DNA from: Somniosus microcephalus
Taxonomy: Eukaryota
Length of the DNA: 64,000 nt
Direction of reading: 5' to 3'
Assembly: GCA_052327205.1 (NCBI GenBank)
Contig: CM126208.1
Coordinates: forward strand, 245,768,001-245,832,000
Positions within the stretch are counted from its first letter, which is position 1, and each line of letters starts with the position of its first letter. Shown one piece after another: positions 1-64,000 of this stretch. The notes under the pieces were generated by a model that saw nothing but the letters and a program-made list of their open reading frames with translations, did not search any database and was not told the origin of the DNA. Both the position numbers and the translations under genes were made by a program.

Positions 1-333
1 GAGGAGGCATACAACGAAAGCCATCAAGCCACAAGGAACATCATAGAGCAAACGATTGGCGTCCTCAAGCAACGGTTCCGCTGCCTGGATCGTTCCGGCG
101 GATCTCTACAGTATTCGCCGGATAGAGTCTCCCAGTTCGTCGTCGTTTGCTGCATGCTGCACAACCTGGCTATCCGCAGGACTCAGGCACCGCCACCTCG
201 CGTTGGACCACCACCTCAGGAGGATGAGCAGGAGGACCATGAGGAGGAGGAGGAGGAGGAGGAGTACCAGCCCAGGAGGGAGCCACAAGGTCCAAGGGCC
301 GTCCGCCGGCGGCTTATTGAACGACACTTCTAG
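1..333 (+). CDS. C-terminus of PIF/Harbinger DDE transposase (HARBI1-like), 5' part outside the window
   Basis: Frame 1 reads EEAYNESHQATRNIIEQTIGVLKQRFRCLDRSGGSLQYSPDRVSQFVVVCCMLHNLAIRR...RRRLIERHF* (TAG 331-333). The YN..H...R..IE..IG.LK.RFRCL and C..LHN motifs are typical of Harbinger transposases. Not in the ORF track because there is no start codon. Confidence 0.93.
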   Translation, partial: EEAYNESHQATRNIIEQTIGVLKQRFRCLDRSGGSLQYSPDRVSQFVVVCCMLHNLAIRRTQAPPPRVGPPPQEDEQEDHEEEEEEEEYQPRREPQGPRAVRRRLIERHF

Positions 334-446
334 GCCCCCTGTCAGGGAATGGCTTGTGGCAATGAACGCACCTGAATGCAGCCGCTCCGCAAGCCCTCAG
401 CCGGTTAACGCAACAACCACTTGAAACATGACACCTGGACAAGCTG

Positions 447-466
447 AATAAATAAAAAGCTTTATT
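447..466. terminator. Back-to-back poly(A) signals for the two convergent Harbinger genes
   Basis: AATAAATAAA (447-456, + strand) and TTTATT (461-466, i.e. AATAAA on - strand) lie between the transposase stop (333) and the Myb gene stop (675). Confidence 0.65.
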
Positions 467-674
467 TAACAAACTCAGGGCCCTTCCCACATGAAACAGA
501 AAAACAGACAAGACCCCCAAAAGACAGTCAAAAACATATCTCACTCCCACAACCTGGGGAGGAATAACAAAAATCGTCCATCCAATTGGCCTTCATCCTC
601 GGCCTTACCAAAATAAGCCCCCCCCCTCCAGAACACAAACACCCCCATATAAAAAAAACAGTTGGCAACACACT

Positions 675-1879
675 CTACTTGGTGTGCCGAGAGGGCGAGA
701 CCTTGTGCAGGCTTCTCCGGCCCCTGCCCGACCTGTTGCTCCACCTCAACCTGGGCCCTGTGGGTGTTGCAAGGCTGGGGGAAGGCTCCTGAGGGGCACA
801 ATGCATGACGGCAGATGCCCTTGGGGGTCGGCCTAGACGAGGTCCGGCCCTGGAGGGGCCGGCTGCTGACTGCTGCAGCTGTGGCTGGCCAGCATCAGTC
901 TCTCCAGCAGCTCGTCGCACCTTGGCTGGGGGAGTGGCAGTGGCGGCTGCAGCAATGGGGGCAAGCTGGCTGATGCCAGGCGCTCGCTGGTCGCCAGAGA
1001 CACTGGCACTCGGCCGGGCTGGCACTGCAGCAAGCGCAGCAATCTGGTGAAGGCCAGACCGCTGTGCTGCAGCAGGGCGGCGGGTGCCCTGGCGATGCTT
1101 CTGTGACACAGCGAGTGTGGCAGAAGTGAGTGCGCGAACTGCCCTGGTCTGTGCCCGCATCAGATCAGCCAGTGTCTGGACGGCACCACTCATGAACTCG
1201 CGACTCGCGCCCTGTGCTGCCGCGAGTTGGTCGACACCCCTGGCCTGTGCTGCCGCGAGTTGCTCGACACCCCTGGCCTGTGAGTCCCCGAAATTGGCCA
1301 TACTATGAGCCAGGGACTCAATGGCCTGAGGCAACTGTCCCACAACCCCCATGAACTCGTTGTGGCGCCGCTCCGAGGCCGCGGACATTTCATCAAGGAG
1401 GCGCACCTCCTGGGCGAGGACCGTCTCCGGACTGGAGTGCGGACTCTCCCTCTGGGGAGAAGGCCGTCGAGCTGCCCGACCCTTCCCGCGTGCCTGGACG
1501 CCACTGGGCCCAGCAACTGCCCTCCCCTGCAACACTTCCCCCCTCTGGGGAGAAGGCAGCCGTGCTGCCCGACCCTTCCCGCGTGCCTGGACGCCACTGG
1601 GCCCAGGAACTGCCCTCCCCTGCAACACTTCCCCCCTCTGGGGAGAAGGCAGCCGTGCTGCCCGACCCTTCCTGTGTGCCTGGACGCCACTGGGCCCAGG
1701 AGCTACACCCCCCTGCAACACTTCCCCCTGGCTCTCCTCCAGGCAAGACGTGTCCCCTCCATTGCCATCCCTTGGCGCGGATGAGGGTTCCCCCGATGTG
1801 CCGCCTTCCTCTTGGTCCTCGTCGTCCTCCTCTTCCGAGGGACTGGCACTCTCAGCTTCAGGGACCTCCTCCTCACCAG
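675..1879 (-). CDS. Harbinger Myb/SANT-like protein, exon 3 (acidic stretch, repeats, coiled coil)
   Basis: Acceptor cctgctttcAG at 1880. Continues in phase into ORF 675-1721. The three exons total 1605 nt (534 aa + stop) with no frame break. Confidence 0.78.
1444..1730 (-). repeat. About 3 copies of a 90-bp coding tandem repeat (30 aa, GPSGVQARGKGRAARLPSPQRGEVLQGRAV)
   Basis: Direct repeats visible in DNA and protein. A 33-bp repeat (ARGVEQLAAAQ) is also present at about 1210-1281. Confidence 0.9.
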
Positions 1880-2038
1880 CTGAAAGCAGGAAGGCACAAG
1901 AGTAGCTTTAGAGTGAGGACAGGGCATCAGCGAGGGAGGCATGAGTGGTGCCATTATGCGCATTGGTGGGACAGTGGCAAAGGATGTAGATCTGAAGCGC
2001 AAGGGGAACCAGAGAGGTCCAAACGGTCATGTCCTTAC

Positions 2039-2201
2039 CATTGGGTCCCAGCACAGGGTCGGCATCTCCAATAGCAACGGGGCCAGTCACCCGGCCACGC
2101 ATGAGTCGAGCCACGCTCTCCTCCAGCTGACTGAGCTCCTGGAACTGGGCACGGCCTCCCCCGGTGACAGTCTGGCTCTTCAAATTCCGCGCCAGCTTGG
2201 C
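2039..2201 (-). CDS. Harbinger Myb/SANT-like protein, exon 2
   Basis: Acceptor ctcttgcAG at 2202. Reads AKLARNLKSQTVTGGGRAQFQELSQLEE (conserved TGGG motif). Donor GTAAGG at 2038, phase 1. Confidence 0.82.
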
Positions 2202-2432
2202 CTGCAAGAGAAAGGACGGCCTCTAAGTACAGTGTGGTGCCCTGTTGTTGTGTGCACTGCCTCCCATGGTCGAATAGCTTGGCCAGTGTGTTAAGTGCAG
2301 AGAGTGCTATTGATGATCATGCCAGTGCCATAGCTGCGGGAGGAGGGCTGGCCATTAGGCCTTTGAGGTCCCTTTGCCCATAATGTGAGGTGCACATGCA
2401 AGGATGAGGAGGACACTGGAAAGGGTACTCAC

Positions 2433-2669
2433 CCTGACCAACCGACTGAGGTCGTTGTACTTCTTGCGGCATTGGTCACCAGTCCTGGGGACATCGCTCT
2501 TGGCTGACACCCTCTGGGCGATTTCCCTCCAGGCTCTCCTGTACTGCCTCCTGGGAGCCTTCTTGCCACTGTCCGGGCACAAGATCTCTCTGTTCTTTTC
2601 CAACCCCCTAAGCAGCACCCTCAAAGCATGCTCTGAGAAGCGCTGCGCTCGTTCACGGGCCTTCTGCAT
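2433..2669 (-). CDS. Harbinger Myb/SANT-like (trihelix) DNA-binding protein, exon 1
   Basis: MQKARERAQRFSEHALRVLL...AWREIAQRVSAKSDVPRTGDQCRKKYNDLSRLVR is a Myb_DNA-bind_5-type motif. Donor GTGAGT begins at 2432. Confidence 0.88.
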
Positions 2670-3893
2670 GGCTTCAGGCGCTATTTGGGTCCACCAGCAG
2701 TGTTCAGGCCTAGCTGCAGGGCTCCACTATCCAGGGCGTGGCTGCAGACAAAGTCGACCCTTCCCCCTTTAAGAGCTGGCCGGCGTCAGGGTGTCTGCTG
2801 TCAATCAAAACATGACCGCACCTGCGCTGCGCCCGGCCCCGGCGTTATCAGTCCGCACCGCCGGCTTAGCGCCTAAAGATAGGAGTGCAACGCCAGTTTC
2901 AGCGCTCGCCCAAACTCCTTGGCCAAAGCTACTGAATTTCGGCGAAGTGGCCTCCACTTTCCGGCGGGCGCTAACTTTAGCGCCCGCCCGACTTTACTGC
3001 CCCAAAAGTGGCTATACTGAATTTCTAGGCCAATGACTATGAAGCACTTTGGGATGTCCTGAGGTCATGAAAGGTGCTAGATGAAGGCAGGTTTGTTCTC
3101 CTTAACAGGTCATATCAGTTGCAGTAATACAGGTTAGTCACAGGTACAGGGATAACTGCAGCTTAGAGGTAATGGTTTACATTTCCTCTCTGTCGCCAAG
3201 CTTAACAGCATAAAATGTGTCAGTCAGTACCTATAGAATTTAGAATTTTTACTAATAGTCTATTGTCAGCAGGATCTAGATGCAAACCAGCACCCAAGCT
3301 GTCATTTCAGTTTCAGTGCTTTGAGTTACGACCTTATTACCCTTCGTTAACATGCAATGGAAAATGTTTCAGATGATATGCAAAAAATGTGGGAGGACTT
3401 CATTTTTCAATTGCCTGTTGATACTGAGCAAATGTTTTTAGAATGCTTTGAACTATGGTCTCGCTATTCTTGATAAATGTACATTTTTAAGTTAACTGGA
3501 TAACATTTTTCTAGGGCAATGAAGACTCTCCTAATCAGTTCTTTACCTGAACAGCCAAACTCATTTTATGCATCAATTACTCCCTGGTACCTCACCCAAC
3601 TGGTCCTTTATCATGTGTGAGTTAACACAGTAAATGTTGACAGGCTATTAAGCAGTGGGGACATCACAGCCCTGTCCAACCCCCTCCTCACAGAAATAAC
3701 ATTGAGCATACAAAACTAAACCAACTGCCACCTTTTTTTCCGCAGGTTAGAATTATTTAGCATGTGCTTTAGAATGAAATAAAACCGCGTATGTATGCAT
3801 GGAGGGGAAGAGAGGGAATTGCTGCTGTAAAACATTGTACCGTTGAACGTACATCCATCACCTCGTTGTGGGGCAGTTGAGTACATAAACATT

Positions 3894-4245
3894 GGATCTG
3901 AAATTGTGGTCAGAGGCCTCCCGCAGGCGAATGCCTCTGATCTGCAAGAAAACTCCGCACCTACCTGGTGCCTCCATATCTTCAGACTCTTGCGGTCCTG
4001 GACCTGCAGGCATACGCCTGCGTAAAGACCCACGTATCCCAGGGGCGCATGTGGTTCGCAAGCGTCCCTGGGATCACATGGGCCGGCCCAATCATTCAAA
4101 TATGGGGATTCCCATTATGTTTATGGGGATTCCATTTACATACGGAATCCCCATAGCATAATAGGAATACCATAAAAAAAACATATTCACACAACCTAAA
4201 TAAAAATAATCACCATGTTTAAAATTTCATGTAATTAAACATTTA
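3894..4245. mobile_element. Partial Harbinger-type MITE related to 6685-7443
   Basis: gtatcccaggggcgca...gcgtccctgggatc (4035-4076) matches the reverse complement of 7258-7304. Truncated by a CR1 3' fragment at about 4245-4330. Confidence 0.55.
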
Positions 4246-4339
4246 GAAACATAGAAGATAGGAGCAGGAGTAGGCCATTCGGCCCTTCGAGCCCGCTCCG
4301 CCATTCAATGAGATCATGGCTGATCATCCAAACCCAAGC

Positions 4340-5147
4340 TCTGTTGCCATAATATTTAACAAGTTGATTTTGATGCAGTAGTGGATGCGTCTGAATAAAT
4401 TAATTACAGGAGTTAAAAAGCAGTTCAATGTTTGGTAATTGATCGATTTGTAATACTTTTCTTTCCCTGACTGTCAAAACTATACGGCAGAGCGATGTTC
4501 TAAAGAAGACTCCTTTATCTAATATGAGCTGGGGGGGCCCGGCGTTGCCAGGGTTTTTTTGGGCATGGTCGATGTCTGGGCTGGGAGCCTGGGACTGGAT
4601 TTGGGCTGTCGGCAGTTGGAGAAGCCTAGGCCCCGGGGCCTCGGGTATTTTCCACTGTTTTTTAACCTAAACATTTCTAACTTTTAATACCTTCAAAGAT
4701 GAAAGTTAAAGTACTTATAAAACATTTTTGGTAAATCTTACTTTTTTTGAAAAAGATACTGACCTCGATTACCATATTTTTAGCTTTAGGCCCGGCTGGT
4801 GTGTAATGGCTGCCAGATCCCTGAGCTGAGAATGATTAGTCCCGCCCAACCACCAGGTGACTGAACTGTAGGATTGGTCAATCATCACGTCACAGGATTG
4901 GTCAACCTTCACGTCACTCAATGCTAATGAGTGGATAATGAGTGGAATTTTGAAGGTTTTTGAAGGGTTTTTGTTTACTGCCTGAACAATTTTTGTCTGA
5001 GCAAAAAGTAAATATGCTTATGAGGTTTCGATAATCATAAGCTTTCTTTTGATATAACACATGTGTAGGTACGCTCTATAGCTTTTGATTGTATAGCCGG
5101 ACAGACAGAAAGACAGACAGAAAGACAGACCATTTTTTATATATAGA
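4340..5147 (-). mobile_element. Non-autonomous Helitron, 5' part (left boundary approximate)
   Basis: Minus strand starts A|TCTATATATA followed by a (GTCT)n-like tract. 4780-5147 is homologous to the inverted 8504-8900. Confidence 0.6.
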
Positions 5148-5912
5148 TGTGCACCAAAAGGTTTCTTGCACGCTAGCCCATGAATGTCTATTTTGATCAT
5201 GGATTTTCTATTTCTTCCTTTGAATCATATGGTTTCGACATTTGAAACAAATGCCAACTAGTCTCTAACCAAAATAAATAGAGTTAGTGATGCGCAGTTT
5301 TACAGAGAGACTAGCCTCATAGGGGGATGAAAGGGTGTTGTGATAATGCCACCTCAAAAGCTGTAAATTTCCTGACCTTAGCCTTGAAAGTAGCTGCATA
5401 TGGTTTTCAATGGTAACCAGTAGAAGTATGGCCATAGTGTCTTCAGTGATACCACAAACACAGGTCAAAACAGTTTGCAACAAATACACAATGTTTCAGA
5501 CCATATGAGACTTACTAATTAAAATATACATAACATCCCAGTCCCAAAAGATGAATACTTGGCAACGCAAATGTTCATTTCCCAAATTTTAGCTTGGTGG
5601 TAATTTCATTTGGTAGGGGGGGCAAGGCAATAAATTAACACTTTCTTCACACAGGCCATACTTTAGGCTTGCAAGGCAACATTATACATACCAAATTGTA
5701 TGTTAGGCAGTAGAAGCTGTGTTTTATTTCATGACTGAACACTATATAATTCATGAATGCTGTACCTATTAGAAAGCTACTAAGCCACATTTCTACTGCT
5801 GAAAGCATTATAAACATTAACAAAAGAAAGTGTACAACAGTGACTACACTTCAAATAGTACTTCATTGCCTGTAAAGCGCGTTGGGATGCCCTGAGGTCA
5901 TGAAAGACACTA

Positions 5913-6248
5913 CAGGAAACTTTGGTTTATCCGGAGGTTATATGTCCAGAATACTCGATCTAACGGCAAAAATCAGGAGCCGTTTTCTATAAGTTTTTTT
6001 AGTTCTCGTTGCTTTTTTTTTCCCAGTCAGGCACTGCAAGGTCTGTAGCTATAGCAACAGCTTCAGCTAGAGACGCTTGCAGCTGCAGCTGACTGATTTG
6101 AAGCTGTTGCTAAGCAACAGGGTTTGTTGATTCACATGGAGCTTTTCAGTTCCGTATGTTTCAACATTTTAACGCTGGTATGTCCGGCACTTTTGATGGT
6201 ACAGCACCAGCTCGGTCCTGTCAGTGCCGGATATCAGAAAGTTTCCTG
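5913..6248. mobile_element. Tc1/mariner-pogo (Tigger-like) MITE inserted in a SINE tail
   Basis: TIRs caggaaacttt...tatccgg / ccggata...aaagtttcctg. TA target duplication at 5911-12 and 6249-50. Flanks rejoin to a SINE tail (gaaagacac-ta-taaatgcaa). Confidence 0.85.
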
Positions 6249-6684
6249 TATATAAATGCAAACTCTTTCTTCTTTCATTACATCATTAACAAGGGCTGAA
6301 CATATAAATATTTGCCTTTTTTGTCACTTTCACTGAGGCTCATGAATCTATTTCTGGAGGGTAGGAATCCTCAGAGCAGCATTGAACACAGACCGATTTC
6401 CACCAGTTCAGAGATGTCCACCTATGGCCCCTGAACCCTGGCAGTTCAGTCGTTAACGCCCTGATCATTCAGATCTATTTACACTTATATTTGTTACTCA
6501 TTGATTTGTCCTGTTCGAGTGTCATGGGCCTGCTGGTTTGGTGAGGCTGTTCTGAGCACCATTGGTGGATAAATCCTAAATCACAGCACCAAGATCTGTT
6601 AGTATGAATAACTTGAGATAGATGTAAATTAATGGGAACATTGACTTCAATGTATATGTGGTCCCAGACTCCATAGTATATAAC

Positions 6685-7443
6685 GGCCCAGAAATTCGGG
6701 TCTCCACGGGTGAGTACGCACGGGGTACTCACCCGTAGACCCAATGGAAGTGCCGATTTCCTGCATGCACTGCGCATGCGCGGGAAATCGGCACTTCCGT
6801 TCCTCTGAACGAAGGGGTTCAGAGGTCGAACGCGTGCGCGGGGGAGGCTGCGCGTGCACATCGAACTTCATTTTTTTTTACAGGTTTTCCTGGGAGGGTA
6901 AGCCTGCAGAAGTTAGAAATATAAAAAGCAGGCGTAAGGCCTGCTTTTTACAAGGTAAGTGGTGAATTAATTAAAATTAAAACATTTTTTCCACAGGTTT
7001 ATTATTTTTAAATACTTTAAAGCAAGGTAAGTTTATTTTTAGCCCCGTTAGAAAATAAAATTATTTTTTTCAAAAATTTAAATTATTGTTTATAATAGTT
7101 ATTTCATGTAATTTATAGTTTATTTAAAAAATGTGATTTTTAAAAAATTTATTTGAAGCTTTAGTGCTATTTTGGGGCCATAGTATTTATAAGTCTTGAC
7201 AGCACTTCCGGTCAGACTTATGAATGGAGCATTCCCTGCTCCGGCTGCCCATGGCTCACGGGATCCCAGGGGACGCATCGAACTAACTGCGCCCCTGGGA
7301 TACGCAAGCACTGCGCGCCGGCAGCTGGACCAAGCCCTGGATCGGAATTCCATGCGGGCCCACAGCTCAACGGCCAGCGCGCAAGGTAAGTGCAGGTCGG
7401 GGGCTTGCACCCGTGGGAAGCCCCTGACCCGAATTTCTGGGCC
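6685..7443. mobile_element. PIF/Harbinger MITE
   Basis: Perfect 18-bp TIRs ggcccagaaattcgggtc / gacccgaatttctgggcc, similar to the Harbinger terminus at 3019-3031. Confidence 0.85.
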
Positions 7444-7864
7444 AGTACTATACGACCAACAAAGACAAAAAGCTTGTTCATCTCTTCATTAATGCGGTCT
7501 CGCAGCATTACAACCACTCGCCACTCGTCTATTTTGTTGTTACAGTTAGCAGAGAGAGGAAAACATGGTCGCAGACCCAGAATAAAAATTGCCAATCGTG
7601 GCAAATGATCTTTCAACACAAATTGCACACAGAATTGCGCTCCGGTTTGAATTGGAACTGTCATGTTCTTTTTTTCCCTCAGTCTTATATTCTTCTGTTG
7701 GTGTGCAGCGACTCCTCAGATGCCAGCTGGCTTCAATGTTTCACCCAAGTGGCCACTGTTAACATGCAAGCCAAGGCGGTGGGTATGAAAAAGCTACTCA
7801 ACAGGTTGAGCATCAATGCCAAGTAGGGTTGCCAACCCTTCCGGATTCATCTCCAGAACATGGC

Positions 7865-8232
7865 TGAAACATACCAAATTCTTACAGGGTAGATGCAGGG
7901 AGGATGTTTCCTCTGGCTGGGGAGTCTAGAACCAGGGGTCACAGTCTCCAAATAAGGGGTCGGCCATTTAGGACTGAGATGAGGAGAAATTTCTTCTTTC
8001 AGAGGGTAGTAAATCTTTGGAATTCTCTACCCCATAGGGCTGTGGAGACCCAGTCGTTGAGTATATTCAAGACAGAGATCGATAGATTTTTGGGCACAAA
8101 GGGAATCAAGGGATATGGGGATAGTGCAGGAAAGTGGAGATGAGGTAGAAGATCAGCCATGATCTTATTGAATGGCGGAGGAGGCTTGAAGGGCCAAATG
8201 GCCTACTCCTGCTCCTATTTCTTATGTTCTTA
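7865..8232 (+). mobile_element. CR1 LINE 3' fragment
   Basis: FPLAGESRTRGHSLQIRGRPFRTEMRRNFFFQRVVNLWNSLP is the CR1 ORF2 C-terminus, followed by the typical 3' UTR (gaatggcggag...ggcctactcctgctcct). Confidence 0.9.
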
Positions 8233-8503
8233 TGGGAGCAATCCAGGAGAAAAATTATAGTGGCATCAAAAAAAAAAAATTTTCTTTCAACATTTTTGTC
8301 TATTGGGAATGAAAAGGCTGTTTGACTGACAGTCAAGAATCATCCAATTGCATAACAAAGAGTGTTCGCTTTCCAATTGGCTCAATGGGAAATTGGCTCA
8401 GATTGGCTTTCTCACCCGGAGCAGAGGTTGAACATGAGACCTTCCTGGTCTATATAGCTCAGTACTGTACCCTCTGGTGCATTTAGCCTTTCGCGAGGCA
8501 ACA

Positions 8504-10953
8504 TCTATCTATATATATGTAAAAGGATCGTGGTGTCTGTCTGTCTGTCTGTCTGTCTGTCCGGGCATCACTCAAAAGTTATAGAGCGTAACTACACATA
8601 TGTTATATCAAAAGAAAGCTTATGATTAGGGGAGTCTCATAGGCATATTTACTTTTTGGTCAGACAAAAATTGTTCAGACAGTATACAAAAAACGTTGAG
8701 AAAATGGACAAAATTCGCTCATTAGCGGTTGACCAATCCTACCGCTCATTAGCGTTGAGTGACGTGATGGTTGACCAATTGGGGGGCATTTCATGGCGTT
8801 TGTGGGCAGGGCCTAATCCTTCAAACTGCCGAGCGGGAGCTGAGCTGAGGTGAGTGGCGGCCATTAAAGACCAGCCGGGCCTAAAGCTAAAAAAATGGTA
8901 ATGGAGGTGAGGAAATTGTTGATTCATTAGTATTGATTCAAGAATTTCTCTCTCTCTCTCTCTCCTTCCCCCCCTCTCTCTCTCTCTCTCTCCCGAAGCG
9001 GGAGCTCAGCTGAGGTGAGTCGCGGCCCGAGAGCCCAGCCGGGCCTGAAGCGCTAGGTCGCGCACGGTCACCGCGGCCTACCTCTAAGTCCTTCACCCCA
9101 CCCTCTCTCTCTCTCCTTCCCCCCCCTCTCTCTCTCTCCTCTACCCTCTCTCTCTCTCTCTCCTCTTCCCTCTCTCTCTCTCCTTCCCCCTCTCTCTCTT
9201 GCCGTTAGTGCGGGACCGGGAAAACCGGGGCTTTCCAACGAGCCGTCCCCAACCTAAATCGGACACGGGAGTCCGGAGCGAAAGGCCTTCCATTGCCGCC
9301 CGGCCAACCGGGTCCAAAGGCCCGCCTGGTTAAACATGAGGAACCCCAGGCTCGCTTCTGAGCGATGGGCACCCGGCCTCCCGGTGTCGGATATATTCCG
9401 TTCTGGTAACGAGGTGAGTCGGAGGGAGAGGAGAGGGGGAGAGGGAGAGGGAGAGAGAGCGGGGAGGGAGGGAGAGAGAGTGGGGAGGGAGGGGGAGAGA
9501 GAGAGAGCGGGGAGGGAGGGAGAGNNNNNNNNNNNNNNNNNNNNNNNNNNNNNNNNNNNNNNNNNNNNNNNNNNNNNNNNNNNNNNNNNNNNNNNNNNNN
9601 NNNNNNNNNNNNNNNNNNNNNNNNNNNNNNNNNNNNNNNNNNNNNNNNNNNNNNNNNNNNNNNNNNNNNNNNNNNNNNNNNNNNNNNNNNNNNNNNNNNN
9701 NNNNNNNNNNNNNNNNNNNNNNNNNNNNNNNNNNNNNNNNNNNNNNNNNNNAGGGGCAGGNNNNNNNNNNNNNNNNNNNNNNNNNNNNNNNNNNNNNNNN
9801 NNNNNNNNNNNNNNNNNNNNNNNNNNNNNNNNNNNNNNNNNNNNNNNNNNNNNNNNNNNNNNNNNNNNNNNNNNNNNNNNNNNNNNNNNNNNNNNNNNNN
9901 NNNNNNNNNNNNNNNNNNNNNNNNNNNNNNNNNNNNNNNNNNNNNNNNNNNNNNNNNNNNAGGGGCAGGGAGAGAGAGGGGCAGGGAAAGAGAGAGGGGA
10001 GAGAGAGAGCAGCAGGGAGAGAGAGGGGGAGGGAGAGAGAGAGGGGGAGGGAGGGAAAGAGTGAAGGGGTGGGAGAGGAGGGAGAGCTCGCCTTCTTCCT
10101 TCCTTCGGCCGCCGCAATTCAAACTTCCCGCAGACCTCACAAAATGGCGGCCGCCCTTCTTCACCCGCCGGGCTCTGAGTCCAGCCCCTTCCCCAGGGTG
10201 TCTTCCTCTCTTCTCTNNNNNNNNNNNNNNNNNNNNNNNNNNNNNNNNNNNNNNNNNNNNNNNNNNNNNNNNNNNNNNNNNNNNNNNNNNNNNNNNNNNN
10301 NNNNNNNNNNNNNNNNNNNNNNNNNNNNNNNNNNNNNNNNNNNNNNNNNNNNNNNNNNNNNNNNNNNNNNNNNNNNNNNNNNNNNNNNNNNNNNNNNNNN
10401 NNNNNNNNNNNNNNNNNNNNNNNNNNNNNNNNNNNNNNNNNNNNNNNNNNNNNNNNNNNNNNNNNNNNNNNNNNNNNNNNNNNNNNNNNNNNNNNNNNNN
10501 NNNNNNNNNNNNNNNNNNNNNNNNNNNNNNNNNNNNNNNNNNNNNNNNNNNNNNNNNNNNNNNNNNNNNNNNNNNNNNNNNNNNNNNNNNNNNNNNNNNN
10601 NNNNNNNNNNNNNNNNNNNNNNNNNNNNNNNNNNNNNNNNNNNNNNNNNNNNNNNNNNNNNNNNNNNNNNNNNNNNNNNNNNNNNNNNNNNNNNNNNNNN
10701 NNNNNNNNNNNNNNNNNNNNNNNNNNNNNNNNNNNNNNNNNNNNNNNNNNNNNNNNNNNNNNNNNNNNNNNNNNNNNNNNNNNNNNNNNNNNNNNNNNNN
10801 NNNNNNNNNNNNNNNNNNNNNNNNNNNNNNNNNNNNNNNNNNNNNNNNNNNNNNNNNNNGACAAACTCATTTATATATATATATAAATTATTTCTACTTT
10901 TCATAACAACATGCCCTCAAAAAACCCTCGGTACCGCTGGGCACTCCAGCTCG
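8504..10953 (+). mobile_element. Non-autonomous Helitron (spans assembly gaps)
   Basis: 5' A|TC-TATCTATATAT plus (GTCT)n. 3' GCTGGGCACTCCAG hairpin plus CTCG|T (variant of CTAG|T; the sister end at 40701 has CTAG). Internal CT/GA microsatellites. Confidence 0.7.
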
Positions 10954-11298
10954 TTTTAAATAAATCAGTTCTAGAGAATTGAGATAATTATGACATAAAA
11001 TCAGGCATTTTTATCTATTATTGATTGAGTAGCTGTTCCTTTAAATCCAGTCACGGAACATTATCAAAATTCCAGTTACTAATCGATTATGGTTGCGCTG
11101 GTTTATGGGAGATATTACATTCGGGCATATGGTAATGAGTTTGAACGGAAACCCGGGCATAAATCCACCTTGGCAAAACTGGCGCAGTGTCCAGCGCATT
11201 CTGGGTGCATTTTACAGAATGCACCTTTAGCGGAAACTCAAGGCTACAAAACAAATGTATTTAAAGCTCTGTACCAAGCTTATTTTGACAATGTTGTA

Positions 11299-14200
11299 AG
11301 TTTTTTTTATTCATTCATGCGATGTGGGTGTTGTTGGCAAGGCCAGCATTTATTGCCCATCCCTAGTTGCCCTTGAGAAGGTGGTGGTGAGCTGCCTTCT
11401 TGAACCGCTGCAGTCCGTGTGGTGAAGGTACTCCCACAATGCTGTTAGGGAGGGAGTTCCAGGATTTTGACCCAGCGATGATGAAGGAACGGCGATATAT
11501 TTCCAAGTCAGGATGGTGTGTGACTTGGAGTGGAACTTGCAGGTGATGGTGTTCCCATGTTCCTGCTGCCATTGTCCTTCTAGGTTGTAGAGATCGCGGG
11601 TTTGGGAGGTGCTGCCGAAGAAGCCTTGGCAAGATGCTGCAGTGCATCTTGTAGATGATACACACTGCAGCCACGGTACGCCGGTGGTGGAGGGAGTGAA
11701 TGTTTAAGGCGGTGGATGAGGTGCCAATCTAGCGGGCTGCTTTGTCCTGGATGGTGTCGAGCTTCTTATGTGTTGTTGGAGCTGCACTTATCCAGGCAAG
11801 TGGAGAGTATTTCATCACACTCCTTACTTGTGCCTTGTGGATGGTGGATAGGCTTTGGGGAGTCAGGAGGTGAGACATTTGATGCAGAATACCAAGCCTC
11901 TGACCTGCTCCTGTCACCACAGTATCTATGTGGCTAGTCCAGTTAAGTTTCTGGTCAATGGTGACCCCCCAGGATGTTAATGCTGGGTATTTCGGCGATG
12001 GTATTGCCATTGAATGTCAAGGAGCGATGGTTAGACTCTCTCTTTTAGGAGATAGCAGTTGTGTGGCGCAAATGTTACTTGCCACTTATCTGTCCAAGCC
12101 TGAATGTCGTCCAGGTTTTGCTGCATGCACACAAGGACTGCCTCTTTACCTGAGGTGTTGAGAATGGGACTGAGCACTGTGCAATCATCAGTGAGCATCC
12201 CCACTTCAGACCTAATGATGGAGAGAAGGTCATTGATGAAGCAGCTGAAAATGGTTGGGCAAGGACACTGCCCTCAGGAACTCCTGCAGCGAAGTCCAGG
12301 GGTTGAAATGATTGGCCTCCAACAACCACCGTCATCTTCTTTTATGATAAGTATGACTCCAGCCAGTGGAGAGTCTTTCCCCTGATTCCCATTGACTTCA
12401 GTTTTACTAGGGTTCCTTGATGCCACACTTGGTCAAATGCTACCTTGATGTCAAGGGCAGTCACTCACACCTCACCTCTGGAATTCAGCTTGTTTGTCCA
12501 TGCTTGGACCAAGGCTGTAATGAGCTCTGGAGCTGAGTGGCCCTGGCAGAACCCAAACCGAGCATCAGTGAGCAGGTTATTGGTGAGTAAGTGCCGCTTG
12601 GTAGCACTGTCGACGACACCGTCAATCACTTTGCTGATGATTGAGAGTAGACTGATGGGGCGGTAATTGGCCGGGTTGGATTTGTCCTGCTTTTTGTGGA
12701 CAGTACATACCTGGGCAATTTTCCACATTGACAGGTAGATGCCAGTGTTGTAGCTGTACTGGAACAGCTTGGCTAGAAGCACGGCCAGTTCTGGAGCACA
12801 AGACCTCACCACGATAGCCGGGGTGTTGTCGGGGCCCATAGCCTTTGCTGTATCCAGTGCACTCAGTTGTTTCTTGATATCACTTGGTGTGAATTGACTT
12901 GGCTGAAGACTAGCTTCTGTGATGGTGGGGACCTCAGGAGAAGGCTGAGATGGATCATCCACTTGGCACTTCTGGCTGAAGATGGTTGCAAACGCTTCAG
13001 CCTTGTCTTTTGCACTCATGTACTGGGTTCCGCCATCATTGAGGATGGGGATGTTCATGGAGCCTCCTCCTCCTGTTAATTGTTCAATTTTCCACCACCG
13101 TTCATGACTGGATGTGGCAGGACTGCAGAGCTTTGATCTGATCTGATCCGTTGATTGTGGGATCGCTTAGCTCTGTCTATAGTATGCTGCTTCTACTTTT
13201 TAGCATGCATGTAGTCCTGTGTTGCAGCTTCACCAGGTTAGCACTTCATTTTTAGGTTTGCCTGGTGCTGCTCCTGGCATGCTCTTCTACATGCCTCATT
13301 AAACCGGGTTGGTCTCCTGGCTTGATACTAATGGTAGAGTGAGGGATATGCCAGGCCATGAGGTTACAGATTGTGGTGGAATACAATACTGTTGCTTCTG
13401 ATGACCCACAGCGCCTCATGGATGCCCAATTCTGAGTTGCTAGATCTGTTCTGAATCTATCCCATTTAGCACAGTGGTAGTGTCACACAACACAACTGGG
13501 GTTGTCCTCAGTGTGAAGGCTGGACTTCATCTCCACAAGGACTGTGCGGTGGTCACTCCTATCAATACTATCATGGACAGATGCATCTGCAATAGGTAGA
13601 TTAGTGAGGATGAGGTCAAGTCATTTTTCCCTCGTGTTGGTTTTTTCACCACCTGCCGCAGGCCCAGTCTGGTAGCTATGTCCTTCAGGACTCGGCCAGC
13701 TCGGTCAGTAGTGGTGCTACTGATCCACTCTTGGTGATGAACTTTGAAGTCCCCCACCCAGAGTACACTCTGTGCTCTTGCTACCCTTAGTGCTTCTTTC
13801 AAGTGGTGTTCAACATGTAGGAGTACTGATTCATCAGCTGAGGGAGGGCAGTAGGTGGTAATCAGCAGGAGGTTTCCTTGCCCATGTTTGACCTGATGCC
13901 ATGAGACCTCATGGGGTCCGGAGGCAATGTCAAGGACTCCTAGGGCCACTCCCTCTTGACTGTATACCAATGTACCGCCACCCCTGGTGGGTCTGTCCTG
14001 CCGGTGGGATGGAACATATCCAGGGATGGTGATGCAGGAGTCTGGGACATTGGCTGAAATGTATGATTCTGTGAGTATGACTGTCAGGCTGTTGCGTGAC
14101 TGTTGTGGGACAGCTCTCCCAATTATGGCATAAGTCCCTAGTTGTTAGTGAGGAGAACGTCGCGGGTTCGACTGGGTTGGGTGTGCCCTTGTCGTGTCTG

Positions 14201-14343
14201 GCGCCTAGGTTGATGTCAGGTGGTCCATCCAGTTTTATTCTAAGTATACTTCTTTGCAGCAGATTGGTACAACTGATTGGATTGCTAGGCCATTTCAGAG
14301 GGCAGTTAAGAGTCAACCACATTGCTGTGGGTCTGGAGTCACA
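11299..14343 (-). mobile_element. Decayed CR1-group LINE (APE endonuclease + RT), near full ORF2
   Basis: Fragments WVGDFKVHHQEW (endonuclease), KAMGPDN...NPANYRPISLLS...GFCQGHSA and AGVPEGSVL (RT). 3' tail gggcaataaatgctggccttgcc followed by an A-tract. Many frameshifts. Confidence 0.88.
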
Positions 14344-14344
14344 T

Positions 14345-14742
14345 TTTTTATTTATTCATGGGATGTGGGCACCACTGGCAAGGCCAACATTTATTGTCCA
14401 TCCCTAAATGCCCTTGAGAAGGTGGTAGTGAGCTGCCATTTCAGAGGGCAGTTAAGAGTTACCCACATTGTTGTGGATCTGGAGTCACATATAGGCCAGA
14501 CCGGGTAAGGACAGCAGATTTCCTTCCCTAAAGGACGTTAGTGAACCAGATGGGTTTTTATGACAATCCGGTAGTTTCATGGTCTCCATTACTGATGCTA
14601 GCTTTTCTTTTATTCCAGATTTATTTAATTAACTGAATTTAAATTCCCCAGCTGCCGTGGTGGGATCTGAACTCATGCCCCCGGATCATTAGTCCAAACC
14701 TCTGGATTACTAGTCCAGGAACATAACCACTATGCTAACCAC
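14345..14742 (-). mobile_element. tRNA-derived SINE carrying the 3' tail of the adjacent LINE family
   Basis: Head tagcatagtggttatg...gagttcagatccc (A/B-box-like), a body, then the tail aagggcatttagggatggacaataaatgttggccttgcc...aataaataaaaaa, which matches the LINE 3' end at about 11300-11400. Confidence 0.7.
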
Positions 14743-15509
14743 CTGTGAATTGTCAGTTAGAAGGCCATAAAGAGAAATAATTCAAACTGATCTAATGCTG
14801 TGTGATTGGTTTCATTTGTATATGATTGACAGATTTTCACTGGTGGAATATTCAGGATCCAGAAGACCCGATAACTTTTTTTTTCCAAGGATATAAAAAG
14901 AGCAGTTCTGCTCAAATCAAACAGTCTATATGATAATCTCAGAGAAGGAAACTCCTGAAAGAGGTTTAAAATTCCAAGAAAGAGTGTGGATTAATTAGGC
15001 AGCCACAGTGGTAAGAAATGATAGTAAGAGTCATGGAATAATTTAAGAGTTATTTACAGAGGCTAGATTAGTTCTTGGAGGGATAGGGTTAGATTTTAGT
15101 TTTCACTGGATGGTAATCTGGTGGGACATATTGCCATCAATGCTCCCCATAATTTTTTTTGGTCCACCCGATCCCTTTAACGGGCTGTACGACCCATTCT
15201 ACAGTCCGCGCATGCGCGGTTTTTTCAATTTAAAAGCTAGCTCAAAGGCTGCGTGGGACCCCTGGAGCACTGCGTGGCCGCACAGCTTAAAGGGAACACT
15301 GATTGCCATCCCCTTTATAGAAACCGCCTGATGTCCATTCCACTGAAATCAATGGAATTGTTATCAAGTTGGTCGTATAAAGGACGGCTGATTCTGCAAA
15401 CCCCACTTCCCCCCCACCCAAATAGTGAAGACAAAAATCTATCCTGTGTTCTTTTTATTATCTTGCCGACTTGAGGGGTTAAGTGGAAAGATGTCCACTG
15501 TAAATATAT

Positions 15510-16207
15510 GGGGGGTGATTTTGCCAGCCCTGGGGAGGCGGGTATGGAGGCGGGACTGCCGGGAAAATGACAGAATTTAGGGACAGGCAGAAAATAGGAT
15601 TTTCCCCTTTTTGCCCTCACAAGTGCGGGCTTCCCGAAGGCTCCAAAACCCGCCAGGTCAGCGAGGCGAGTACTAGGTCTGCGGGGGTCGGGGCAGGGTG
15701 CAGGTAAGTGATGGGTGCAAGAGTGGAGAGGTAAGTATCTGAGGTAAGTGCAAAGTGTTAGTAAAAGTGTACTTACCTTTGTTTCTCCCTGCAGGCTTCA
15801 GTTGGTGTGTATGCGGAGAGTCTCGGACCTCCGTGTTGCAGATGAGAGATGGCTGTTGCATTCTCAGATGCAACAACCATCTAATTTCTGTAAAAGAAAG
15901 AAGTTTGATGAGGTCTTGATTTCAAGACCTCATCAAACTACAGGGAATATCACTGTTTGACAGCTTCACAGAGCTGTCAAACGATGACAATTCATCTGTC
16001 AAAAATTTTTGACAGATGAAATGTCATACATTGACGTTCTCTGCAACCGGCCATCCCTTAATTGGCCTGCTGAGCCCGCTGGGCGGGCTTAACAAGGTCA
16101 ATCAAGGGAAAATAGCGTGGGTTGGCCACAAATCGATGGAGGCGGGACATCGACCCGCCAAGCAACAGTCCCGCCTCCAAAGCGTCCCCATTAACAGAAT
16201 CGCCTCC
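15510..16207. mobile_element. Harbinger-like MITE
   Basis: Imperfect TIRs ggggtgatttt...ggaggcgggact / agtcccgcctcc...agaatcgcctcc. Confidence 0.6.
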
Positions 16208-16820
16208 GTGATATGACTGCTACTTATGTATTTGTTAATCTTTTGTAAGATACATTTGCTTAATATTTTTTAACTTATTATTATTAACAGATTATTTAGT
16301 GGGGCCTGGAGGAGCACTTGCACTCATCCTAGTCCCATTAAAATAATTGAAAACCTAATTTTTTGGGGCCTCCCCTGCTGTAACGCTAGTTAAAACTAGT
16401 GAGTGTGTGCACACACTCCACTCGATTCAGTCCTGAAATGGCTAGCGGGGTCCTGTAAATATCATAAGATCCCGATTTGCATATTAAAAGAGCCTGAAAC
16501 CGGCCAGTGCATCGGCCACTGAATGGAAGAGCGCCTTTAAAATTGGCGGCAGCCAGTGCTTCGACGTTAATGGCAAGCTTATCATTTTGAGGCCATTACC
16601 ATTTCATTAAAAGTGATTTGGCCAAGTTAAAACCGGTCCCTGTGGTTTTGATTTCGGAAATTGAAGTGTTTGACTTGTGGATGAGTGTTGCTGAAAATTG
16701 TAGTTTTCAATGTGCTACTCATTACTTGGACCTTATTTTATGGAATCATCTTTGATTATACACTTTTGGCACTGGCAATGCCAATAAGGTAGCTTTGAAT
16801 AAATTCTTTTTTTGCTGTCT

Positions 16821-17265
16821 TGTCAGCCTTGGTTTAGTCAAAGTACTCTTGCCTCTGAGTCAAAAAGGTTTAAGCAGCACTCTAGAGACTTGAGCTCATA
16901 ATTTCGACTGACATTTCAGTGCTTCATTGTTGGAAGTATTGTCATTTAGATGAGACGTTAAACCAATGTTTGCATGTTTAGGTGAACAGGAAAGATCCTG
17001 TGGTACTATTCAAAGAAGAGCGAAGGAGTTCTCCTGGTGTCCTCCCCAATATTTATTCCTCAGCCAACACCACTAAAAAAAAAAATTCTGTAGTCAACTA
17101 CCTCATTGCAGTTTGTGGGACCTTGCTGTGCGCAAATTGGCTGCTGCGTTTGTCAACAATACAACAGTGACTACACTTCAAAATGACTTTATTGGCTGTG
17201 AGGCACTTTGGTACATTGTGAGGATGTGAAAGGTGCTGTATAAAAACACGTTCTTTCTTCATTCT
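16821..17265 (+). mobile_element. tRNA-derived Deu-domain-type SINE (SacSINE1-like), degenerate
   Basis: Head tgtcagccttggtttagt...ctcttgcctctgagtca. Core tttgtgggaccttgctgtgcgcaaattggctgc. Tail gtgaaaggtgctgtataaa. Homologous to 44525-44970. Confidence 0.75.
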
Positions 17266-17542
17266 TTGTCTCAGGGAGATACCGCGTGTAATAAGGAGAG
17301 TCTGGTACGAAATATTCTTTAATTGTACCACTATATAAGGATGCGAGCAATGTCAGATACACAAAACTTCTACCAATAGTCCTCCACAACTGCTAACGGA
17401 GTTGGTTCCAGGGCATTGGCAATGACATTCCCTGAGCTTTCTCTCATGCTATTTTGACTTGCAAGGAGAGTAGGAAAGCAGGAAGATGTTGGTGGCAGCT
17501 TATAGCAAACTATTTTTTAGCATAACAACACTTTTTAGAATC

Positions 17543-18135
17543 ATAGAATAGTACAGCGCAGAAGGAGGCCATTCGGCCCATCGAGTCTGAAAGAAAGACT
17601 TGTATTTATATAGAGCCTTTCACGATCACTGGATGTCTCAAAACGCTTTACAGTCCATGAAGTACTTTTTGAAGTGGAGTCACTGTTGTAGTGTGGGAGT
17701 CTGCACCAGCTCTTTCGAAGAGCAATCCAGTTAGTCCCACTCCCCCGTTCTTTCCCCATATCCCTGCAATTTTTTCTCCTTCAAGTATTTACCCAATTCC
17801 TTTTGAAAGCTACTATTGAATCTATTTCCACCACCCTATCAGGCAGTGCATTCCAAATCCTAACCACTCGTTGGGTCAAAAAGTTTTTCTTCATTTTGCC
17901 TCTGGTTGTTTTGCCAATCAGCTTAAACCTGTGCCCTCTGGTTATCGATCCTTCAGCCATTGGAAATTGTTTCAGTTGATTTATTCTACCTAAAGCCTTG
18001 ATGATTTTAAACACCTCCATGAAATGTTCACTTAGCCTTCTCTGCTCTAAGGTGAACAACCCCAGCTTCTCCAGTATATCCACGTAACTGTAATCCCTCA
18101 TCCCTGGAATCATTCTAGTAAATCTTTCTTCTCGG
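17543..18135 (-). mobile_element. CR1 LINE 3' fragment, with an embedded SINE-tail piece at about 17590-17695
   Basis: RFTRMIPGMRDYSY...LGLFTLEQRRL...TRGHRFK...TQRVVRIWNALP. Confidence 0.85.
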
Positions 18136-19418
18136 GCATATGAAAATCTACACTTCCTGTACATTCCCTCAACCTTTTACCTGCCCTTTCCTAAAGCCAG
18201 TGGGCTCAAAAATCAGTGGTCTCATTCCATCACTGTAACCATGGTGGAGTGGGACTTGTATCCACTGGTCCTAGGCAGCCCTCCCTCCAAAGTTTTGGGT
18301 TCAGTAGTGATGCATCTGGGTGGCCCACTAAGTGAGGGAAGGAGGGAGAGGAGGAAATAGTGTCATTGCCCAGACACTAGGGCCAAGTGTCAGCGTGTCT
18401 GGCTGAGGAAGTATAGAGCCTTCAAGAATTAGCTCTCTCCAGGAAGACCACTTTCCTCACTGCAACCAATCATTTTGTGACCAGTTACCATAAGGAAACA
18501 AGCCTTTCCAAATTGGTGGGCCTCACTCCCAGCGGCTTACATGTACTCTACACCTACTTCATGCAGGTACATATGTTGGGGACACCACAGATGAAGCAGG
18601 CAGGAATTCCTGCAGAATTGGTCATCCCACCAGTCCCATTTCCTTCTCCAACATCAGCTCCAATAGAGGACAGATGCAAGAAGTGACTGTCCCTCTCCCC
18701 TTTCCAGGAAACATAGGCACCTCAAGAGCAGAGGTAGGAAACCTGACATAAAAGGGTCCTGCCCAAATTCCCAGCACCCCCCCATCCCTGTTGTGATAAT
18801 ACCTGCACTGTAGCATTAACCTCGAGGAAATTCAGAGCCGGTGTCTCACGTTAGGATATGGTTCAAACGACTATTGGCAGCCCTCATCCACAAGGCCATT
18901 CTTCATGTGGAAGCCTTGACAGTGAATACTGGCAGGCCATTCAACTATGTAGGTATCAAAGCCAAGCCTGATCTGCCCTTACCTGACATCCATACACAAA
19001 TACTTACCAGCAGTACTTATTGGATAATGGTCATTAGCAGGAATCGTGGTTGGATTATTTCCCCTCCGCAGTCTGAGGCTATGGGTCAGGTCTTTATGGC
19101 TCAGAATCACAGCCTGCCAGATACACCTATCAAAATGCTGAACCTGTCCAGGAAAATCTCTCTGCTATGAACAAATTGTTCATATTTATACAGATCATTG
19201 TTCACTTTGATCCAAACGGTCTTCTGGTGATGGAAAGTGTTGACTTTGGAAAACTGAAATTTTGGATGAAAATAGGCCCAACATTTACCTGAGTTCATCT
19301 GTCTCATTTTTGGTCATGATACATCTTTTTGAGCTGCTTTTAAGGTTCACACTACCCACGCCCCTGCCCCCATTCCCCCTCACCAAACATTTTTTGTTAA
19401 GTCATGAGGCTCCTAATA

Positions 19419-19964
19419 CAGGTAGACTACCCTTTATCCGGACTTCCGAAAACCGAAACCCTCTAAAAACCGAAGGTTTTTTCGTTCAGCGTAAGTTGTG
19501 CGTACGACTTACGCTGAACGAAAAAACCTTCGGTTTTTAGAGGGTTCCGGTTTCGGAAGTTCGGATAAAGGGTAAGTCGTGCGCACGACCCCCCGCGGAC
19601 CCCCCGCGGACCCCCGCCGACCCCCCCGCCGGCCCCGACCCCCGCTGACCCCGACCGACTTACGCTGAGCGTCAGCGTAAGTCGTGCGCATGACCCCCCG
19701 CCGACCCCCCCGGCCCCGACAACCGCCGACCCCCCCCCGCCGACCCCCCCGTGGACCCCGCCGGCCCCGACAACCGCCGACCCCCCCCCCCGCCGACCCC
19801 CCCGCGGACCCCGCCGGCCCCGACCCCCGCCGACCCCCCCGCGGACCCCGCGAACCGCCGACCCCCCCGCGGACCCCCGCCGACCCACCTTCCGAAATCC
19901 GAAATTCTCCGAAAACCGAAACTCGGCTGGTCCCGAGGTTTTCGGATAAAGGATAGTCTACCTG
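19419..19964. mobile_element. Tc1/pogo-type MITE with GC-rich internal minisatellite
   Basis: TIRs caggtagactaccctttatccg / cggataaaggatagtctacctg flanked by TA on both sides. Internal (ccgacccc)n-like repeats. Confidence 0.85.
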
Positions 19965-22900
19965 TAGCACATGTACTTCAGTGGCTCTGTATCTCAGTTT
20001 ATATCAGTTACAAATGCATCGTAATGGGATGTATTACAAGCAAAAAGCACAGGAACACCGATGCTGAGTTAAGTCAGTATGCCACTCAATTACTGATATC
20101 ACAAAGAGTGAAAGGTTTCTCCCTCTAGTTTCACTGTAAAATGATTGACGACAAGCTATTGTGATAATTGCATGAAGGACTGTGATTAGTAAAAGTGAGG
20201 AGTCGGCATTAACCAAATCCTTTTCAGAGATGGTACCTCATAACAAATCCAGTTATAAACAATAAAGCACTCAACAATCAGTAAAATGGGCTATCCATAA
20301 AACCAGAGTGTTCTCCCAATGAAAACATATTGTGGTTCTAACTTACTGAATAAGTTCTTCCTCACCCCCTTCATTGATCGAGCTTGGTTCCAGCAGCTCA
20401 TTTGAATTCATTGTCAAAGAGCACACACTTTTCTGTTGGCAACAGCAAGTCAAAAGGTTGAAATAAACCAGGAAAGAAAAGTAGAAAACAGTAAAATTCT
20501 GGAATATATATTTGGGTGTGAAATATATAGTGAATGATTATGTTCTTCTAATCGAAAGGGTAATTGAGTTTGCATCAGGACCTTGTAAAGGTGCTTGACC
20601 TTGTGTGTCAGCACAGGATGATTTTTTTTTAGCACAGGTCAATATCAGGTGCATAATGTTTGGGAATTTAGGTTGATTTCCGGAAGATTACCTTTGCAGA
20701 TGAGCTCAAGTGCAAAATGAGCCATCTGTGGTGAACCCTCTCCATCATCTAAGAGCTCCCATTCCAATTAACACAACACGGCTAATTAATAGTGAAAGAC
20801 CACAGCCCACATTTATTATATAGATCAAAAATAATATTTAAAAATCAGAAGAGGGATTACCAGCAAATCACATTGCAGGTGGAATTTCTTATCATCTTAT
20901 TATATCGCAGTGGATGCTTGCTGCATTGCATCTCCACTCAACTGAACAGAAAAGTTTGACCATTGGTTTGTTGGTTTATTTAGTTTCATATATTTTAATA
21001 ATCATCCCCCAGCACCACTCCAGAGAAATCAAGGGATATGGGGATCGGGCAGGAAAGTGGAGTTGAGGTCGAAGATCAGCCATGATCTTATTGAATGGCA
21101 GAGTAGGCTCGAGGGGCTGCATGGCCTACTCCTACTCCTAATTCCTATGTTCTTATGCTCTTATATTTGGAAAAAGAAAGAAGGAACATACACGGGTAAA
21201 TTCTACAAGGTCCTGTGCCACTGATTTCATGCGAGACTCTATCAGAGGCACAGGACCTGGTAAACCTTACCCTATGATTTTATGAAATCATTTTCTTTAT
21301 TTTTGGATCTGTGGGTTACTTGTCAGTGTTCTCCCTGTTACTTATGTATGATAAACTTCACAATTCAACTGCGTTGTGATTTCATTAGCAGGGAATCTGT
21401 AGCCAACCAACAAGAAATTCTGTTGCCAATGGGTTTTATATCAATATGTTACTGCAGCAACCTGACAGAAATAACATTGCACATGTACAGGAGAAACCAA
21501 TTAAAAATGCACATTTGTCCCACACTTCAAAAAGTCCAAATCTGAGTTGAATTGATAGCTCGCCAACTTCAGGTTTTCAAGTTTGCTGCTCAACCCGAAT
21601 CCTTATATTGTAGAGTAGCATTCAGAAAACATACTAGTGGTATCTAATGACAATACTGCACACCCTTAGACTAAAATATGTGTGTAAATTCAAACCCGCA
21701 CTTGTCAGCTGTTTAATGACTTGTGACTACCCTGCTTGAGGGTATTGGAGCTAAGTTAAGTGGGGTCTCTCTGGGATCAAATTAGCTCCAAGACTAGGAC
21801 CATGTCAACCCTCCATGGCAGACTTTGTAATCTGATGCCTGAGCCAAACTGGTCTGCAATACTCCAGTGTGCTGTTGGTGATTGACCTGATGGGATCTGG
21901 CAGGGTAGTCTTATCACTGGGAGCTGGGATTCTTCCCACTCAGCTCCAGATAACCCTGTAAGCCAATATTTTAACAGGTAGATGGCCCTACCTGGATAAG
22001 CAGCAAGAGAATTTCCACTTTGTGCTAGTGTGCTGGATGGTTTTAGCTGGTTAGACGCGAACAGTAGCCCTGCACGCATAGGAAGTCGCTTAACTTGGCT
22101 GTTGCCAACCCGTGCCTAAACTCTCTGGACTTTGTTAACTGGGTGCGCCCATATAGGGAGAGAGTGCGCACTCCATATCGGGCAGGTAGAAACTCTATAC
22201 AAGGCTGACTAAAAAGAAATGGCGCACTAAGACAATAAACAGTGAAAATAATATTTCCAAATGGAATTTAACAATATGTTTCATTATATATTCCTGTTGT
22301 AGTTTGTAAAACCCAAATATGATTTGGGGACTGTCGGAATACCAATGATCCCCATGATGCAAAATTAAACTTGTGGTGCAGTAACGAGTAGGTCTACTTA
22401 AAACTTTAAGATTTGGCTACCTTTAGGAAAGAGCTTTCAGAACTGACAAGCTGAAATAGAATACAATTCATGGAAGGACTTTTCAAACCAACTAACAGAA
22501 ATCTATCACACATTACATCATTTTCATATTTTATTCAATGTTTAAGCCTAGAAATTATTGTTGGCAATATGATCAGATGAATGCTTACCAGGTTGATATG
22601 ACATTCCACTATGTGCTATTATAAAGCAGGCATTAATAAACCTGTTTAGTTAAAATGGGACAATGCCTTTATTAAAATAGTGAACAGAGGAATGTCATAT
22701 AAAGATGTACAGTGTTTACCTATTAATATCACTAGGCTTTTGTTTTTATTGTATATTGCACAGAAGTGCATGTTGAACAATGTTATACAAGATAATCGGT
22801 GAGGTTCAACTCATGAGAAAGAAGTATATACCTCAAATCATGACTTATTTCTTCCTGACTTATCAGCTCTCCTCGCTTACTGAATATTCCGCCGTTCCTC

Positions 22901-24454
22901 AGTGAGTAACCTTGTTTACCTATCAAAAACCGTATTGAGCAGGTGATTGAAGCAGCAGTTATTTTCATTCTGTAGCTGAGCTTGAGGTAGCGTGACACAC
23001 ACTTGGATCATGAAAGCCCCTAATGCCGACCCTGTGCCGCTAATCCTAAATTTGTAATTGGATAAAACTGGCAGGATACAGGTCTACACCATGAGTAAAC
23101 AAAAAGCCCTTTAGAGGATGTCAAGTTTGGCTACGAGACTGAAAGTCACGGTCAAACTGAGAAAACTGGGGTCTAATCTTATTAATGTGATTTCTGGAAA
23201 GTTTAATCTAATAACATGAATACATGGGCTCCTCCTGAAATGTGGATTTGGTTTAACAAGTAACTGCTGATAAGAACTGTGAAGAAAAGAAAATGCACTG
23301 AGCTGAGTTTTTTTCAACAGGATTTGTCTTTGCATTACTGAAGCAAGTCATCTGTGTCTGACAATGCTAAGATTCTGTAACTGGCAGTGATCAATATTCA
23401 ATAATTACCTACCATTATTTAATTACAGAAAAACAATAACGACATTGACCGCAGCACTAAATACTGTGTGTCCAGGCGAGCTGAATATTGGAGCTGCTTT
23501 GGTGGGCCTCAGCCCATTAAATTAGACCAATGTGCCCTCGAGGCACAGGAAGCCAGCTTGTGCATGTACAAGAGCCATATGACCCACTGCAGGAAAACAT
23601 AATGAAAGAACCTTCTGAAGTCCCTGGCAGTCACAGGAAATCATTTTCATTCACTACTATTTTCTAGCTCTATAAAAAGAAACAAAGTTGACCTCAATCC
23701 ACTTGGGGCTAACCTTCACTGGGGGTAACTGCTGACATCAAAGCATTCCTGCACATGACAATAAAATGCCAGCGATAAACCGGGAACAGACACAGAGCTG
23801 CATTCATTGTGCAGCTTAATTTAGAACACTGGCCCGTAGGTGCTGAGTGTTGATGTTGACACATTTTATAGTGAGGAATGCAGAAGAGCTTTTGGCACAA
23901 TCCACAGAATGGAAATAGACCATCACATTAAACAACGGGATACATAACAACATAAACTACTGGTGGCAAGAAAGGGGCAGATAACTGATATAATTAATAG
24001 TCTCTTAACAGCAATTATGCTTTTAGTTGTGATTATTGGGGCAGGCTTAGGAAGTAATTTGCATAGTGGATTTTATTTTTCTCTTTCTCTGATTTTCTTA
24101 ATTTATTCCTCCCCTCCTGATGGCAGTGGCTCACACTGGGATACAGGTGGACAGATGGCAGTTAACCTCTTTCAGTACCCTACCCAAGCGGGCATTCTCG
24201 CCGTGCGAGCCTGGGCGGTGAGAATCAGCAGGTTATTCAACCACAGCTAAGGCCAATTCCTGTCCTCACCCGGGATGACACACATGCACATTGTGGTGGC
24301 GGGGGGCGGGATGGGGCATTACTGGATCGGGTCTGGTGGCTGATGCTTGCCATCCCTAGCTGAGGGTTGTTGATGCCAACTGTCATATCCTGGTTGGAAT
24401 TGGTTAACTGGTCACAGACCCTGAATTGAATCTGGTCTGTACACAACTAAAAAC

Positions 24455-25100
24455 AACACCAACTTGCATTTATATAGTGCCTTTAACATAATAAAACATT
24501 CCAGTGCGCTTCACAGGTGTGTTATAAAACAAAATTTGACACCGAACCACATAAGGAGAAAGTAGGGTAGGTGACCAAAAGCTTGGTCAAAGAGGTAGGT
24601 TTTAAGGAATGTCTTAAAGGAGGAAAGAGAGGTAGAGAGGTCACAGTCACAGAGTCACAGAAACCCCACAGTGCAGATAGAGGCCATTTCGGCCCATCGA
24701 GCCTGCACCGACACCACACAGTTCCAGAGCTTAGGGCTTAGGCAGCTAAAGGCACTGCCAACAATGGTGGAGCGACTGAAATTAGGGATGCTCAAGAGGC
24801 CATAATTAGAGGAGCGCCGATATTTCGGAGGGTTGTGGGGTTGGAGGAGATTACAGAGATACGGAGGGTGAAGCCATGGAGGGATTTGAAAACAAGGATG
24901 AGAATTTTAAAATCGAGGCGTTGCTTAACTGGGAGCCAATGTAAGTCAGCGAGCACAAGGGTGATGGGTGAATGGGACTTGGTGCGAGTTAGGACACGGG
25001 CAGCAGAGTTTTGGATCACCTCAAGTTTACAGAGGGTAGAACGTGGGAGGCCGGCCAGGAGTGCGTTGGAATAGTCAAGTCTAGAGGTAACAAAGGCATG
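24455..25100 (-). mobile_element. L2 LINE 3' fragment
   Basis: IQNSAARVLTRTKSHSPITLVLADLHWLPVKQRLDFKILILVFKSLHG is the L2 ORF2 C-terminus, followed by the L2 3' tail. Confidence 0.85.
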
Positions 25101-27199
25101 CAGTACTGCAGTACATGGTACATTAACCCAATTTTATATATAGCTCCACTAACCATCAGGCTGTGCAATTTTTAATGGCAGATTTTTTTATGTTAGACTA
25201 TTTAGAGATATCTAAATCAATTGATGTACTCTGAAGAAAGTAAACCCAGAACAATATTTCCATATACACCAAGGCAGCAAGACAAAAGGACAGAGGTTCA
25301 GAGTTGTGAAGGGAAGTTTTAGGTTAGATATCAAGAAGTATTTCTTTATACGGAGGTGTGTATTTTATTCCTAGTGCTCCTGGCGCAGTGCTGTGAGCAC
25401 GAGGAGCATATATCGAGAATTGGGGTACTTGTGACAAATTGTAGGCCTGTGAATTTGGCACCTTCCAGATAGATGTATGGACATGAATTCTCTTTGCCGG
25501 GAATGCTGAAGAGAAAGACTTATTCTGAAGGGCTAGCAATAGTTGCCTGAAACGATGGTTGAGGTCTCATTTAACAAACAACCGAATGTTGTAACTGGAA
25601 GACAGTAGGGCATGTATTCTGGAAGAATGAAATCAAATACGCTGAAGGGCCTTCGTTATCTTGTGATCAGGGCCTAGAAATGACTGTTGATAATATTAGC
25701 AGACGAATGCTTAATGTCTTCGTGTGACATTCCTTTGTTCACTTTTCTAGCAGAGGCATTAACCAATTTGAAATAGATGGGTTAATGTTGTACTAAAATA
25801 GCAGACAAAGGAATGTATTAAGCATTCATCCACTAAAACTGCCTAGAGTAATGTCCAGGCTCTTGTGATCATCAAAAAATGTATTAATTCACATCAATAA
25901 AGTCAGTAAATTGCTAAGTGAGTGTAGAAGTAAGCATGATCAATGAGATATCTTTAACAGGGATGGTCCCATAATATTTAGCGATGGGGTGTTTATTTTT
26001 GTTATCACAGATGCCTTTTGAAAGCGCAATTCAAAATTACAACATTTCACTTGGCATCACTGGTCTGATCCGGTCAGCTCGCTTTCAAAAACTGCCGTTA
26101 GAGCTCTTACAACAATGGCTTCGTGGTGTCTGGACCCCAGCTGAGTCGCTGACATCTGGAAAAGAAGACAGCAAAAAAGAAATGATCACAGGTGCTTGGG
26201 GTAAAGATTCCTCTAGGTAAACCAGCGCAATTCACCCGAATTCAGCCAAACCAGCGTAAAAGCTCGAGGGATTTCAAGCGCGAGTTACGTCCAGCGCAAA
26301 TCGAGTTTCCACAATCTTTTACGCTGGTTTAAAAACTCCTGGATGTTGGACGCCAGCCCTGCCCACAAAACTGACCATGCCCCCAGAAAGAACGAGGGAG
26401 CACGGCCCGTTTCCACCAATTGCGCCCGTTTGTGGCCCTTTGAGGAGGCGCTTCAAATTAAGCTGGGTTTTTTTAGGCACAAAGGCACTAATAGGCACCT
26501 TTTAAAAGTTTTTAAATAATACAAAATATTTAATTTACTAATAAACTGACTAGTGTACACCAATGAAACCAGTAAATGGTTCTGTATAGTTTTTAAAGCC
26601 GTTTTCAGTGATTTAAAATTGGGTTACTCACAGGTGATGGACTGGACAATCTTACAGTATTAAAGATGCTTATTTTTTTGTGATAAACCCATTTTCAGCT
26701 GTATTAATAAAACTTCACCAGCTTACCACTCTTAAATACATCAAGGAATATTTTTAATACAAGGGGAAAAAAATAAACAATTACATTCTAAAACACTGCC
26801 CGATTGCATTGGTTCATGAAAGATTTTACGTTTGCGATTCCGCAAATGAGTTTGAGTGGAAACTTGAACCAATACTTCACTTCGGAAAAGCAGCGCAATT
26901 TCGAGCACAATTTGCACCCAGATTGCCAATTGGGAAAAATCGTTTTGGAACTGCAATAGTTATTAGACATAAATGGGAGAGGGCTATTATTGAAACCTGC
27001 AGCTGCCACCAGTGCAATATTACTTGTAGTTGGGTGTAGCTGCTTTTACCTTGTGCGAGGCCCATGTCACTGGTTCCTGAACCATGGGTCTTGCACAGCT
27101 GGCTGCCAGCCAAATGTAAAACTGCCAGCACTCACGAAAACCAGATGCCAGGGAAGCTGGTCTGCAGAGGTACTGTCCCGCTCCCTTTCAAAAACCGCC

Positions 27200-29385
27200 A
27201 TCATTACCCACCTCCTTAAAAAAATACTCTCGAATCCGCTGTCCTCACAAAGTACCACCCCATCTCCAACTCTCCAAAGTCCTTCAACATTCTGTCGCCT
27301 CGCAAACCCATTCCCGTCTTTATGGTAGCTCCATGTTTGAAGCTCTCTGATCAGGTTTCTGCCTTTGCCACAGCACTAGAAATGGCTCTAACCAAAGGCA
27401 CAAATGTAATTTTCCGTGATTGTGACTTATGTCCATTTTGCTTCCTCATTCTCCTTAACCTCTCTGCAACCTTTGACATCATCCTCCTCCAATGTCTCTC
27501 CTTAGTTGCCCAGCTGAGTGGGACTGTCCTTGCCTGGTTCCACTCTTCCTATCCAGTCGTAGCCATAGGAAGTTCAGCAATGGCTTTTCTCGTTCCCACA
27601 GTGTTATCTCTGCAGTCCCCAAGGTTCGATCCTGGGCTCCCTTCTCTTCTTATCTACATGGTGCCCCCTTGGTGATATCATCCAAAGGCCTGCCCAGGCC
27701 TCTCCATCACCTATCTTGCACCCTCCACTGCATTTATGTTGTCAGATTGCTTGCCCGACATCCAGTCTTGGATGAGCCGCAATTTCCTTCAGTTAATCAT
27801 TGGAAAGATTGACGCCATCGTATTTGGCCACCACCACAAACTCCATACCATTGCCATTTATTTCATCTCCCTCCCTACCCACTGTCTCAGGTTGAACCAG
27901 AATGCTCGGAACCTCAGTGTACTATTCGAACCCGAACTGACCTTCCAACCCCATATCCTTTCCATCGCAAAGACCTCCTACTTCCACCTCTGTAACATCA
28001 CCTGCCTCCACCCCCTGCCACAGCCTACCTGCTGCTGAAACCCTCATCTATGCCTATGATGCCTCTCGACCCGACTATTTCAGTGCTCTCCTGGCCAGCT
28101 TCCCATCCTCCGTGGTCCATAAACTTCAGCTGATACAAAACTCTGCTGCCCATATCCTATCCCATCACTCCTGTCCTTGCTAACCTACATTGGCTTAGGT
28201 TTCTCCAACACCTCTAATTTAAAATTCTCTTCCTCATGTTTAAATCCCACATGACCTTGCCCTGCCCTATTTCTGTAACCTCCTCCAGCTCTACACCTCA
28301 TCCCAGAACACTCTGTTCCTCTGACTCTGGCCTCTTGTTCATCCTCCCCTCCCTTTGCACTACAATTGGTGGATGTGCCTTCAACCATCTGGGTTTCATG
28401 CTCTGGAATTCCCTGCCTAAACCTAGAATTACATAGAATATATAGCACAGAAACAGGCCATTCGGCCCAACGGTGTTTATGCTACATTTGAGCCTCCTCA
28501 CATCCATCCTCATCTAACTCTTTCAACATAACTCTCTATTCCATTCTCCCTCATATGCTTATCTAGCTTCCCCTTAAATGCACCTGTACTATTCACCTCA
28601 AATATTCCCTCAACTTGCTCCCTTTATGGGTTTCAGCAGCAGGTAGGCTGTGGCGGGGGTGGGGTGGAGGCAGGCGATGTTACAGAGGTGGAAGTAGGAG
28701 GTCTATGCATTGGAAAGGATATGGGGTTGGAAGGCCAGTTCAGGGTCGAATAGGTCACTGAGGTTCCGAACATTCTGGTTCAACCTGAGACAGTGGCCAG
28801 GGAGGAGGATGGAATCGATGGCAAGGGGATGGAGTTTGTGGTGGGGGCCAAAGATGTCAATCTTCCAAATGTTTAACTGAAGGAATTTGCGGCTCATTCA
28901 AGACTGGATGTCGGACAAGCAATCTGACAACATAGATGCAGCGGAGGGGTCAAGGTAGGTGATTGCGAGGCGGAGCTGAGTGTTGTCAGTATACATGAAG
29001 AAGATGACCCCAGGCCTTTGGATAATCTTACCAAGATAAAGAAGAGAAGGGAGTGAGTTCCACATTCTCACCACTCTCTGGGTAAAGAAGTTTCTTCTGA
29101 ATTCCCTATTTGATTTCTTGGTGACTATCTTATATTGATGGCCTCTAGTTTTGCTCTTCCCCACAAGTGGAAGCACTCTCATGTGTCTACTCTATCAAAA
29201 ACACCTCTGCACCTCCACCTCTCCTCCTTTAAGAGCCTCCTTAAAACCCATCTGTTTGACCAAGCTTTTGGTCATCCCTTCTAGTATCTCTTGCTTTGTC
29301 TCAGCGTCCACTTTTGTCTGATTACTCCTTTGTGAAGCACCTTGGAATGTTTTTCTATGTTAAACGCAAGCTGTTGTTGTTGTAA
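27200..29385 (+). mobile_element. Decayed L2 LINE interrupted by a CR1 3' fragment (28425-29200) containing an inverted L2 piece (about 28630-29035)
   Basis: LILLNLSATFD, LSDCLPDIQSWMSRNFLQL...FEPELTFQPHI (L2 RT). TRGHQYKIVTKKSNREFRRNFFTQRVVRMWNSLP (CR1, minus). The L2 tail resumes at about 29200. Confidence 0.75.
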
Positions 29386-31202
29386 CAAAGCAACTTAAAT
29401 TACATTTTTTTTCTTCAGCAGGATTGTACAGCCAGCTCCAACATATGCAGGTCAACAGTTGGCTCTGTGGCGTGTGGTTGTGTCCAACCATCCCTGTGGA
29501 GCTTGCCACATTTGATTGATATTGTTCGTATTTGCTGAACTAATCTGTGAAAGCGCGCTGAAACTGATTATTACTGCTGAATAACAGACATCAAAATATC
29601 ACCACCCACATAAGCCTGTAGGGTGAAGTGAAAGTCTGTACTGATCTCCGGTTTTGTTGAAAAATATGCTTCAGGGGCAGAGATAATGGTGCCACGATGG
29701 GAGAGAGCATGCCTTTCACTTCTGGGACCTTGCATTAAAATCATTGCAAAGAAAAGTCCTCCTTTTTAAATGTTCCAAATGAAATCTCTCTTCTGGTGGT
29801 CTTCATTCAGTGTTCATTTTACATGTTGATGTTATACAGTGCCATGATCAGATAGCACCTGGAGTACAGTTCCTGTCACTGCCATGTAAAGGGCCATCAG
29901 GCCCAAGAGGCAATGCAGAAAGAGAGCAATAAGGCTGATCTTCAATGTCAGAAGCAAAAGCTATGAGGAACAGCTTGATAAGCTATGCCTGTTCTACCTC
30001 CAAAGGAGATGTCTCAAAAGGGGCAGAGGTATAGAAGTTGCTTAATAGATACAGAAAGTAGAGCTGAAATTATACTTTCAGATACTCCGGCAGCAGAACA
30101 AGAGGGCATAGATTCAGGGGTGTGCAGGGTCAATTTAGGACAGATGTCAGGAAGTATTTCTTTACACAGAGGGTCAACTGCAATTTGAGCGAGTTATCAG
30201 GAAGTGATTGAGGCCAAGATTCATTAAAGAAACAGCAAGGTACTGTCACGGGAAGACGTCAGAGTTGGTATTCCAGAGGGATGAGATGAAATGGTTTTTG
30301 AAGAGCCTTCTTCATCCAAGCCTATCTTGGCTTATTCATGGAGCAAACTACCTTAATACTTGACAGTAGTTGCAAATTCCAACAGTCAATGAGTAATGAT
30401 GTTTTGACAATAAAACCTATAGATTGGTTGTGAAGTATTCCAAGAATGGTTTGTTGTGCAATCATTCTTCAGAAAAAAATGTTAATTTAGGTTGATTTGG
30501 TTACAAATAGTTTTTCAACAAGGTTTAAGATAACACTGGTATTTCTCCACATATTTAATTTTAATATAAGAGAGCAAAGTACAATTATTTTCCTAATAGA
30601 AGCAGCACAGGGCATAAATTGATGGCATAAAAATAGATAACAACTTGTTACCTACATTTTACCCAGTAAGTTCCTGCTGCACATGGCATGATGGAACCCA
30701 TAAAACAGCACAGGGTTTTTTATTGCCAGATGCGTCACACCACAGAACAACTCATTTTTCAAAAGGGAGAGGGAGAAGAAAGATGGAAATGCAATCTCAA
30801 GCCATTGTCGCTGTTAAGCTTCATTACACAAATTCACACAATAATTGCTATCAGGAGCTCAACTTATTGATCTTCTATACAGATGGATACACCGGAGTGA
30901 GCTTGCTATAAGCAGAGACAAAGTTTGTCACAAGAGGTTTCAATGACAGATGTATAATAAGAGACTTTTATCACATGTGTAATGTTACCACGAGAAAATA
31001 AGGAGGTTTCCACATTTTATTTCATACAGCTTTGAAACAGTTATGGGCTGTTTTTCCTTGCTAAAGTTCAAAATAAAGGTCAGGAAATAAGCTGTCTACA
31101 GGACCAGGCCAGACTAAGCTGAAAACTAGTTTGGACAGAGGAGCTAATCTATATTTCTTTTCTTTTTCTCTTCTCCTGACTAGCCAATCTGTGTCAGCGT
31201 AA

Positions 31203-32478
31203 TTTTTTTTTAATTTGTTTATGGGATGTGGGCATCGCTGGCAAGGCCAGCATTTATTGCCCATCCCTAATTGCCCTTGAGAAGGTGGTGGTGAGCCACC
31301 TTCTTGAACCGCTGCAGTCTGTGTGGTGAAGGTACTCCCACAGTGCTGTTAGGTAAGGAGTTCCAGGATTTTGATGAAGGATTGGCAATATACAGGATGG
31401 TGTGTGACTTGGAGGGGAACTTGGAAGTGGTGGTGTTCCCATGCGCCTGCTGCCCTTGTCCTTCTAGGTGGAAGAGGCCGAGGGTTTGGGAGGTGCTGCC
31501 GAGGAAGCCTTGGCAAATTGCAGCAGTGCAACTTGTAGATGGTACACACTGCAGCCACAGTATGCCGATGGTGGAGGGAGTGAATGTTTAAGGTGGTGGA
31601 TGGGGTGCCAATCAAATGGGCTGCTTTGTCCTGGATGGTGTCGAGTTTCTTGATGTTGTTGGAGCTGCACTCAAACAGCCAAGTGGAGAGTATTCCATTA
31701 CACTCCTTACTTGTGCCTTGTAGATGGTAGAAAGGCTTTGGGGAGTCAGGAGGTGAGACACTCGCCGCAGAATACCCCGCCTCTGACCTGCTCTTGTTGC
31801 CACAGTATTTATGTGGCTGGTCCAGTTAAGTTTCTGGTCAATGGTGACCCCCAGGATGTTGATGGTGAGGGATTTGCCAATGGTAATGCCATTGAATGTC
31901 AAGGGGCGGTGGTTAGACTCTCGCTTGTTGGAGATAGTCATTGCCTGGCACTTCTGTGGCACGAATGTTACCTGCTACTTATCAACCCAAGCCTGAACGT
32001 CGTCCTGGTCTTGTTGCATGCGGCATGGACTGCTTCATTATCTGAGGAGTTGTAAATGGCACTGAACACTGTGCAGTCATCAGCGAACATCCCCATTTCT
32101 GACCTTATGTTGGAGGGAAGGTCATTGATGAAGCAGCTGAAGATGGTTGGGCCTAGCACACTGTCCTGAGAAACTCCTGCAGTGATGTCCTGGGGCTGTG
32201 ATGATTGACCTTTAATCACCACAACCATCTTCCTTTGTGCTAGGTATGACTCCAGCCAGTGGAGAGTTTTCCCCCCGATTTCCATTGACTTCAGTTTTAC
32301 TAGGGCTCCTTGATGCCACACTCTGTCAAATGCTGCCTTGATGTCAAGGGCAGTTGCTCGCACCTCACCTCTGGAATTCAGCTCCTTTGTCCATTTTTGG
32401 ACCAAGGCTGTAATGAGGTCGGGAGCAGAGTGGCCTTGGCGGAACCCAAACTGGGCATCAGTGAGCAGGTTATAGGTA
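31203..32478 (-). mobile_element. 5'-truncated CR1-group LINE (same family as 11299-14343)
   Basis: QFGFRQGHSAPDL...ALDIKAAFDRVWH...GVSQDSVLGPTIF...MFADD, plus the same 3' tail. Confidence 0.9.
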
Positions 32479-33270
32479 AGTATGAGTCGATAGGTGCCAC
32501 CAACTCTCAGTGTATTGCACAACTGGCCATTCTTCATGTGTGAACCAAATAATTGGTTATCGGCAGGCTAATCATCCATAGAAGACATCACAACTATGCC
32601 TGAACCTGTCCTCACCAAGTGTACACACACGCACACACACAGGAACCCTGATGGACTTCTTCACTCCATAGTCTAGGGCATTCTGAGACCATCTCTATTG
32701 CTGTGCGAACTGAACAGAGACCTGGGATCTAACCTGAAACCTTTCTGATATATATGCGTTAGTCCCATACTAAGTGATATACTCATCAGGATCTGGGTGC
32801 GCCCCTCTACTTTCATGTTCAAATCTGTTTATGCTGAAATATTGGCGATCCATTTTTGGCACAAACATAAACAAGTTCCTTAAGTTGTGCACGCCAACAT
32901 TAGTAAGGGCTTTCAAATTTGAAAACCCTGAAATAATTGCACACTCTAGACAAAATGAACATAAACGCATATTAGTGATGGATGGTGAAATAAAAAATTA
33001 AATAGCATATAAATAGCGCTGGAAAAATGTAATAACATTCAGATGAAAGGAAGTTGAATTTACCTGCTGTGTGGTTAATACCTGCAGTCGCTGTTGTATT
33101 TTCTTCTACACTGGACAGTTACCTCAGGGGTGGAATCTCCTGATAAAGGCTGCTATTATTGTTAAGACATGCCTATCCTTTGGCAGCTGTGGGGGTATTA
33201 TGCAGAAAACAGAGCGGGTCTTTTCTCAGTCCTTCGAGTATGTCTCCGGTGAAGTGTCCAATAAGTAACA

Positions 33271-33639
33271 TCATTCATTGTTTACATAGCTGTATATATG
33301 AAGGTAACAGTGGACTAAACAGGCCAGACAGTGAAAGTAAGAATCAAGTAAGCTGCATATACACCAGAAGTAACAATTAAAAAGATTCTCTATGCAATGA
33401 ACATAACAGGCAAACAGACAGGTTACAAACCGAATGTAACAATTGAGCAGATTCCCCACACAGCAAAGGTAACAATCAAAAGTACTGTCTATACTGTTCA
33501 AGCCACAGGTGAAGAGACGATCAAGGCATTGCAAGTAACAGGAAAGAAATCCGCTGGTGTAATGAAAGAAGCAACGCAAAAAAGTATCTATACACTGAAG
33601 TGAAACTAAAAACTGAATAGCCCATCTATACACCAACAT
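33271..33639 (-). CDS. Candidate coding exon/ORF: Cys-rich hydrophobic 11-aa repeat protein, unknown
   Basis: Nine tandem 11-mers (C-I/L-x-x-L-F/L-x-C-Y-x-x) and 33-bp DNA periodicity. Possible acceptor tttagtttcacttcAG at 33595. Not TE-like. Confidence 0.4.
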   Translation of the reverse strand: MLVYRWAIQFLVSLQCIDTFLRCFFHYTSGFLSCYLQCLDRLFTCGLNSIDSTFDCYLCCVGNLLNCYIRFVTCLFACYVHCIENLFNCYFWCICSLLDSYFHCLACLVHCYLHIYSYVNNE

Positions 33640-33899
33640 TATAGCATAAGTGAGGATGTTTTAACAGTGAAATGAAAATTGATAATTTACTGTATCCACC
33701 ACCTCTGATGTCACAATAACTACACTGACCTCAAAATAGCTATCTTCTGACATCGTAAACCAATCCATCAGTGTTCAAAATACCAAACAATAACATTGTA
33801 AATCTTTTTTTAAATCGGTATCTAATTGCATTATTACATCCCTTTCAGTATAACCTAGAACATGTAATGCTTAAGTGGACAATAGCTTGTTACATAATT

Positions 33900-34000
33900 A
33901 AAATAAAATCAGAAAATGCTAGAACTACTCATCAGGTCAGGCAGCATCTGTGGAGAGAAAAACAGATTGAACGTTTCAGGTCGATGACTTTTCATCAGAA
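33900..34000 (-). mobile_element. Penelope-like element terminal fragment with degenerate minimal hammerhead core
   Basis: Minus strand CTGATGA-aaagtc-atc-gacct-GAAA-CGTT followed by ctctccacagatgctgcctgacctg. Confidence 0.65.
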
Positions 34001-34057
34001 ATGGAGGGGCAGTTCATGTCGGCCTGTGGTGTGTGCTGTTGTACAATATGTTTTATT

Positions 34058-34692
34058 ATGGGAGGAAGGGGCGATTGAGAGGGAGGGGGGAGATTGGGAG
34101 GGAGGGGGATGTTTGGGAGGGAGGAGCGATTGAGAGGGGGATGATTGAGAGGGAGGAGCGATTGAGAGGGGGATGATTGGGAGGGAGGAGCGATTGAGAG
34201 GGGGATGATTGAGAGGGAGGGGCGATTCAGAGGGGGATGATTGGGAGGGAGGAGCGATTGAGAGGGGGATGATTGGGAGGGAGGAGCGATTGAGAGGGGG
34301 ATGATTGGGAGGGAGGAGGGATTGAGAGGGGGATGATTGGGAGGGAGGGGGCGGTTGGGAGGGGGTGATTGGGAGGGAGGGGGCGGTTGGGAGGGAGCGA
34401 TTGGGAGGGAGGAGCGATTGAGAGGGGGATGATTGGGAGGGAGGAGCGATTGAGAGGGGGATGATTGGGAGGGAGGAGCGATTGAGAGGGGGATGATTGG
34501 GAGGGAGGGGGCGGTTGGGAGGGGGGTGATTGGGAGGGGAGGGGGTGATTGGGAGGGGGTGATTGGGAGGGAGGGGGCGGTTGGGAGGGGGTGATTGGGA
34601 GGGGGTGATTGGGAGGGAGGGGGCGGTTGGGAGGGGTGATGATTGGGAGGGAGGGGGCGGTTGGGAGGGGTGATGATTGGGAGGGAGGGGCC
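34058..34692 (+). repeat. G-rich minisatellite (GGGAGGGAGGAGCGATT-like), left part
   Basis: Direct tandem variants of gattgggaggg. The array continues after the Gypsy at 39095. Confidence 0.95.
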
Positions 34693-34702
34693 TCGTGGAC
34701 GG

Positions 34703-37700
34703 TGATGTAGAAAGACTACTGAGCACTTGGTTTGAGTATAAAACAAGGCTTTAATCAACTGTTTCACAACCATGAGATTCTAGTTACATCACTAGTTCCT
34801 GGTTACAGAAACATCCTGAGCAAGCTGGGCCCACGCCTAAGTATTTATACTCCTTGGATGGCACCACCAGCTGGCCGCCCAGTGTTACTTCATGAGTCAT
34901 GATAAGATTCATGACATCCTTCCCGCCTGAAAGTTTTGGAAGTCCGACGACTTCCTTCTAGTGGATTAGGTGGACTTCGCTTGTGGCTGGAAGGCACATC
35001 TCCTCGGACCGTGTCTTCGTCCCTGGGTCATACTGGTAGATCGACGGGGCCCGTGTCGCTTTGATCGACCTGCGGAAGACTGGGGAGATCGTGACTCCGG
35101 GTGCGGGTCCCCACAGGTGCAGAACTGGCATCATCTTGGTTGGTAGCCGGAGATTGACAGGCGTCCTGGCTTTGGGTGGCCATTCCATGGGAAGCGCCCA
35201 GCTCCCCGAGTTGATCCGGTGGAGTAGCCGGCAGATCCCTTGATGTCCCAGGTAGGGCGTCATCCTCAAAGGAGTGCAGAGCGTCGGCATCATTAACACG
35301 GGTTCCTCTACCAGTTGGGTCTGTGGGACTGGTCGGACAGGGAGCCAGATCTCGGAGTGAAAAGGTGGACTCACGGCCATCAGGGTACTGCACGTGCGCG
35401 CAAGCGGGATTAACGTTCGTTAGTTCCACCTCGTTGACGTGGGGATCATTTTTGGAAGATCGGACGAATCTTCAGAGCAGCACGGGGCCGGGAGCTGCCA
35501 ACCATGATGGTAGAGACGTCCCATGAGTGGAGCGACGCTGGAACCTGAAGAATCGTTCGTGAGGAGTAACGTTGGTGGACGTAGAAAGAAGAGACCTGAT
35601 GGAATGCAACATGTCAGGGAGCACAGTTTCCCACTGCTGGTCTGGTAGGTTGCGTGATCTCAGTACAAGATGAACAGCATTCCAAATGATAGCGTTGTAT
35701 CTCTCAACCTGTCCGTTACCGATGGGATGATACGGTGTCGTTTTACTTGTGGCGATTCCCTGTTGGGAAAGATAATTTTTGAGTTCATTTGACATGAAGG
35801 AGGGACCCTGATCAGAGTGGATGAAAATGGCCGTACCGCAAAGGGAAAAGACTTGATCGAGGCATTTGATCACTGTGGAAGTAAGCATATTGGGACAGGG
35901 GAAAGCAAAGGGAAAGCGTGAATATTCGCCCACCATAGTAAGCAAGTAGGTGTTTCGCGTTGAGGAAGGCAATGGCCCTTTAAAGTCAATGCTGAGTCGC
36001 TGCATAGGCTGCATAGCATGTATGAGCGAGCCATCCGACGGACGGAAGAATTGCGGTTTTAATTCCGCACAAATTCTACAGGTGGAGCATGTTCTTTTCA
36101 CATCTTCCGTAGAAAATGGGAGATTTTTAGATCACACAAAGTACAACATACGGGTAACGCCAGGATGGCATAAGTCAGTATGAAGATCCGCAAGAGCCGA
36201 AGTTGACATAGAAGAGCAGAATGCACGCGTGAGGGTATCCGGGACTACATTCTCTTTGCCGGGTCGATAATGTATGGTGTAGCCAAAGGCGGCCAATTCC
36301 ATCTCCAGACCTGTATTTTGTTATTCTTGATCTTAGTGCATTTCCGGTTATCCAGCATAAAGGCCACGGAGCGCTGATCAGTTATAAGTGTGAAATGGCA
36401 ACGAGCGAGAAAATGACTCCATTTACGTACAGCTTTGATGATAGCCGTAGCCTCCTTCTCGGCAGGAGGATAATGGAGCTCGCTACCCTGCAAAGTTCTG
36501 GACAGAAATGCCACGGGTCGACCACCTTGATTCAAGGTAGCAGAGATCGCCACCTCCGATGCATCGCACTCGACCACGAAAGGAAGATTTTCATCGATGG
36601 AACGAAGCGTGGCTTTTTCCAGTTTTCCAGTTGTCGCTTGAGGAGGCTGAAAGCTGAAATAGCCGTTGCCTCCAACGGAAATGACTTTGCATGAAGCAGG
36701 GGCTGGATCTTGTCGGAGAAGTGGGGTATCCACTTCACATAATAGGCGAACATGCCGAGTGCCCGACGAAGAGAGCCGAGATTCGTAGGGGGAGGGAGCT
36801 CCTGAAGCGGACGAAGTTGCTCCGGATCTGGTTTGATGACACCATTGCCCACCCAGTAGCCAAGGATGTTGACTGATGGTACTGATTTCACAGATTTGGA
36901 CTCATTTAAGGTTAAGCTGCGACGACGGAGAACGTCAAAAAATTTCTGGAGGTTGGCATCATGCTCCTTCTGGTCATGACCAGCAATGGTGATATTATCC
37001 AGATATGGAAAAGTGTCCGTTAAGTTCTCCTGTTTGACTAGGCTATCCATTGCCTGTTGAAAGACGGCCACCCCATTGGTGACCCCAAATGGAAGGCGAC
37101 AAAACTGATAAAGCCAACCATTGGCCTCAAAGGCCGTATACTTTTTGTCAGAGTCCTTTAACGGCACTTGATGGTATGCGCTCTTTAAATCAAAAGTTGA
37201 AAATACCTTGTAGTTGGCAAGGTTATTGACCATGTCATCGATGCGTGTTAGTGGGTAGGCATCCAGGTCGGTATACTGGTTAATAGTTTGTGAATAATCG
37301 ACGTTTCTTGTGTTGCTTCAGAGGATTTTTAACAACGACGACTTGAGCCCGCCAGGAAGATGAACATGGCTCAATGATACTGTCAGCTAGAAGGCGAGAG
37401 ATTTCTGCCTCGATAAAGGATCGATCATCTTGGCTGAAACGTCGTGATTTAGTGACTATGGGCTTACATCAGGGGGAAAGATTGGAAAACAAGGAGGGCT
37501 CATCGAGCGAAGCCGCCAAAAGCGCACAAAACGATACTTTGGAAATAGTAAGCTCCAGCTTTGACCCTCCAAACTCGAAAGTGAGTCTTTTGTGTTGTTT
37601 CTGGAAATCCTGTCCCAGGAGCACATCACTGCATAGGTGTTTGAGCACCCCGAGCCGGGTGGAGAAATAAGTGCGGCCATTGAGAATAAGGTCGACAAGA

Positions 37701-39094
37701 CAAAAGCCGGAAGAGTTGGTGGTCAGTGTCGTCAGAGCCATTGCAATTTCCCTGTCTGAGGGGTAAATACGTAGTTTTAACTTACTGACAGCCCGCTCAC
37801 TAATGAAGCTGTCAGAGCTGCATGAGTCGATTAGTGCACTCAAAATGTGTCCATTTACCGAAACCTTCATGGCTGCATGGGACAGACTTTGGGGAAAAAC
37901 AGCTGTGATGGGAGGAGGGGCAGTTTTACCCTTGACAGCTGTAACCTTAGTAGTGGTTCTTGGGGGAGGAGTAGTTTTATAGATAGTAGCTGCAAAACTA
38001 ACAGGGGCTCTCGACTGGTATACCTTAGAAAAATGGCCTTTCTTTACTGCAATGATTGCAGACTGCGTTACGAGCAGGACAAAATTTCCTGGAATGCGCC
38101 TCCACAGAAGAAACACTTCCTTCCAGATTGCCAAGATGCCGCTAGGGCAAGGTTGTCATCAGCCAGGTGGGAGTCATCATCAGTGAGGGCTTCCACCTGA
38201 GGCCTGTCGAAGAAGTCATTAAAAGTGATAGCAGCAGCCCGTGAGTGGTGAAAGATAGGTATCTGCATTCCTCTTTGCCAAGTCCAGAGAGCATGCCTGG
38301 TCATAGGCAACCTCTAACTTGAGGGTTTTATTCTCCAACAGACGCTGACATATGAAGGGAGACGCAATCTCATTAATAAAGGAGTCACGAATTAATTCCT
38401 TCTGGTACTGCTCAGCTGTGACAGCTTTAAGATTACAATCCTTGCTGAGCCTGTGAAGTTTCTGAAGGAATTCGCCAAGTAATTCCCCGGGTTGTTGTCG
38501 AGTTGTGGCCAGTAGATGCCGAGCAAAAATTTCGTTTGGGGACTTAACATATAGTTGCTGTAGTATTTGGATAGCGGCGTCATAGTCTACACAGTCTTCG
38601 ATATAGTCAAACACATGAGGGGATACATAGTTGGCAAGCATTCGTAACTTATTAGGAACATTCTCACCACACTCCTCAAGGAAGTTGCTAAAGGTACGAT
38701 ACCAGTGTTTCCATACCTTAGCAGCTGTAAGTGAATTTGGGTCCAGGTCGAGAGGGGCGGGTCTGAGTAGTTTCTCCATGATGGATCGATTACTTTGTCC
38801 GAGTTCCCTTCTACGGTTTGAGCCGTAGCCGTCTGTTCCCAAGACCAGTCAGAGTGTGGAGCAGGTTCAGTTGATTAAATTGATGTAAAAAGACTGCTGA
38901 GCACTTGGTTTGAGTATAAAACAAAGCTTTAATCAACTGTTTCAAAACCATGAGATTTCTAGTTACATCACTAGTCCTGGTTACAGAAACATCCTGAGCA
39001 AGCTGGGCCCACACTCGAGTATTTATACTCCTTGGACGGCACCACCAGCTGGCCGCCCAGTGTTACTTCATGCGTCATGATAAGATTCATGACA
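34703..39094 (-). mobile_element. Full-length but decayed Ty3/Gypsy LTR retrotransposon inserted in the minisatellite
   Basis: 214-bp LTRs at 34703-34916 and 38881-39094 (TGTCATG...ACATCA on minus). PPT caggcgggaagga. Order gag (MEKLLRPAPLDLDP), protease (LIDSCS), RT (FDLKSAYHQ, LPFG, YLDN), RNaseH (VECDAS, EKEA), integrase (LSIDFKGP, IHSDQG, NGQVER). Multiple frameshifts. Confidence 0.93.
34958..38779 (-). pseudogene. Frameshifted gag-pol of the Gypsy element
   Basis: ORF pieces 38219-38842, 37469-38134, 36532-37233, 36245-36733 and 35472-36101 carry consecutive domains in different frames. Confidence 0.88.
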
Positions 39095-40325
39095 AGGGGT
39101 ATGATTGGGAGTGAGGGGAGCGATTGGGAGGGGTTGGGCGAATGGGGAGGGGGCGATTTAGGGGGTATGATTGGGAGAGAGGGGGCAATTGGGAATAAGG
39201 GGAGCGATTGGGAGGGAAAGGGTGATTGGGAGGGAGAGGGCAATTGGGAGGGGGATGATTGGGAGGGGAGCGATTGGGAGTGAGGGGGTGATTGGGAATA
39301 AGGGGAGTGATTGGAGGGAAAGGGCGATTGGGAGGGAGGGGAGCGATTGGGAGGGGATGATTGGGAGGGAGGGAAGCGATTGGGAGGGAGGGGAGCGATT
39401 GGGAGGGAGGGGAGTGATTGGGAGGGAGGGGAGTGATTGGGAGGGAGGGGAGTGATTGGGAGGGGATGATTGGGAGGGGAGCGGTTGGGAGGGAGGGGAG
39501 CGATTGGGAGGGATGATTGGGAGGGGAGCGATTGGGAGGGGAGCGATTGGGAGGGGAGCGATTGGGAGGGGAGCGATTGGGAGGTGGTAATTGCGAGGGG
39601 GATGATTGGCAGGGGGCGATTGGGAGGGGGTGATTGGAAAGGGGGTAATTGGGAGGGGGTAATTGGGAGTGAGGGTAGCGATTGAGAGGGGGTGATTGGG
39701 AGGGAGGGGGGAGATTGGGAGGGAGGGGCGATTGGGAGGGGTGTGATTGGGAGGGAGGGGGCAATTGGGAGGGGTGATTGGAGGGGGCGATTGGGAGCGA
39801 GAGGGCGATTGGGAGCGAGAGGCGATTGGGAGCGAGAGGGCGATTGGAGGGGCGATTGGGAGTGAGGGGGCGATTGGGAGCGAGAGGGCGATTGGGAGCG
39901 AGAGGGCGATTGGGACGGGGGAGCAATTGGGAGGGGAGCGATTGGGAGGGGAGCGATTGGGAGGGGTGATTGGGAGTGAGGGGCAATTGGGAGGGGTGAT
40001 TGGGAGGGGGCGATTGGGAGTGAGGGGGCGATTGGGAGCGAGAGGGCGATTGGGAGCGAGAGGGCGATTGGGAGGGGGCGATTGGGAGGGAGGGGGCAAT
40101 TGGGTGGAGGGGGCGATTGGAGAGAGGTGATTGGAAGGTGGGGGCAATTGGAAGGGAGGGGAGCAATTGGGAGGGGATGATTGGGAGGGGAGCGATTGGG
40201 AGGGGGATGATTGGGATGGGGTGGGATTGCGAGGGGGGCGATTGGGAGTGTGGGGAGCTATTGGGAGGTGTGTGATTGGGAGGAAGGGGGCAATCGGTAG
40301 AGAAGGGTGGCGATCGGGAGGAGGC
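39095..40325 (+). repeat. G-rich minisatellite (GGGAGGGGAGCGATT)n, right part
   Basis: About 1.2 kb of 15-19-bp variant units. Confidence 0.95.
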
Positions 40326-40700
40326 CGATAATGTTTTAGGCACCTCAGTGGATGCGAGAAGAGAGTTCCTGCTCCTCTCAGCTCCACATTCAGTTAATTT
40401 AAAAAACTTAACTTTTGGTGGCGGCCTCCAGCGGTCCCTTTAAGGACCAGCAGTTCAGCCACATGTAGATTGTGTTTTCCTGAATTCAGGGCAAACCATT
40501 TTTTCAAAAGGAGCCTCAAACATGCGTTCGGTCCCCTATTTGCATATGCAAAGGTCCTAATGGGTGCGGGATTTGGACACTTCATTTCCAGTATGTAATG
40601 AGCTCGCACACCCCACCCGCCATATTCTCTGTGAAGCCATCTAATTCCTAGGCCATAATATTCAGTTCAGATCACAAGGGGATGCTATTATATAATTAGA

Positions 40701-40713
40701 CTAGCTGGAGTGC
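40701..40713 (-). mobile_element. Helitron 3' terminus abutting an assembly gap
   Basis: Minus strand gcactccagCTAG|T matches the end at 10941-10954. Confidence 0.55.
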
Positions 40714-41469
40714 NNNNNNNNNNNNNNNNNNNNNNNNNNNNNNNNNNNNNNNNNNNNNNNNNNNNNNNNNNNNNNNNNNNNNNNNNNNNNNNNNNNNNNN
40801 NNNNNNNNNNNNNNNNNNNNNNNNNNNNNNNNNNNNNNNNNNNNNNNNNNNNNNNNNNNNNNNNNNNNNNNNNNNNNNNNNNNNNNNNNNNNNNNNNNNN
40901 NNNNNNNNNNNNNNNNNNNNNNNNNNNNNNNNNNNNNNNNNNNNNNNNNNNNNNNNNNNNNNNNNNNNNNNNNNNNNNNNNNNNNNNNNNNNNNNNNNNN
41001 NNNNNNNNNNNNNNNNNNNNNNNNNNNNNNNNNNNNNNNNNNNNNNNNNNNNNNNNNNNNNNNNNNNNNNNNNNNNNNNNNNNNNNNNNNNNNNNNNNNN
41101 NNNNNNNNNNNNNNNNNNNNNNNNNNNNNNNNNNNNNNNNNNNNNNNNNNNNNNNNNNNNNNNNNNNNNNNNNNNNNNNNNNNNNNNNNNNNNNNNNNNN
41201 NNNNNNNNNNNNNAAAATGGAGACAGTAACTATGGAAAGCCAGATTTCCATAAATTCACATTGAAGATTCAAAAATTGGTTTTAATTTTTTTTAAATATG
41301 GGGGTGTATATGAGATATGAAAGATTATTGTCTAGGTTATGGGCAGAAGGACACTTCTACTTGACATTCTTCATCAAATTATTCACTAGAGTAAAACAAA
41401 ACTCGCTGCTGCTATAACAAAAGATTTTGCTGAAGGAAGGTTAAGACACCCAGCCATAAAACAGCAACA

Positions 41470-42457
41470 ATAATCACAGTTAAGTTTCACAAGAGGCCAG
41501 ACGTGACACTCTCGACCACTGCAGTGACAAACATGGAGAATCGGAATCTGGTTCAAAGATTGATGCAGAGGAGGTTCTAAGCAATCCACAAAGCCAAGTT
41601 TTCAGAAAGGGAACTGGGTTTGCTAGTGAACAATTTGTACCTTAAATTAACATCTGGAGAGCGAGGAGACAAAACCATTTTTTTTTAAAAAGGCAAATTA
41701 TTTGAATTCCAAAATGAGCCTTCGCTGCAGCAGCAAGCAGTTGCCAGAAAGGAAATAGTACAAGGCTAGTGTTATGGGGGAAACAGTGTGCTTAAAGAAC
41801 ACCCACATTTCTGCATACTGCCCCTTGGCTAGAAATATCTGCAAGATTTTGCAGACTGCATACATAACTTTAAAAATAGCAAGTTCCTGCAAAGAAGCTC
41901 TGTAGGGATCCTTCATTCCACAAAGGAGTTCTGCTTAGTTGTGGGGTTTTTCTCTTTGAATATATGCACTTGGCCTTTAGCTCCCCAATTTCCTGTTTAT
42001 TTTCTTCCCCCTTTTTATGTTCCTTCTGCACCTTTCTTCACTCTTCAGCTGAGGGAGCAGGTAGCAGATCTGCTCACAGACTTGCCAATGCTGCCTTTGC
42101 ATGGCCCAGGTTGCACCACTGCATCCCTGGGTGAGTCCCCTCTGATTTTCTCTGAGCTCCCTTTTAAATACACGTTACATCTCCTTCTGATGGCATAGTT
42201 GATATTGGGTATAATCACAGTTAAGTTTCACAAGAGGCCAGACATGACACTCTTGACCAGTGCAGTGACAAACATGGAGAATCGGAATCTGATACAAAGA
42301 TTGATGTAGAGGAGGTTCTAAGCAATCCACAAAGCCAGGTCTTCAGAAAGGGAACTGGATTTGTTAGTGAACAACTTGTACCTTAAATTAACATCTGGAG
42401 AGCGAGGATACAAAACCATTTTTTTAAAAAAGGAAAATTATTTGAAATCAAAAATGA
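41470..42457. repeat. About 248-bp direct duplication (41470-41717 and 42211-42457)
   Basis: ataatcacagttaagtttcacaagaggccagac...aaattatttgaa occurs twice, roughly 90% identical by eye. Confidence 0.9.
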
Positions 42458-43979
42458 ATTAGTAGGCCATCACTCCTTGGCCACTGCAGTACAAATGGAC
42501 TGCGTCACTGTAATGGCCCAAAATAACAAATCGGTCAATAAAGGTCCCAAAGTTCGAGTGAGAGCCAAAGATGAACGATGAACCTGGAGATTGTTTTGTA
42601 ATCCTCCCCGTCTTCATCTGCCCTTTTCCCCCTTTTGGTGTACAATCTTTTTTATATTTACAGTGGGAAGGTTGTTGCTGTGAAAGTATTGACTTTCCAG
42701 TAATATTATGGTGCTCAATCTTACATGGCTGCAAGAAATCTGAGACATTAATCCTTGCCATAATTGTATACAGCCAACTGAAATTAAAGTTAGGAATGGA
42801 TTTTTTTTGTTGCATGCTGCAACATATGTTCAAGAAAAAATGAAGAATCTTTTGAGAGAAGGAAACTATTTAATGGGTCTTTAACCCCAAACACTGGGTG
42901 GTAATGTATATATAGATAAAAGGTATGAACAAGTACATGTCGCAGATTATAGCACGGATTTAGAAGTATGTGAGGAATTCCCAAGATTTTAACATCAAGG
43001 TGAAACAGTTTAGAACAGGATTTACCTCAGGGAAACAGAACAGTAGTAATTGTGCTACAGCCCATGAGTGGCTTTGATGTTCCACCTGCTGGGTCTTGGA
43101 TCGCCAGCTGCAGGCTAACTTTCACCTGCCCTGGCATTCCTAGGGTATTATTTCACACAACACTAGAAAGGAATGATCAGTGAAGGTTCAATCCAGGGCC
43201 TACTGGGAGGGAGGGCTCCAAGGCTCTGAGGCAGTCAAGACTGCCTTATAAATCTTGCAATGCACCTCGTCTGATGTGTTCGGGCTCCTACGTGGGAATT
43301 CAAAGATTGCCTCAGACAAAGTGCAGAAAGTACAGAGAAACCTGATCTCCTTTTAGACAGTTAAAGAGCATTTTTAAGGATTTTAGCACAGGCGCTGAAT
43401 GAGAGTGACAACCCACAGCAGTTTGGTCAATTTCTACCTGCGGAAATTTTCAGATTTAACCCTTTAGCCTCTGTCCCTTCAGCTGGCACGGGTTTTCCTT
43501 TAGGAAAAGATGGCTGATTTGTCAACTTTATTTTACTTCTGCAGACCAGGCCCCAAAGTTTCTGGCTTCCCGACGTGCAGGTGGCAGTGGATTGAGGCAA
43601 GGCTTCCATGAGTTCATCTCCAAGGACGCTGACCCCATCAGAAATCTTGGGGTCATTTAATTTGCATAATGTTGGTGGGACAAGTGTGCGAGTACTTCCA
43701 GCAGCAGAGGTGGGGTGGCAGGGGGAAGTGGGAGCGGGAGGTCGTTACGGCCTTGCAACCCACACAATTGCACGGGAACCCGAGCTGGTCAGGAGACCAA
43801 GAGCAGATCCAGTGATACGTATTTAGCATCATTGTCTAGTAAAATGCAGGGACCCCGTACTGAACCCTTGCACGGGGCAATCGCAAGGCAAATGCCGCTC
43901 CTGGCCAGCAATAGGCCAGATACACCAGGGGACAGAAAATTCTGGGACAGGGTGCAACCTCCTCATTTAAAGGGATGAA

Positions 43980-45990
43980 TCCATTTAATGGAGTGAGCAG
44001 GCTTTGATAAGAGGGAATGCAATGGCAGCTGCGAGGGGAGGAAAAAGACATGGCTGCTGTCAGAATTCAGAGCAAGGAGGATACAATCGTTGCAATAACT
44101 GGGAAGAAGCCATCACATCCAGCAGCAAATGGCCATTTGGAAGAAAATGGCTGTGGCTATGCGTGGATGCTCCATAACCCCAAGGGGTCTCCTCACAGCG
44201 TTGAAATAATTTTAATGATCTCAGAAGTTCAGCAAAGGTAAGTGAGTTGCTAACTGAGTAACAGGAAAGCTAACTGAAAAATAGAGAGGCAAATTCATTT
44301 CTCCTGCTCTAATATTCAAGAAATACCCTTCAGGGCACAGGCACAATGGGCCAAATGGCCTCCTTCTGTGCGTATCATTCTTTGATTTTATGATATGGCA
44401 CCTTGTTCTTTGCCCAGAAGCATTGTAATGGCATCACTCATGTCAATTGTCTCACATCCTGTGATGCATGCTAACACATTTAAGGCTCTCATCTTTCCAC
44501 CGACCATTAATTCCATCCATAAAGAATAAAAAAGAAAGACTTGCATTTATATAGCGCCTTTCACGACCACCGGACATCCCAAAGTGCTTTTACAACCAAT
44601 GAAGTACGATTGGAAGTGTAGTCAATGTTGTAATGTAGGAAACGTGGCAGCCAATTTGCGCACAGCAAGCTCCGACAAACAACAATGTGATAATGACCAG
44701 ATAATCTGTTTTAGTGATGTTGATTGAGGGATAAATATTGGCCAGAACACCGGGGAGAACTCCGCTGCTCTTCTTTGAAATGGTGCCCTGGGATCTTTTA
44801 CGTCCACCTGAGAGAGCAGACAGGGCCTCGGTATAACGTCTCAGCCAAAAGACGGCACTTCTGACAGTGCAGCGCTCCCTCAGTATTACAGTGGAGTGTC
44901 AGCCTAGATTTTTGTGCTCAAGTCTCTGACTCAGAGGCGAGGGTGCTACCAACTGAGCCACGGCTGACACACTGATGCATTCCATGAATCCTGAAAGATT
45001 GTGACTGCAGGATCTGGAGACAGCTAATTAACACAGTGCATTCCTCCTGCAGGAGAAGACAGCACACGATGCCAGGGAATGCCAGGCCACTGGAAGAGAA
45101 AGAACAGATATCTGGACATTCATTCATCAAGAAAAAGAGGCACTGTCAGTCATTGGAATCAAGTCTGGCCTTGCAACTGGGAGTCAATTGTGGGAGTCAT
45201 TCTGCCTTCAGTGGGTTCATGATCATATATACCTATTCTTATATATTTCTAATGTATTCTTCAATCCCTCTATCAGCTATCAATTTCCACATAAGTGATC
45301 CAGAAAGTAGCTGTTTAAGATGGAATGCTAGTCATGCAGACCCATGTTAACATTATTGCTTTTCCATCCAGAGGTTGGAAGCCAGGAAACAGAAGAGAAG
45401 GATAATGGTGACCAAGAGGATGATGTTCCCTCTAACTCATCTGCCCTGTCATTCACCCTCTCCCTTGTACTCATCAGCTCAGAGGCATTCACTTGTGGGA
45501 GAAGGGCTTACAGATAGCGTAGATGAAGAATTGACATGTGGCAAGACACAGAGCACATGGAAGCTAGGGGATACAGATGTGGAAATGTAGTCTGATGTAG
45601 CTGAGCGAAGGGTTAAGAAATGTCAGCCCCTGCCTATAGAGCATGCAGATGATTATTTCAAGGGTCCTGCCATTAAAAGAAGGATGCTAGCTGACATCAA
45701 ACACATATGGAGATTCCACACGGCCTCTACCAAGATGTGTGGCAGATGGCGGGGATAACAGTGGAGTGCACTGCCTTGCTATGCATCAGCATCTGTTAAA
45801 GTTTCACATTATTGCAGTGCATCTGCAAACCTTTCTGTGCTGCATGAGAGATTCAGGCCAGTCTGTCAATTCAGTGTGAAGGCACTGAATGGAGGTCTGT
45901 CAGTGTTGGGAGGTCATTTGGAAAGGTCCATTTCAAGTGAATTGCAAAGTTTATAGGACAGCATCTCAGACAGACTAGATGATATTCCAT
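43980..45990 (+). pseudogene. Decayed Harbinger Myb/SANT gene remnant (boundaries approximate)
   Basis: IWKKMAVA...FNDLRSSAK|GTAAGT (44238), then cctgcAG|EKTAHDARECQATG (45052). This mirrors the exon1/exon2 structure of the gene at 2039-2669. Confidence 0.6.
44525..44970 (-). mobile_element. Near-complete tRNA-derived Deu-domain-type SINE (SacSINE1-like)
   Basis: Head tgtcagccgtggctcagttggtagcac (A box). Core gcttgctgtgcgcaaattggctgccacgtttcctaca. Tail gtgaaaggcgctatataaatgcaagtctttctt. Confidence 0.85.
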
Positions 45991-46420
45991 TGACTCTCGA
46001 TCTGCACAGAGCGGGATTAAATCCGGAGTGTACTTAAACAGAGTGTTTTATTTGGGAATTTGGAAAGAGTGGAAATTCGGAGGGGGACGAGTTGTTGCTT
46101 TTTGCCTACACTACTTGTAGTGCTTTGTGCTACAGGTAGATATTTAATTTCAGTATGCATAACTTAATCTAGATCAATTAAGCAGTCAAGAAACTACATT
46201 GTAAACCAAGTTACCTAATTACAAATTTAATTAAATTTAATTAAATAAAACAAGGTCATATAGGGATGGCAGTGCAGGTGGTGTGCCGCAACTGCAGCAT
46301 GTGAGAGTTTGTGGAGAGCATTGTGATCCCGGACAACCATGTTTGCAGTAAGTGCCTGCATCTTGAGAAACTTCAGCTTGTAGGAATTAACGAATTCCTA
46401 CGAATAACTGAGATCGACAC

Positions 46421-49400
46421 TGTTGTGTATGTACCTTTAAGAGAATAACTGGTCTCAGGCTGCAGTACCGGCAGTGACCACCCCTGTATAAAAGGCGCTA
46501 GAGAGCCTCTGTTGGTTAGTTTCGTTTATGCCTTTCACCAGTAAAGACTTGTTTGTTTCTCTCCTGCTAGTCCGTGTCTCAATCATTCACGGACTTAACA
46601 CTGGCGACAAGTTAGAAACGAACTTACCTGCAACTCAGCAGCAGCTCCGACGACGTGTTGAAGGTCGGAGCCAGAAGAAAAAAAAAAATAGGCCATTGAA
46701 ACTCGAGAAACGGGCGTCGACCGTCAATCATCGACTTCAAAACTTGCAGGAGAGACTGTCCAGAGCCAGGCTGGGTTCCTCAGTCCATGGTTTCCCAGCT
46801 AATCGGGCTGGTGGCAGGTAGTGCTCTGATCCTTCCTGGGCTGCAACGGGGCCGGGCAGCGAGTCGGGAAGCAAGGAGAGATAGAGAGGGTGGAGCATAC
46901 AGGGCGCGGCCGGTGTTTCGAAGCTGGGCAGCGTTCGGACCTCAGAAGAGGGAGGGAAGTGTTCCAGAGGGTCCGCTCCATGACGGGAAAATAATAAAAG
47001 AAAAAGAATACGCGCAAGAAACCGTGGAAAGCAGCGCTAACAACAGCGGGGAAGAAGGAAAAGCGCGGGAGGCGCCATTTTGTTAAATCGGAGAAGAAGG
47101 CAAAGCGCGGGAGGCGCCATTTTAGATTTGCAAGATGCCGAAGACTGGCTGTATCACTGCTTTTGATAATACAATAGAGGACTGGACCACGTATGTGGAA
47201 AGAGTCGAGGTATATTTCGAGGCAAATGAAATAGCGGAGGGGAAAAAGGCATCAATATTGCTAAACGTAATGGGCGCTAGAATGTGCGGCCTATTGCGGG
47301 ATCTGATTACTCCAGCCAAACCAAAGGCGAAGAGTTTTAACGAAATTGTTGCTGTTCTACAGGAGCACTTAAACCCTGCACCGCTGTTGATAGCAGAAAG
47401 ATTTAAATTCCACAGGAGAACTCAGCACAAAGATGAGAGCAATGCTAAGTATCTTACGGAACTACGCAAGCTATCAAAGCACTGCCAGTTCGGAGCAGGA
47501 CTGGCAGATACCCTACGGGACAAATTTGTCTGTGGACTCCTGAGTGAAGGAACACAGAAGAAGTTACTCTCAGAGAAAGAGCTGACGCTAGATAAGGCTT
47601 TCAGCGTGGCAGTATCGTATGAAGCAGCAGCCAGGGGAGCTGCAGAAATTCAACAAAAACCACAGGAATACGGCACCCACGAAATGACACGGGGATTTGC
47701 AAAATGTTATCGCTGCGGCAGAACTAACCATGACCAGAAGGACTGCTGGTCCAAAGACAAAATATGCAGACAATGCGGGAAGATTGGACACATTGCACAA
47801 GTTTGTAGGTCTGGGAAGAAGACCAGCGACAACAGAAAGGCTACAAAGGAACCGTACAAGAAAGTACATAAGATGAGCGATAGTGAATCCGAGAACAGGA
47901 GATTAAGCTGTCTCAAACTTCACAATGTAATCTCAAAAGAGGATCACCGAACCATTTGGGTCACCCTCACGATAGCAGGGTCCCAAGTTAAAATGGAATT
48001 GGATACAGGATCAGCGCTAACCGTCATGAATCGACGAGACTATGAGCAGCTATTTTCACACATACCCTTGAGAGAGACATCCATCGTCTTGACGACGTAT
48101 ACGGGGCAAAAAGTATACCCCAGGGGAAAAATAAGGGTGCCTGTCGAATACAATGGCAAGAAATTACGGAAATTGTATCTCTACATACTGCCAAATGGTG
48201 GACCACCGTTATTGGGACGGGAATGGGTCAGGAAGATAAACTTAGATTGGCATTCCATTCATGCAATGACGGTGGACGGTAAAAAAGATGAAGACGTCAC
48301 TCCTGGACGATTGTCAACAATCTTAGCTAACGCCAAAGAGGTATTTCAACAAGAACTGGGCACGCTTAAAGGCGTAACCGCCTCGTTAAAAATAGAAGAG
48401 AATGCAGTTCCCAAGTTTTTCAAAGCGAGACCGGTACCATATGCAATTCGTCCAGCCGTCGAGGCAGAGCTGGAGAATCTGGAGAAGGCGGGCGTGTTGT
48501 CTAAGGTCGACTGGAGCGAGTGGGCAACACCCATCGTTCCTGTCATGAAGAAAACATTAAGCAATAAGTCCGGAGAGCCAAGGAAGATTCGCATCTGTGG
48601 GGATTTCAAGGTGACGGTGAACCCTGTCCTTCACACAGTACAATATCCTCTTCCAAGGATAGAAGACATGTTCGCCTCACTGTCTGGAGGGAAGCGTTTT
48701 ACAAAAATTGACCTAGCACAAGCATATTTGCAGATGGAGGTTGAAGAGTCCTCTAGGAAGTATCTCACGATAAACACTCACAAAGGTCTTTACCAGTATC
48801 ATCGATTGGTATTCGCAGTAGCATCGGCTCCGGCGATATGGCAAAGAGCGATGGAACAAGTCCTGCAAGGGATTCCGGGGACTCAGTGTTACTTGGACGA
48901 CATCCTTGTAACAGGTGAAGATGACAGTGAACACCTTAACAACCTAGAACAGGTGCTCACTAGACTACGGGAACATGGGCTGCGAGCCAACCGCCCCAAG
49001 TGCGAATTTTTTAAGAAACAGATATCGTATTGTGGCCACGTGATTGATGAAGAGGGGTTACATAAGTCCCCTGACAAAATTGAAGCGGTTGTTAAGGCCC
49101 CAGCGCCTGAAAATGTGTCGCAACTGAGGTCATTCCTCGGGTTGGTGAATTAAATTAAGTTTTTGCCGAATTTGTCGACAATTCTGCATCCACTGAACGC
49201 CCTGCTATGAACGGGGGTAGCATGGAAATGGAGCGATGATTGTAAACGTGCTTTTCAGAAGAGTAAGGACTTAATCACTTCAAGGGAAGTATTGGCTCAC
49301 TACAACCCAGCACTGCCAATCAGGCTGGCGTGTGATGCGTCTCCCTACGGCATTGGGGCGGTACTGTCACATAAATTCCTTGATGGTTTGGAGAGGCCGA

Positions 49401-51351
49401 TAGCTTTTGCGTCACGCTCGTTAACTTCTGCCGAGCGTAACTACGCCCAGATTGACAGAGAGGCCCTCACCCTAGTGTGGGGGGTGAAGAAGTTCAATCA
49501 CTATCTGCACGGTCAAAAATTTACTCTACTAACCGATCATCAACCTCTTGTCTCCATTTTCAACCCTCAGAAGGGCGTACCGATAATGACAACACAACGG
49601 CTGCAGAGATGGTCCCTTTTCCTAGGGGCACACCAATATGACATCGAGTACAGGGGAACTAAACAGCATGGAAATGCTGATGGATTGTCACGTCTACCGT
49701 TGCCGACGGTGGAAGAAGGAAACCTTGCAGTGGATCCAATGGAGTTATTCCACTCGACCATAGTCGAATGTCTCCCTGTGACGAATGCAAACATAGAAAA
49801 GGAAACACGGAATGACCCGACACTATCACGGGTCTATGATTTAACGGTGAAGTGATGGCCAGCACATGGCGAACCACTGCTGCCAGCATTTTCGCCAAGA
49901 AGAGAACAGCTGTCAGCGTGCAGAGGAACCTTGATGTGTGGATCCAGAGTAGTAATTCCACCTAAGTTGACGGATAGAGTGCTCAATGAGCTTCATGAGG
50001 GTCATCTGGGTGGGGTAAAAATGAAAAGCTTAGCCAGAGCGTTTGTGTGGTGGCCGGGAATCGATAGAGAAATCGAAGAGATGACCAAGAGCTGAGCAGG
50101 ATGCCAGAAGGTCCAAAACGCCCCACCACAAGCTCCTCTGCATCCATGAGAGTGGCCCTCATCTCCATGGCAAAGGGTGCACATTGATTTTGCTGCTCCC
50201 TTCATGGACTCGATGTTTTTAATTGCGGTGGATGCACATTCAAAGTGGCCAGAGGTAATAAAAATGTCCTCAACCACCACGGAAAAAACTATCACAGTTT
50301 TACGAACCATATTCGCCAGGAATGGGCTGCCTGAACAGATTTGCTCTGACAATGGACCACAGTTTGTGTCTGAAGAGTTCCGGAGGTTCTTAAAGAACAA
50401 TGGCGTTAAGCATTACACATCTGCCCCATATCATCCAGCCACTAATGGATTGGCCGAGAGGTTTGTCCAAACATTCAAGAAGGCTATCAAGGCAATGTGT
50501 AATGAAGATATACCCCTACAACACAAGGTGGACAACTTTTTGTTTGCCTACCGGAATGCGACACATGCGGTTACCAACCAAACTCCAGCCATGATGTTCT
50601 TCAATCGAAGACTACGATGCCGCTTGGATTTGGTTTAGCCAAACGTCCAAAGAGATGTGGAGAACAGGCAGTTTCAGAATATGAATGAAAGGCCGACCAG
50701 GAGTTTTAAGATAGGTCAACCAGTTTTGGCCCGGGACTACCGCACTGAGAAATGGCAGCCAGGAACGATTTGTACACGACAAGGACCTCTCATGTATACC
50801 GTGGACGTTGGGGAGAGCATTGTAAGACGCCATGCTGACCAGATTCTAGAGTCACTGGAAAACGTCAACTCCACACCACGATCTGATACACCTGGTAATG
50901 AAATCGACGTTCCAATTGCAGCTACCGCAGAACCGGTAATATTGCACGCAGATGAACCAAACAACGACATTGATTCCGACTCAACATTGCCAGAAGAACC
51001 TAATACTCCAAAGAGGCGTTATCCAGACAGAATCAGGAAGCCTCCTCAAAGACTGAACTTATAATTGCTTAAACTTAACCAATGTATCTAGCAACAGTAA
51101 TTGTGATTGTAATTCGTTATCATTAGTTGTTAAATGAATGTTATGTACTGTTTATCTAAAAGGGGAGGAATTGTTGTGTATGTACCTTTAAGAGAATAAC
51201 TGGTCTCAGACTGCAGTACCGGCAGTGACCACCTCTGTATAAAAGGCGCTAGAGAGCCTCTGTTGGTTAGTTTCGTTTATGCCTTTCACCAGTAAAGAGT
51301 TGTTTGTTTCTCTCCTGCTAGTCCGTGTCTCAATCATTCACGGACTTAACA
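46421..51351 (+). mobile_element. Full-length Ty3/Gypsy (Mag-like) LTR retrotransposon
   Basis: 180-bp LTRs at 46421-46600 and 51172-51351 (3 differences). 5-bp TSD GACAC. PBS TGGCGAC. PPT aaaaggggagga. Confidence 0.96.
47135..51064 (+). pseudogene. Single-frame gag-pol (2x CCHC, protease LDTGS, RT YLDD, RNaseH CDAS, integrase HIDFA/SDNG/ERF) with several premature stops
   Basis: ORF pieces 47135-49153, 49292-49855, 50177-50638 and 50657-51064 are all in the same frame, separated by stop codons. Ends RRYPDRIRKPPQRLNL*. Confidence 0.93.
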
Positions 51352-52782
51352 GACACTAGAGAACAATTAAACAGGTCTTTACTCCATGGAGGTGCCACGA
51401 GGACTCCCTGGGTGGTCCTGTGGTTTGCGACGTGACATCATCGCGTTTGCCCGTGTTTTCCCGCGCTCTTAAAGGGGCCACGCCCCGTACATGCAAACTC
51501 TATATACAAAACACAGTAATGCTTAACACAATGGTACAGGTTTAGGCTGGTGTTAGAACATCATTAAAGAGAATTATATACAGTTAGCCAGAGTCATTCA
51601 GTGGTTCTGCCACAAGCTCAGAGTTTTTGAGCTGGAGTATGAGGTGCAGACATTGCAGGGCATCAGGGATGGGGAGAGATACCTGGACACTTTGATCCAG
51701 GAGGCAATCACAGGTTAGGTAGTGGTACAGGTCGGGTTAGTGGTCAGGGACAGGAGGGTGTGACTGCAACTCAGGCAGGTAAGGAGACCTCAGGTGCAGT
51801 ACTGCAGGAACCTCAGCCTTTGCCCTTGTCCAACAGGTATGAGGGAAAAGCCTGCAGGATGGATGAGCAAGCTGACCATGGTGCAGGAGGCCTTTCAAGT
51901 GGGGGGAGTGAAAGGGAATGTAGTTGTGGTAGGGGACAGTATAGTCAGGGGAATAGATACTGTTCTCTGCAGCCGCAACCAAGAGTTTCAAAGGTTGTGT
52001 TGTCAGCCTGGTGCCAAGGGCTAAAGACATCTCCTCGCGGCTGGAGGGGAACTTGGGGTGGGAGGGGGAGGATCCAGTTGTCGTGGTCCACGTAGGAACT
52101 AATGACATAGGTAGAACTAGGAATGAGGTTCTGCTGAGGGAGTTTCAGGAGCTAGGATCCAAATTAAAAAGCAGAACCTCAAAGGTAAAAATCTCTGGAT
52201 TGTTACCTGAGCCAAGGGCAAATTGGCCTAGGGACAAACAGAGTAGAGGTTTAAATGCGTGGCTCAAAGAGTGGTGTGGCATGAAGGGGTTTCAGTTCAT
52301 GGGGCACTGGCACCAGTACTGGGGAAAGAGGGAGCTGTTCCGTTGGGATGGGCTCCACTTAAACCGGGCTGGGATCAGTGTCCTGGCGAACCGAATAATG
52401 AGGGCAGTAGACAGGGCTTTAAACTAATGAAGCGGGGGGGGGGCGGTAGGAGGATTCAGGAAAGAGTAAATTTAAAAGCAGCGAGAGAAATGTCAAGGCT
52501 CTAGAGCAGAGTAGAGTTTTGGGTAAAAATAAGCAGAGTGGGTCAGGAAGGGACAGAGAGAGTAACAAAGGTAATAAGACATCAGTGACTAAGGTGACAT
52601 CAGGGAAAAAGAGAAATAAGTGGTAAGATTTGTTTTTGTTCTGTTTGAGTATATTTCTGCTAAGTAGATCATAGCCTATCTAATAGAGGGAAGTGCTGAT
52701 TGGTGGGTAGCTGTTGAGTGTTTCTTGTTAAGTTTTAAGTTTATTTCTGCTAAATTAACTCCATAGTCTTGGTGATAGAGGC

Positions 52783-54112
52783 ATGGCAGGGCAGCTCAGT
52801 CCTGTGATTTGCACATTCTGTGCCATGTGGGAAATCTTGGACGCTTCTTGCGGCCTGGACGCCCACGTGTGCAGGAAGTGTCGCCAACTGCAGCAACTCG
52901 AGCTCCAGGTTTCGGAGCTTGAGCGGCAGCTGGAGTCACTACAGTGCATCCGCGAGGCTGAGAAATACTTGGAAAGCACCTTTCTAGAAGTGGTCACCCC
53001 GCAGCCTCAGAATGTGTATGCAGAGGGGAAATGGGTGACCGCCAGACAGAAAAGGAGGACCTGGCAGGTAGGGCAGGAATCCCCAGAGTGCATCTCGCTC
53101 GCTAACCGGTTCACAGTTCTGGAAACTGGTGGGGGTGATGGTTCCTCCGGGGATTGCAGCCAGAGCCAAGGCCACGGCACCAAGGGTGGCTCAGCTGCAC
53201 AGGGGTGGAGGAAGAAGAGTGGGAGAGCAATAGTGATAGGGGATTCATTGGTTAGGGGAAAAGATAGGCATTTCTGTGGACGCAGACGTGACTCCAGGAT
53301 GGTATGTTGCCAGGTGCCAGGGTCCAGGATGTCACTGAGCGGCTGCAGGACACTCTGAGGGGGGAGGGTGAACAGCCAGAGGCCGTTGTCCATATCGGTA
53401 CCAACAACATAGGCAGAAAGAGGGATGAGGTCCTGCAGGCAGACTATAGGGAGCTAGGCGAGAGATTAAAAAGCAGGACCTCAAAGGTAGTAATCTCCGG
53501 ATTACTTCCGGTGCCACGTGCTGGTGAGTACAGGATTCGGAGGATAGAACAGATGAATGCATGGCTGGAGAGATGGTGCAGGAGGGAGGGTTTTAGATTC
53601 CTGAGGCATTGGGATCATTTCTGGGGAAGGTGGGACCTGTACAAGCCAGATTGGTTACATCTCAACAGAGCCGGGACCAATATTCTCACGGGGAGGTTTG
53701 CTAGTGCTGTTGGGGAGGGTTTAAACTTGCTTGGCAGGGGGATGAGCACCAGCATATAGGAGTAGAAAAGATGAATAAGGCGCATAAAAGAGTTCGTGTG
53801 TTGGATAGCACTAGAGAAGAAAGTAGTACTAGAGGCGGTAGTAGTACCATATTAGAGAGGAGCAGACTAAGAAACACTACGAAAAATTCAAAAATGGGTT
53901 TTGAATGCATGTTCGTAAACGCACAAAATGTGGTGAATAAAGTTGGTGAGCTACAAGCACAATTAACCATGTAGCAATATGATGTTGTGGCAATAACGGA
54001 AACGTGGCTTAAAAACAGTGAGAACTGGGCACTTAGTATTCAAGGGTACAAGGAGTTCAGGAAAGATAGTGAAGGATAAAAGGGAGGTGGGATGGCAGTG
54101 CTGATTAAGGAA
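52783..54112 (+). pseudogene. Second CR1 LINE 5' portion: ORF1 (esterase, frameshifted) and start of ORF2 endonuclease
   Basis: VICTFCAMWE...HVCRKCRQL, IVIGDSLVRG, VHIGTNN, PDWLHLN, then FVNAQNVVNKVGEL...VAITETWL. Confidence 0.85.
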
Positions 54113-54115
54113 TAA

Positions 54116-54199
54116 TGTAAGAAGTCACACAACACCAGGTTATAGTCCAACAGCTTTATTTGAAATCACAAGCTTTCGGAGCGCTGCTCCTTCTTCAGG
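54116..54199 (-). mobile_element. Penelope-like element terminal fragment with minimal hammerhead core
   Basis: Minus strand CTGAAGA-aggagc-agc-gctcc-GAAA-GCTT-gtgatttcaAATAAA. Confidence 0.65.
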
Positions 54200-54264
54200 A
54201 AGACATGTCCTAATTCTTCCATTTACATATGGCTGCCACTGAGAGACTGGGCACTTCTTAAAAA

Positions 54265-55390
54265 CCTAAGAATTAGGAGCAGGAGTCGGCCATACGGTCC
54301 CTCGAGCCTGCTCCGCCATTCAATAAGATCGTGGTGATCTTCGACCTCAGCACTTTCCCACCCGACCCCCATATCCCTTGATTCCCCGAGTCCAAAAATC
54401 TATCTATCTCAGCCTTGAATACACTCAACAATTCAGCATCCACAGCCCTTTGGGGTAGAGAAGTCCAAAGATTCACAATCCTCTAAGGGAAGAAATTCCT
54501 CCGCAGCTCAGTCTTAAATGGCCGACCCCTTCTCCTGAGACTATGCCCTCTAGTTCTAGACTCCCCAGCTAGGGGAAACAACCTCTCAGCATCTACCCGG
54601 TCAATCCCCTTCAGAATCTTACATGTTTCAATGAGATCATCTCTCATTCTTCTAAACTCCAGAGAGTAGAGGCCCAATCTACTCAATCTCTCCTCATAGG
54701 ACAGCCCTCTCATCCCAGGAATCAATCTAGTGAACCTTTGTTGCACCACCTCTAATGCAAGTATATCCTTCCTTAGACAAGGAGACCAAAACCGTGCGCA
54801 GTACACCAGGTGTGGTCTCACCAAAGCCCTGCACAATTTTAGCAAGACTTCCTTACTCTTGTACTCCAACCCCTTTGCAATAAAGGCCAACATGCCATTT
54901 GCCTTCCTAATTGCTTGCTGTACCTGCTTGCTAACTCTGCGTTTCCTGTACGAGGACACCTAAACCTCTCTGAACACCAACATTTAATAGTTCCTCACCA
55001 TTTAAAAAATATTCTGTTTTCCTATTCTTCGTAGCAAAGTGAATAACCTCACATTTCCCCCACATTATATTCCATCTGTCACCTTATTGCTCACTCACTT
55101 AACCTGTCTACATCTCTTTGCAGACTCTTTGTGTCCCCCTCACAGCTTGCTTTCCCACCTAGCTTTGTATTGTCAGCAAACCTGGATACATTGCACTAGG
55201 TCCCTTCATCTAAGTCATTAATATAGATTGTAAATAGCAGAGACCCCAACACTGATCCTTGCGGCACCCCGCCAGTTACAGCCTGCCAACTGACCCGTTT
55301 ATCCAAATTCTCTGTTTTTTGTCCATTAACCAATCCTCAATCCATGCTAATATATACCCCCAACCCCATGAGCCCTTATCTTGTGTAAAC
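54265..55390 (-). mobile_element. CR1 LINE 3' fragment
   Basis: KANGMLAFIAKGLEYKSKEVLLKLCRALVRPHL...RTRGHSL. Confidence 0.9.
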
Positions 55391-56103
55391 CCACCCTGAA
55401 ACCTGCTGGAAACTTGGTGGATCCTGTCCCTCCTCTCCACCATACAGGTGCAAATCCCAATTTAAGCCTTGCCCCAACCCCAAGAATTTCAGGGTCTGGG
55501 AAGGAGCGAGATGCATTCTAGTGATCACTGATCTTTCAGTCTGAAACCAACTTAGGAAAATTGGTGCAGTTTTATTGTGGCTTTTTTAATTGTGATTCCC
55601 AATCATTTTTGCACATATCAAATCAATACACCTTTTACTAAATTATAAATGTTCTGATTTTTGACGTGATTGAGTAGTCTGCTTCTACACCCCACCTCCC
55701 CCTCACCCCACATCCTTATCTAGCAATAGCAGAGACCCATTCATACCGGAAGACAGAGCAAATCACGATAGGGTAGATACTCTGATGTGAATACTCTCTT
55801 CAGTTCCCACTCTGAGAATTCTGTCACCAGTGCCACTGACCTCATTTTTCACTTGCTGGAGAGAAGGCTTCACTGAGACTGCTACTCTCAGACTTCTGGT
55901 GTGTAAAAATCGTTTAAACTACGTAATTTTCCATCTGGAAAATTTTACGGGTTATTTAACGTTCAGTTCTTCTCAATAGCTAATGTGACCATGTTTCATT
56001 CTCATTGAAGAGCCATAGGCCTAGAAATTCAGTTGCTTGCGCCACCAGTTTGTGCCCAAAGAGGCCACTCAGAGGCTTTAGCGCCTCTGGCCACAACCAC
56101 CGC

Positions 56104-59100
56104 TGTTAAGTATGTGTATTGTATTGAACAATTAACACAAAGACTTAAACGTATAACTCAAACAGGTCTTTACTGGTTGGAGGTAGGGACTATACTGAAT
56201 ACAAGATTACTGCACAGTGCTTATATACCGGTGTGTTCACCCCCGGTATTACGTCTACAGCAGCCTGAGAAAGTAGTACATCTCTTAAGGTGGAACAGGC
56301 TTAAGCTCTCTTAAGGTGGAACAGGTTACATACACAACACTCCTCCCTTCTTAGCTTTATAGTCATCCCCCCATTTAACATAACGTAATAACATATATAC
56401 ATATATAACTTCATGTTTAACGTAACATATCACAGATTCAGTCTCTGCGGAAAACAGTTCACAGATTCAATCTCTACGAACAGTTGCAACATACTCTTAG
56501 TGGGAACAGTTTACAGGTTCAGTCTCTGTGGGAACAGTTCGTAAATTCAGTCTCTGATCTTAATTCGTTCCAGACAGCATCTTTTCGTAGTGTTCGGCCG
56601 GAGGTAGTAGAAGTAACAATATTTTAAACAATTATTATTTTCGGCCTCTTCTTTTTCTTTTCTGCCTTTTTACAACTCTTGTCGTTCCCATCTTCTCGGC
56701 GGACAGCTGTAATGCTACCAACTCTCTATGTTCTTTAGACCTTAAGTGCTTCCTCCGGATTTCAACACTTTGGGAGTTTCCATCACAATTTGGGCATACC
56801 ACATCCTCGTAGTATTCACTATCACTCAACAGGTCGAGAGGCCCTTCTACTTCTTCCTTACCCAACTGGACGCTATCCGACTGCTGTTCCTTCTCTATCT
56901 CTCTTACTTCCCGTAGTAGAGCCACCTTCTTCCGATGTTCCGTAGACTTTTGGTGCTCCTCCATGATTTCTGCACTTTGGGGGTCGAAGTTACAAGCTGG
57001 GCAGGACAGGACATCGTAATATTCGGAGTCGTCCGACAGGTCATGGTAATATTCGGTGTCGTCCTGAGCTAGGCCAGCGAGAGGGTCGTCTATTTCCTCC
57101 ATACCCAGCTGGACGTTAGCCAGCTCTTGTTCCAAATCCAGACATCTTTCCTGAAGAGACTTCTTCATGTGTACCTCTGCATCCAGCTTTTTCTGGGCTT
57201 TCAGCAAGTCGTTTACTAGTGACCTCATTTGTGATTTTAATACTTCAACTTCCTTTGGAGATTGATTGCTCGGACTATGCAGTCCCTCTACCGGAGCAGC
57301 TGTTTCAGCGGTCTGTTGTTCTACATTGACGTGAGTCAGCGTACTTTTGGCATCCAATGGCTGCTCTGTTGCAGTCGTTTCAGTCTGTGTCGTCACATCA
57401 GCCATCTCAATGACTTTTGAGAGCTCCGAACCCTTTTCCTTTGAAGATCGCAGCTCGTGTTCAAGTTTTTCCCATTTCAGAGTCTTGTCCCTCAGCATAT
57501 GAAGGAGTTGGCTGACCGTTAACTCTTCTGACACCAGATTATGGCACGCACCTTCAGAACCTGAATCAGCTTTGATTCGTTCGGCCTCCTCGCGCAGATG
57601 GTTGGTGTGCTCCTGCTCCATTTTCTCCATCAGTTGCTTCTGTTGCCTTTCCAGATTCTCCCACTCTGTAACAAAGAACTTTTTTATTTCATTCATCTCT
57701 TGCTCAAAACGGCGAATCATTTGTTCTAATTGCTGTTGTAGTTTGAAATGGAGTTGAGTTCGAGCCCAGTGTCCCTCAAAAATGTGCATATCAGTAGACT
57801 TGACAGACTCAGAATTCTCTGTTAAACTATGTTGTTGTTGCTCAGTGGAATTCTGTGCTGAAACTTTGTCTTTTGCACATGGGTTGGTCTTACCATCATC
57901 AGTTCTAGAGTCTGGGCTGATTATCTGCACCGAGTTCTCACTCTTTATGGCTTTTAGCGAATGCCAGTCCATATTTATGTTTCTAAACCACTCCCGGCCT
58001 AGTAGTGGTGGACCTCCCTCCGGTAGCACATATAAGTCCATTATTTGACTTCCTTCGCCCTTGTTGGCCACTGCAACCTTTATTGTCCCGATGGGGTACA
58101 CTCTCTGCCCCGTGTAGGTTGTCAATATAATCTCCGTATCCTGTAGGGGAATATGTTGGAATAACCTTCTGTAATCTTTCTTATTCATGACCGACAATGC
58201 CGATCCAGTGTCCAATTCCATTTTTACTTGGACTCCTTCTATCTGAAGAGTAACCCAAATTGTCTGGAGGTCTGCACCCTTACCAACGTTGAGTACCCTT
58301 AAGCTAGCCAGTTCAATACTGCTTGCGTCTGAATCGGACTCCTGTTCGGCCACCTTGTGTACCTTTGCGTATTTTCCTTGCGGTGACTTCTTGTTGCTGG
58401 TCTTCTTCCCTGACCTGCATACTCTAGCTATATGTCCAAGCCTACCACAAGTTCTACATTCTTGGTTTTTAAACCAACACTGGTTCTGATCATGCGTTGT
58501 CTTTCCACAACGATAACATTTAACAGAACTCACACCCAATTTGTGTGCACTGAGCTCCAGTGACCGTAGCTGCATTACTGCCATGCCTCTCGCTGCGGCT
58601 TCGTGTGCTGCTGCCATAGTGACCGCCTTCTCAAGCGTCAGCTCATTCTCCTCGAGCAGTCGCTTTTGTGTATCCTGTTTAAATAAACCACACACAAATT
58701 TGTCTCGTAGTGCATCTGTCAGTCCCGTTCGAAACTGGCAATATTTCGCTAATTTACGCAATTCCAGCAAATATTCAGCATTGCTTTCATGCTGTAGCTG
58801 CCTTCTGTCGTAAAATTTAAATCGTTCCGCTAGCATCAGCGGCGTGGGGTTTAGATGATCTTTCAGGACAGTAACAATCTCATCGAACGTCTTATCCGCC
58901 GGTTCATCTGGTGATAACAGGTGTTTCAATTGCCCGTATGTCTTCGCACCCATTAAATTTAATAATGTTAGTGCTTTATCAGCCTCGCGAATTTTATTGG
59001 CCTTACAATAATTTTTAACTCGTTCAACATATATGGCCCAATCTTCGATGTCACTATCAAAGTTGCTAATATTCCCGTGTTTAGGCATTGTAGTACTTTA

Positions 59101-59906
59101 TCAGATTTGCAATTTCTCAGATTTTTTTTTTTTTTACTGCTATCCAAGATGGCGGCTTCCCGCTCTTGCCGTCGTCCTCCGCCCACAAAATGGCGGTTTT
59201 CCCGCGCTTGGCGGTCTTCACCCGTCCCCCGACGCCGTCTCCCTTCAGCCCCGAGTGCGGCCCTTATCTCCGCCGCGATCGATGGCCCGCGCTTTTCACC
59301 GCGGCTCTCGCACCTTCAGTGTCTGCCGACGCTGCGCCTTTCAGCCCGAGTGCGGCCCTTATCAGGGATTTCGATCGATGGCCCGGCTGCGCCTCGCACT
59401 TGAAAGCGGCCCGGCCCTTATCAGTGCTTGCGATCGATGGCCCGGCTGCGTCCCTCACTTCAAAGCGGCCCGGCCCTTATCTGCCGATCGCTATCGCCCT
59501 GTACCTCTCTCTTCCCCAGTCCTGTCTTCTACTCCGGTTCACAAGCTGATGGAGGCTTCAGGGTCCTAATGCCTGTCGCTTCCAGTGGGGTGGTGAGTGG
59601 TGAGGTTTGAAACCTCTCTTCAACCGCCGTGGAATAACTGCCGCAGGGTAAGAACCTGACTCGTCGCCAGTGTTAAGTATGTGTATTGTATTGAACAATT
59701 AACACAAAGACTTAAACGTATAACTCAAACAGGTCTTTACTGGTTGGAGGTAGGGACTATACTGAATACAAGATTACTGCACAGTGCTTATATACCGGTG
59801 TGTTCACCCCCGGTATTACGTCTACAGCAGCCTGAGAAAGTAGTACATCTCTTAAGGTGGAACAGGCTTAAGCTCTCTTAAGGTGGAACAGGTTACATAC
59901 ACAACA
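56104..59906 (-). mobile_element. Young non-autonomous Gypsy LTR element carrying captured host coding fragments
   Basis: Identical 236-bp LTRs at 56104-56339 and 59671-59906. PBS TGGCGACGAG next to the 5' LTR. PPT aagaagggagg next to the 3' LTR. No RT, RNaseH or integrase core. Confidence 0.95.
56635..59088 (-). CDS. Chimeric 817-aa Gag-protease fused to STK10/SLK-like, optineurin-like and 2x DNAJC21-like zinc-finger segments
   Basis: aa 1-380 are colinear with Gag-PR of the 47135 element (two [18 protein letters not shown]). aa 438-507 is a PKK coiled coil. aa 508-656 contains EELTVSQLL...TQTE...MKKSLQERC. aa 659-817 has two CPxC...H...H fingers and a basic tail. Uninterrupted ORF. Confidence 0.9.
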
Positions 59907-61402
59907 CTCGCGATATTTAGCGGGGCGCTAATGGCGGCGTTAGCCTGTAGTGCTGCGCCGCCACCGATTATGTCATCAGTGTGCGCAGCGCCCCGCTACC
60001 GCCCCGAGCGCCATATTAGGTCGCGCCCGCCTCTTCCGCGCCGGCCGCAAATAGCGACCGGTACACAGGGGCCTACCTGTGGCGGTAGTGGGGCGAGTTA
60101 AGGTGGAGGTGCGGCCGACCGCTTTTTCGGCGGCCGCCTGCCCGCACCTCCGTCCCCGGCCTCCTACACCCCCCCCCCCGCGGCATTGCCGGCTGTTTCC
60201 CGAGAGCCCGGCACTTCTCCTTGGTGCCGGGCTCATTTGCCGGCACTCGCGAGCGGGGATCGCGCTGTTGCAGGCACCTCCCCCTTAACAGTGGGCGGAA
60301 GGCCTGCAGTACCATAGCCTGCCGTGCCGCAGCGGGTGGCGCTGCGGCACTTTGCGCGCCGATATTCAGTTTCAGCGCCCCAAGCGGGGCGCCGAAAGCC
60401 TTGTGTAGCGGCCGGCTTCCACTTGGGGCACTGAAACTGAATATCCCGATGGCGCAAGTGGCTCCGCGCGCAGCGGTAATTCCGGCGCCCAGGCGAGCTG
60501 GGCGCCCCAAACTGAATTTTTAGCCCAGAATGAGTTCACTATTGTGATGTTCTGTTCACACTTAGAAGTAATTTCCTCAACACACATACATGCAAACTCA
60601 CACTATGACACTCTTAAGCAAGAATCAGGTCCCTTTAATGGCCACATAACGAATAATGAAGTTCTAGTCTGTTTCCTATTGCAGATATGTCCATTGTTTT
60701 ACGTAAAATGGAAGCGTGTTCAACAAGCTGAACTGTCTGAGAACTGTGCTAAATTTGTGGGATGTAGACATAACACCATCGTGCAGCTGGGGGTGGGAAT
60801 TGGGTGCTCTATGATGTTCTTCTACTTGACCTCCTGAGTGTAAACACTGAACTACATGCAAAAGTAACACTATGTATACACACAGATGGTTGCATTGAAC
60901 TTTGAAGCTTGGATTACGGGGTGGTCAAGTATATATTTTAAAAAATGGCCAAAGACTGGAAATCTGAAAAGAAAAAGATGCTGGCATCACGGAGCTAGGC
61001 CCATCAGTAAAAATGCAATTTCCAGCAATTTCTGTGGTTGTTATGCTAACTGGAGCTTGTCACTACAATCAAAAGGATTGGAATTCTGGGTTATTTAAAG
61101 CCTCAGTTATATAGCCACTTTCATGTCTATGCAAAGTCACTTCAGCCATGCAGCAAAGCTCTGGAGTCAAGCACTGATAGGACTCTGAAGCACAATAGAA
61201 CTGGAGCAATATGAGACCATCTGGGCTTGGGCTAGACTCCGTGTGAAACCCAGTTTTAAAAGTGCTCAGGAAGTCCACTGGACCTCTTGGGCACTTTACA
61301 AACTTACGGCAGAACCATTTTTAAGGTTATGGGAAAGTGGATATTCCTGCCCGCGCTCTCCTAACATTAGAAAAAGTGCTGTGGCAACAGGACTCTCTCC
61401 TA

Positions 61403-64000
61403 AAAACATAGAAACATAGAAGATAGGAGCAGGAGTAGGCCATTCGGCCCCTCGAGCCTGCTCCGCCATTCAATGAGATCATGGCTGATCATCCAAATTC
61501 AGTACCCTGTTCCTGCCTTCTCTCCATACCCCTTGATCCCTTTAGCCTTAAGAAATATATCCAACTCCTTCTTGAATATATTTAATGAATTGGCCTCTGC
61601 TGCCTTCTTTGGTAGAGAATTCCACAAGTTCATCACTCTCTGGGTGAAGAAATTCCTCCTCATCTCTGTCCTAAATGGCTTACCCCTTATTCTTAGACTG
61701 TGACCCCTGGTTCTGGACTCCCCGACCATCGGGAACATCCTTCCTGCATCTAGTCTATCTAGTCCTGTTAGATATTTATAAGTTTCAATCAGATGCCCTC
61801 TCATTCTTCTAAACTCCAGCGAGTACAAGCCCAATTGACCCACTCTCTCCTCATTCGTCATTCCTGCCATCCCAGGTATCAGCCTTGTGAATCTTCGCTG
61901 CACTCCTTCCATGGCAAGAACATCCTTCCTCAGATAAGGCGACCAAAACTGCACACAATACTCAAGATGTGGTCTCACCAAGGCCCTGTACAACTGCAGC
62001 AAGACATCCTTGTTCCTGTACTCAAACCCTCTCGCTACGAAAGCCAACATACTATTTGCCTTCTTAACCGCCCGCTGCACCTGCATGCTTACCTTCAGCG
62101 ACTGGTGCACAAGGACGCCCAGGTCTCATTGCTCTTCCCCTTCTCCCAATCTATGGCCATTCAGATAATAATCTGCCTTCTTGTTTTTGATACCAATGTG
62201 GATAACCTCGCATTTATCCACGTTATATTGCATCTGCCATGCTTCTGCCCAATCACCCAACCTGTCCAAATCATACTGGAGTTTCTCGGCATCCTCCTCA
62301 CAGCACACACGCCCACCCAGCTTTGTGTCATCTGCAAACTTGGAGATATTACATCTAGTTCCCTCGTCCAGATCATTAATATGTATTGTGAATAGTTGGG
62401 GTCCAAGGACCGATCCCTGCGGTACCCCACTAGTCACTGCCTGCCACTCGGAAAAAGAGCCGTTTATTCCAACTCTTTACTTTCTGTCTGCCAACCAGTT
62501 CTCTATCCAAGTCAATACCTTGCCCCCAATCCCATGTGCCTTAACTTTACACGCTAATCTCTTATGCGGGACCTTATCGAAAGCCTTTTGAAAGTCCAAA
62601 TACACCACATCCGCTGGTTCTCCCTTATCTATTTTACCAGTTACATCCTCAAAAAATTCCAGTAGATTAGTCAAGCACGATTTACCTTTTGTAAATCCAT
62701 GTTGACTTTGTCCGATCCGGTCACTGTTTTCCAAGTGCTCTGCTATTACATCTTTTATAATGGACTCCAGCATTTTCCCCACTACCGATGTCAGGCTTAC
62801 CGGTCTGTAATTCCCTGTTTTCTCTCTACCACCTTTTTTGAACAGTGGGGTAACATTAGCTACCCGCCAATCCATGGGTACTGTTCCAGAGTCTATCAAA
62901 TTTTGGAAGATGACCAGCAATGCATCCACTATTTCTAGGGCCACTTCCTTAAGTACCCTAGGATGTAGATTATCAGGCCTTGGGGATTTATCGGCCTACA
63001 ATCCCGTCAATTTCCCTAACACCATTTCCCTACAAATACTGATTTCTATCAGTTCCTCCCTTTCATTAGACCCTATGTTCCCCGACATCTTTGGGAGGTT
63101 ATTTGTGTCCTCCTTTGTGAAGACAGAACCAAAGTATGTATTTAATTGGTCAGCCATTTCTTTGTTCCCCATTATAAATTCCCCTGATTCTGACTGCAAG
63201 GGACCTACGCTTGACTTCACCAATCTTTTTCTCTTCACATATCTATAAAAGCTTTTACAGTCAGTTTTTATGTTCCCTGCAAGCTTACTCTCATACTCTA
63301 TTTTCCCCCACTTAATTAATCCCTTTGCCCTCCTTTGTTGAATCTTAAACTGCTCCCAATCCTCAGGTTTACTGCTTTTTCTGGCCAATTTATATGTCCT
63401 CTCCTTGGATCTTATGCTATCCCTAATTTCCCTTGTTAGCCACGGTTGAGTCACCTTTTTTGTTTTATTTTTATGCCAAACTAGGATGAACAAATTCTGT
63501 ATTTCATCCATGCGATCTTTGAATGTTTGCCATTCCCTATCCACCGTCAACCCTTTAAGTGACATTCCCCAATCAATCGCGCCTCATACCATCGTAGTTT
63601 CCTTTATTTAAATTCAGGACCCTAGTCTCTGAGTCAACTACTTCACTCTCCATCTTAATGAGAAATCCTATCATATTATGATCGCTCTGACCCAAGGGGC
63701 CTCGCACAACAAGATTGCTAATTAATCCTTTCTCGTTACATAATACCCAGTCTAAGATGACCTGATCTCTAGTTGGTTCCTCGACATATTGGTCCAGGAA
63801 ACCATCCCGTATACACTCTAGGAATTCCTCCTCCACAGAATTGTTACTAATTTGGTTAGCCCTATCTATATGTAGATTAAAGTCACCCATGATAACTGCT
63901 GTGCCCTTATTGCACGCTTCTCTAATTTCCCTTTTAATGCCATCCCCGACCTCCGCATTATTGTTTGGAGGTCTATATACCACTCCTACTAACGTTTTCT
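61403..64000 (-). mobile_element. Relatively young CR1 LINE, ORF2 (endonuclease-RT) with a few frameshifts, continuing beyond the window
   Basis: [48 protein letters not shown]. 3' (CTATGTTT)n tail. Confidence 0.95.

Follow-up and report, generated by a model that had tools for sequence, protein, structure and literature searches.

Acutely transforming retroviruses are helper-dependent and carry gag-host fusions that arose by template switching. Several LTR retrotransposons with host sequence or reduced coding capacity have also been described. In passages of PMC5131818 and PMC13317346 maize Bs1 is presented as an LTR element that unites parts of three host genes in one transcribed open reading frame (ORF) and has been re-mobilised, and in passages of PMC5131818 animal LTR-mediated retrocopies hold spliced partial mRNA in place of the internal ORFs, with microsimilarity at the switch points, multi-gene chimeras, secondary retroposition and, for some, low KA/KS. 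The mouse circRFWD2 pseudogenes display a non-colinear exon joint in many copies (33), with LTR flanks and no poly(A) (PMC4897178, which leaves open the route by which circular RNA, circRNA, is written back into genomes), and plant TR-GAG elements, in passages of PMC8704663, combine LTRs with a single Gag ORF and are mobilised by an autonomous partner. It is in these features that the element reported here can be compared with them.

Analysis of the window, the whole 64,000-nt stretch of shark DNA under study (on G000:C7 of a 6.4-Gb assembly), established that its minus strand harbours a 3,803-bp element at 56104-59906 which is a young non-autonomous Gypsy whose Gag-protease is in frame with host-derived cargo. 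As the initial annotation had reported, the 236-bp LTRs (5′ LTR, 59671-59906; 3′ LTR, 56104-56339) are 100% identical, and both the primer-binding site adjoining the 5′ LTR (59659-59670), the core of which is common to the autonomous parents P1 and P2, and the polypurine tract (56340-56349) were located in the expected places; the LTR termini are TG...CA. A GC-rich leader with 59-nt tandem units (59089-59658, by repeat analysis) is followed by a single ORF of 817 aa (59088-56635, minus strand), which specifies Gag with two CCHC knuckles (aa 1-235; 58384-59088; by Pfam) and an aspartic protease with an intact DTG motif (aa 279-369; 57982-58254), the latter matching PF13975 and PF13650, neither of which reaches the curated cut-off. 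The claim that this ORF lacks RT, RNase H and integrase was upheld, as Pfam detected none of the three in the 817 aa and approximately 440 aa of host sequence stand there instead; no env domain was found in the element or its parent, and the STK10 kinase domain is absent from the captured part. The target-site duplication of the window copy is imperfect (GCGAG vs GCGGT), and a 5-bp duplication is present in all eight close sister copies and in 14 of 20 further copies. The element is enclosed by a GC-rich repeat with inverted ends (56018-56043 and 60501-60526, 77% complementary), which is probably a MITE. The plus strand of the window also holds a full-length Gypsy relative (46421-51351) with 180-nt repeats that are 98% identical and a Gag-PR-RT ORF at 47135-49150; at the DNA level it is 65% identical to the Gag-PR of the element, and it served as outgroup.

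A single-copy or misassembled locus, which had been named as an outcome that would undermine the earlier reading, was not what was found: a 24-mer at the element's 3′ junction has 177 exact matches in the genome (control 0), and the best 40 DNA matches of the element are each 100%. Among the best 108 protein matches, 88 have an open frame of at least 819 aa, and of 20 3′-junction matches taken from beyond the best-match list 12 retain the full ORF and two have an H-type backbone (see below). The family of the window copy is young and has recently been amplified. Three copies (L209, L213 and L217) combine the window-type ORF with a different U3 part of the LTR, representing a further LTR exchange.

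The nearest named proteins to cargo residues 381-817 are those of sharks. The cargo starts with two pieces of a large STK10 exon (aa 381-439; 57773-57946) that are separated by a 69-nt deletion and are 90-94% identical to the host exon at G000:C8:167.19 Mb; past a 417-nt deletion there follows an STK10 coiled-coil piece (aa 439-508; 57566-57772), recognised by Pfam, protein and host-exon matches, with a host exon joint near 57691. The Pfam PKK match (E 3.6e-12) and shark STK10 as best match (75-82%) confirm the identity that had been given to aa 438-507, and the extent is corrected to three pieces starting at about aa 381. Optineurin pieces with deletions of 258 nt and 21 nt come next (aa 505-666; 57092-57574, by protein and host-exon matches), the best match being shark optineurin (70%; host gene at G000:C17:85.88 Mb), and host exon joints lie near 57434, 57262 and 57146, so that the window copy carries four host exon joints in total. 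Here too the proposed source of aa 508-656 was correct and its boundaries were not, as the optineurin sequence comprises aa 519-666 preceded by a short piece, aa 505-519.

The STK10 sequence missing from the window copy was used as a query and was found at 98 places, most of them intronless, of which nine were fetched (family A). These consist of Gag-protease plus STK10, with 97-100% identity to the host exons in the three mapped copies, and their STK10 order is permuted: it begins within exon b, passes through exons c, d and e, and continues with exon a and the start of b. The e-to-a joint corresponds exactly to a host GT donor and AG acceptor, and is a non-colinear joint of the back-splice type; a 20-mer across it has 899 exact matches in the genome (control 0). 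The five exons sum to 1,245 nt, or 415 stop-free codons, and the distance from junction to junction is 1,245 nt in eight of the nine copies and 1,239 nt in the other. A single host STK10 site agrees with the parent at two points, over 11 nt in the protease-RT linker and at 7 of 8 positions in the integrase tail, a fit to the parent that 10 of 415 circle sites achieved in a chance check. As this one site fits both parent ends, the polymerase would have gone in and out at the same place, one unit apart. The host STK10 exons are single-copy and colinear across 30 kb, at a locus without exon duplication. From this signature in the sequence, the founding capture was likely a single complete round of an STK10 circular RNA. 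Comparison of the 11.5 kb upstream of the circle exons with the 12 kb downstream revealed no inverted repeats, and a pattern search for an empty intermediate with RT-IN deleted returned 0 matches. The window copy is a descendant and not itself a high-confidence circRNA-derived case, as it has no back-splice junction and an optineurin insertion stands in its place. One locus (L048) shows a GC donor at the host STK10 intron after exon c, and a sister family (L138, L139) has three Ig (I-set) domains, presumably obscurin-like, in frame inside the STK10 circle.

Family B shows how this replacement is built: a 417-nt deletion is present and six spliced optineurin exons, with five joints, replace the back-splice joint, the insertion being flanked by microhomology of approximately 9 and 13 nt. 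In the host optineurin exons (L052) two extra single bases in runs break the frame in the assembly; these are probably sequencing errors, and some frameshifts in element copies may be likewise.

The origin of the C-terminal part was less direct to trace, since aa 650-817 of the window copy gave no match in a direct database search; a PDB sequence search with the cargo gave no match, and an atlas search with the fingers of the window copy yielded leads under 0.9 only. A Pfam search of the genome for the finger scored 150 places, 30 of which were fetched, and 29 of these 30 are elements of the same group, assigned to families D (circle plus finger), F (STK10, optineurin and finger) and E, which adds CGNL1 (six host exons, 92% to a shark protein). 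The fingers of sister copies pass PF12171 and are 96-98% identical to a host exon at G000:C1:4.79 Mb, vs 81% for the window copy. In that host gene two exons match the finger piece at 91-98%, and a second, C-terminal C2H2 finger exon lies downstream. The finger piece ahead of the intron is 89 nt in all three copies; the boundary of human c.895-983 falls, we assume, inside the DNAJC21 finger. Variants in passages of PMC9023866 imply that c.895-983 is a human DNAJC21 exon of 89 nt, and DNAJC21 has two C2H2 fingers according to passages of PMC6710477. The source of the finger is thus very probably DNAJC21, an assignment that these matches support well. It stops short of proof because the upstream exons and J domain were not found in the assembly: nothing of either was found in 207 kb upstream of the host locus, where a gap lies at about 0.9 kb, and the atlas gave leads only. 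A genome search with PF21884 found one locus, on C17 only, which we take to be DNAJC2. Of the three source genes proposed in the initial annotation, STK10 and optineurin hold by search and DNAJC21 very probably does, having been traced only through less diverged sister copies. Moreover, the stretch that had been assigned to a single DNAJC21 finger (aa 659-817) contains two CCHH fingers within aa 667-817, and only the first of these, with its acidic lead-in (aa 666-734; 56888-57091), is DNAJC21-like, as seen via the sister copies.

The second CCHH finger and the basic C-terminal tail (aa 734-817; 56635-56887) are 73-83% identical to copies of lineage H (3,423 pattern matches) and, on this similarity, were likely taken from that diverged lineage. 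Simple tandem duplication of the first finger was ruled out, the second being at a dS of about 1 from it. Further coiled-coil pieces, presumably EVI5-like and ankyrin-repeat-protein-like, are carried by the H-lineage copies L193, L197-L200, L207 and L220, two of which have the two-finger end of the window copy and open ORFs of 955 and 1,086 aa. In another set (L099-L110, L148, L154) the 3′ joint from finger to STK10 appears out of frame; some of these families end there in a basic tail and others are reframed by three different deletions.

Post hoc inspection of the later captures revealed that the optineurin, DNAJC21-like and CGNL1 pieces all start no more than about 12 nt from a host exon 3′ end; the optineurin piece exits near an exon start (base 9), CGNL1 exits mid-exon, and the DNAJC21 piece apparently equals three whole exons. 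Back-splice junction patterns for optineurin and DNAJC21 gave 0 matches each in the genome, so that circles are not established for these two. From the exon-end pattern it could tentatively be suggested, with more doubt than conviction, that the optineurin and DNAJC21 pieces were further single turns, that circRNAs have repeatedly supplied in-frame blocks of a new accessory protein, and that an advantageous finger-plus-basic-tail has hopped between backbones and come to outnumber the autonomous parents.

Autonomous relatives of these elements are present in the genome. Parents of type P1 are among them: six of 10 inspected matches run on into RT, one of the six being P2, and one locus (L136) encodes PR-RT-RNaseH-IN in one full ORF of 1,353 aa. 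An autonomous element with the exact protease end or Gag-PR of the window copy was not found, both matches being damaged cargo copies. The LTR of the window copy is 85-90% identical to the LTRs of P2 vs 73-78% for P1, and family G has the window copy's backbone with one finger. In trees built from single copies (L109 left out), C, the family of the window copy, and G group with P2 by Gag-PR (support 100/100), and the topology test rejects a clade of C, G and F (p-AU 4e-45); in the optineurin tree C and G fall among F-type copies. This conflict indicates that the cargo moved from one vehicle to another. At least 40 copies of P2 stand at 99%, with LTR pairs of 98-99.5%, and this abundance and near-identity make it the likely helper that mobilises the window family in trans. 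A parent-type locus (L135) combines three tandem LTRs with two integrase tails that differ from each other. The building order is A (circle on P1), deletion, D (finger), B and F (optineurin), G (P2 backbone) and finally C (window copy, second finger). We hold this capture history, taken as a whole, with high confidence. The proposal that spliced host RNAs were captured one after another through template switching is borne out by the host exon joints and junction microhomologies; the circRNA signature, the backbone change and the radiation with further captured genes had been missed.

Modest purifying selection on the translated cargo is evident from sequence comparison, in line with the earlier suggestion that the chimeric ORF has been maintained. 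Over 275 STK10 and optineurin codons compared with the host, dS is 0.25 and dN 0.08, a ratio of 0.33 where the method's neutral expectation is about 0.7; on codons at which the host agrees with the early families the ratio is 0.33 (0.20-0.54), and it is the same for changes common to the window copy and G (E101 rows, misaligned with CGNL1, were left out). Under a neutral model with the observed 12-type spectrum and stops forbidden, 36.5 synonymous changes were seen in the cargo vs 24.3 expected (P=0.002; STK10 0.004, optineurin 0.05) and 48 replacements vs 59.5 expected; an H copy gave P=0.036. Untranslated STK10 remnants past the stop, which constitute a built-in neutral control, show no synonymous excess in any of seven G and H copies (frameshifting gaps in six, stops in five), these copies being related and thus not independent tests. 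The corresponding dN/dS values are 0.12-0.17 for the protease and 0.15-0.19 for Gag (0.15 vs P1, 0.19 vs P2), the cargo standing at about twice Gag. The lengths of the four deletions measured are all divisible by 3, and both fingers retain CCHH, as is the case in 10 of 10 copies not picked for the finger. The first finger has 19.75 replacement vs 2.25 silent changes with all four ligands kept, the silent changes being below expectation at P=0.028 in one of several tests. The last 15 aa contain 8-10 K/R in seven cargo proteins (10 in the window copy) vs 5 in two parents and family A. Replacements in the cargo are no more conservative than under neutrality, and predicted helical and other parts have dN/dS of 0.31 and 0.38, respectively.

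The reading that we favour, at a probability of roughly 0.6, is that the cargo is a selected protein that would serve the element. Under this reading host RNA would have been co-packaged with element RNA and joined to it by template switching inside the particle, and the cargo would have been founded when reverse transcriptase copied an STK10 circRNA for one turn, the polymerase leaving after that turn as RNase H had destroyed the template. Consumption of a circular template by RNase H would explain entry and exit at one site, one unit apart. P2 would mobilise the element in trans and the element's own protease would release the cargo. As the parental Gag-Pol is one ORF, every Gag would bear a C-terminal load, and the cargo may represent an acidic helical substitute for RT-integrase with a zinc finger and basic tail at its end. 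We infer that it assists particle assembly, binds RNA or promotes nuclear entry, to the benefit of the element's own RNA. The cargo contains an acidic segment (net -34) and its finger is of a Pfam dsRNA-binding type; a single-sequence AlphaFold model (pLDDT 60.6, pTM 0.28) has long helices only and carries no weight as evidence for a fold. PMC3291649 reports that a dimerising zipper placed after HIV-1 protease raises protease activity and lowers particle yield, and by analogy a coiled coil following the protease could matter for its activity, which we regard as a lead only. As to expression, RNA run X18 of organism B gave 11,960 reads in the internal region and run X19 gave 9,720; the reads are not assignable to the locus, and many come from sister families. 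The X18 reads are mostly biased to the element sense strand (at about 20:1 where cargo coverage is deepest and at 4-6:1 in the 3′ bins specific to the copy), X19 is without clear strand bias, and contigs of organisms A and C contain pieces identical to the window copy.

One competing account accepts the capture history and regards the cargo as filler, selection acting only on translation to near the 3′ end (decay avoidance) and on polyprotein solubility, with no specific job for the sequence. Sister families swap the cargo middle for CGNL1, Ig domains or other coiled coils, and such free exchange implies that no single host function is required; this interchangeability, the unconservative replacements in helical and other parts alike and the elevated dN/dS relative to Gag all fit filler. 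We nevertheless consider it unlikely, if worth serious attention, as the synonymous excess persists under a model in which stops are already forbidden, the zinc ligands persist though about half of the finger residues change, the more basic tail was reached by two routes, and G, H and C tolerate an untranslated 3′ remnant behind the finger. Still less probable is that the cargo diverts host defence as a decoy, for example by blocking autophagy through optineurin or signalling through STK10, with the fast first finger reflecting an arms race. The captured pieces are indeed coiled-coil segments of host proteins and the finger's shortage of silent changes points that way, but that test spans 33 codons with an interval that takes in 1, the optineurin stretch deleted in the window copy presumably includes the LC3-binding motif, the ubiquitin-binding end was never present, and families without optineurin are also numerous.

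The founding event itself might be derived from a linear source, namely an mRNA with trans-spliced or repeated exons, or a template jump from one linear mRNA to another. A back-splice-type joint cannot by itself separate a circle from trans-splicing, and other routes are noted in PMC4897178 as well. We nonetheless judge a linear source very improbable, as it accounts poorly for an insert exactly one unit long with a single site of entry and exit, a joint exact at the splice sites, and a host locus free of exon duplication. The reading we retain is a selected cargo that was probably founded on one turn of a circRNA.

Preservation of the parent, of the two switch points and of the precise length of one turn offers a testable mechanism for circRNA write-back, and the families document, step by step, how host fragments were put together into a new protein that selection then maintained in a transposon lineage. 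In practical terms, the 899 genomic copies of the back-splice junction would give false circRNA calls in this species. A search of mostly open-access literature turned up no paper that describes this shark family or the capture of a circRNA within an LTR-element ORF, and the main text of PMC5131818 contains no word starting with 'circ'. The single ingredients are known from Bs1, LTR retrocopies and circRFWD2; the papers searched contain no counterpart to their combination, its scale, the preserved series and the measured constraint. The two features listed by Tan 2016, spliced host sequence and microsimilarity at switch points, are both present here. In contrast to acutely transforming retroviruses, there is no env and no catalytic oncogene domain, amplification is in the germ line and several host genes are involved. 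The plant TR-GAG elements carry no host cargo in the passages of PMC8704663, whereas here the ORF continues via the protease into approximately 440 aa of host sequence. The retrocopies appear as low-copy loci in the passages of PMC5131818, and Bs1 is put at 1-5 copies in passages of its sources; this shark genome instead has a radiation of transposing families with hundreds to thousands of copies in a vertebrate, to which a circle-type founding, retained intermediates, a backbone swap and measured constraint are added. Finally, the circRFWD2 copies are pseudogenes whose mechanism was called mysterious (PMC4897178), whereas in the present case the parent element is available along with the two switch points and a frame that is open and under selection.

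What the first reader, a model, noticed from the sequence alone, without database searches (positions are those of the whole stretch)
57568..57777. Captured STK10(LOK)/SLK coiled-coil (PKK domain) segment
[70 protein letters not shown] aligns without gaps to the recalled STK10 stretch ([40 protein letters not shown]) and SLK stretch (EQEHTNRLRDEAKRIK). The kinase domain is not included. It could act as an oligomerisation or cortical-targeting module, or as a dominant-negative decoy (inference).
Basis: partly seen in the sequence, partly recalled or inferred. Interest (0 to 1): 0.75.

Follow-up and report, generated by a model that had tools for sequence, protein, structure and literature searches.

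The report
Shark retrotransposon carrying spliced STK10 fragment
The stretch is a real, spliced scrap of the host kinase gene STK10 inside a young, high-copy jumping gene of what is likely a shark; it is what remains of one turn of a back-spliced, likely circular, STK10 RNA that replaced the element's copying enzymes, and it likely serves as replaceable in-frame filler rather than as a kinase decoy.

Summary
Confirmed: 57568-57777(-) is STK10 PKK coiled coil (Pfam E 1e-13; 59/71 aa to host STK10, 61% to a ray SLK). It lies in the 817-aa ORF of a 3.8-kb non-autonomous Gypsy element with identical LTRs, gag and protease but no RT or integrase. The piece crosses host exons 11/12 without the intron, and microhomologies bound it, not exon ends. 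It is one of several captures, with other STK10, optineurin and DNAJC21 pieces. Sister copies hold STK10 exons 9-12 joined to exons 8-9 at an exact back-splice: one 1,245-nt turn plus 14 nt, replacing pol. Exact probes give 899 back-splice copies and 1,588 window-type copies. Captured codons show moderate purifying selection (dN/dS 0.34-0.57), and family RNA is sense-stranded in one of two runs. The decoy idea is weak: 71 residues, radical substitutions, and a sister lineage swaps most of the piece for CGNL1. All lineages end in a K/R-rich C-terminus drawn from three sources. Precedents: mouse circRFWD2 copies beside an ERV, and maize Bs1. This scan reported the same family earlier on other DNA of this genome.

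The parts
59671..59906 (-). 5' LTR (TG...CA, 236 nt)
   Evidence: 100% identical to the 3' LTR
59660..59669 (-). primer-binding-site-like word directly after the 5' LTR
   Evidence: position shown; similar word after the LTR of the full-length relative; tRNA partner not tested
56635..59088 (-). 817-aa ORF: gag, protease and host-derived cargo in one frame
58414..59088 (-). Gypsy gag with two CCHC knuckles
   Evidence: Pfam zf-CCHC E 0.002, below cut-off; 64% nt to the gag of the full-length relative
57982..58254 (-). aspartyl protease
   Evidence: Pfam gag-asp_proteas E 6e-5, below cut-off; same place in the full-length relative
57778..57945 (-). two pieces of STK10 exon 9 (linker), joined by an in-frame deletion
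   Evidence: 94% and 90% nt to host exon 9; junction
57691..57777 (-). 3' part of STK10 exon 11 (first half of the finding)
   Evidence: 95% nt over 88 nt; exon end at 57691
57566..57690 (-). 5' part of STK10 exon 12 (second half of the finding), spliced to exon 11, ending in a 9-nt microhomology with optineurin
   Evidence: 88% nt over 119 nt; the 1,029-nt host intron is absent
57091..57574 (-). optineurin pieces: start of coding exon 3, then exons 5-8 spliced; the stretch holding the DSFVEI motif is deleted
   Evidence: 70% aa to a shark optineurin, E 3e-47; 77-94% nt to host exons
56638..57090 (-). DNAJC21-derived C2H2 finger region, duplicated, ending in a K/R-rich tail
   Evidence: hits to skate and shark DNAJC21; less diverged versions in sister copies; internal duplication; host exon itself not found
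56340..56352 (-). polypurine tract
56104..56339 (-). 3' LTR
46421..51351 (+). full-length but broken Gypsy relative (gag-PR-RT-RH-IN); shows which part of pol the cargo replaced
   Evidence: LTRs 98% alike; RT, RNase H and integrase by Pfam; 5-bp target duplication

Best explanation
The PKK stretch is a spliced STK10 exon 11/12 remnant inside the single gag-protease-cargo ORF of a young, high-copy, non-autonomous Gypsy element; it descends from a back-spliced exon 8-12 copy that likely came from a circular RNA copied by template switching, and it likely persists as replaceable helical filler that keeps the frame open to a basic C-terminus, not as an STK10 decoy. SHOWN: spliced origin; exact exon 12-to-8 junction in sister copies; replacement of RT, RNase H and integrase; later in-frame deletions and captures (OPTN, DNAJC21, and CGNL1 in a sister line); a step in identity between gag-protease and cargo; many copies with near-identical LTRs; moderate purifying selection; K/R-rich C-termini from three sources. 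INFERRED: the circle was packaged in a particle and copied once round until RNase H damage to the template forced a second switch; the cargo later moved onto a second gag-protease and LTR backbone; RT and integrase come in trans; the element needs its own translation through to a basic, NLS-like end; the cargo is selected mainly for solubility, helix and frame. Odds: capture history about 0.9, circular-RNA origin about 0.8, filler function about 0.5.
For: Back-splice: exon 12 donor joined exactly to exon 8 acceptor. The 30-nt junction word is present with at most 1 mismatch in 12 of 12 type A loci and at most 3 in 13 of 14 DNAJC21-carrying loci. Exons 8-12 sum to 1,245 nt, open frame; type A cargo is 1,259 nt, starting and ending in the same 14 host bases. 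Exons 8 and 12 occur once in the 120 kb of host locus fetched. The flanks match the post-protease linker and the integrase C-terminus of the full-length relative. Exact-probe counts are 899, 1,588 and 186 places, controls 0. LTR pairs were 98-100% alike in 18 of 20 fetched copies, 13 of those 18 with perfect 5-bp target duplications. Captured codons, window against host: 272 codons, dN/dS 0.34-0.57; 49 changes against 59.8 expected with stops already excluded, P 0.004. Identity to older types is 65-86% in gag-protease and 86-95% in the cargo bins. At least 5 K/R in the last 15 residues: 21 of 29 scored type C, 8 of 11 type A, 10 of 12 type B and 9 of 14 DNAJC21-carrying loci, against 5% of cargo windows. 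CGNL1 replaces most of exon 12 in a sister line. Run X18 has 514 against 16.5 depth over the PKK bin, the direction that means ORF-sense in most stranded libraries.
Against: No host circSTK10 RNA was shown, and element RNA would mimic it. The window copy has lost the back-splice junction, so its circular origin rests on shared junctions with sister copies. Only 1 of 12 PKK changes hits the 25 strictly invariant columns (4.2 expected, P 0.03), which leans towards STK10-like constraint, though mean conservation of changed sites is no lower than unchanged (P 0.27). PKK alone is borderline in the simulation (12 against 15.1, P 0.087). Microhomologies of 6-9 nt are in frame 44-85% of the time by chance, so in-frame junctions are weaker evidence than 1 in 3 each, and my protein searches favoured in-frame copies. 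42 of 150 listed copies have frames under 700 aa (my count). Run X19 is balanced between strands (82.6 against 82.3), and both RNA runs carry a species label not shown to be this genome's. No helper with the window's backbone was found. No protein evidence exists.
Confidence: 0.68

Rival explanations
1. The STK10 piece is a selected functional module: a dimerisation or cortical-targeting helix, or a dominant-negative decoy of STK10/SLK.
For: Exon 11 and the start of exon 12 survive in every type examined while exon 10 and much of exon 9 were lost. PKK dN/dS is 0.25-0.48, and 1 of 12 changes falls in invariant columns. SLK dimerises through this coil (PMC5419656, passages). The LOK C-terminus localises to microvilli and acts as a dominant negative (PMC3518218, passages). 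The single-sequence model makes residues 422-508 one helix, pLDDT 71-93 by block over most of it.
Against: The piece is 71 residues against the 383-residue active fragment. Changes such as R>W, K>I, D>V and L>W are seen in 0 of 33 homologues. A sister line keeps only 35 nt of exon 12 before CGNL1. Linker exon 9 and optineurin pieces show similar dN/dS overall, so the constraint is not PKK-specific.
Confidence: 0.15
2. The cargo is a neutral passenger, or matters only as RNA length for packaging. The open frame reflects young copies and codon-biased microhomology.
For: In-frame microhomology bias. Large parts are deleted or swapped freely. STK10 exon 8-9 remnants lie out of frame after the stop in many type C copies. 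Element lengths stay at about 3.5-4.5 kb.
Against: There is a deficit of amino-acid changes after excluding stops (P 0.004). All four zinc ligands are kept in both window fingers while 11 and 14 of the 19 other positions changed (my count). Basic C-termini arise from three sources.
Confidence: 0.12
3. The permuted exon order came from a linear RNA (trans-splicing, or a tandem exon duplication in an ancestral STK10 allele), not from a circle.
For: Non-colinear junctions can arise by other routes (PMC4897178, whole text). No circle was observed directly.
Against: There is one copy of exons 8 and 12 in the host region. No sequence from exons 7 or 13 appears in the copies aligned, and the cargo starts and ends at the same 14 host bases, one turn apart.
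Confidence: 0.1

Closest known systems
Mouse circRFWD2-derived pseudogenes (Dong et al. 2016, PMC4897178; whole text read, supplements searched by term)
   Same: Back-splice junction copied into DNA, many copies (33 high-confidence), shown beside MMERVK10C-int LTR-element sequence.
   Different: Described there as pseudogenes with the mechanism called mysterious. Here both switch points are visible, the cargo is one turn plus 14 nt in place of pol, it is in frame with gag-protease, under selection, and at least 899 copies carry the junction.
LTR-mediated retrocopies in metazoans (Tan et al. 2016, PMC5131818; abstract, 12 passages and section 6 read)
   Same: Internal ORFs replaced by partial mRNAs, microsimilarity at switch points, multi-gene chimeras (a mouse locus with four genes), further rounds of retroposition, often in frame.
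   Different: The word 'circ' does not occur in its main text. Here the intermediate stages survive as large subfamilies, with a likely backbone swap and measurable constraint.
Maize Bs1 (seen only as passages in PMC5131818 and PMC13317346; PMC2899935 not held)
   Same: LTR element with pieces of three host genes forming one chimeric ORF.
   Different: One to five copies per Zea species, one piece out of frame, no circular-RNA origin mentioned in those passages.
STK10/LOK-SLK C-terminal (PKK) domain (PMC3518218, PMC5400502, PMC5419656; passages)
   Same: Sequence origin and predicted helix.
   Different: About half of one of two PKK repeats, no kinase, 12 of 71 residues changed; activity not shown.

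Membership tests
Ty3/Gypsy LTR retrotransposon, non-autonomous | Paired TG...CA LTRs with PBS and PPT | tested here: met
   the tRNA partner of the PBS was not tested
Ty3/Gypsy LTR retrotransposon, non-autonomous | Target-site duplication | tested here: inconclusive
   window copy 3 of 5 bases; 13 of 18 sister copies with LTR pairs have perfect 5-bp duplications
Ty3/Gypsy LTR retrotransposon, non-autonomous | Descent from an element with PR-RT-RH-IN order; own RT and IN missing | tested here: met
   relative at 46421-51351; no RT or IN hit in the ORF
Ty3/Gypsy LTR retrotransposon, non-autonomous | Mobilised in trans by an intact helper | tested here: inconclusive
   one probe for a pol-bearing copy with the window's backbone found only a cargo-bearing variant
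LTR-mediated retrocopy (Tan et al. type) | Introns absent, partial mRNA replaces internal ORF | tested here: met
LTR-mediated retrocopy (Tan et al. type) | Microsimilarity at switch points | tested here: met
   shared words at the STK10/OPTN, OPTN/STK10, CGNL1 and deletion junctions; direct parents of the two pol junctions not in hand
circRNA-derived retrocopy (Dong et al. high-confidence class) | Non-colinear junction at exact splice sites | tested here: met
   met in sister copies, 12 of 12 and 13 of 14 loci; the window copy has lost it, as in Dong's low-confidence class
circRNA-derived retrocopy (Dong et al. high-confidence class) | Only circle-resident exons present | tested here: met
   exons 8-12 only in the copies aligned
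circRNA-derived retrocopy (Dong et al. high-confidence class) | The parent circRNA is expressed | not tested
   no reads were laid on the host gene; no paper on circSTK10 found
STK10/SLK PKK domain | Pfam PF12474 above cut-off, closer to STK10 than SLK | tested here: met
STK10/SLK PKK domain | Complete domain | tested here: not met
   profile positions 1-58 of 139; STK10 has two such stretches
STK10/SLK PKK domain | Dimerisation, apical targeting, ERM binding | not testable with these tools
   needs cell or binding assays

The most novel reading that the evidence does not exclude
A vertebrate LTR element threw away pol for exactly one turn of a host circular RNA and has since used serial RNA capture as an evolving accessory gene. 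The cargo protein (coiled coils, a fast-changing zinc finger with fixed ligands, and a basic end) is selected for the element's own spread and was carried over to a second backbone. This is transduction in the manner of acute retroviruses, but maintained over thousands of germline copies.
Probability: 0.3. Interest if true: 0.85.

Novelty: new variant of a known kind. Interest (0 to 1): 0.68.

Why it matters
Dong et al. left the route from circular RNA to DNA open. This family shows both switch points, a one-turn-plus-14-nt cargo and the later stages side by side, so the LTR template-switch route becomes directly testable. It is also a vertebrate Bs1-like system at over a thousand copies, where one can ask why a non-autonomous element keeps a long fused frame. 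In practice these copies will appear as false STK10, OPTN, CGNL1 and DNAJC21 paralogues and as false circRNA reads in these genomes.

Tried and rejected
DNA search of the own genome with the stretch returned nothing, not even itself (common words are skipped). PDB sequence searches gave only weak generic hits, E 0.045 or worse. A homologue search of the tail within 449-1430 aa found nothing; the HMMER search did. The protein atlas gave no answer. The zinc-finger exon of host DNAJC21 was not found: only coding exons 1-4 lie in the 120 kb fetched, and a search with a shark piece returned 150 best matches, of which the 14 read were element copies. Complex prediction of the piece with the STK10 C-terminus: no verdict, score 0.02 against a mark of 0.34. 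The single-sequence fold (mean pLDDT 61, pTM 0.28) shows helices only and was not searched further. The indel tally was not used: the alignment was unreliable and the copies were pre-selected. The optineurin dN/dS used a wrong frame and was replaced. Scripts 51 and 72 stopped on errors, so type A dN/dS covers 7 of 12 loci and the per-region comparison 2 of 8. Positive selection on the finger (dN/dS about 3) is not significant (P 0.09-0.17). No indexed holder is on record as RNA. A second optineurin circle was considered: the capture starts 8 nt into exon 3 and ends about 8 nt before the end of exon 8, but no back-splice is kept, so it stays open. SLK origin was rejected. Ten literature searches listed no paper on this element; subscription journals and Repbase or Dfam were not searchable, and the supplements of Tan et al. 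were not read.

Full report
Observation. The peptide is residues 438-507 of an 817-aa minus-strand ORF at 56635-59088. Pfam gives PKK at E 1e-13, covering profile positions 1-58 of 139. It is 59/71 identical to the genome's own STK10, 75-79% to shark and ray STK10s and 61-64% to SLKs. The host is likely a shark: the best named hits for STK10, optineurin and CGNL1 are all shark proteins.

Anatomy. The ORF lies between 236-nt LTRs that are 100% identical, with a PBS-like word and a polypurine tract. It encodes gag, two CCHC knuckles and a protease, but no RT or integrase. After the protease come two pieces of STK10 exon 9, the exon 11/12 piece of the finding, optineurin exon 3 and exons 5-8, and a duplicated DNAJC21 zinc-finger region ending in a basic tail. 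Exon numbers are my count of coding exons at the host loci in G000. A broken full-length Gypsy relative at 46421-51351 has RT, RNase H and integrase where the cargo now lies.

The ends of the finding. They are not exon borders. The 5' end is a 4-nt microhomology deletion from exon 9 into exon 11, and the 3' end is a 9-nt microhomology with optineurin exon 3. The exon 11/12 junction lies at 57691/57690, with the 1,029-nt intron gone. The source was therefore spliced RNA.

Ancestry. A search with whole STK10 returned 47 scored copies with residues about 376-704, nearly all followed by a match starting at residue 290. In these type A copies the order is exon 9 (part), 10, 11, 12, 8, 9 (part), at 97-100% identity to host exons in the two copies aligned. 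Exon 12's donor is joined exactly to exon 8's acceptor. The junction word is in 12 of 12 type A loci and 13 of 14 DNAJC21-carrying loci; an exact 20-mer occurs at 899 places. Exons 8-12 total 1,245 nt with an open frame. The cargo is 1,259 nt and begins and ends in the same 14 host bases. It is flanked by the post-protease linker and the integrase C-terminus. I infer one round of reverse transcription on a circle. RNase H cleaving the template behind the polymerase (textbook knowledge, no call) would stop the enzyme after about one turn. Type B adds the exon 9-11 deletion and optineurin exons 3-8, including the DSFVEI motif that I recall as its LC3-binding site. Other copies add DNAJC21 inside exon 8, and 11 of those 14 loci have most of exon 12 replaced or lost, the insert being CGNL1 at 91% to a shark protein. 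The window's type C has further deletions. Its gag-protease is only 65-86% identical to the older types while the cargo bins are 86-95%, and its LTR is 72-78% identical, which suggests the cargo moved to a second backbone.

Numbers and age. An exact 28-mer over the window-type exon 11/12 junction occurs at 1,588 places, and a 24-mer of the second finger at 186. All 150 scored matches to a 77-aa probe were 100% identical, from 16,580 first-look candidates. LTR pairs were 98-100% alike in 18 of 20 fetched copies. Indexed runs of three coded species labels hold half or more of the words.

Selection. Against host exons the 272 captured codons give dN/dS 0.34-0.57 across kappa 1-6. A simulation that already forbids stops expects 59.8 amino-acid changes and 49 are seen (P 0.004). 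PKK alone gives 0.25-0.48, simulation P 0.087. Gag and protease give 0.06-0.30 against types A and B, but across the likely swap. Host-lineage change adds little, since type A is within dS 0.013-0.027 of the host in the 7 of 12 loci computed. In PKK, 1 of 12 changes hits an invariant column (P 0.03), yet 9 of 12 are residues seen in none of 33 homologues. The fingers keep all four ligands while most other positions changed. Each lineage tends to end in a K/R-rich motif: the native integrase end (type A), a different, more basic end following the same integrase-derived motif (type B), or the DNAJC21-derived basic stretch (type C). Counts are 8 of 11, 10 of 12 and 21 of 29 scored loci, against 5% background. 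Ty1 integrase has a C-terminal nuclear signal (PMC2490736, abstract); that such a signal works here is inference. Against over-reading the frame: chance microhomologies are already 44-85% in frame at 6-9 nt, and my searches favoured in-frame copies.

Expression. Two raw RNA runs cover all 30 bins of the element. X18 is strongly one-directional, 514 against 16.5 over PKK, which is ORF-sense in most stranded libraries. X19 is balanced. These are family reads from a species label not shown to be this genome's.

Mechanism. I commit to capture by template switching, first from a likely circular RNA, followed by serial remodelling. The PKK piece is best read as helical filler in a frame that must stay open to a basic end (about 0.5). 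A dedicated STK10 decoy is less likely (0.15). The dominant-negative LOK fragment is residues 586-968 (PMC3518218, passages), this piece is 71 residues with radical changes, and a sister line replaced it. A purely neutral passenger (0.12) does not explain the substitution deficit.

Comparison. It works like the LTR-mediated retrocopies of Tan et al. and like maize Bs1, and its ancestor meets the junction test for circRNA-derived copies of Dong et al., whose circRFWD2 copies are drawn beside MMERVK10C-int sequence. Each ingredient is therefore known. The combination is what I did not find in ten searches of the held library: one-turn replacement of pol, in-frame fusion under selection, preserved intermediates and over a thousand young copies. 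Five earlier reports of this scan describe what appears to be the same family on other pieces of this genome. I had noted the circle idea before that look-up and tested it here. Verdict: new variant of a known kind, interest 0.68.

Noticed in passing
window 46421-51351 (+): Full-length Gypsy relative with 98% alike LTRs and a 5-bp target duplication; pol is split over several frames. Its gag is 64% nt to the finding's element.
   Followed up: partly
window 56099-56103 and 59907-59911: The target duplication differs at the two bases next to the 5' LTR, and those two equal the last bases of the polypurine tract; perhaps an unprocessed cDNA end was integrated. Reads from three runs show the empty site in the flanking repeat.
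   Followed up: partly
window 56018-56043 and 60501-60526; 60361-60445: Inverted repeats around the insertion suggest the element sits inside a non-autonomous DNA-transposon-like repeat.
   Followed up: no
L086 (G000 C17, host OPTN coding exons 5 and 6): Host optineurin has two single extra bases relative to the element copies and other sharks, breaking its frame: likely assembly errors, or a damaged allele.
   Followed up: partly
L055 (G000 C3:354.66 Mb): Intronless copy of the STK10 C-terminal end (226 aa, 97% to a shark STK10), a separate retrocopy next to repeat DNA.
   Followed up: partly
L098-L109 (G000 C1:2.56-2.68 Mb): Only coding exons 1-4 of host DNAJC21 were found; the rest may be missing from the assembly or lie further away.
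   Followed up: partly
L069 (host STK10 intron 10): The exon 10 donor appears to be a GC-AG intron.
   Followed up: no
window 56638-57090 (-): The first DNAJC21-derived finger went from 6 basic and 2 acidic residues to 1 and 5, with nearly all changes non-synonymous but the ligands fixed; the second finger is basic again.
   Followed up: partly
L111-L117, L119-L122: Sister lineage with a 214-aa CGNL1 coiled-coil insert inside STK10 exon 12; three of the four captured genes supply coiled coils.
   Followed up: partly
window 52000-55000 and 61500-64000: Broken ORFs that resemble CR1/L2-type LINE proteins (label recalled, not searched).
   Followed up: no

Follow-up and report, generated by a model that had tools for sequence, protein, structure and literature searches.

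The window, a 64,000-nucleotide stretch of Somniosus microcephalus DNA, contains on its minus strand a 3.8-kb non-autonomous LTR element with a single 817-amino-acid ORF (59088 to 56635). Two identical 236-bp LTRs with TG...CA ends (5′ LTR, 59671–59906; 3′ LTR, 56104–56339) enclose a primer-binding site that adjoins the 5′ LTR (TGGCG..., 59660–59670), a 5′ leader with 59-nt GC-rich tandem repeats (59089–59659, repeat family D6) and a polypurine tract (56340–56354), giving the locus the paired LTRs, primer-binding site and polypurine tract by which LTR elements are recognised structurally. The ORF begins with gag (amino acids 1–224, 58417–59088), in which a capsid-like region is accompanied by two CCHC knuckles (zf-CCHC match below the Pfam cut-off). 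An aspartic protease with an LDTGS motif (amino acids 279–369, 57982–58254) was recognised from the translation and a gag-asp_proteas match that is also below cut-off (E 6e-5). The ORF carries no RT, RNase H or integrase after the protease. Pol is instead replaced by pieces of STK10 and optineurin (OPTN) and by a zinc-finger tail, and the protein ends in a basic C terminus (56635–56673, including the stop codon). A basic run also ends sister subfamilies, and the basic end may be NLS-like.

The gag-protease (gag-PR) region shares 68% amino-acid identity with a gag-pro-pol element of the same genome. The element has no RT of its own; the likeness of its gag-PR to that of a window neighbour with an RVT_1 match and to that of a 5.7-kb gag-pro-pol element suggests that it is of Ty3/Gypsy type. 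Exact 5-bp target-site duplications flank 17 of the 19 copies with both ends covered (22 stretches were examined, three of which had only one end). The exceptions are L239 and the window copy, whose flanking 5-mers agree at only three of five letters. A search for an autonomous helper with the window-type protease end, made with one exact pattern, gave no matches, a result that does not imply absence.

A preliminary description of this DNA proposed the capture of a central OPTN coiled-coil segment, and the four motifs that it drew on are all present, in order, on the minus strand within the 817-amino-acid ORF. A protein search with ORF residues 505–675 returned OPTN (best E 2e-48), and the top-scoring matches belong to sharks. 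Each of the 33 proteins retrieved carries OPTN/NEMO Pfam domains; 28 are named optineurin, three are hypothetical and two are unnamed. In a pairwise comparison, ORF residues 518–666 match sawshark OPTN 228–384 at 110 of 157 positions (70%, E 5e-58). Window positions 57574–57092 correspond to five separate exons of the OPTN gene of the same genome (G000:C17:85.879–85.890 Mb, located with a C-terminal probe), at 77–94% nucleotide identity and without introns. The donor was therefore a spliced RNA, and capture of OPTN RNA itself is near certain. The span first assigned to OPTN (57121–57567) is indeed OPTN-derived, but the true stretch is slightly wider, and the STK10-derived sequence that flanks it had been missed.

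The OPTN stretch consists of a short and a long piece. The short piece (57532–57574; 91% nucleotide identity to host C17:85879057–85879099), delimited by its junctions, is a stub of the leucine-zipper and LIR exon, entered through a 9-nt microhomology with STK10. The long piece (57092–57538) is a helix–linker–helix covering OPTN 228–384 and, by protein and nucleotide matches, joins four host exons without introns. Only residues ~130–140 and 228–384 (sawshark numbering) are kept in the window copy. A search of the OPTN cargo for a back-splice showed its exons to be colinear with the host gene. In sawshark OPTN, Pfam places a NEMO-like N-terminal domain at 44–111, CC2-LZ/UBAN at 497–590 and a zinc finger at 641–666, and solved structures cover residues 29–106, 144–178, 504–591 and 636–667. 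We take these regions to be the TBK1-binding, leucine-zipper, UBAN and zinc-finger modules. The OPTN domain list in the available text of PMC5962687 is consistent with this assignment. The window piece contains no TBK1-binding, LIR, UBAN or zinc-finger module, and the preliminary description was correct in regarding the first three as absent.

STK10 also contributes two pieces to the window ORF. The first (57767–57944) is the low-complexity linker of a large exon, with an in-frame internal deletion, and is 90–94% identical in nucleotides to the host exon (G000:C8:167196963–167196718). The second (57566–57777) encodes the PKK coiled coil (PF12474, E 4e-12) and joins two host exons on C8 without their intron, at 88–95% nucleotide identity to these exons and 75% amino-acid identity to STK10 616–692. 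A search with the STK10 region gave 78 matches, nearly all named STK10 or STE20-like kinase. Intron-less host exons in place of internal ORFs between two LTRs characterise an LTR-mediated retrocopy.

The acidic tail (56674–57090) contains two duplicated C2H2 fingers with CxxC-12-H-5-H spacing (57003–56935 and 56796–56728, minus strand), and the less-diverged finger of sister copies lies above the PF12171 cut-off. We presume that the finger donor was DNAJC21-like. Atlas clusters that pair zf-C2H2_jaz with ZUO1-like_ZHD at 0.82–0.88 are leads only for such a finger, and the host DNAJC21 gene was not found via PF21884, near RAD1 or beside an ankyrin paralogue on C2. The single locus recovered through PF21884 is DNAJC2-like. 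No homologue of the tail emerged from 391 candidates, a PDB sequence search with the cargo half gave no match at E ≤ 1, and PDB searches with the tail and with the finger gave weak zinc-finger matches only. Relative to L155, the zinc ligands are kept at eight of eight positions in the two fingers against 13 of 38 other positions (Fisher p 0.0008, a value inflated by the choice of fingers with a pattern that contains the ligands). The structure predicted for the cargo from a single sequence consists of long helices with no globular fold, at low confidence (pLDDT 62, pTM 0.28).

Sister subfamilies document a series of captures. Type A (L084–L091; eight loci examined out of 95 matches) runs from gag-PR through STK10 ~385–706 and STK10 ~291–388 to an integrase end, with STK10 as its only cargo. 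A deletion follows in the series, after which OPTN, zinc-finger, ankycorbin-family or myosin-tail-like cargo was added. Type B has OPTN 131 to ~428 placed over the STK10 joint, type C has a trimmed OPTN, and type D, the window type, is trimmed and recombined and has lost the leucine-zipper/LIR region. The OPTN piece is kept in types B, C, K and the window type and is absent from types A and G. Of 60 sister loci, 40 contain an LIR-like motif (one with an internal stop; the other 20 include OPTN-free loci), which was deleted from the window lineage after capture. An apparent TBK1-binding region in sister copies, suggested by HMMER spans from residue ~50, was rejected, as tblastn starts OPTN at 131 and the extension is STK10 coiled coil. 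The insert of L135 has best matches named ankycorbin and ANKRD24. Type G, with 15 element-like matches among 25, carries five exons of a myosin-tail-like gene on C27, presumably CGNL1; a back-splice was sought in this cargo, and its exons are colinear. At least five donor genes were added stepwise in the family, and coiled-coil regions make up four of the five identified cargos. The basic C termini of types B, C, K and the window type come from two different sources. Trees of gag, protease and STK10 differ from one another on comparison, and L218 is 93–99% identical to the window copy in gag and 84–93% in cargo. Gag and cargo have different histories and recombine freely.

The STK10 sequence of type A contains a back-splice. 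In L084, a downstream-exon donor (C8:167191933, followed by GT) is joined to an upstream acceptor (167198433, preceded by AG), exact to the base on both sides. This joint occurs in all eight type-A loci and 12 of 30 zinc-finger loci, and in none of 30 type-B/C or 30 window-type loci; the window copy itself has no back-splice joint. In the six of eight type-A loci where the motif matched twice, entry to and exit from STK10 use a single position in the large exon and are separated by 1,245 nt, which points to one full turn of a back-spliced STK10 circle as the founding cargo. At the entry there is a 7–10-nt microhomology with the 5.7-kb gag-pro-pol element, which is 91% identical over gag-PR. 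A second back-splice, in L135, connects a donor at C13:62873413 to an acceptor at 62861849, so that the end of exon n and exon n+1 precede the start of an upstream giant exon of the host gene on C13. This ankycorbin-family joint was found in three loci representing two genomic copies. Each exon occurs once in the host stretches examined, and hence no genomic tandem duplication was seen. Judged by their exon order, the joints in the sister copies likely derive from two circular RNAs. RNA reads over host STK10 include 69 and 54 reads across the back-splice joint, together with the element-specific deletion. The exon inside the circle has almost no read depth, which indicates that the joint reads are element transcripts and not proof of a host circle.

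The family is young and abundant. All 40 scored genome matches to the cargo DNA are 99–100% identical and lie on many contigs, LTR pairs are 98–100% identical in most copies, and a stop-to-stop frame of at least 820 amino acids is present in 21 of 30 loci examined. Near-identical copies on many contigs and near-identical LTR pairs indicate further rounds of retrotransposition after capture. All 150 scored matches to the tail query are 97–100% identical, and the tail sits in the youngest subfamily seen. Three cargo-bearing elements in 1.09 Mb extrapolate to ~18,000 copies (Poisson range ~4,000–52,000), a figure derived from gene-centred and not random regions. First-look candidates number 16,666 for the tail query and 23,841 for the OPTN query, which are of the same order but are not copy numbers. 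Family copies are likely in the thousands. RNA reads from two runs cover all 30 bins, with 8,537 and 6,497 reads from ~24% and ~31% of the respective runs, both labelled with an organism that also has the element. The stranded run is mostly sense (depth 1,208 versus 42 at 57108–57203), and the other run is more even. The reads carry fixed differences from the window copy and so come from its relatives, perhaps in another species.

Junctions within the family are short in overlap and consistent in frame. Microhomologies measure 9 nt at STK10-to-OPTN, 8 nt at OPTN-to-STK10 and 7 nt on each side of the ankycorbin-family insert, counted without formal randomisation. The window ORF stays in frame across all seven of its rearrangement junctions, an outcome with a chance of ~0.015 at 0.55 each, and sister types add more. 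Shared 6–8-mers between coiled-coil coding sequences are about twice as dense as those shared with pol, and 53–64% of them are in frame. The helical bias and the in-frame bias are therefore partly mechanical.

Purifying selection acts on gag-PR, with weak constraint on the cargo. In a codon model with transition bias, in which comparisons with the host include the host branch, omega is 0.53–0.59 for the OPTN piece (p 0.05–0.10; against the host, 0.53–0.56 with p 0.05–0.07), 0.38–0.40 for STK10 against the host (p 0.01) and 0.46–0.48 for both jointly against the host (p 0.001–0.003). Against sister types B and C the captured pieces give borderline values of 0.56–0.65 (p 0.04–0.14), and gag-PR gives 0.19. 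This model replaced a counting estimate for OPTN (0.39, p 0.003) that overstates constraint. For the tail against type C, omega by counting is 1.1–1.5. Among 44 window-type copies, 15 of them chosen by tail similarity, every variant that breaks the gag-PR frame is private (11 of 72 private versus 0 of 28 shared variants, p 0.03); for cargo plus tail the counts are 5 of 51 and 0 of 8 (p 1, underpowered). Frame shifts follow the zinc finger in L155, L158 and L218. Cargo omega below 1 and kept zinc ligands also fit a specific protein function, as opposed to mere filler. Selection for an open frame across the cargo is an underpowered signal among such young copies, and some sister copies shift frame, which likewise does not favour filler.

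The OPTN fragment probably entered the element when reverse transcription switched templates. Host RNAs would be co-packaged in the particle, as general LTR biology suggests, and at the start of the series RT would enter the back-spliced STK10 RNA. RNase H may then nick the circle near the point of entry, such that copying stops after one turn and RT returns to the element. Cargo would then be gained and lost through further switches, helped by the dense coiled-coil microhomologies. As to what the cargo does, we consider it somewhat more likely than not that the OPTN segment serves as helical filler, exchangeable within a reading frame that has to remain open. The element would supply its own Gag and protease in cis and borrow RT and integrase from a helper. 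Selection would keep translation going to ~300 nt before the 3′ LTR, likely shielding the RNA from nonsense decay, and would preserve a soluble, helical product whose zinc finger folds and whose end is basic, while the identity of the helix would matter little. The OPTN-free types A and G and the trimmed OPTN of type C and the window type suggest that the cargo is interchangeable. Filler alone does not explain the repeated gains, since a plain deletion also gives a short 3′ UTR.

Three other readings of the cargo were weighed against the same data. It is possible, if doubtful, that the cargo is a working substitute for Pol, in which a helical stalk (from OPTN), an RNA-binding zinc finger and a basic nuclear signal are attached to Gag-protease and help own-RNA packaging or nuclear entry, outcompeting the helper. 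This would suit the duplicated finger, which keeps eight of eight zinc ligands while 25 of 38 other positions changed, although that test is inflated by ligands that were part of the picking pattern. The coiled-coil nature of four of five identified cargos also fits but can be explained by composition, and the presence of the tail in the youngest subfamily seen must be set against types A and B, which multiplied without a finger. Basic C termini from two sources in types B, C, K and the window type and a cargo omega below 1 are in keeping with such a module; the tail omega of 1.1–1.5 against type C, obtained by counting, is not. Neutral hitchhiking, with the cargo a by-product of sloppy template switching and only gag-protease and LTRs selected, appears improbable. 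The captured genes are rich in mutual microhomologies, over half of which are in frame, pieces were repeatedly deleted and overwritten, gag and cargo recombine freely (L218), and OPTN taken alone is not significantly below an omega of 1 (p 0.05–0.10), all as expected of passive cargo. The combined cargo omega (0.46–0.48, p 0.001–0.003), the seven in-frame junctions of the window ORF (~0.015) and the kept zinc ligands argue against this reading.

The preliminary description had suggested, as a speculation, that the OPTN piece could act as a decoy against autophagic or innate clearance of retroelement particles, which on this model would involve attachment to host OPTN by way of the central coiled coil. 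In favour of this, the piece is genuine, transcribed and in frame, types B, C, K and the window type all retain it (23,841 first-look candidates), and OPTN oligomerises according to the available text of PMC5962687. We nevertheless regard a decoy as very unlikely. With no known effector surface in the window piece, it could work only by co-oligomerising, and the piece is joined on both sides to unrelated helices that follow a protease. The window lineage lost the leucine zipper and LIR after their capture, the OPTN piece is less constrained than either gag or the STK10 piece, and subfamilies that are OPTN-free or carry other helices also multiplied. In the favoured account of interchangeable helical filler, the OPTN identity of the cargo appears incidental.

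Each ingredient of this history is already known, namely LTR-mediated capture, circRNA retrocopies and multi-gene chimeras. In the LTR-mediated retrocopies of metazoans (Tan et al. 2016, PMC5131818, as described in its accessible text), partial spliced mRNA likewise replaces internal ORFs of an LTR element, with microsimilarity at switch points, multi-gene chimeras, sense orientation, often conserved frame and re-mobilisation as a non-autonomous element. The shark family differs from those described there in its intact gag-protease under purifying selection with cargo fused in one frame, in its stepwise gain of at least five donor genes, in two back-splice captures and in its likely thousands of copies; the word 'circular' is absent from the main text of that report. 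Pseudogenes derived from circRNAs, such as mouse circRFWD2 (Dong et al. 2016, PMC4897178), resemble the shark captures, in the portions of the report consulted, in having non-colinear exon junctions at splice sites, no poly(A) and an association with LTR sequence. These comprise 33 high-confidence copies whose mechanism was called mysterious there. In the shark family, by comparison, an intact LTR element retains one complete turn together with its two switch points, all in the gag reading frame, and two different host circles are likely represented; the joint is no longer present in the window copy. Maize Bs1 (PMC5131818, PMC13317346) is an LTR retrotransposon with three host gene pieces that form a chimeric translated gene. 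It is a plant element for which the available passages mention no circular RNA donor; the shark family belongs to a vertebrate, and its intermediate stages are still present as subfamilies that have multiplied. Crocodilian ERV captures of KIT-ligand and nectin3 (PMC4299795) also involve vertebrate LTR elements and host mRNA, with purifying selection reported. According to the accessible part of that account they are retroviral, single-gene and near full-length, lie beside or replace env and number 6–9 copies; the shark fragments replace pol in a Gypsy-type element. We found no report of this family, of an amplified in-frame multi-stage series or of a one-turn circle fused in frame to gag in the main texts of the open-access literature.

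A broader reading, possible but less likely than not, is that the LTR lineage repeatedly samples circular and linear host RNAs inside its particles and has built from them a Pol-replacing module of coiled-coil stalk, RNA-binding zinc finger and basic nuclear signal that raises its success over the helper. Were this true, successive steps in the evolution of new protein domains within a parasite would be on record in the genome, which would also show directly that an LTR reverse transcriptase copies circular RNA for exactly one turn. The question of how circular RNAs are written into genomes was left open in the available text of PMC4897178, and the two switch points of the one-turn copy and the second, independent back-splice capture make the template-switch model directly testable. 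Thousands of datable copies also offer a resource for asking what a defective element requires of the cargo that it captures. Annotation is affected too, since false OPTN and STK10 'paralogues' contributed by the family run into the thousands in this genome and its RNA-seq, and element reads can mimic a host circRNA.

Within the genome of the window, one relative of the cargo element (L218, at G000:C13:62.89 Mb) carries a window-type gag (93–99%) together with a different cargo variant, which lacks the OPTN stub and has a single C2H2 finger. Read from its sequence, this combination of window-type gag with another cargo marks L218 as a recent gag/cargo recombinant. The cargo of L149, L153 and their relatives, a small subfamily with 15 matches, has been altered by an insertion in the STK10 coiled coil, which consists of five exons, already spliced, from a myosin-tail-like gene. 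The host source of this insert lies at G000:C27:24.528–24.563 Mb, and the gene is probably CGNL1. Both L218 and L215/L268 sit within an ankycorbin-family gene on C13, one of whose introns contains, in the opposite orientation, an element copy that carries the back-spliced piece of this very gene. Window-type copies also occur in tandem on C17, 5.2 kb apart, and there are copies whose ORF region contains a nested LTR (L009, L010, L008, L030).

Among sequencing runs X1–X10, three organism labels (5 runs from 2 studies) contain at least half of the cargo words, and the window-type subfamily may therefore be common to close relatives. All 30 bins are covered by X1 and X4.

When compared with type-B copies and the orthologous frame, the host OPTN gene as assembled (L081) contains a single additional base in both of two adjacent exons (G000:C17:85884781–85884793 and 85885346–85885370). 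These bases would shift the frame, and reflect either a fault in the assembly or a genuinely broken allele. The beginning of the RAD1 coding sequence (profile positions 3–51) is present in about 75 copies scattered through the genome beside GA-rich simple repeats (75 of 78 matches; for example, L220–L223). No gag was seen beside these copies among the matches listed, and they are apparently a separate capture or repeat.

The window contains a second Gypsy-type element on the plus strand (46421–51351), which encodes gag-PR-RT-RH-IN with an interrupted pol. Its LTRs are 98% alike and are flanked by an exact 5-bp target duplication, and its gag-PR is 58% identical to that of the cargo element. 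By reading, fragments at 51957–54959 and 61400–64000 resemble a CR1-type LINE, presumably its ORF1 (esterase-like) and ORF2. Three further stretches, one AT-rich (9205–10959; 18% GC) and two strongly G-skewed (34001–35000 and 39001–40000) with long stop-free frames, are probably simple repeats. Finally, a 27-nt inverted repeat (60361–60445; 93% complementary, spacing 31 nt) lies in a GC-rich stretch adjoining the 5′ LTR of the cargo element.

Follow-up and report, generated by a model that had tools for sequence, protein, structure and literature searches.

The paired zinc fingers and basic tail encoded near the end of the window (the whole 64-kb stretch of Somniosus microcephalus DNA analyzed here) belong to a young 3.8-kb non-autonomous Ty3/Gypsy LTR element at positions 56104–59906. 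The element has an 817-codon minus-strand open reading frame (ORF; 59097–56635, with a Met codon at 59088) that continues from gag and protease, without a change of frame, into spliced segments of the host genes STK10 and optineurin (OPTN), and the two fingers and the tail form the end of this frame. Host cargo sits in place of reverse transcriptase, RNase H, and integrase, none of which was found by Pfam in the ORF. We propose, with a probability of roughly 0.5, that the two fingers and the tail are a selected C-terminal module of a Gag–protease–cargo polyprotein, a folded handle that would contact nucleic acid or serve nuclear import in place of a lost integrase tail. The features of the element are as follows.

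59671–59906, minus strand: 5′ LTR of 236 nt, TG...CA, identical to the 3′ LTR
59660–59669, minus strand: primer-binding site TGGCGACGAG, immediately 3′ of the 5′ LTR; the same or with one change in nine of nine full copies
58348–59088, minus strand: Gag, start Met at 59088; weak Pfam zf-CCHC match; dN/dS of ~0.1 between lineages
58518–58477 and 58458–58417, minus strand: the two CCHC knuckles of Gag (Pfam zf-CCHC, weak)
57943–58266, minus strand: aspartic protease (Pfam gag-asp_proteas, E = 5.7e-5); dN/dS of 0.08–0.10
58215–58198, minus strand: protease DTG site, intact
57565–57942, minus strand: captured STK10 pieces (host residues ~400–479 and ~616–692, PKK coil; Pfam PKK, E = 4e-12)
57094–57564, minus strand: captured optineurin coiled-coil piece (host residues ~228–384, with an upstream internal deletion; 70% in amino acids to shark OPTN)
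56899–57087, minus strand: unit 1, a DNAJC21-derived acidic linker with a 30-nt duplication and C2H2 finger 1, lineage A (94% in nucleotides to copy L115)
56880–56898, minus strand: approximate recombination junction between lineages A and B, an A-like to B-like switch in a shared purine-rich stretch
56680–56880, minus strand: unit 2, an optineurin remnant, a shortened linker, and C2H2 finger 2, lineage B (81% in nucleotides to copy L170; pN/pS of 0.25)
56635–56679, minus strand: basic C-terminal tail and stop, a DNAJC21 basic stretch followed by out-of-frame STK10 codons (by comparison with host DNAJC21 and STK10)
56340–56355, minus strand: polypurine tract adjoining the 3′ LTR, the same in nine of nine full copies
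56104–56339, minus strand: 3′ LTR of 236 nt, identical to the 5′ LTR

The window copy is one of many. All 40 scored genome matches to the finger-region DNA are ~100% identical, and a 30-mer from finger 2 has 710 genome matches at two or fewer mismatches compared with 0 for the reversed control, so the finger-2 sequence is not a chance occurrence. The two-finger product is thus present in at least 710 copies, within a family whose finger-bearing members number at least 9,371, the latter figure counting exact genome matches to the linker common to the finger-bearing lineages. Among 20 two-finger copies that were fetched, 15 keep an ORF of at least 820 codons; both ends were found in nine, all of which are flanked by 5-bp target-site duplications and six of which have identical LTRs. 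The flanks of the window copy (56099–56103 versus 59907–59911) agree at only three of five positions despite its identical LTRs, and it therefore has no clean target-site duplication, possibly as a result of recombination between two insertions or of mutation. Short tandem repeats are present in the 3′ (56424–56562) and 5′ (59229–59481) untranslated parts of the element, the 3′ set resembling, as judged by eye, the end of an integrase gene. Decayed LINE-like pieces with an esterase-like ORF1 and a reverse transcriptase, which we take to be of CR1 type, lie on either side of the element (51600–55500 and 61400–64000).

An autonomous Ty3/Gypsy relative, with the order gag–PR–RT–RH–IN and broken into several ORF pieces, is found in the same window at 46421–51400 on the plus strand. 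The gag-protease regions of the two elements are 58% identical in amino acids, the starts and ends of their LTRs are common to both, and their primer-binding sites are near-identical. These common LTR ends and primer-binding sites are suggestive of mobilization in trans, and the element at 46421–51400 can be regarded as a member of a candidate helper family.

The cargo of the ORF is assembled from spliced host sequence. Shark proteins are the best matches to both the optineurin and the STK10 pieces (the latter at 56% and 75% in amino acids to shark STK10), and at the nucleotide level the STK10 cargo matches three host exons at 88–95%. Host OPTN and STK10 are both present in the genome, and their exons follow one another in the cargo with the introns gone; six OPTN exons are joined in this way in copy L035 and five in the window copy. 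Across the genome, 66 intronless OPTN matches were scored among 23,841 candidates; the ubiquitin-binding end of OPTN is in none of the longer ones, which include what we assume to be a LIR-like motif. Compared with host STK10 (L234–L248), sister copy L152 has a junction in back-splice order, at which a late exon runs to its end and is followed by the start of an exon that precedes it in the gene; the DNAJC21 piece of ~226 nt is inserted inside the earlier, upstream exon with an overlap of ~7 nt. The window copy has lost the back-splice-order junction. In sister subfamilies (L146–L151; L159–L161, L164, and L165), other coiled-coil sequences take the place of optineurin; one of these coils scores as a Pfam myosin tail and is presumably cingulin-like, and the others get no Pfam name and appear to us to resemble EVI5 and RAI14/UACA. 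Another subfamily (L035–L044) carries optineurin and has no fingers. Mosaic copies (L003, L005, L008, L018, L137, and L163) combine LTR halves, gag, or 3′ modules from differing subfamilies, and module swapping is therefore common. The coiled-coil cargo between protease and fingers is likely an exchangeable spacer.

The two diverged units and basic tail that a preliminary description had placed at 56635–57114 read on the minus strand as it claimed. The VQLG start of unit 1 is at 57114–57094 and its finger at 57003–56935; the corresponding positions in unit 2 are 56871–56851 and 56796–56728, and the stop codon of the tail is at 56637–56635. The repeated unit start (VQLG.EE) consists of optineurin-derived residues and not of DNAJC21 residues. 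The short D[TS]EYY duplication noted in the same description is a 30-nt repeat at 57005–57064 with 90% identity. Both fingers have the spacing C-x2-C-x12-H-x5-H, the ligand pattern foreseen by the earlier assignment to the zf-C2H2_jaz family, although the domain score falls short of that assignment: Pfam on the last 164 residues gives zf-C2H2_jaz (PF12171) 20.5 bits (E = 5.5e-4), under its cut-off of 22.6, and zf-C2H2_2 30.2 bits (cut-off of 26.9). Near-host sister copies pass the zf-C2H2_jaz cut-off at 34–38 bits.

DNAJC21 is the source of the finger, of the helix after it, and of the basic stretch, as traced by sequence through the sister copies. A Pfam-guided search of the genome returned 25 loci, 24 of which are family members with a single near-host finger, and this finger has 482 protein matches with DNAJC21 on top, the best named one being white-shark DNAJC21 (71%, E = 6.6e-19). 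A continuous series of element copies links the window fingers to DNAJC21, and the host DNAJC21 protein itself has the basic stretch that begins the element tail. Unit 1 agrees with white-shark DNAJC21 at 26 of 49 aligned residues. The window fingers have diverged too far to be matched cleanly in direct searches: they had no match in a word-indexed protein search or among PDB sequences, an Atlas search returned only zf-met/jaz clusters under the recognition threshold, and a HMMER search of 1.84 billion representatives gave 11 matches, of which eight are generic jaz/zf-met-type or DNAJC21-like (P0250 being DNAJC21-like) and three are unrelated. The DNAJC21 resemblance proposed earlier is thus supported by way of near-host sister copies. 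Only ~75 residues were captured; the J domain and the full-length DNAJC21 protein are not in the element.

Exons 1–4 of host DNAJC21 lie on contig C1 near 2.65–2.68 Mb. The finger exon was not found in the 160 kb past exon 4, a stretch that holds a run of 500 N directly past that exon (C1:2646797–2647297), nor was the remainder of the gene found in the 150 kb that follow this run; the changes in the fingers are therefore gauged by comparison with near-host copies of the element and with other sharks. A genome match to PF21884 was considered as DNAJC21 and rejected, the gene being read as what we take to be DNAJC2.

How did one ORF come to have two fingers? The preliminary description favored duplication after capture, and the head-to-tail arrangement of the units and their common VQLG start are what in-place tandem duplication of a single captured finger, followed by divergence, would leave behind. 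The relationships of the units say otherwise. Unit 1 is 94% identical in nucleotides to the single-finger lineage A copy L115, whereas unit 2 is 81% identical to lineage B copy L170 and only 67% to L115. In a tree of 27 finger rows, unit 1 nests in clade A (100/99) and unit 2 groups with B (100/99), and an AU test rejects a clade of unit 1 plus unit 2 (p = 2.7e-7). The DNA itself turns from A-like to B-like near 56890. Lineage A has 2,712 exact motif matches in the genome, counting its variants, and lineage B has 1,259; all 20 lineage B loci that were read have a single unit. Duplication could be rescued if lineage B had arisen by deletion from a two-unit ancestor, but the more host-like B copies L202 and L223 argue otherwise, and we regard duplication in place as highly improbable. 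Because unit 1 groups with A and unit 2 with B, the tree and sequence comparisons indicate that each unit evolved in a single-finger lineage of its own before recombination joined them. Their divergence predates the joining, so a comparison of unit 1 with unit 2 neither dates nor tests a duplication. Existing copies show the steps, from the near-host finger through the loss of a core Phe (L201) to lineages A and B and then to the A-plus-B join. The mechanism of joining was probably template switching, as described for other captures in the consulted part of PMC5131818.

The tail has a history of its own. Its residues are mostly inherited from DNAJC21, with the final few being STK10 codons read out of frame, and each of the 10 basic positions has a basic residue in both lineage B and the window copy. 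In older subfamilies, the C terminus is an Arg-rich form of the integrase tail. Of 30 upstream-anchored loci, chosen by sequence that precedes the finger, 28 terminate no more than a few residues from the DNAJC21 basic stretch. The now-common lineages appear to have dropped the Arg-rich tail once the DNAJC21 basic stretch became terminal. In successive subfamilies (L050, L061, L066, and L201), this stretch goes from in frame to out of frame and back in frame, and the last step brought a new stop.

The fingers have changed considerably from their donor. A core aromatic residue four places after the second Cys is a feature of the zf-C2H2_jaz fold; this Phe has been lost in both window fingers, being Pro in finger 1 and Ser in finger 2. 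Once the core Phe was gone, finger 1 gained an aromatic residue two places after the second Cys, which we take to be an aromatic swap. The net charge of finger 1 went from +5 to −4, and that of finger 2 is +2. With the core Phe lost in both fingers and finger 1 acidic, DNAJC21-like RNA binding is in question, and JAZ-like double-stranded RNA binding by finger 1 seems doubtful. An alignment-guided model of unit 2, which leans on the DNAJC21 rows of its alignment, has a hairpin and a helix with pLDDT of 75–84 over the finger, whereas a single-sequence model is poor (pLDDT of 53.8). Foldseek with the unit 2 model had no match at E ≤ 0.001, and its weak rows are mostly C2H2 fingers.

Despite these changes, the metal ligands have been kept, as the preliminary description had held for both window fingers. 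Across 114 loci, 153 of the 154 fingers carry the full set of four; the sample includes many near-copies and many loci picked by finger-containing queries, and the one exception is a frameshifted copy. The 30 upstream-anchored loci partly overlap this set, and 29 of them keep all four ligands in frame. Ligand codons were hit by none of ~36 lineage-level amino acid–changing substitutions, a sum over tree paths (P of 0.004–0.016 under two mutation spectra).

For measures of selection, the neutral baseline was built from the private changes of 40 two-finger copies less two mosaics that had inflated the count, and the 38 retained give 83 nonsynonymous to 33 synonymous changes, plus 6 nonsense; the p-values given here for selection are uncorrected picks among ~17 tests. 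Constraint between lineages is strong in Gag and protease (odds of 0.2–0.3, p < 1e-4). Unit 2 differs from lineage B by 19 nonsynonymous and 21 synonymous changes (pN/pS of 0.25, p = 0.007 versus baseline), and these counts agree with the earlier claim of purifying selection on the module and indicate that unit 2 is under such selection. Its difference from the OPTN coil in the same lineage pair reaches only p = 0.07, and for the finger tree as a whole, changes outside the ligands (~36:14) have the same ratio as the neutral baseline, which counts against constraint on the module. The OPTN coil was considered as selected cargo because its value of 0.33 between lineages looked constrained; it was rejected because it shows no constraint against the host exons (26:12, p = 0.84 versus baseline) or the baseline, and its 43:22 against lineage B is also neutral-like.

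In RNA run X8, depth over unit 2 is 22–41 in the expected sense direction and 4–10 in the opposite one; run X9 has the reverse strand bias over unit 2. Both runs have the species label of the run that holds 0.61 of the words, perhaps that of a related species, and the reads therefore speak at most to transcription of the family.

We predict that capture and joining would take place through template switching by reverse transcriptase inside particles, that the polyprotein would co-assemble with the Gag-Pol of a helper, and that the intact protease would release the cargo. The finger and basic tail could then contact nucleic acid or serve nuclear import as successors to the integrase tail, with the benefit falling to the copy number of the element itself. 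Dispersed young insertions, long ORFs, ligand retention, the terminal basic stretch, and the sense reads of X8 speak for such a handle; the acidity of finger 1 is unlike that of a nucleic acid binder, and many family members have spread without any finger. On the sequence evidence, the module has likely been kept because it now aids the spread of the element. A bolder form of this idea, which we hold only tentatively, is that the DNAJC21 finger and tail represent a new accessory domain taken from a ribosome-assembly factor, retooled under selection on the element, diversified, and stacked, that may hijack helper particles, enter the nucleus, or counter host silencing.

The constraint on the module could serve only the folding of the polyprotein. 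In that case, the cargo would be filler that keeps one frame open to the 3′ end, for example to avoid nonsense-mediated decay, and the ligands would be kept because an unfolded C terminus destabilizes the Gag polyprotein. The near neutrality of the OPTN and STK10 cargo fits such a role, as do the exchange of coils between subfamilies, the existence of fingerless subfamilies, and the free change of finger 1 surface residues together with the loss of its core Phe. Purifying selection in unit 2, however, spans linker, finger, and tail alike (pN/pS of 0.22, 0.23, and 0.32), a basic C terminus was arrived at twice by separate routes, and filler could lose its finger by in-frame deletion as the OPTN and STK10 parts lost sequence. 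We consider this explanation possible, if somewhat doubtful. It is unlikely, in our judgment, that the finger was instead retooled to bind or decoy a host defense factor or the machinery of a helper, with the lineage A surface changing adaptively on a conserved zinc scaffold. The path from the near-host finger to lineage A′ has 21 nonsynonymous and 3 synonymous changes, the finger 1 path differs from the OPTN path (p = 0.014), diverged-finger lineages account for every one of the 29 readable fingers at the 30 upstream-anchored loci, and the aromatic residue two places after the second Cys appears after the loss of the core Phe. Yet the 21:3 count is not significant against baseline (p = 0.13), and it does not establish positive selection on finger 1; only the summed path (24:2) gives p = 0.025, and the linker pattern behind the 9,371 matches may under-sample near-host copies. 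As for a host gene domesticated for a cellular role, a long intact ORF and RNA reads would be expected of one, but hundreds of dispersed near-identical copies, target-site duplications, identical LTRs, and neutral private changes that include 6 nonsense changes make this scarcely credible. Our preferred reading thus remains that of a selected handle at the C terminus of the polyprotein.

Gene pieces captured by LTR elements are usually judged by the help that they give to the host. The closest parallels, as far as the consulted part of PMC5131818 goes, are maize Bs1 and animal LTR-mediated retrocopies, in which spliced host-gene pieces also lie inside an LTR element, joined at short common sequences, partly in frame, and mobile again. 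Bs1 is described there as having one to five copies, whereas the family considered here has thousands. These keep a single frame that continues from Gag-protease into the cargo; lineages have exchanged modules, and one captured domain shows constraint during the spread of the element itself. The TR-GAG and GAG-PROT elements of plants, as outlined in the portion of PMC13570524 seen, likewise keep Gag and protease and are without reverse transcriptase, RNase H, and integrase; unlike them, the present element lives in a vertebrate and has pol replaced in frame by host cargo that ends in a zinc finger. Its finger, following helix, and basic stretch derive from the region of the first C2H2 finger of DNAJC21 (yeast Jjj1; PMC6710477). 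Unlike that protein, the element module has neither a J domain nor the second host finger, has lost the core Phe and altered its charge, and cannot be an Hsp70 co-chaperone in 60S maturation. The back-splice-order junction at STK10 exon ends recalls circRNA-derived pseudogenes (PMC4897178, in part), but here the junction sits inside a replicating LTR element and is lost in the window copy.

A shark genome preprint describes intronless, single-exon OPTN copies with LTRs or LINEs within 1 kb and treats them as duplicated retrogenes (10.1101/2024.09.09.611499); in being intronless, they resemble the optineurin sequences described here. STK10 and DNAJC21 are absent from the main text of that preprint, which also has no in-frame Gag fusion in the part seen. 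We found no published report of this retrotransposon family in the literature on optineurin or DNAJC21 retrotransposons, although the bioRxiv supplements, which were not visible, could list copies. Gene capture by LTR elements is known; what is new is the history of the fingers, with its two-lineage join, and the tests of selection.

Overall, every intermediate is still present in one genome, so the change of a host domain under the selection of the element itself can be followed. The pattern that emerges is one of ligands and tail kept, a coil that is neutral, and two versions of the finger recombined. It also serves as a warning that apparent duplicates of OPTN, STK10, and DNAJC21 in such shark assemblies may be the cargo of a single element family. 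Retroviruses and large DNA viruses acquire accessory functions from host mRNA, and this family offers a testable case in which a selfish element may have gained an accessory function in the same way.
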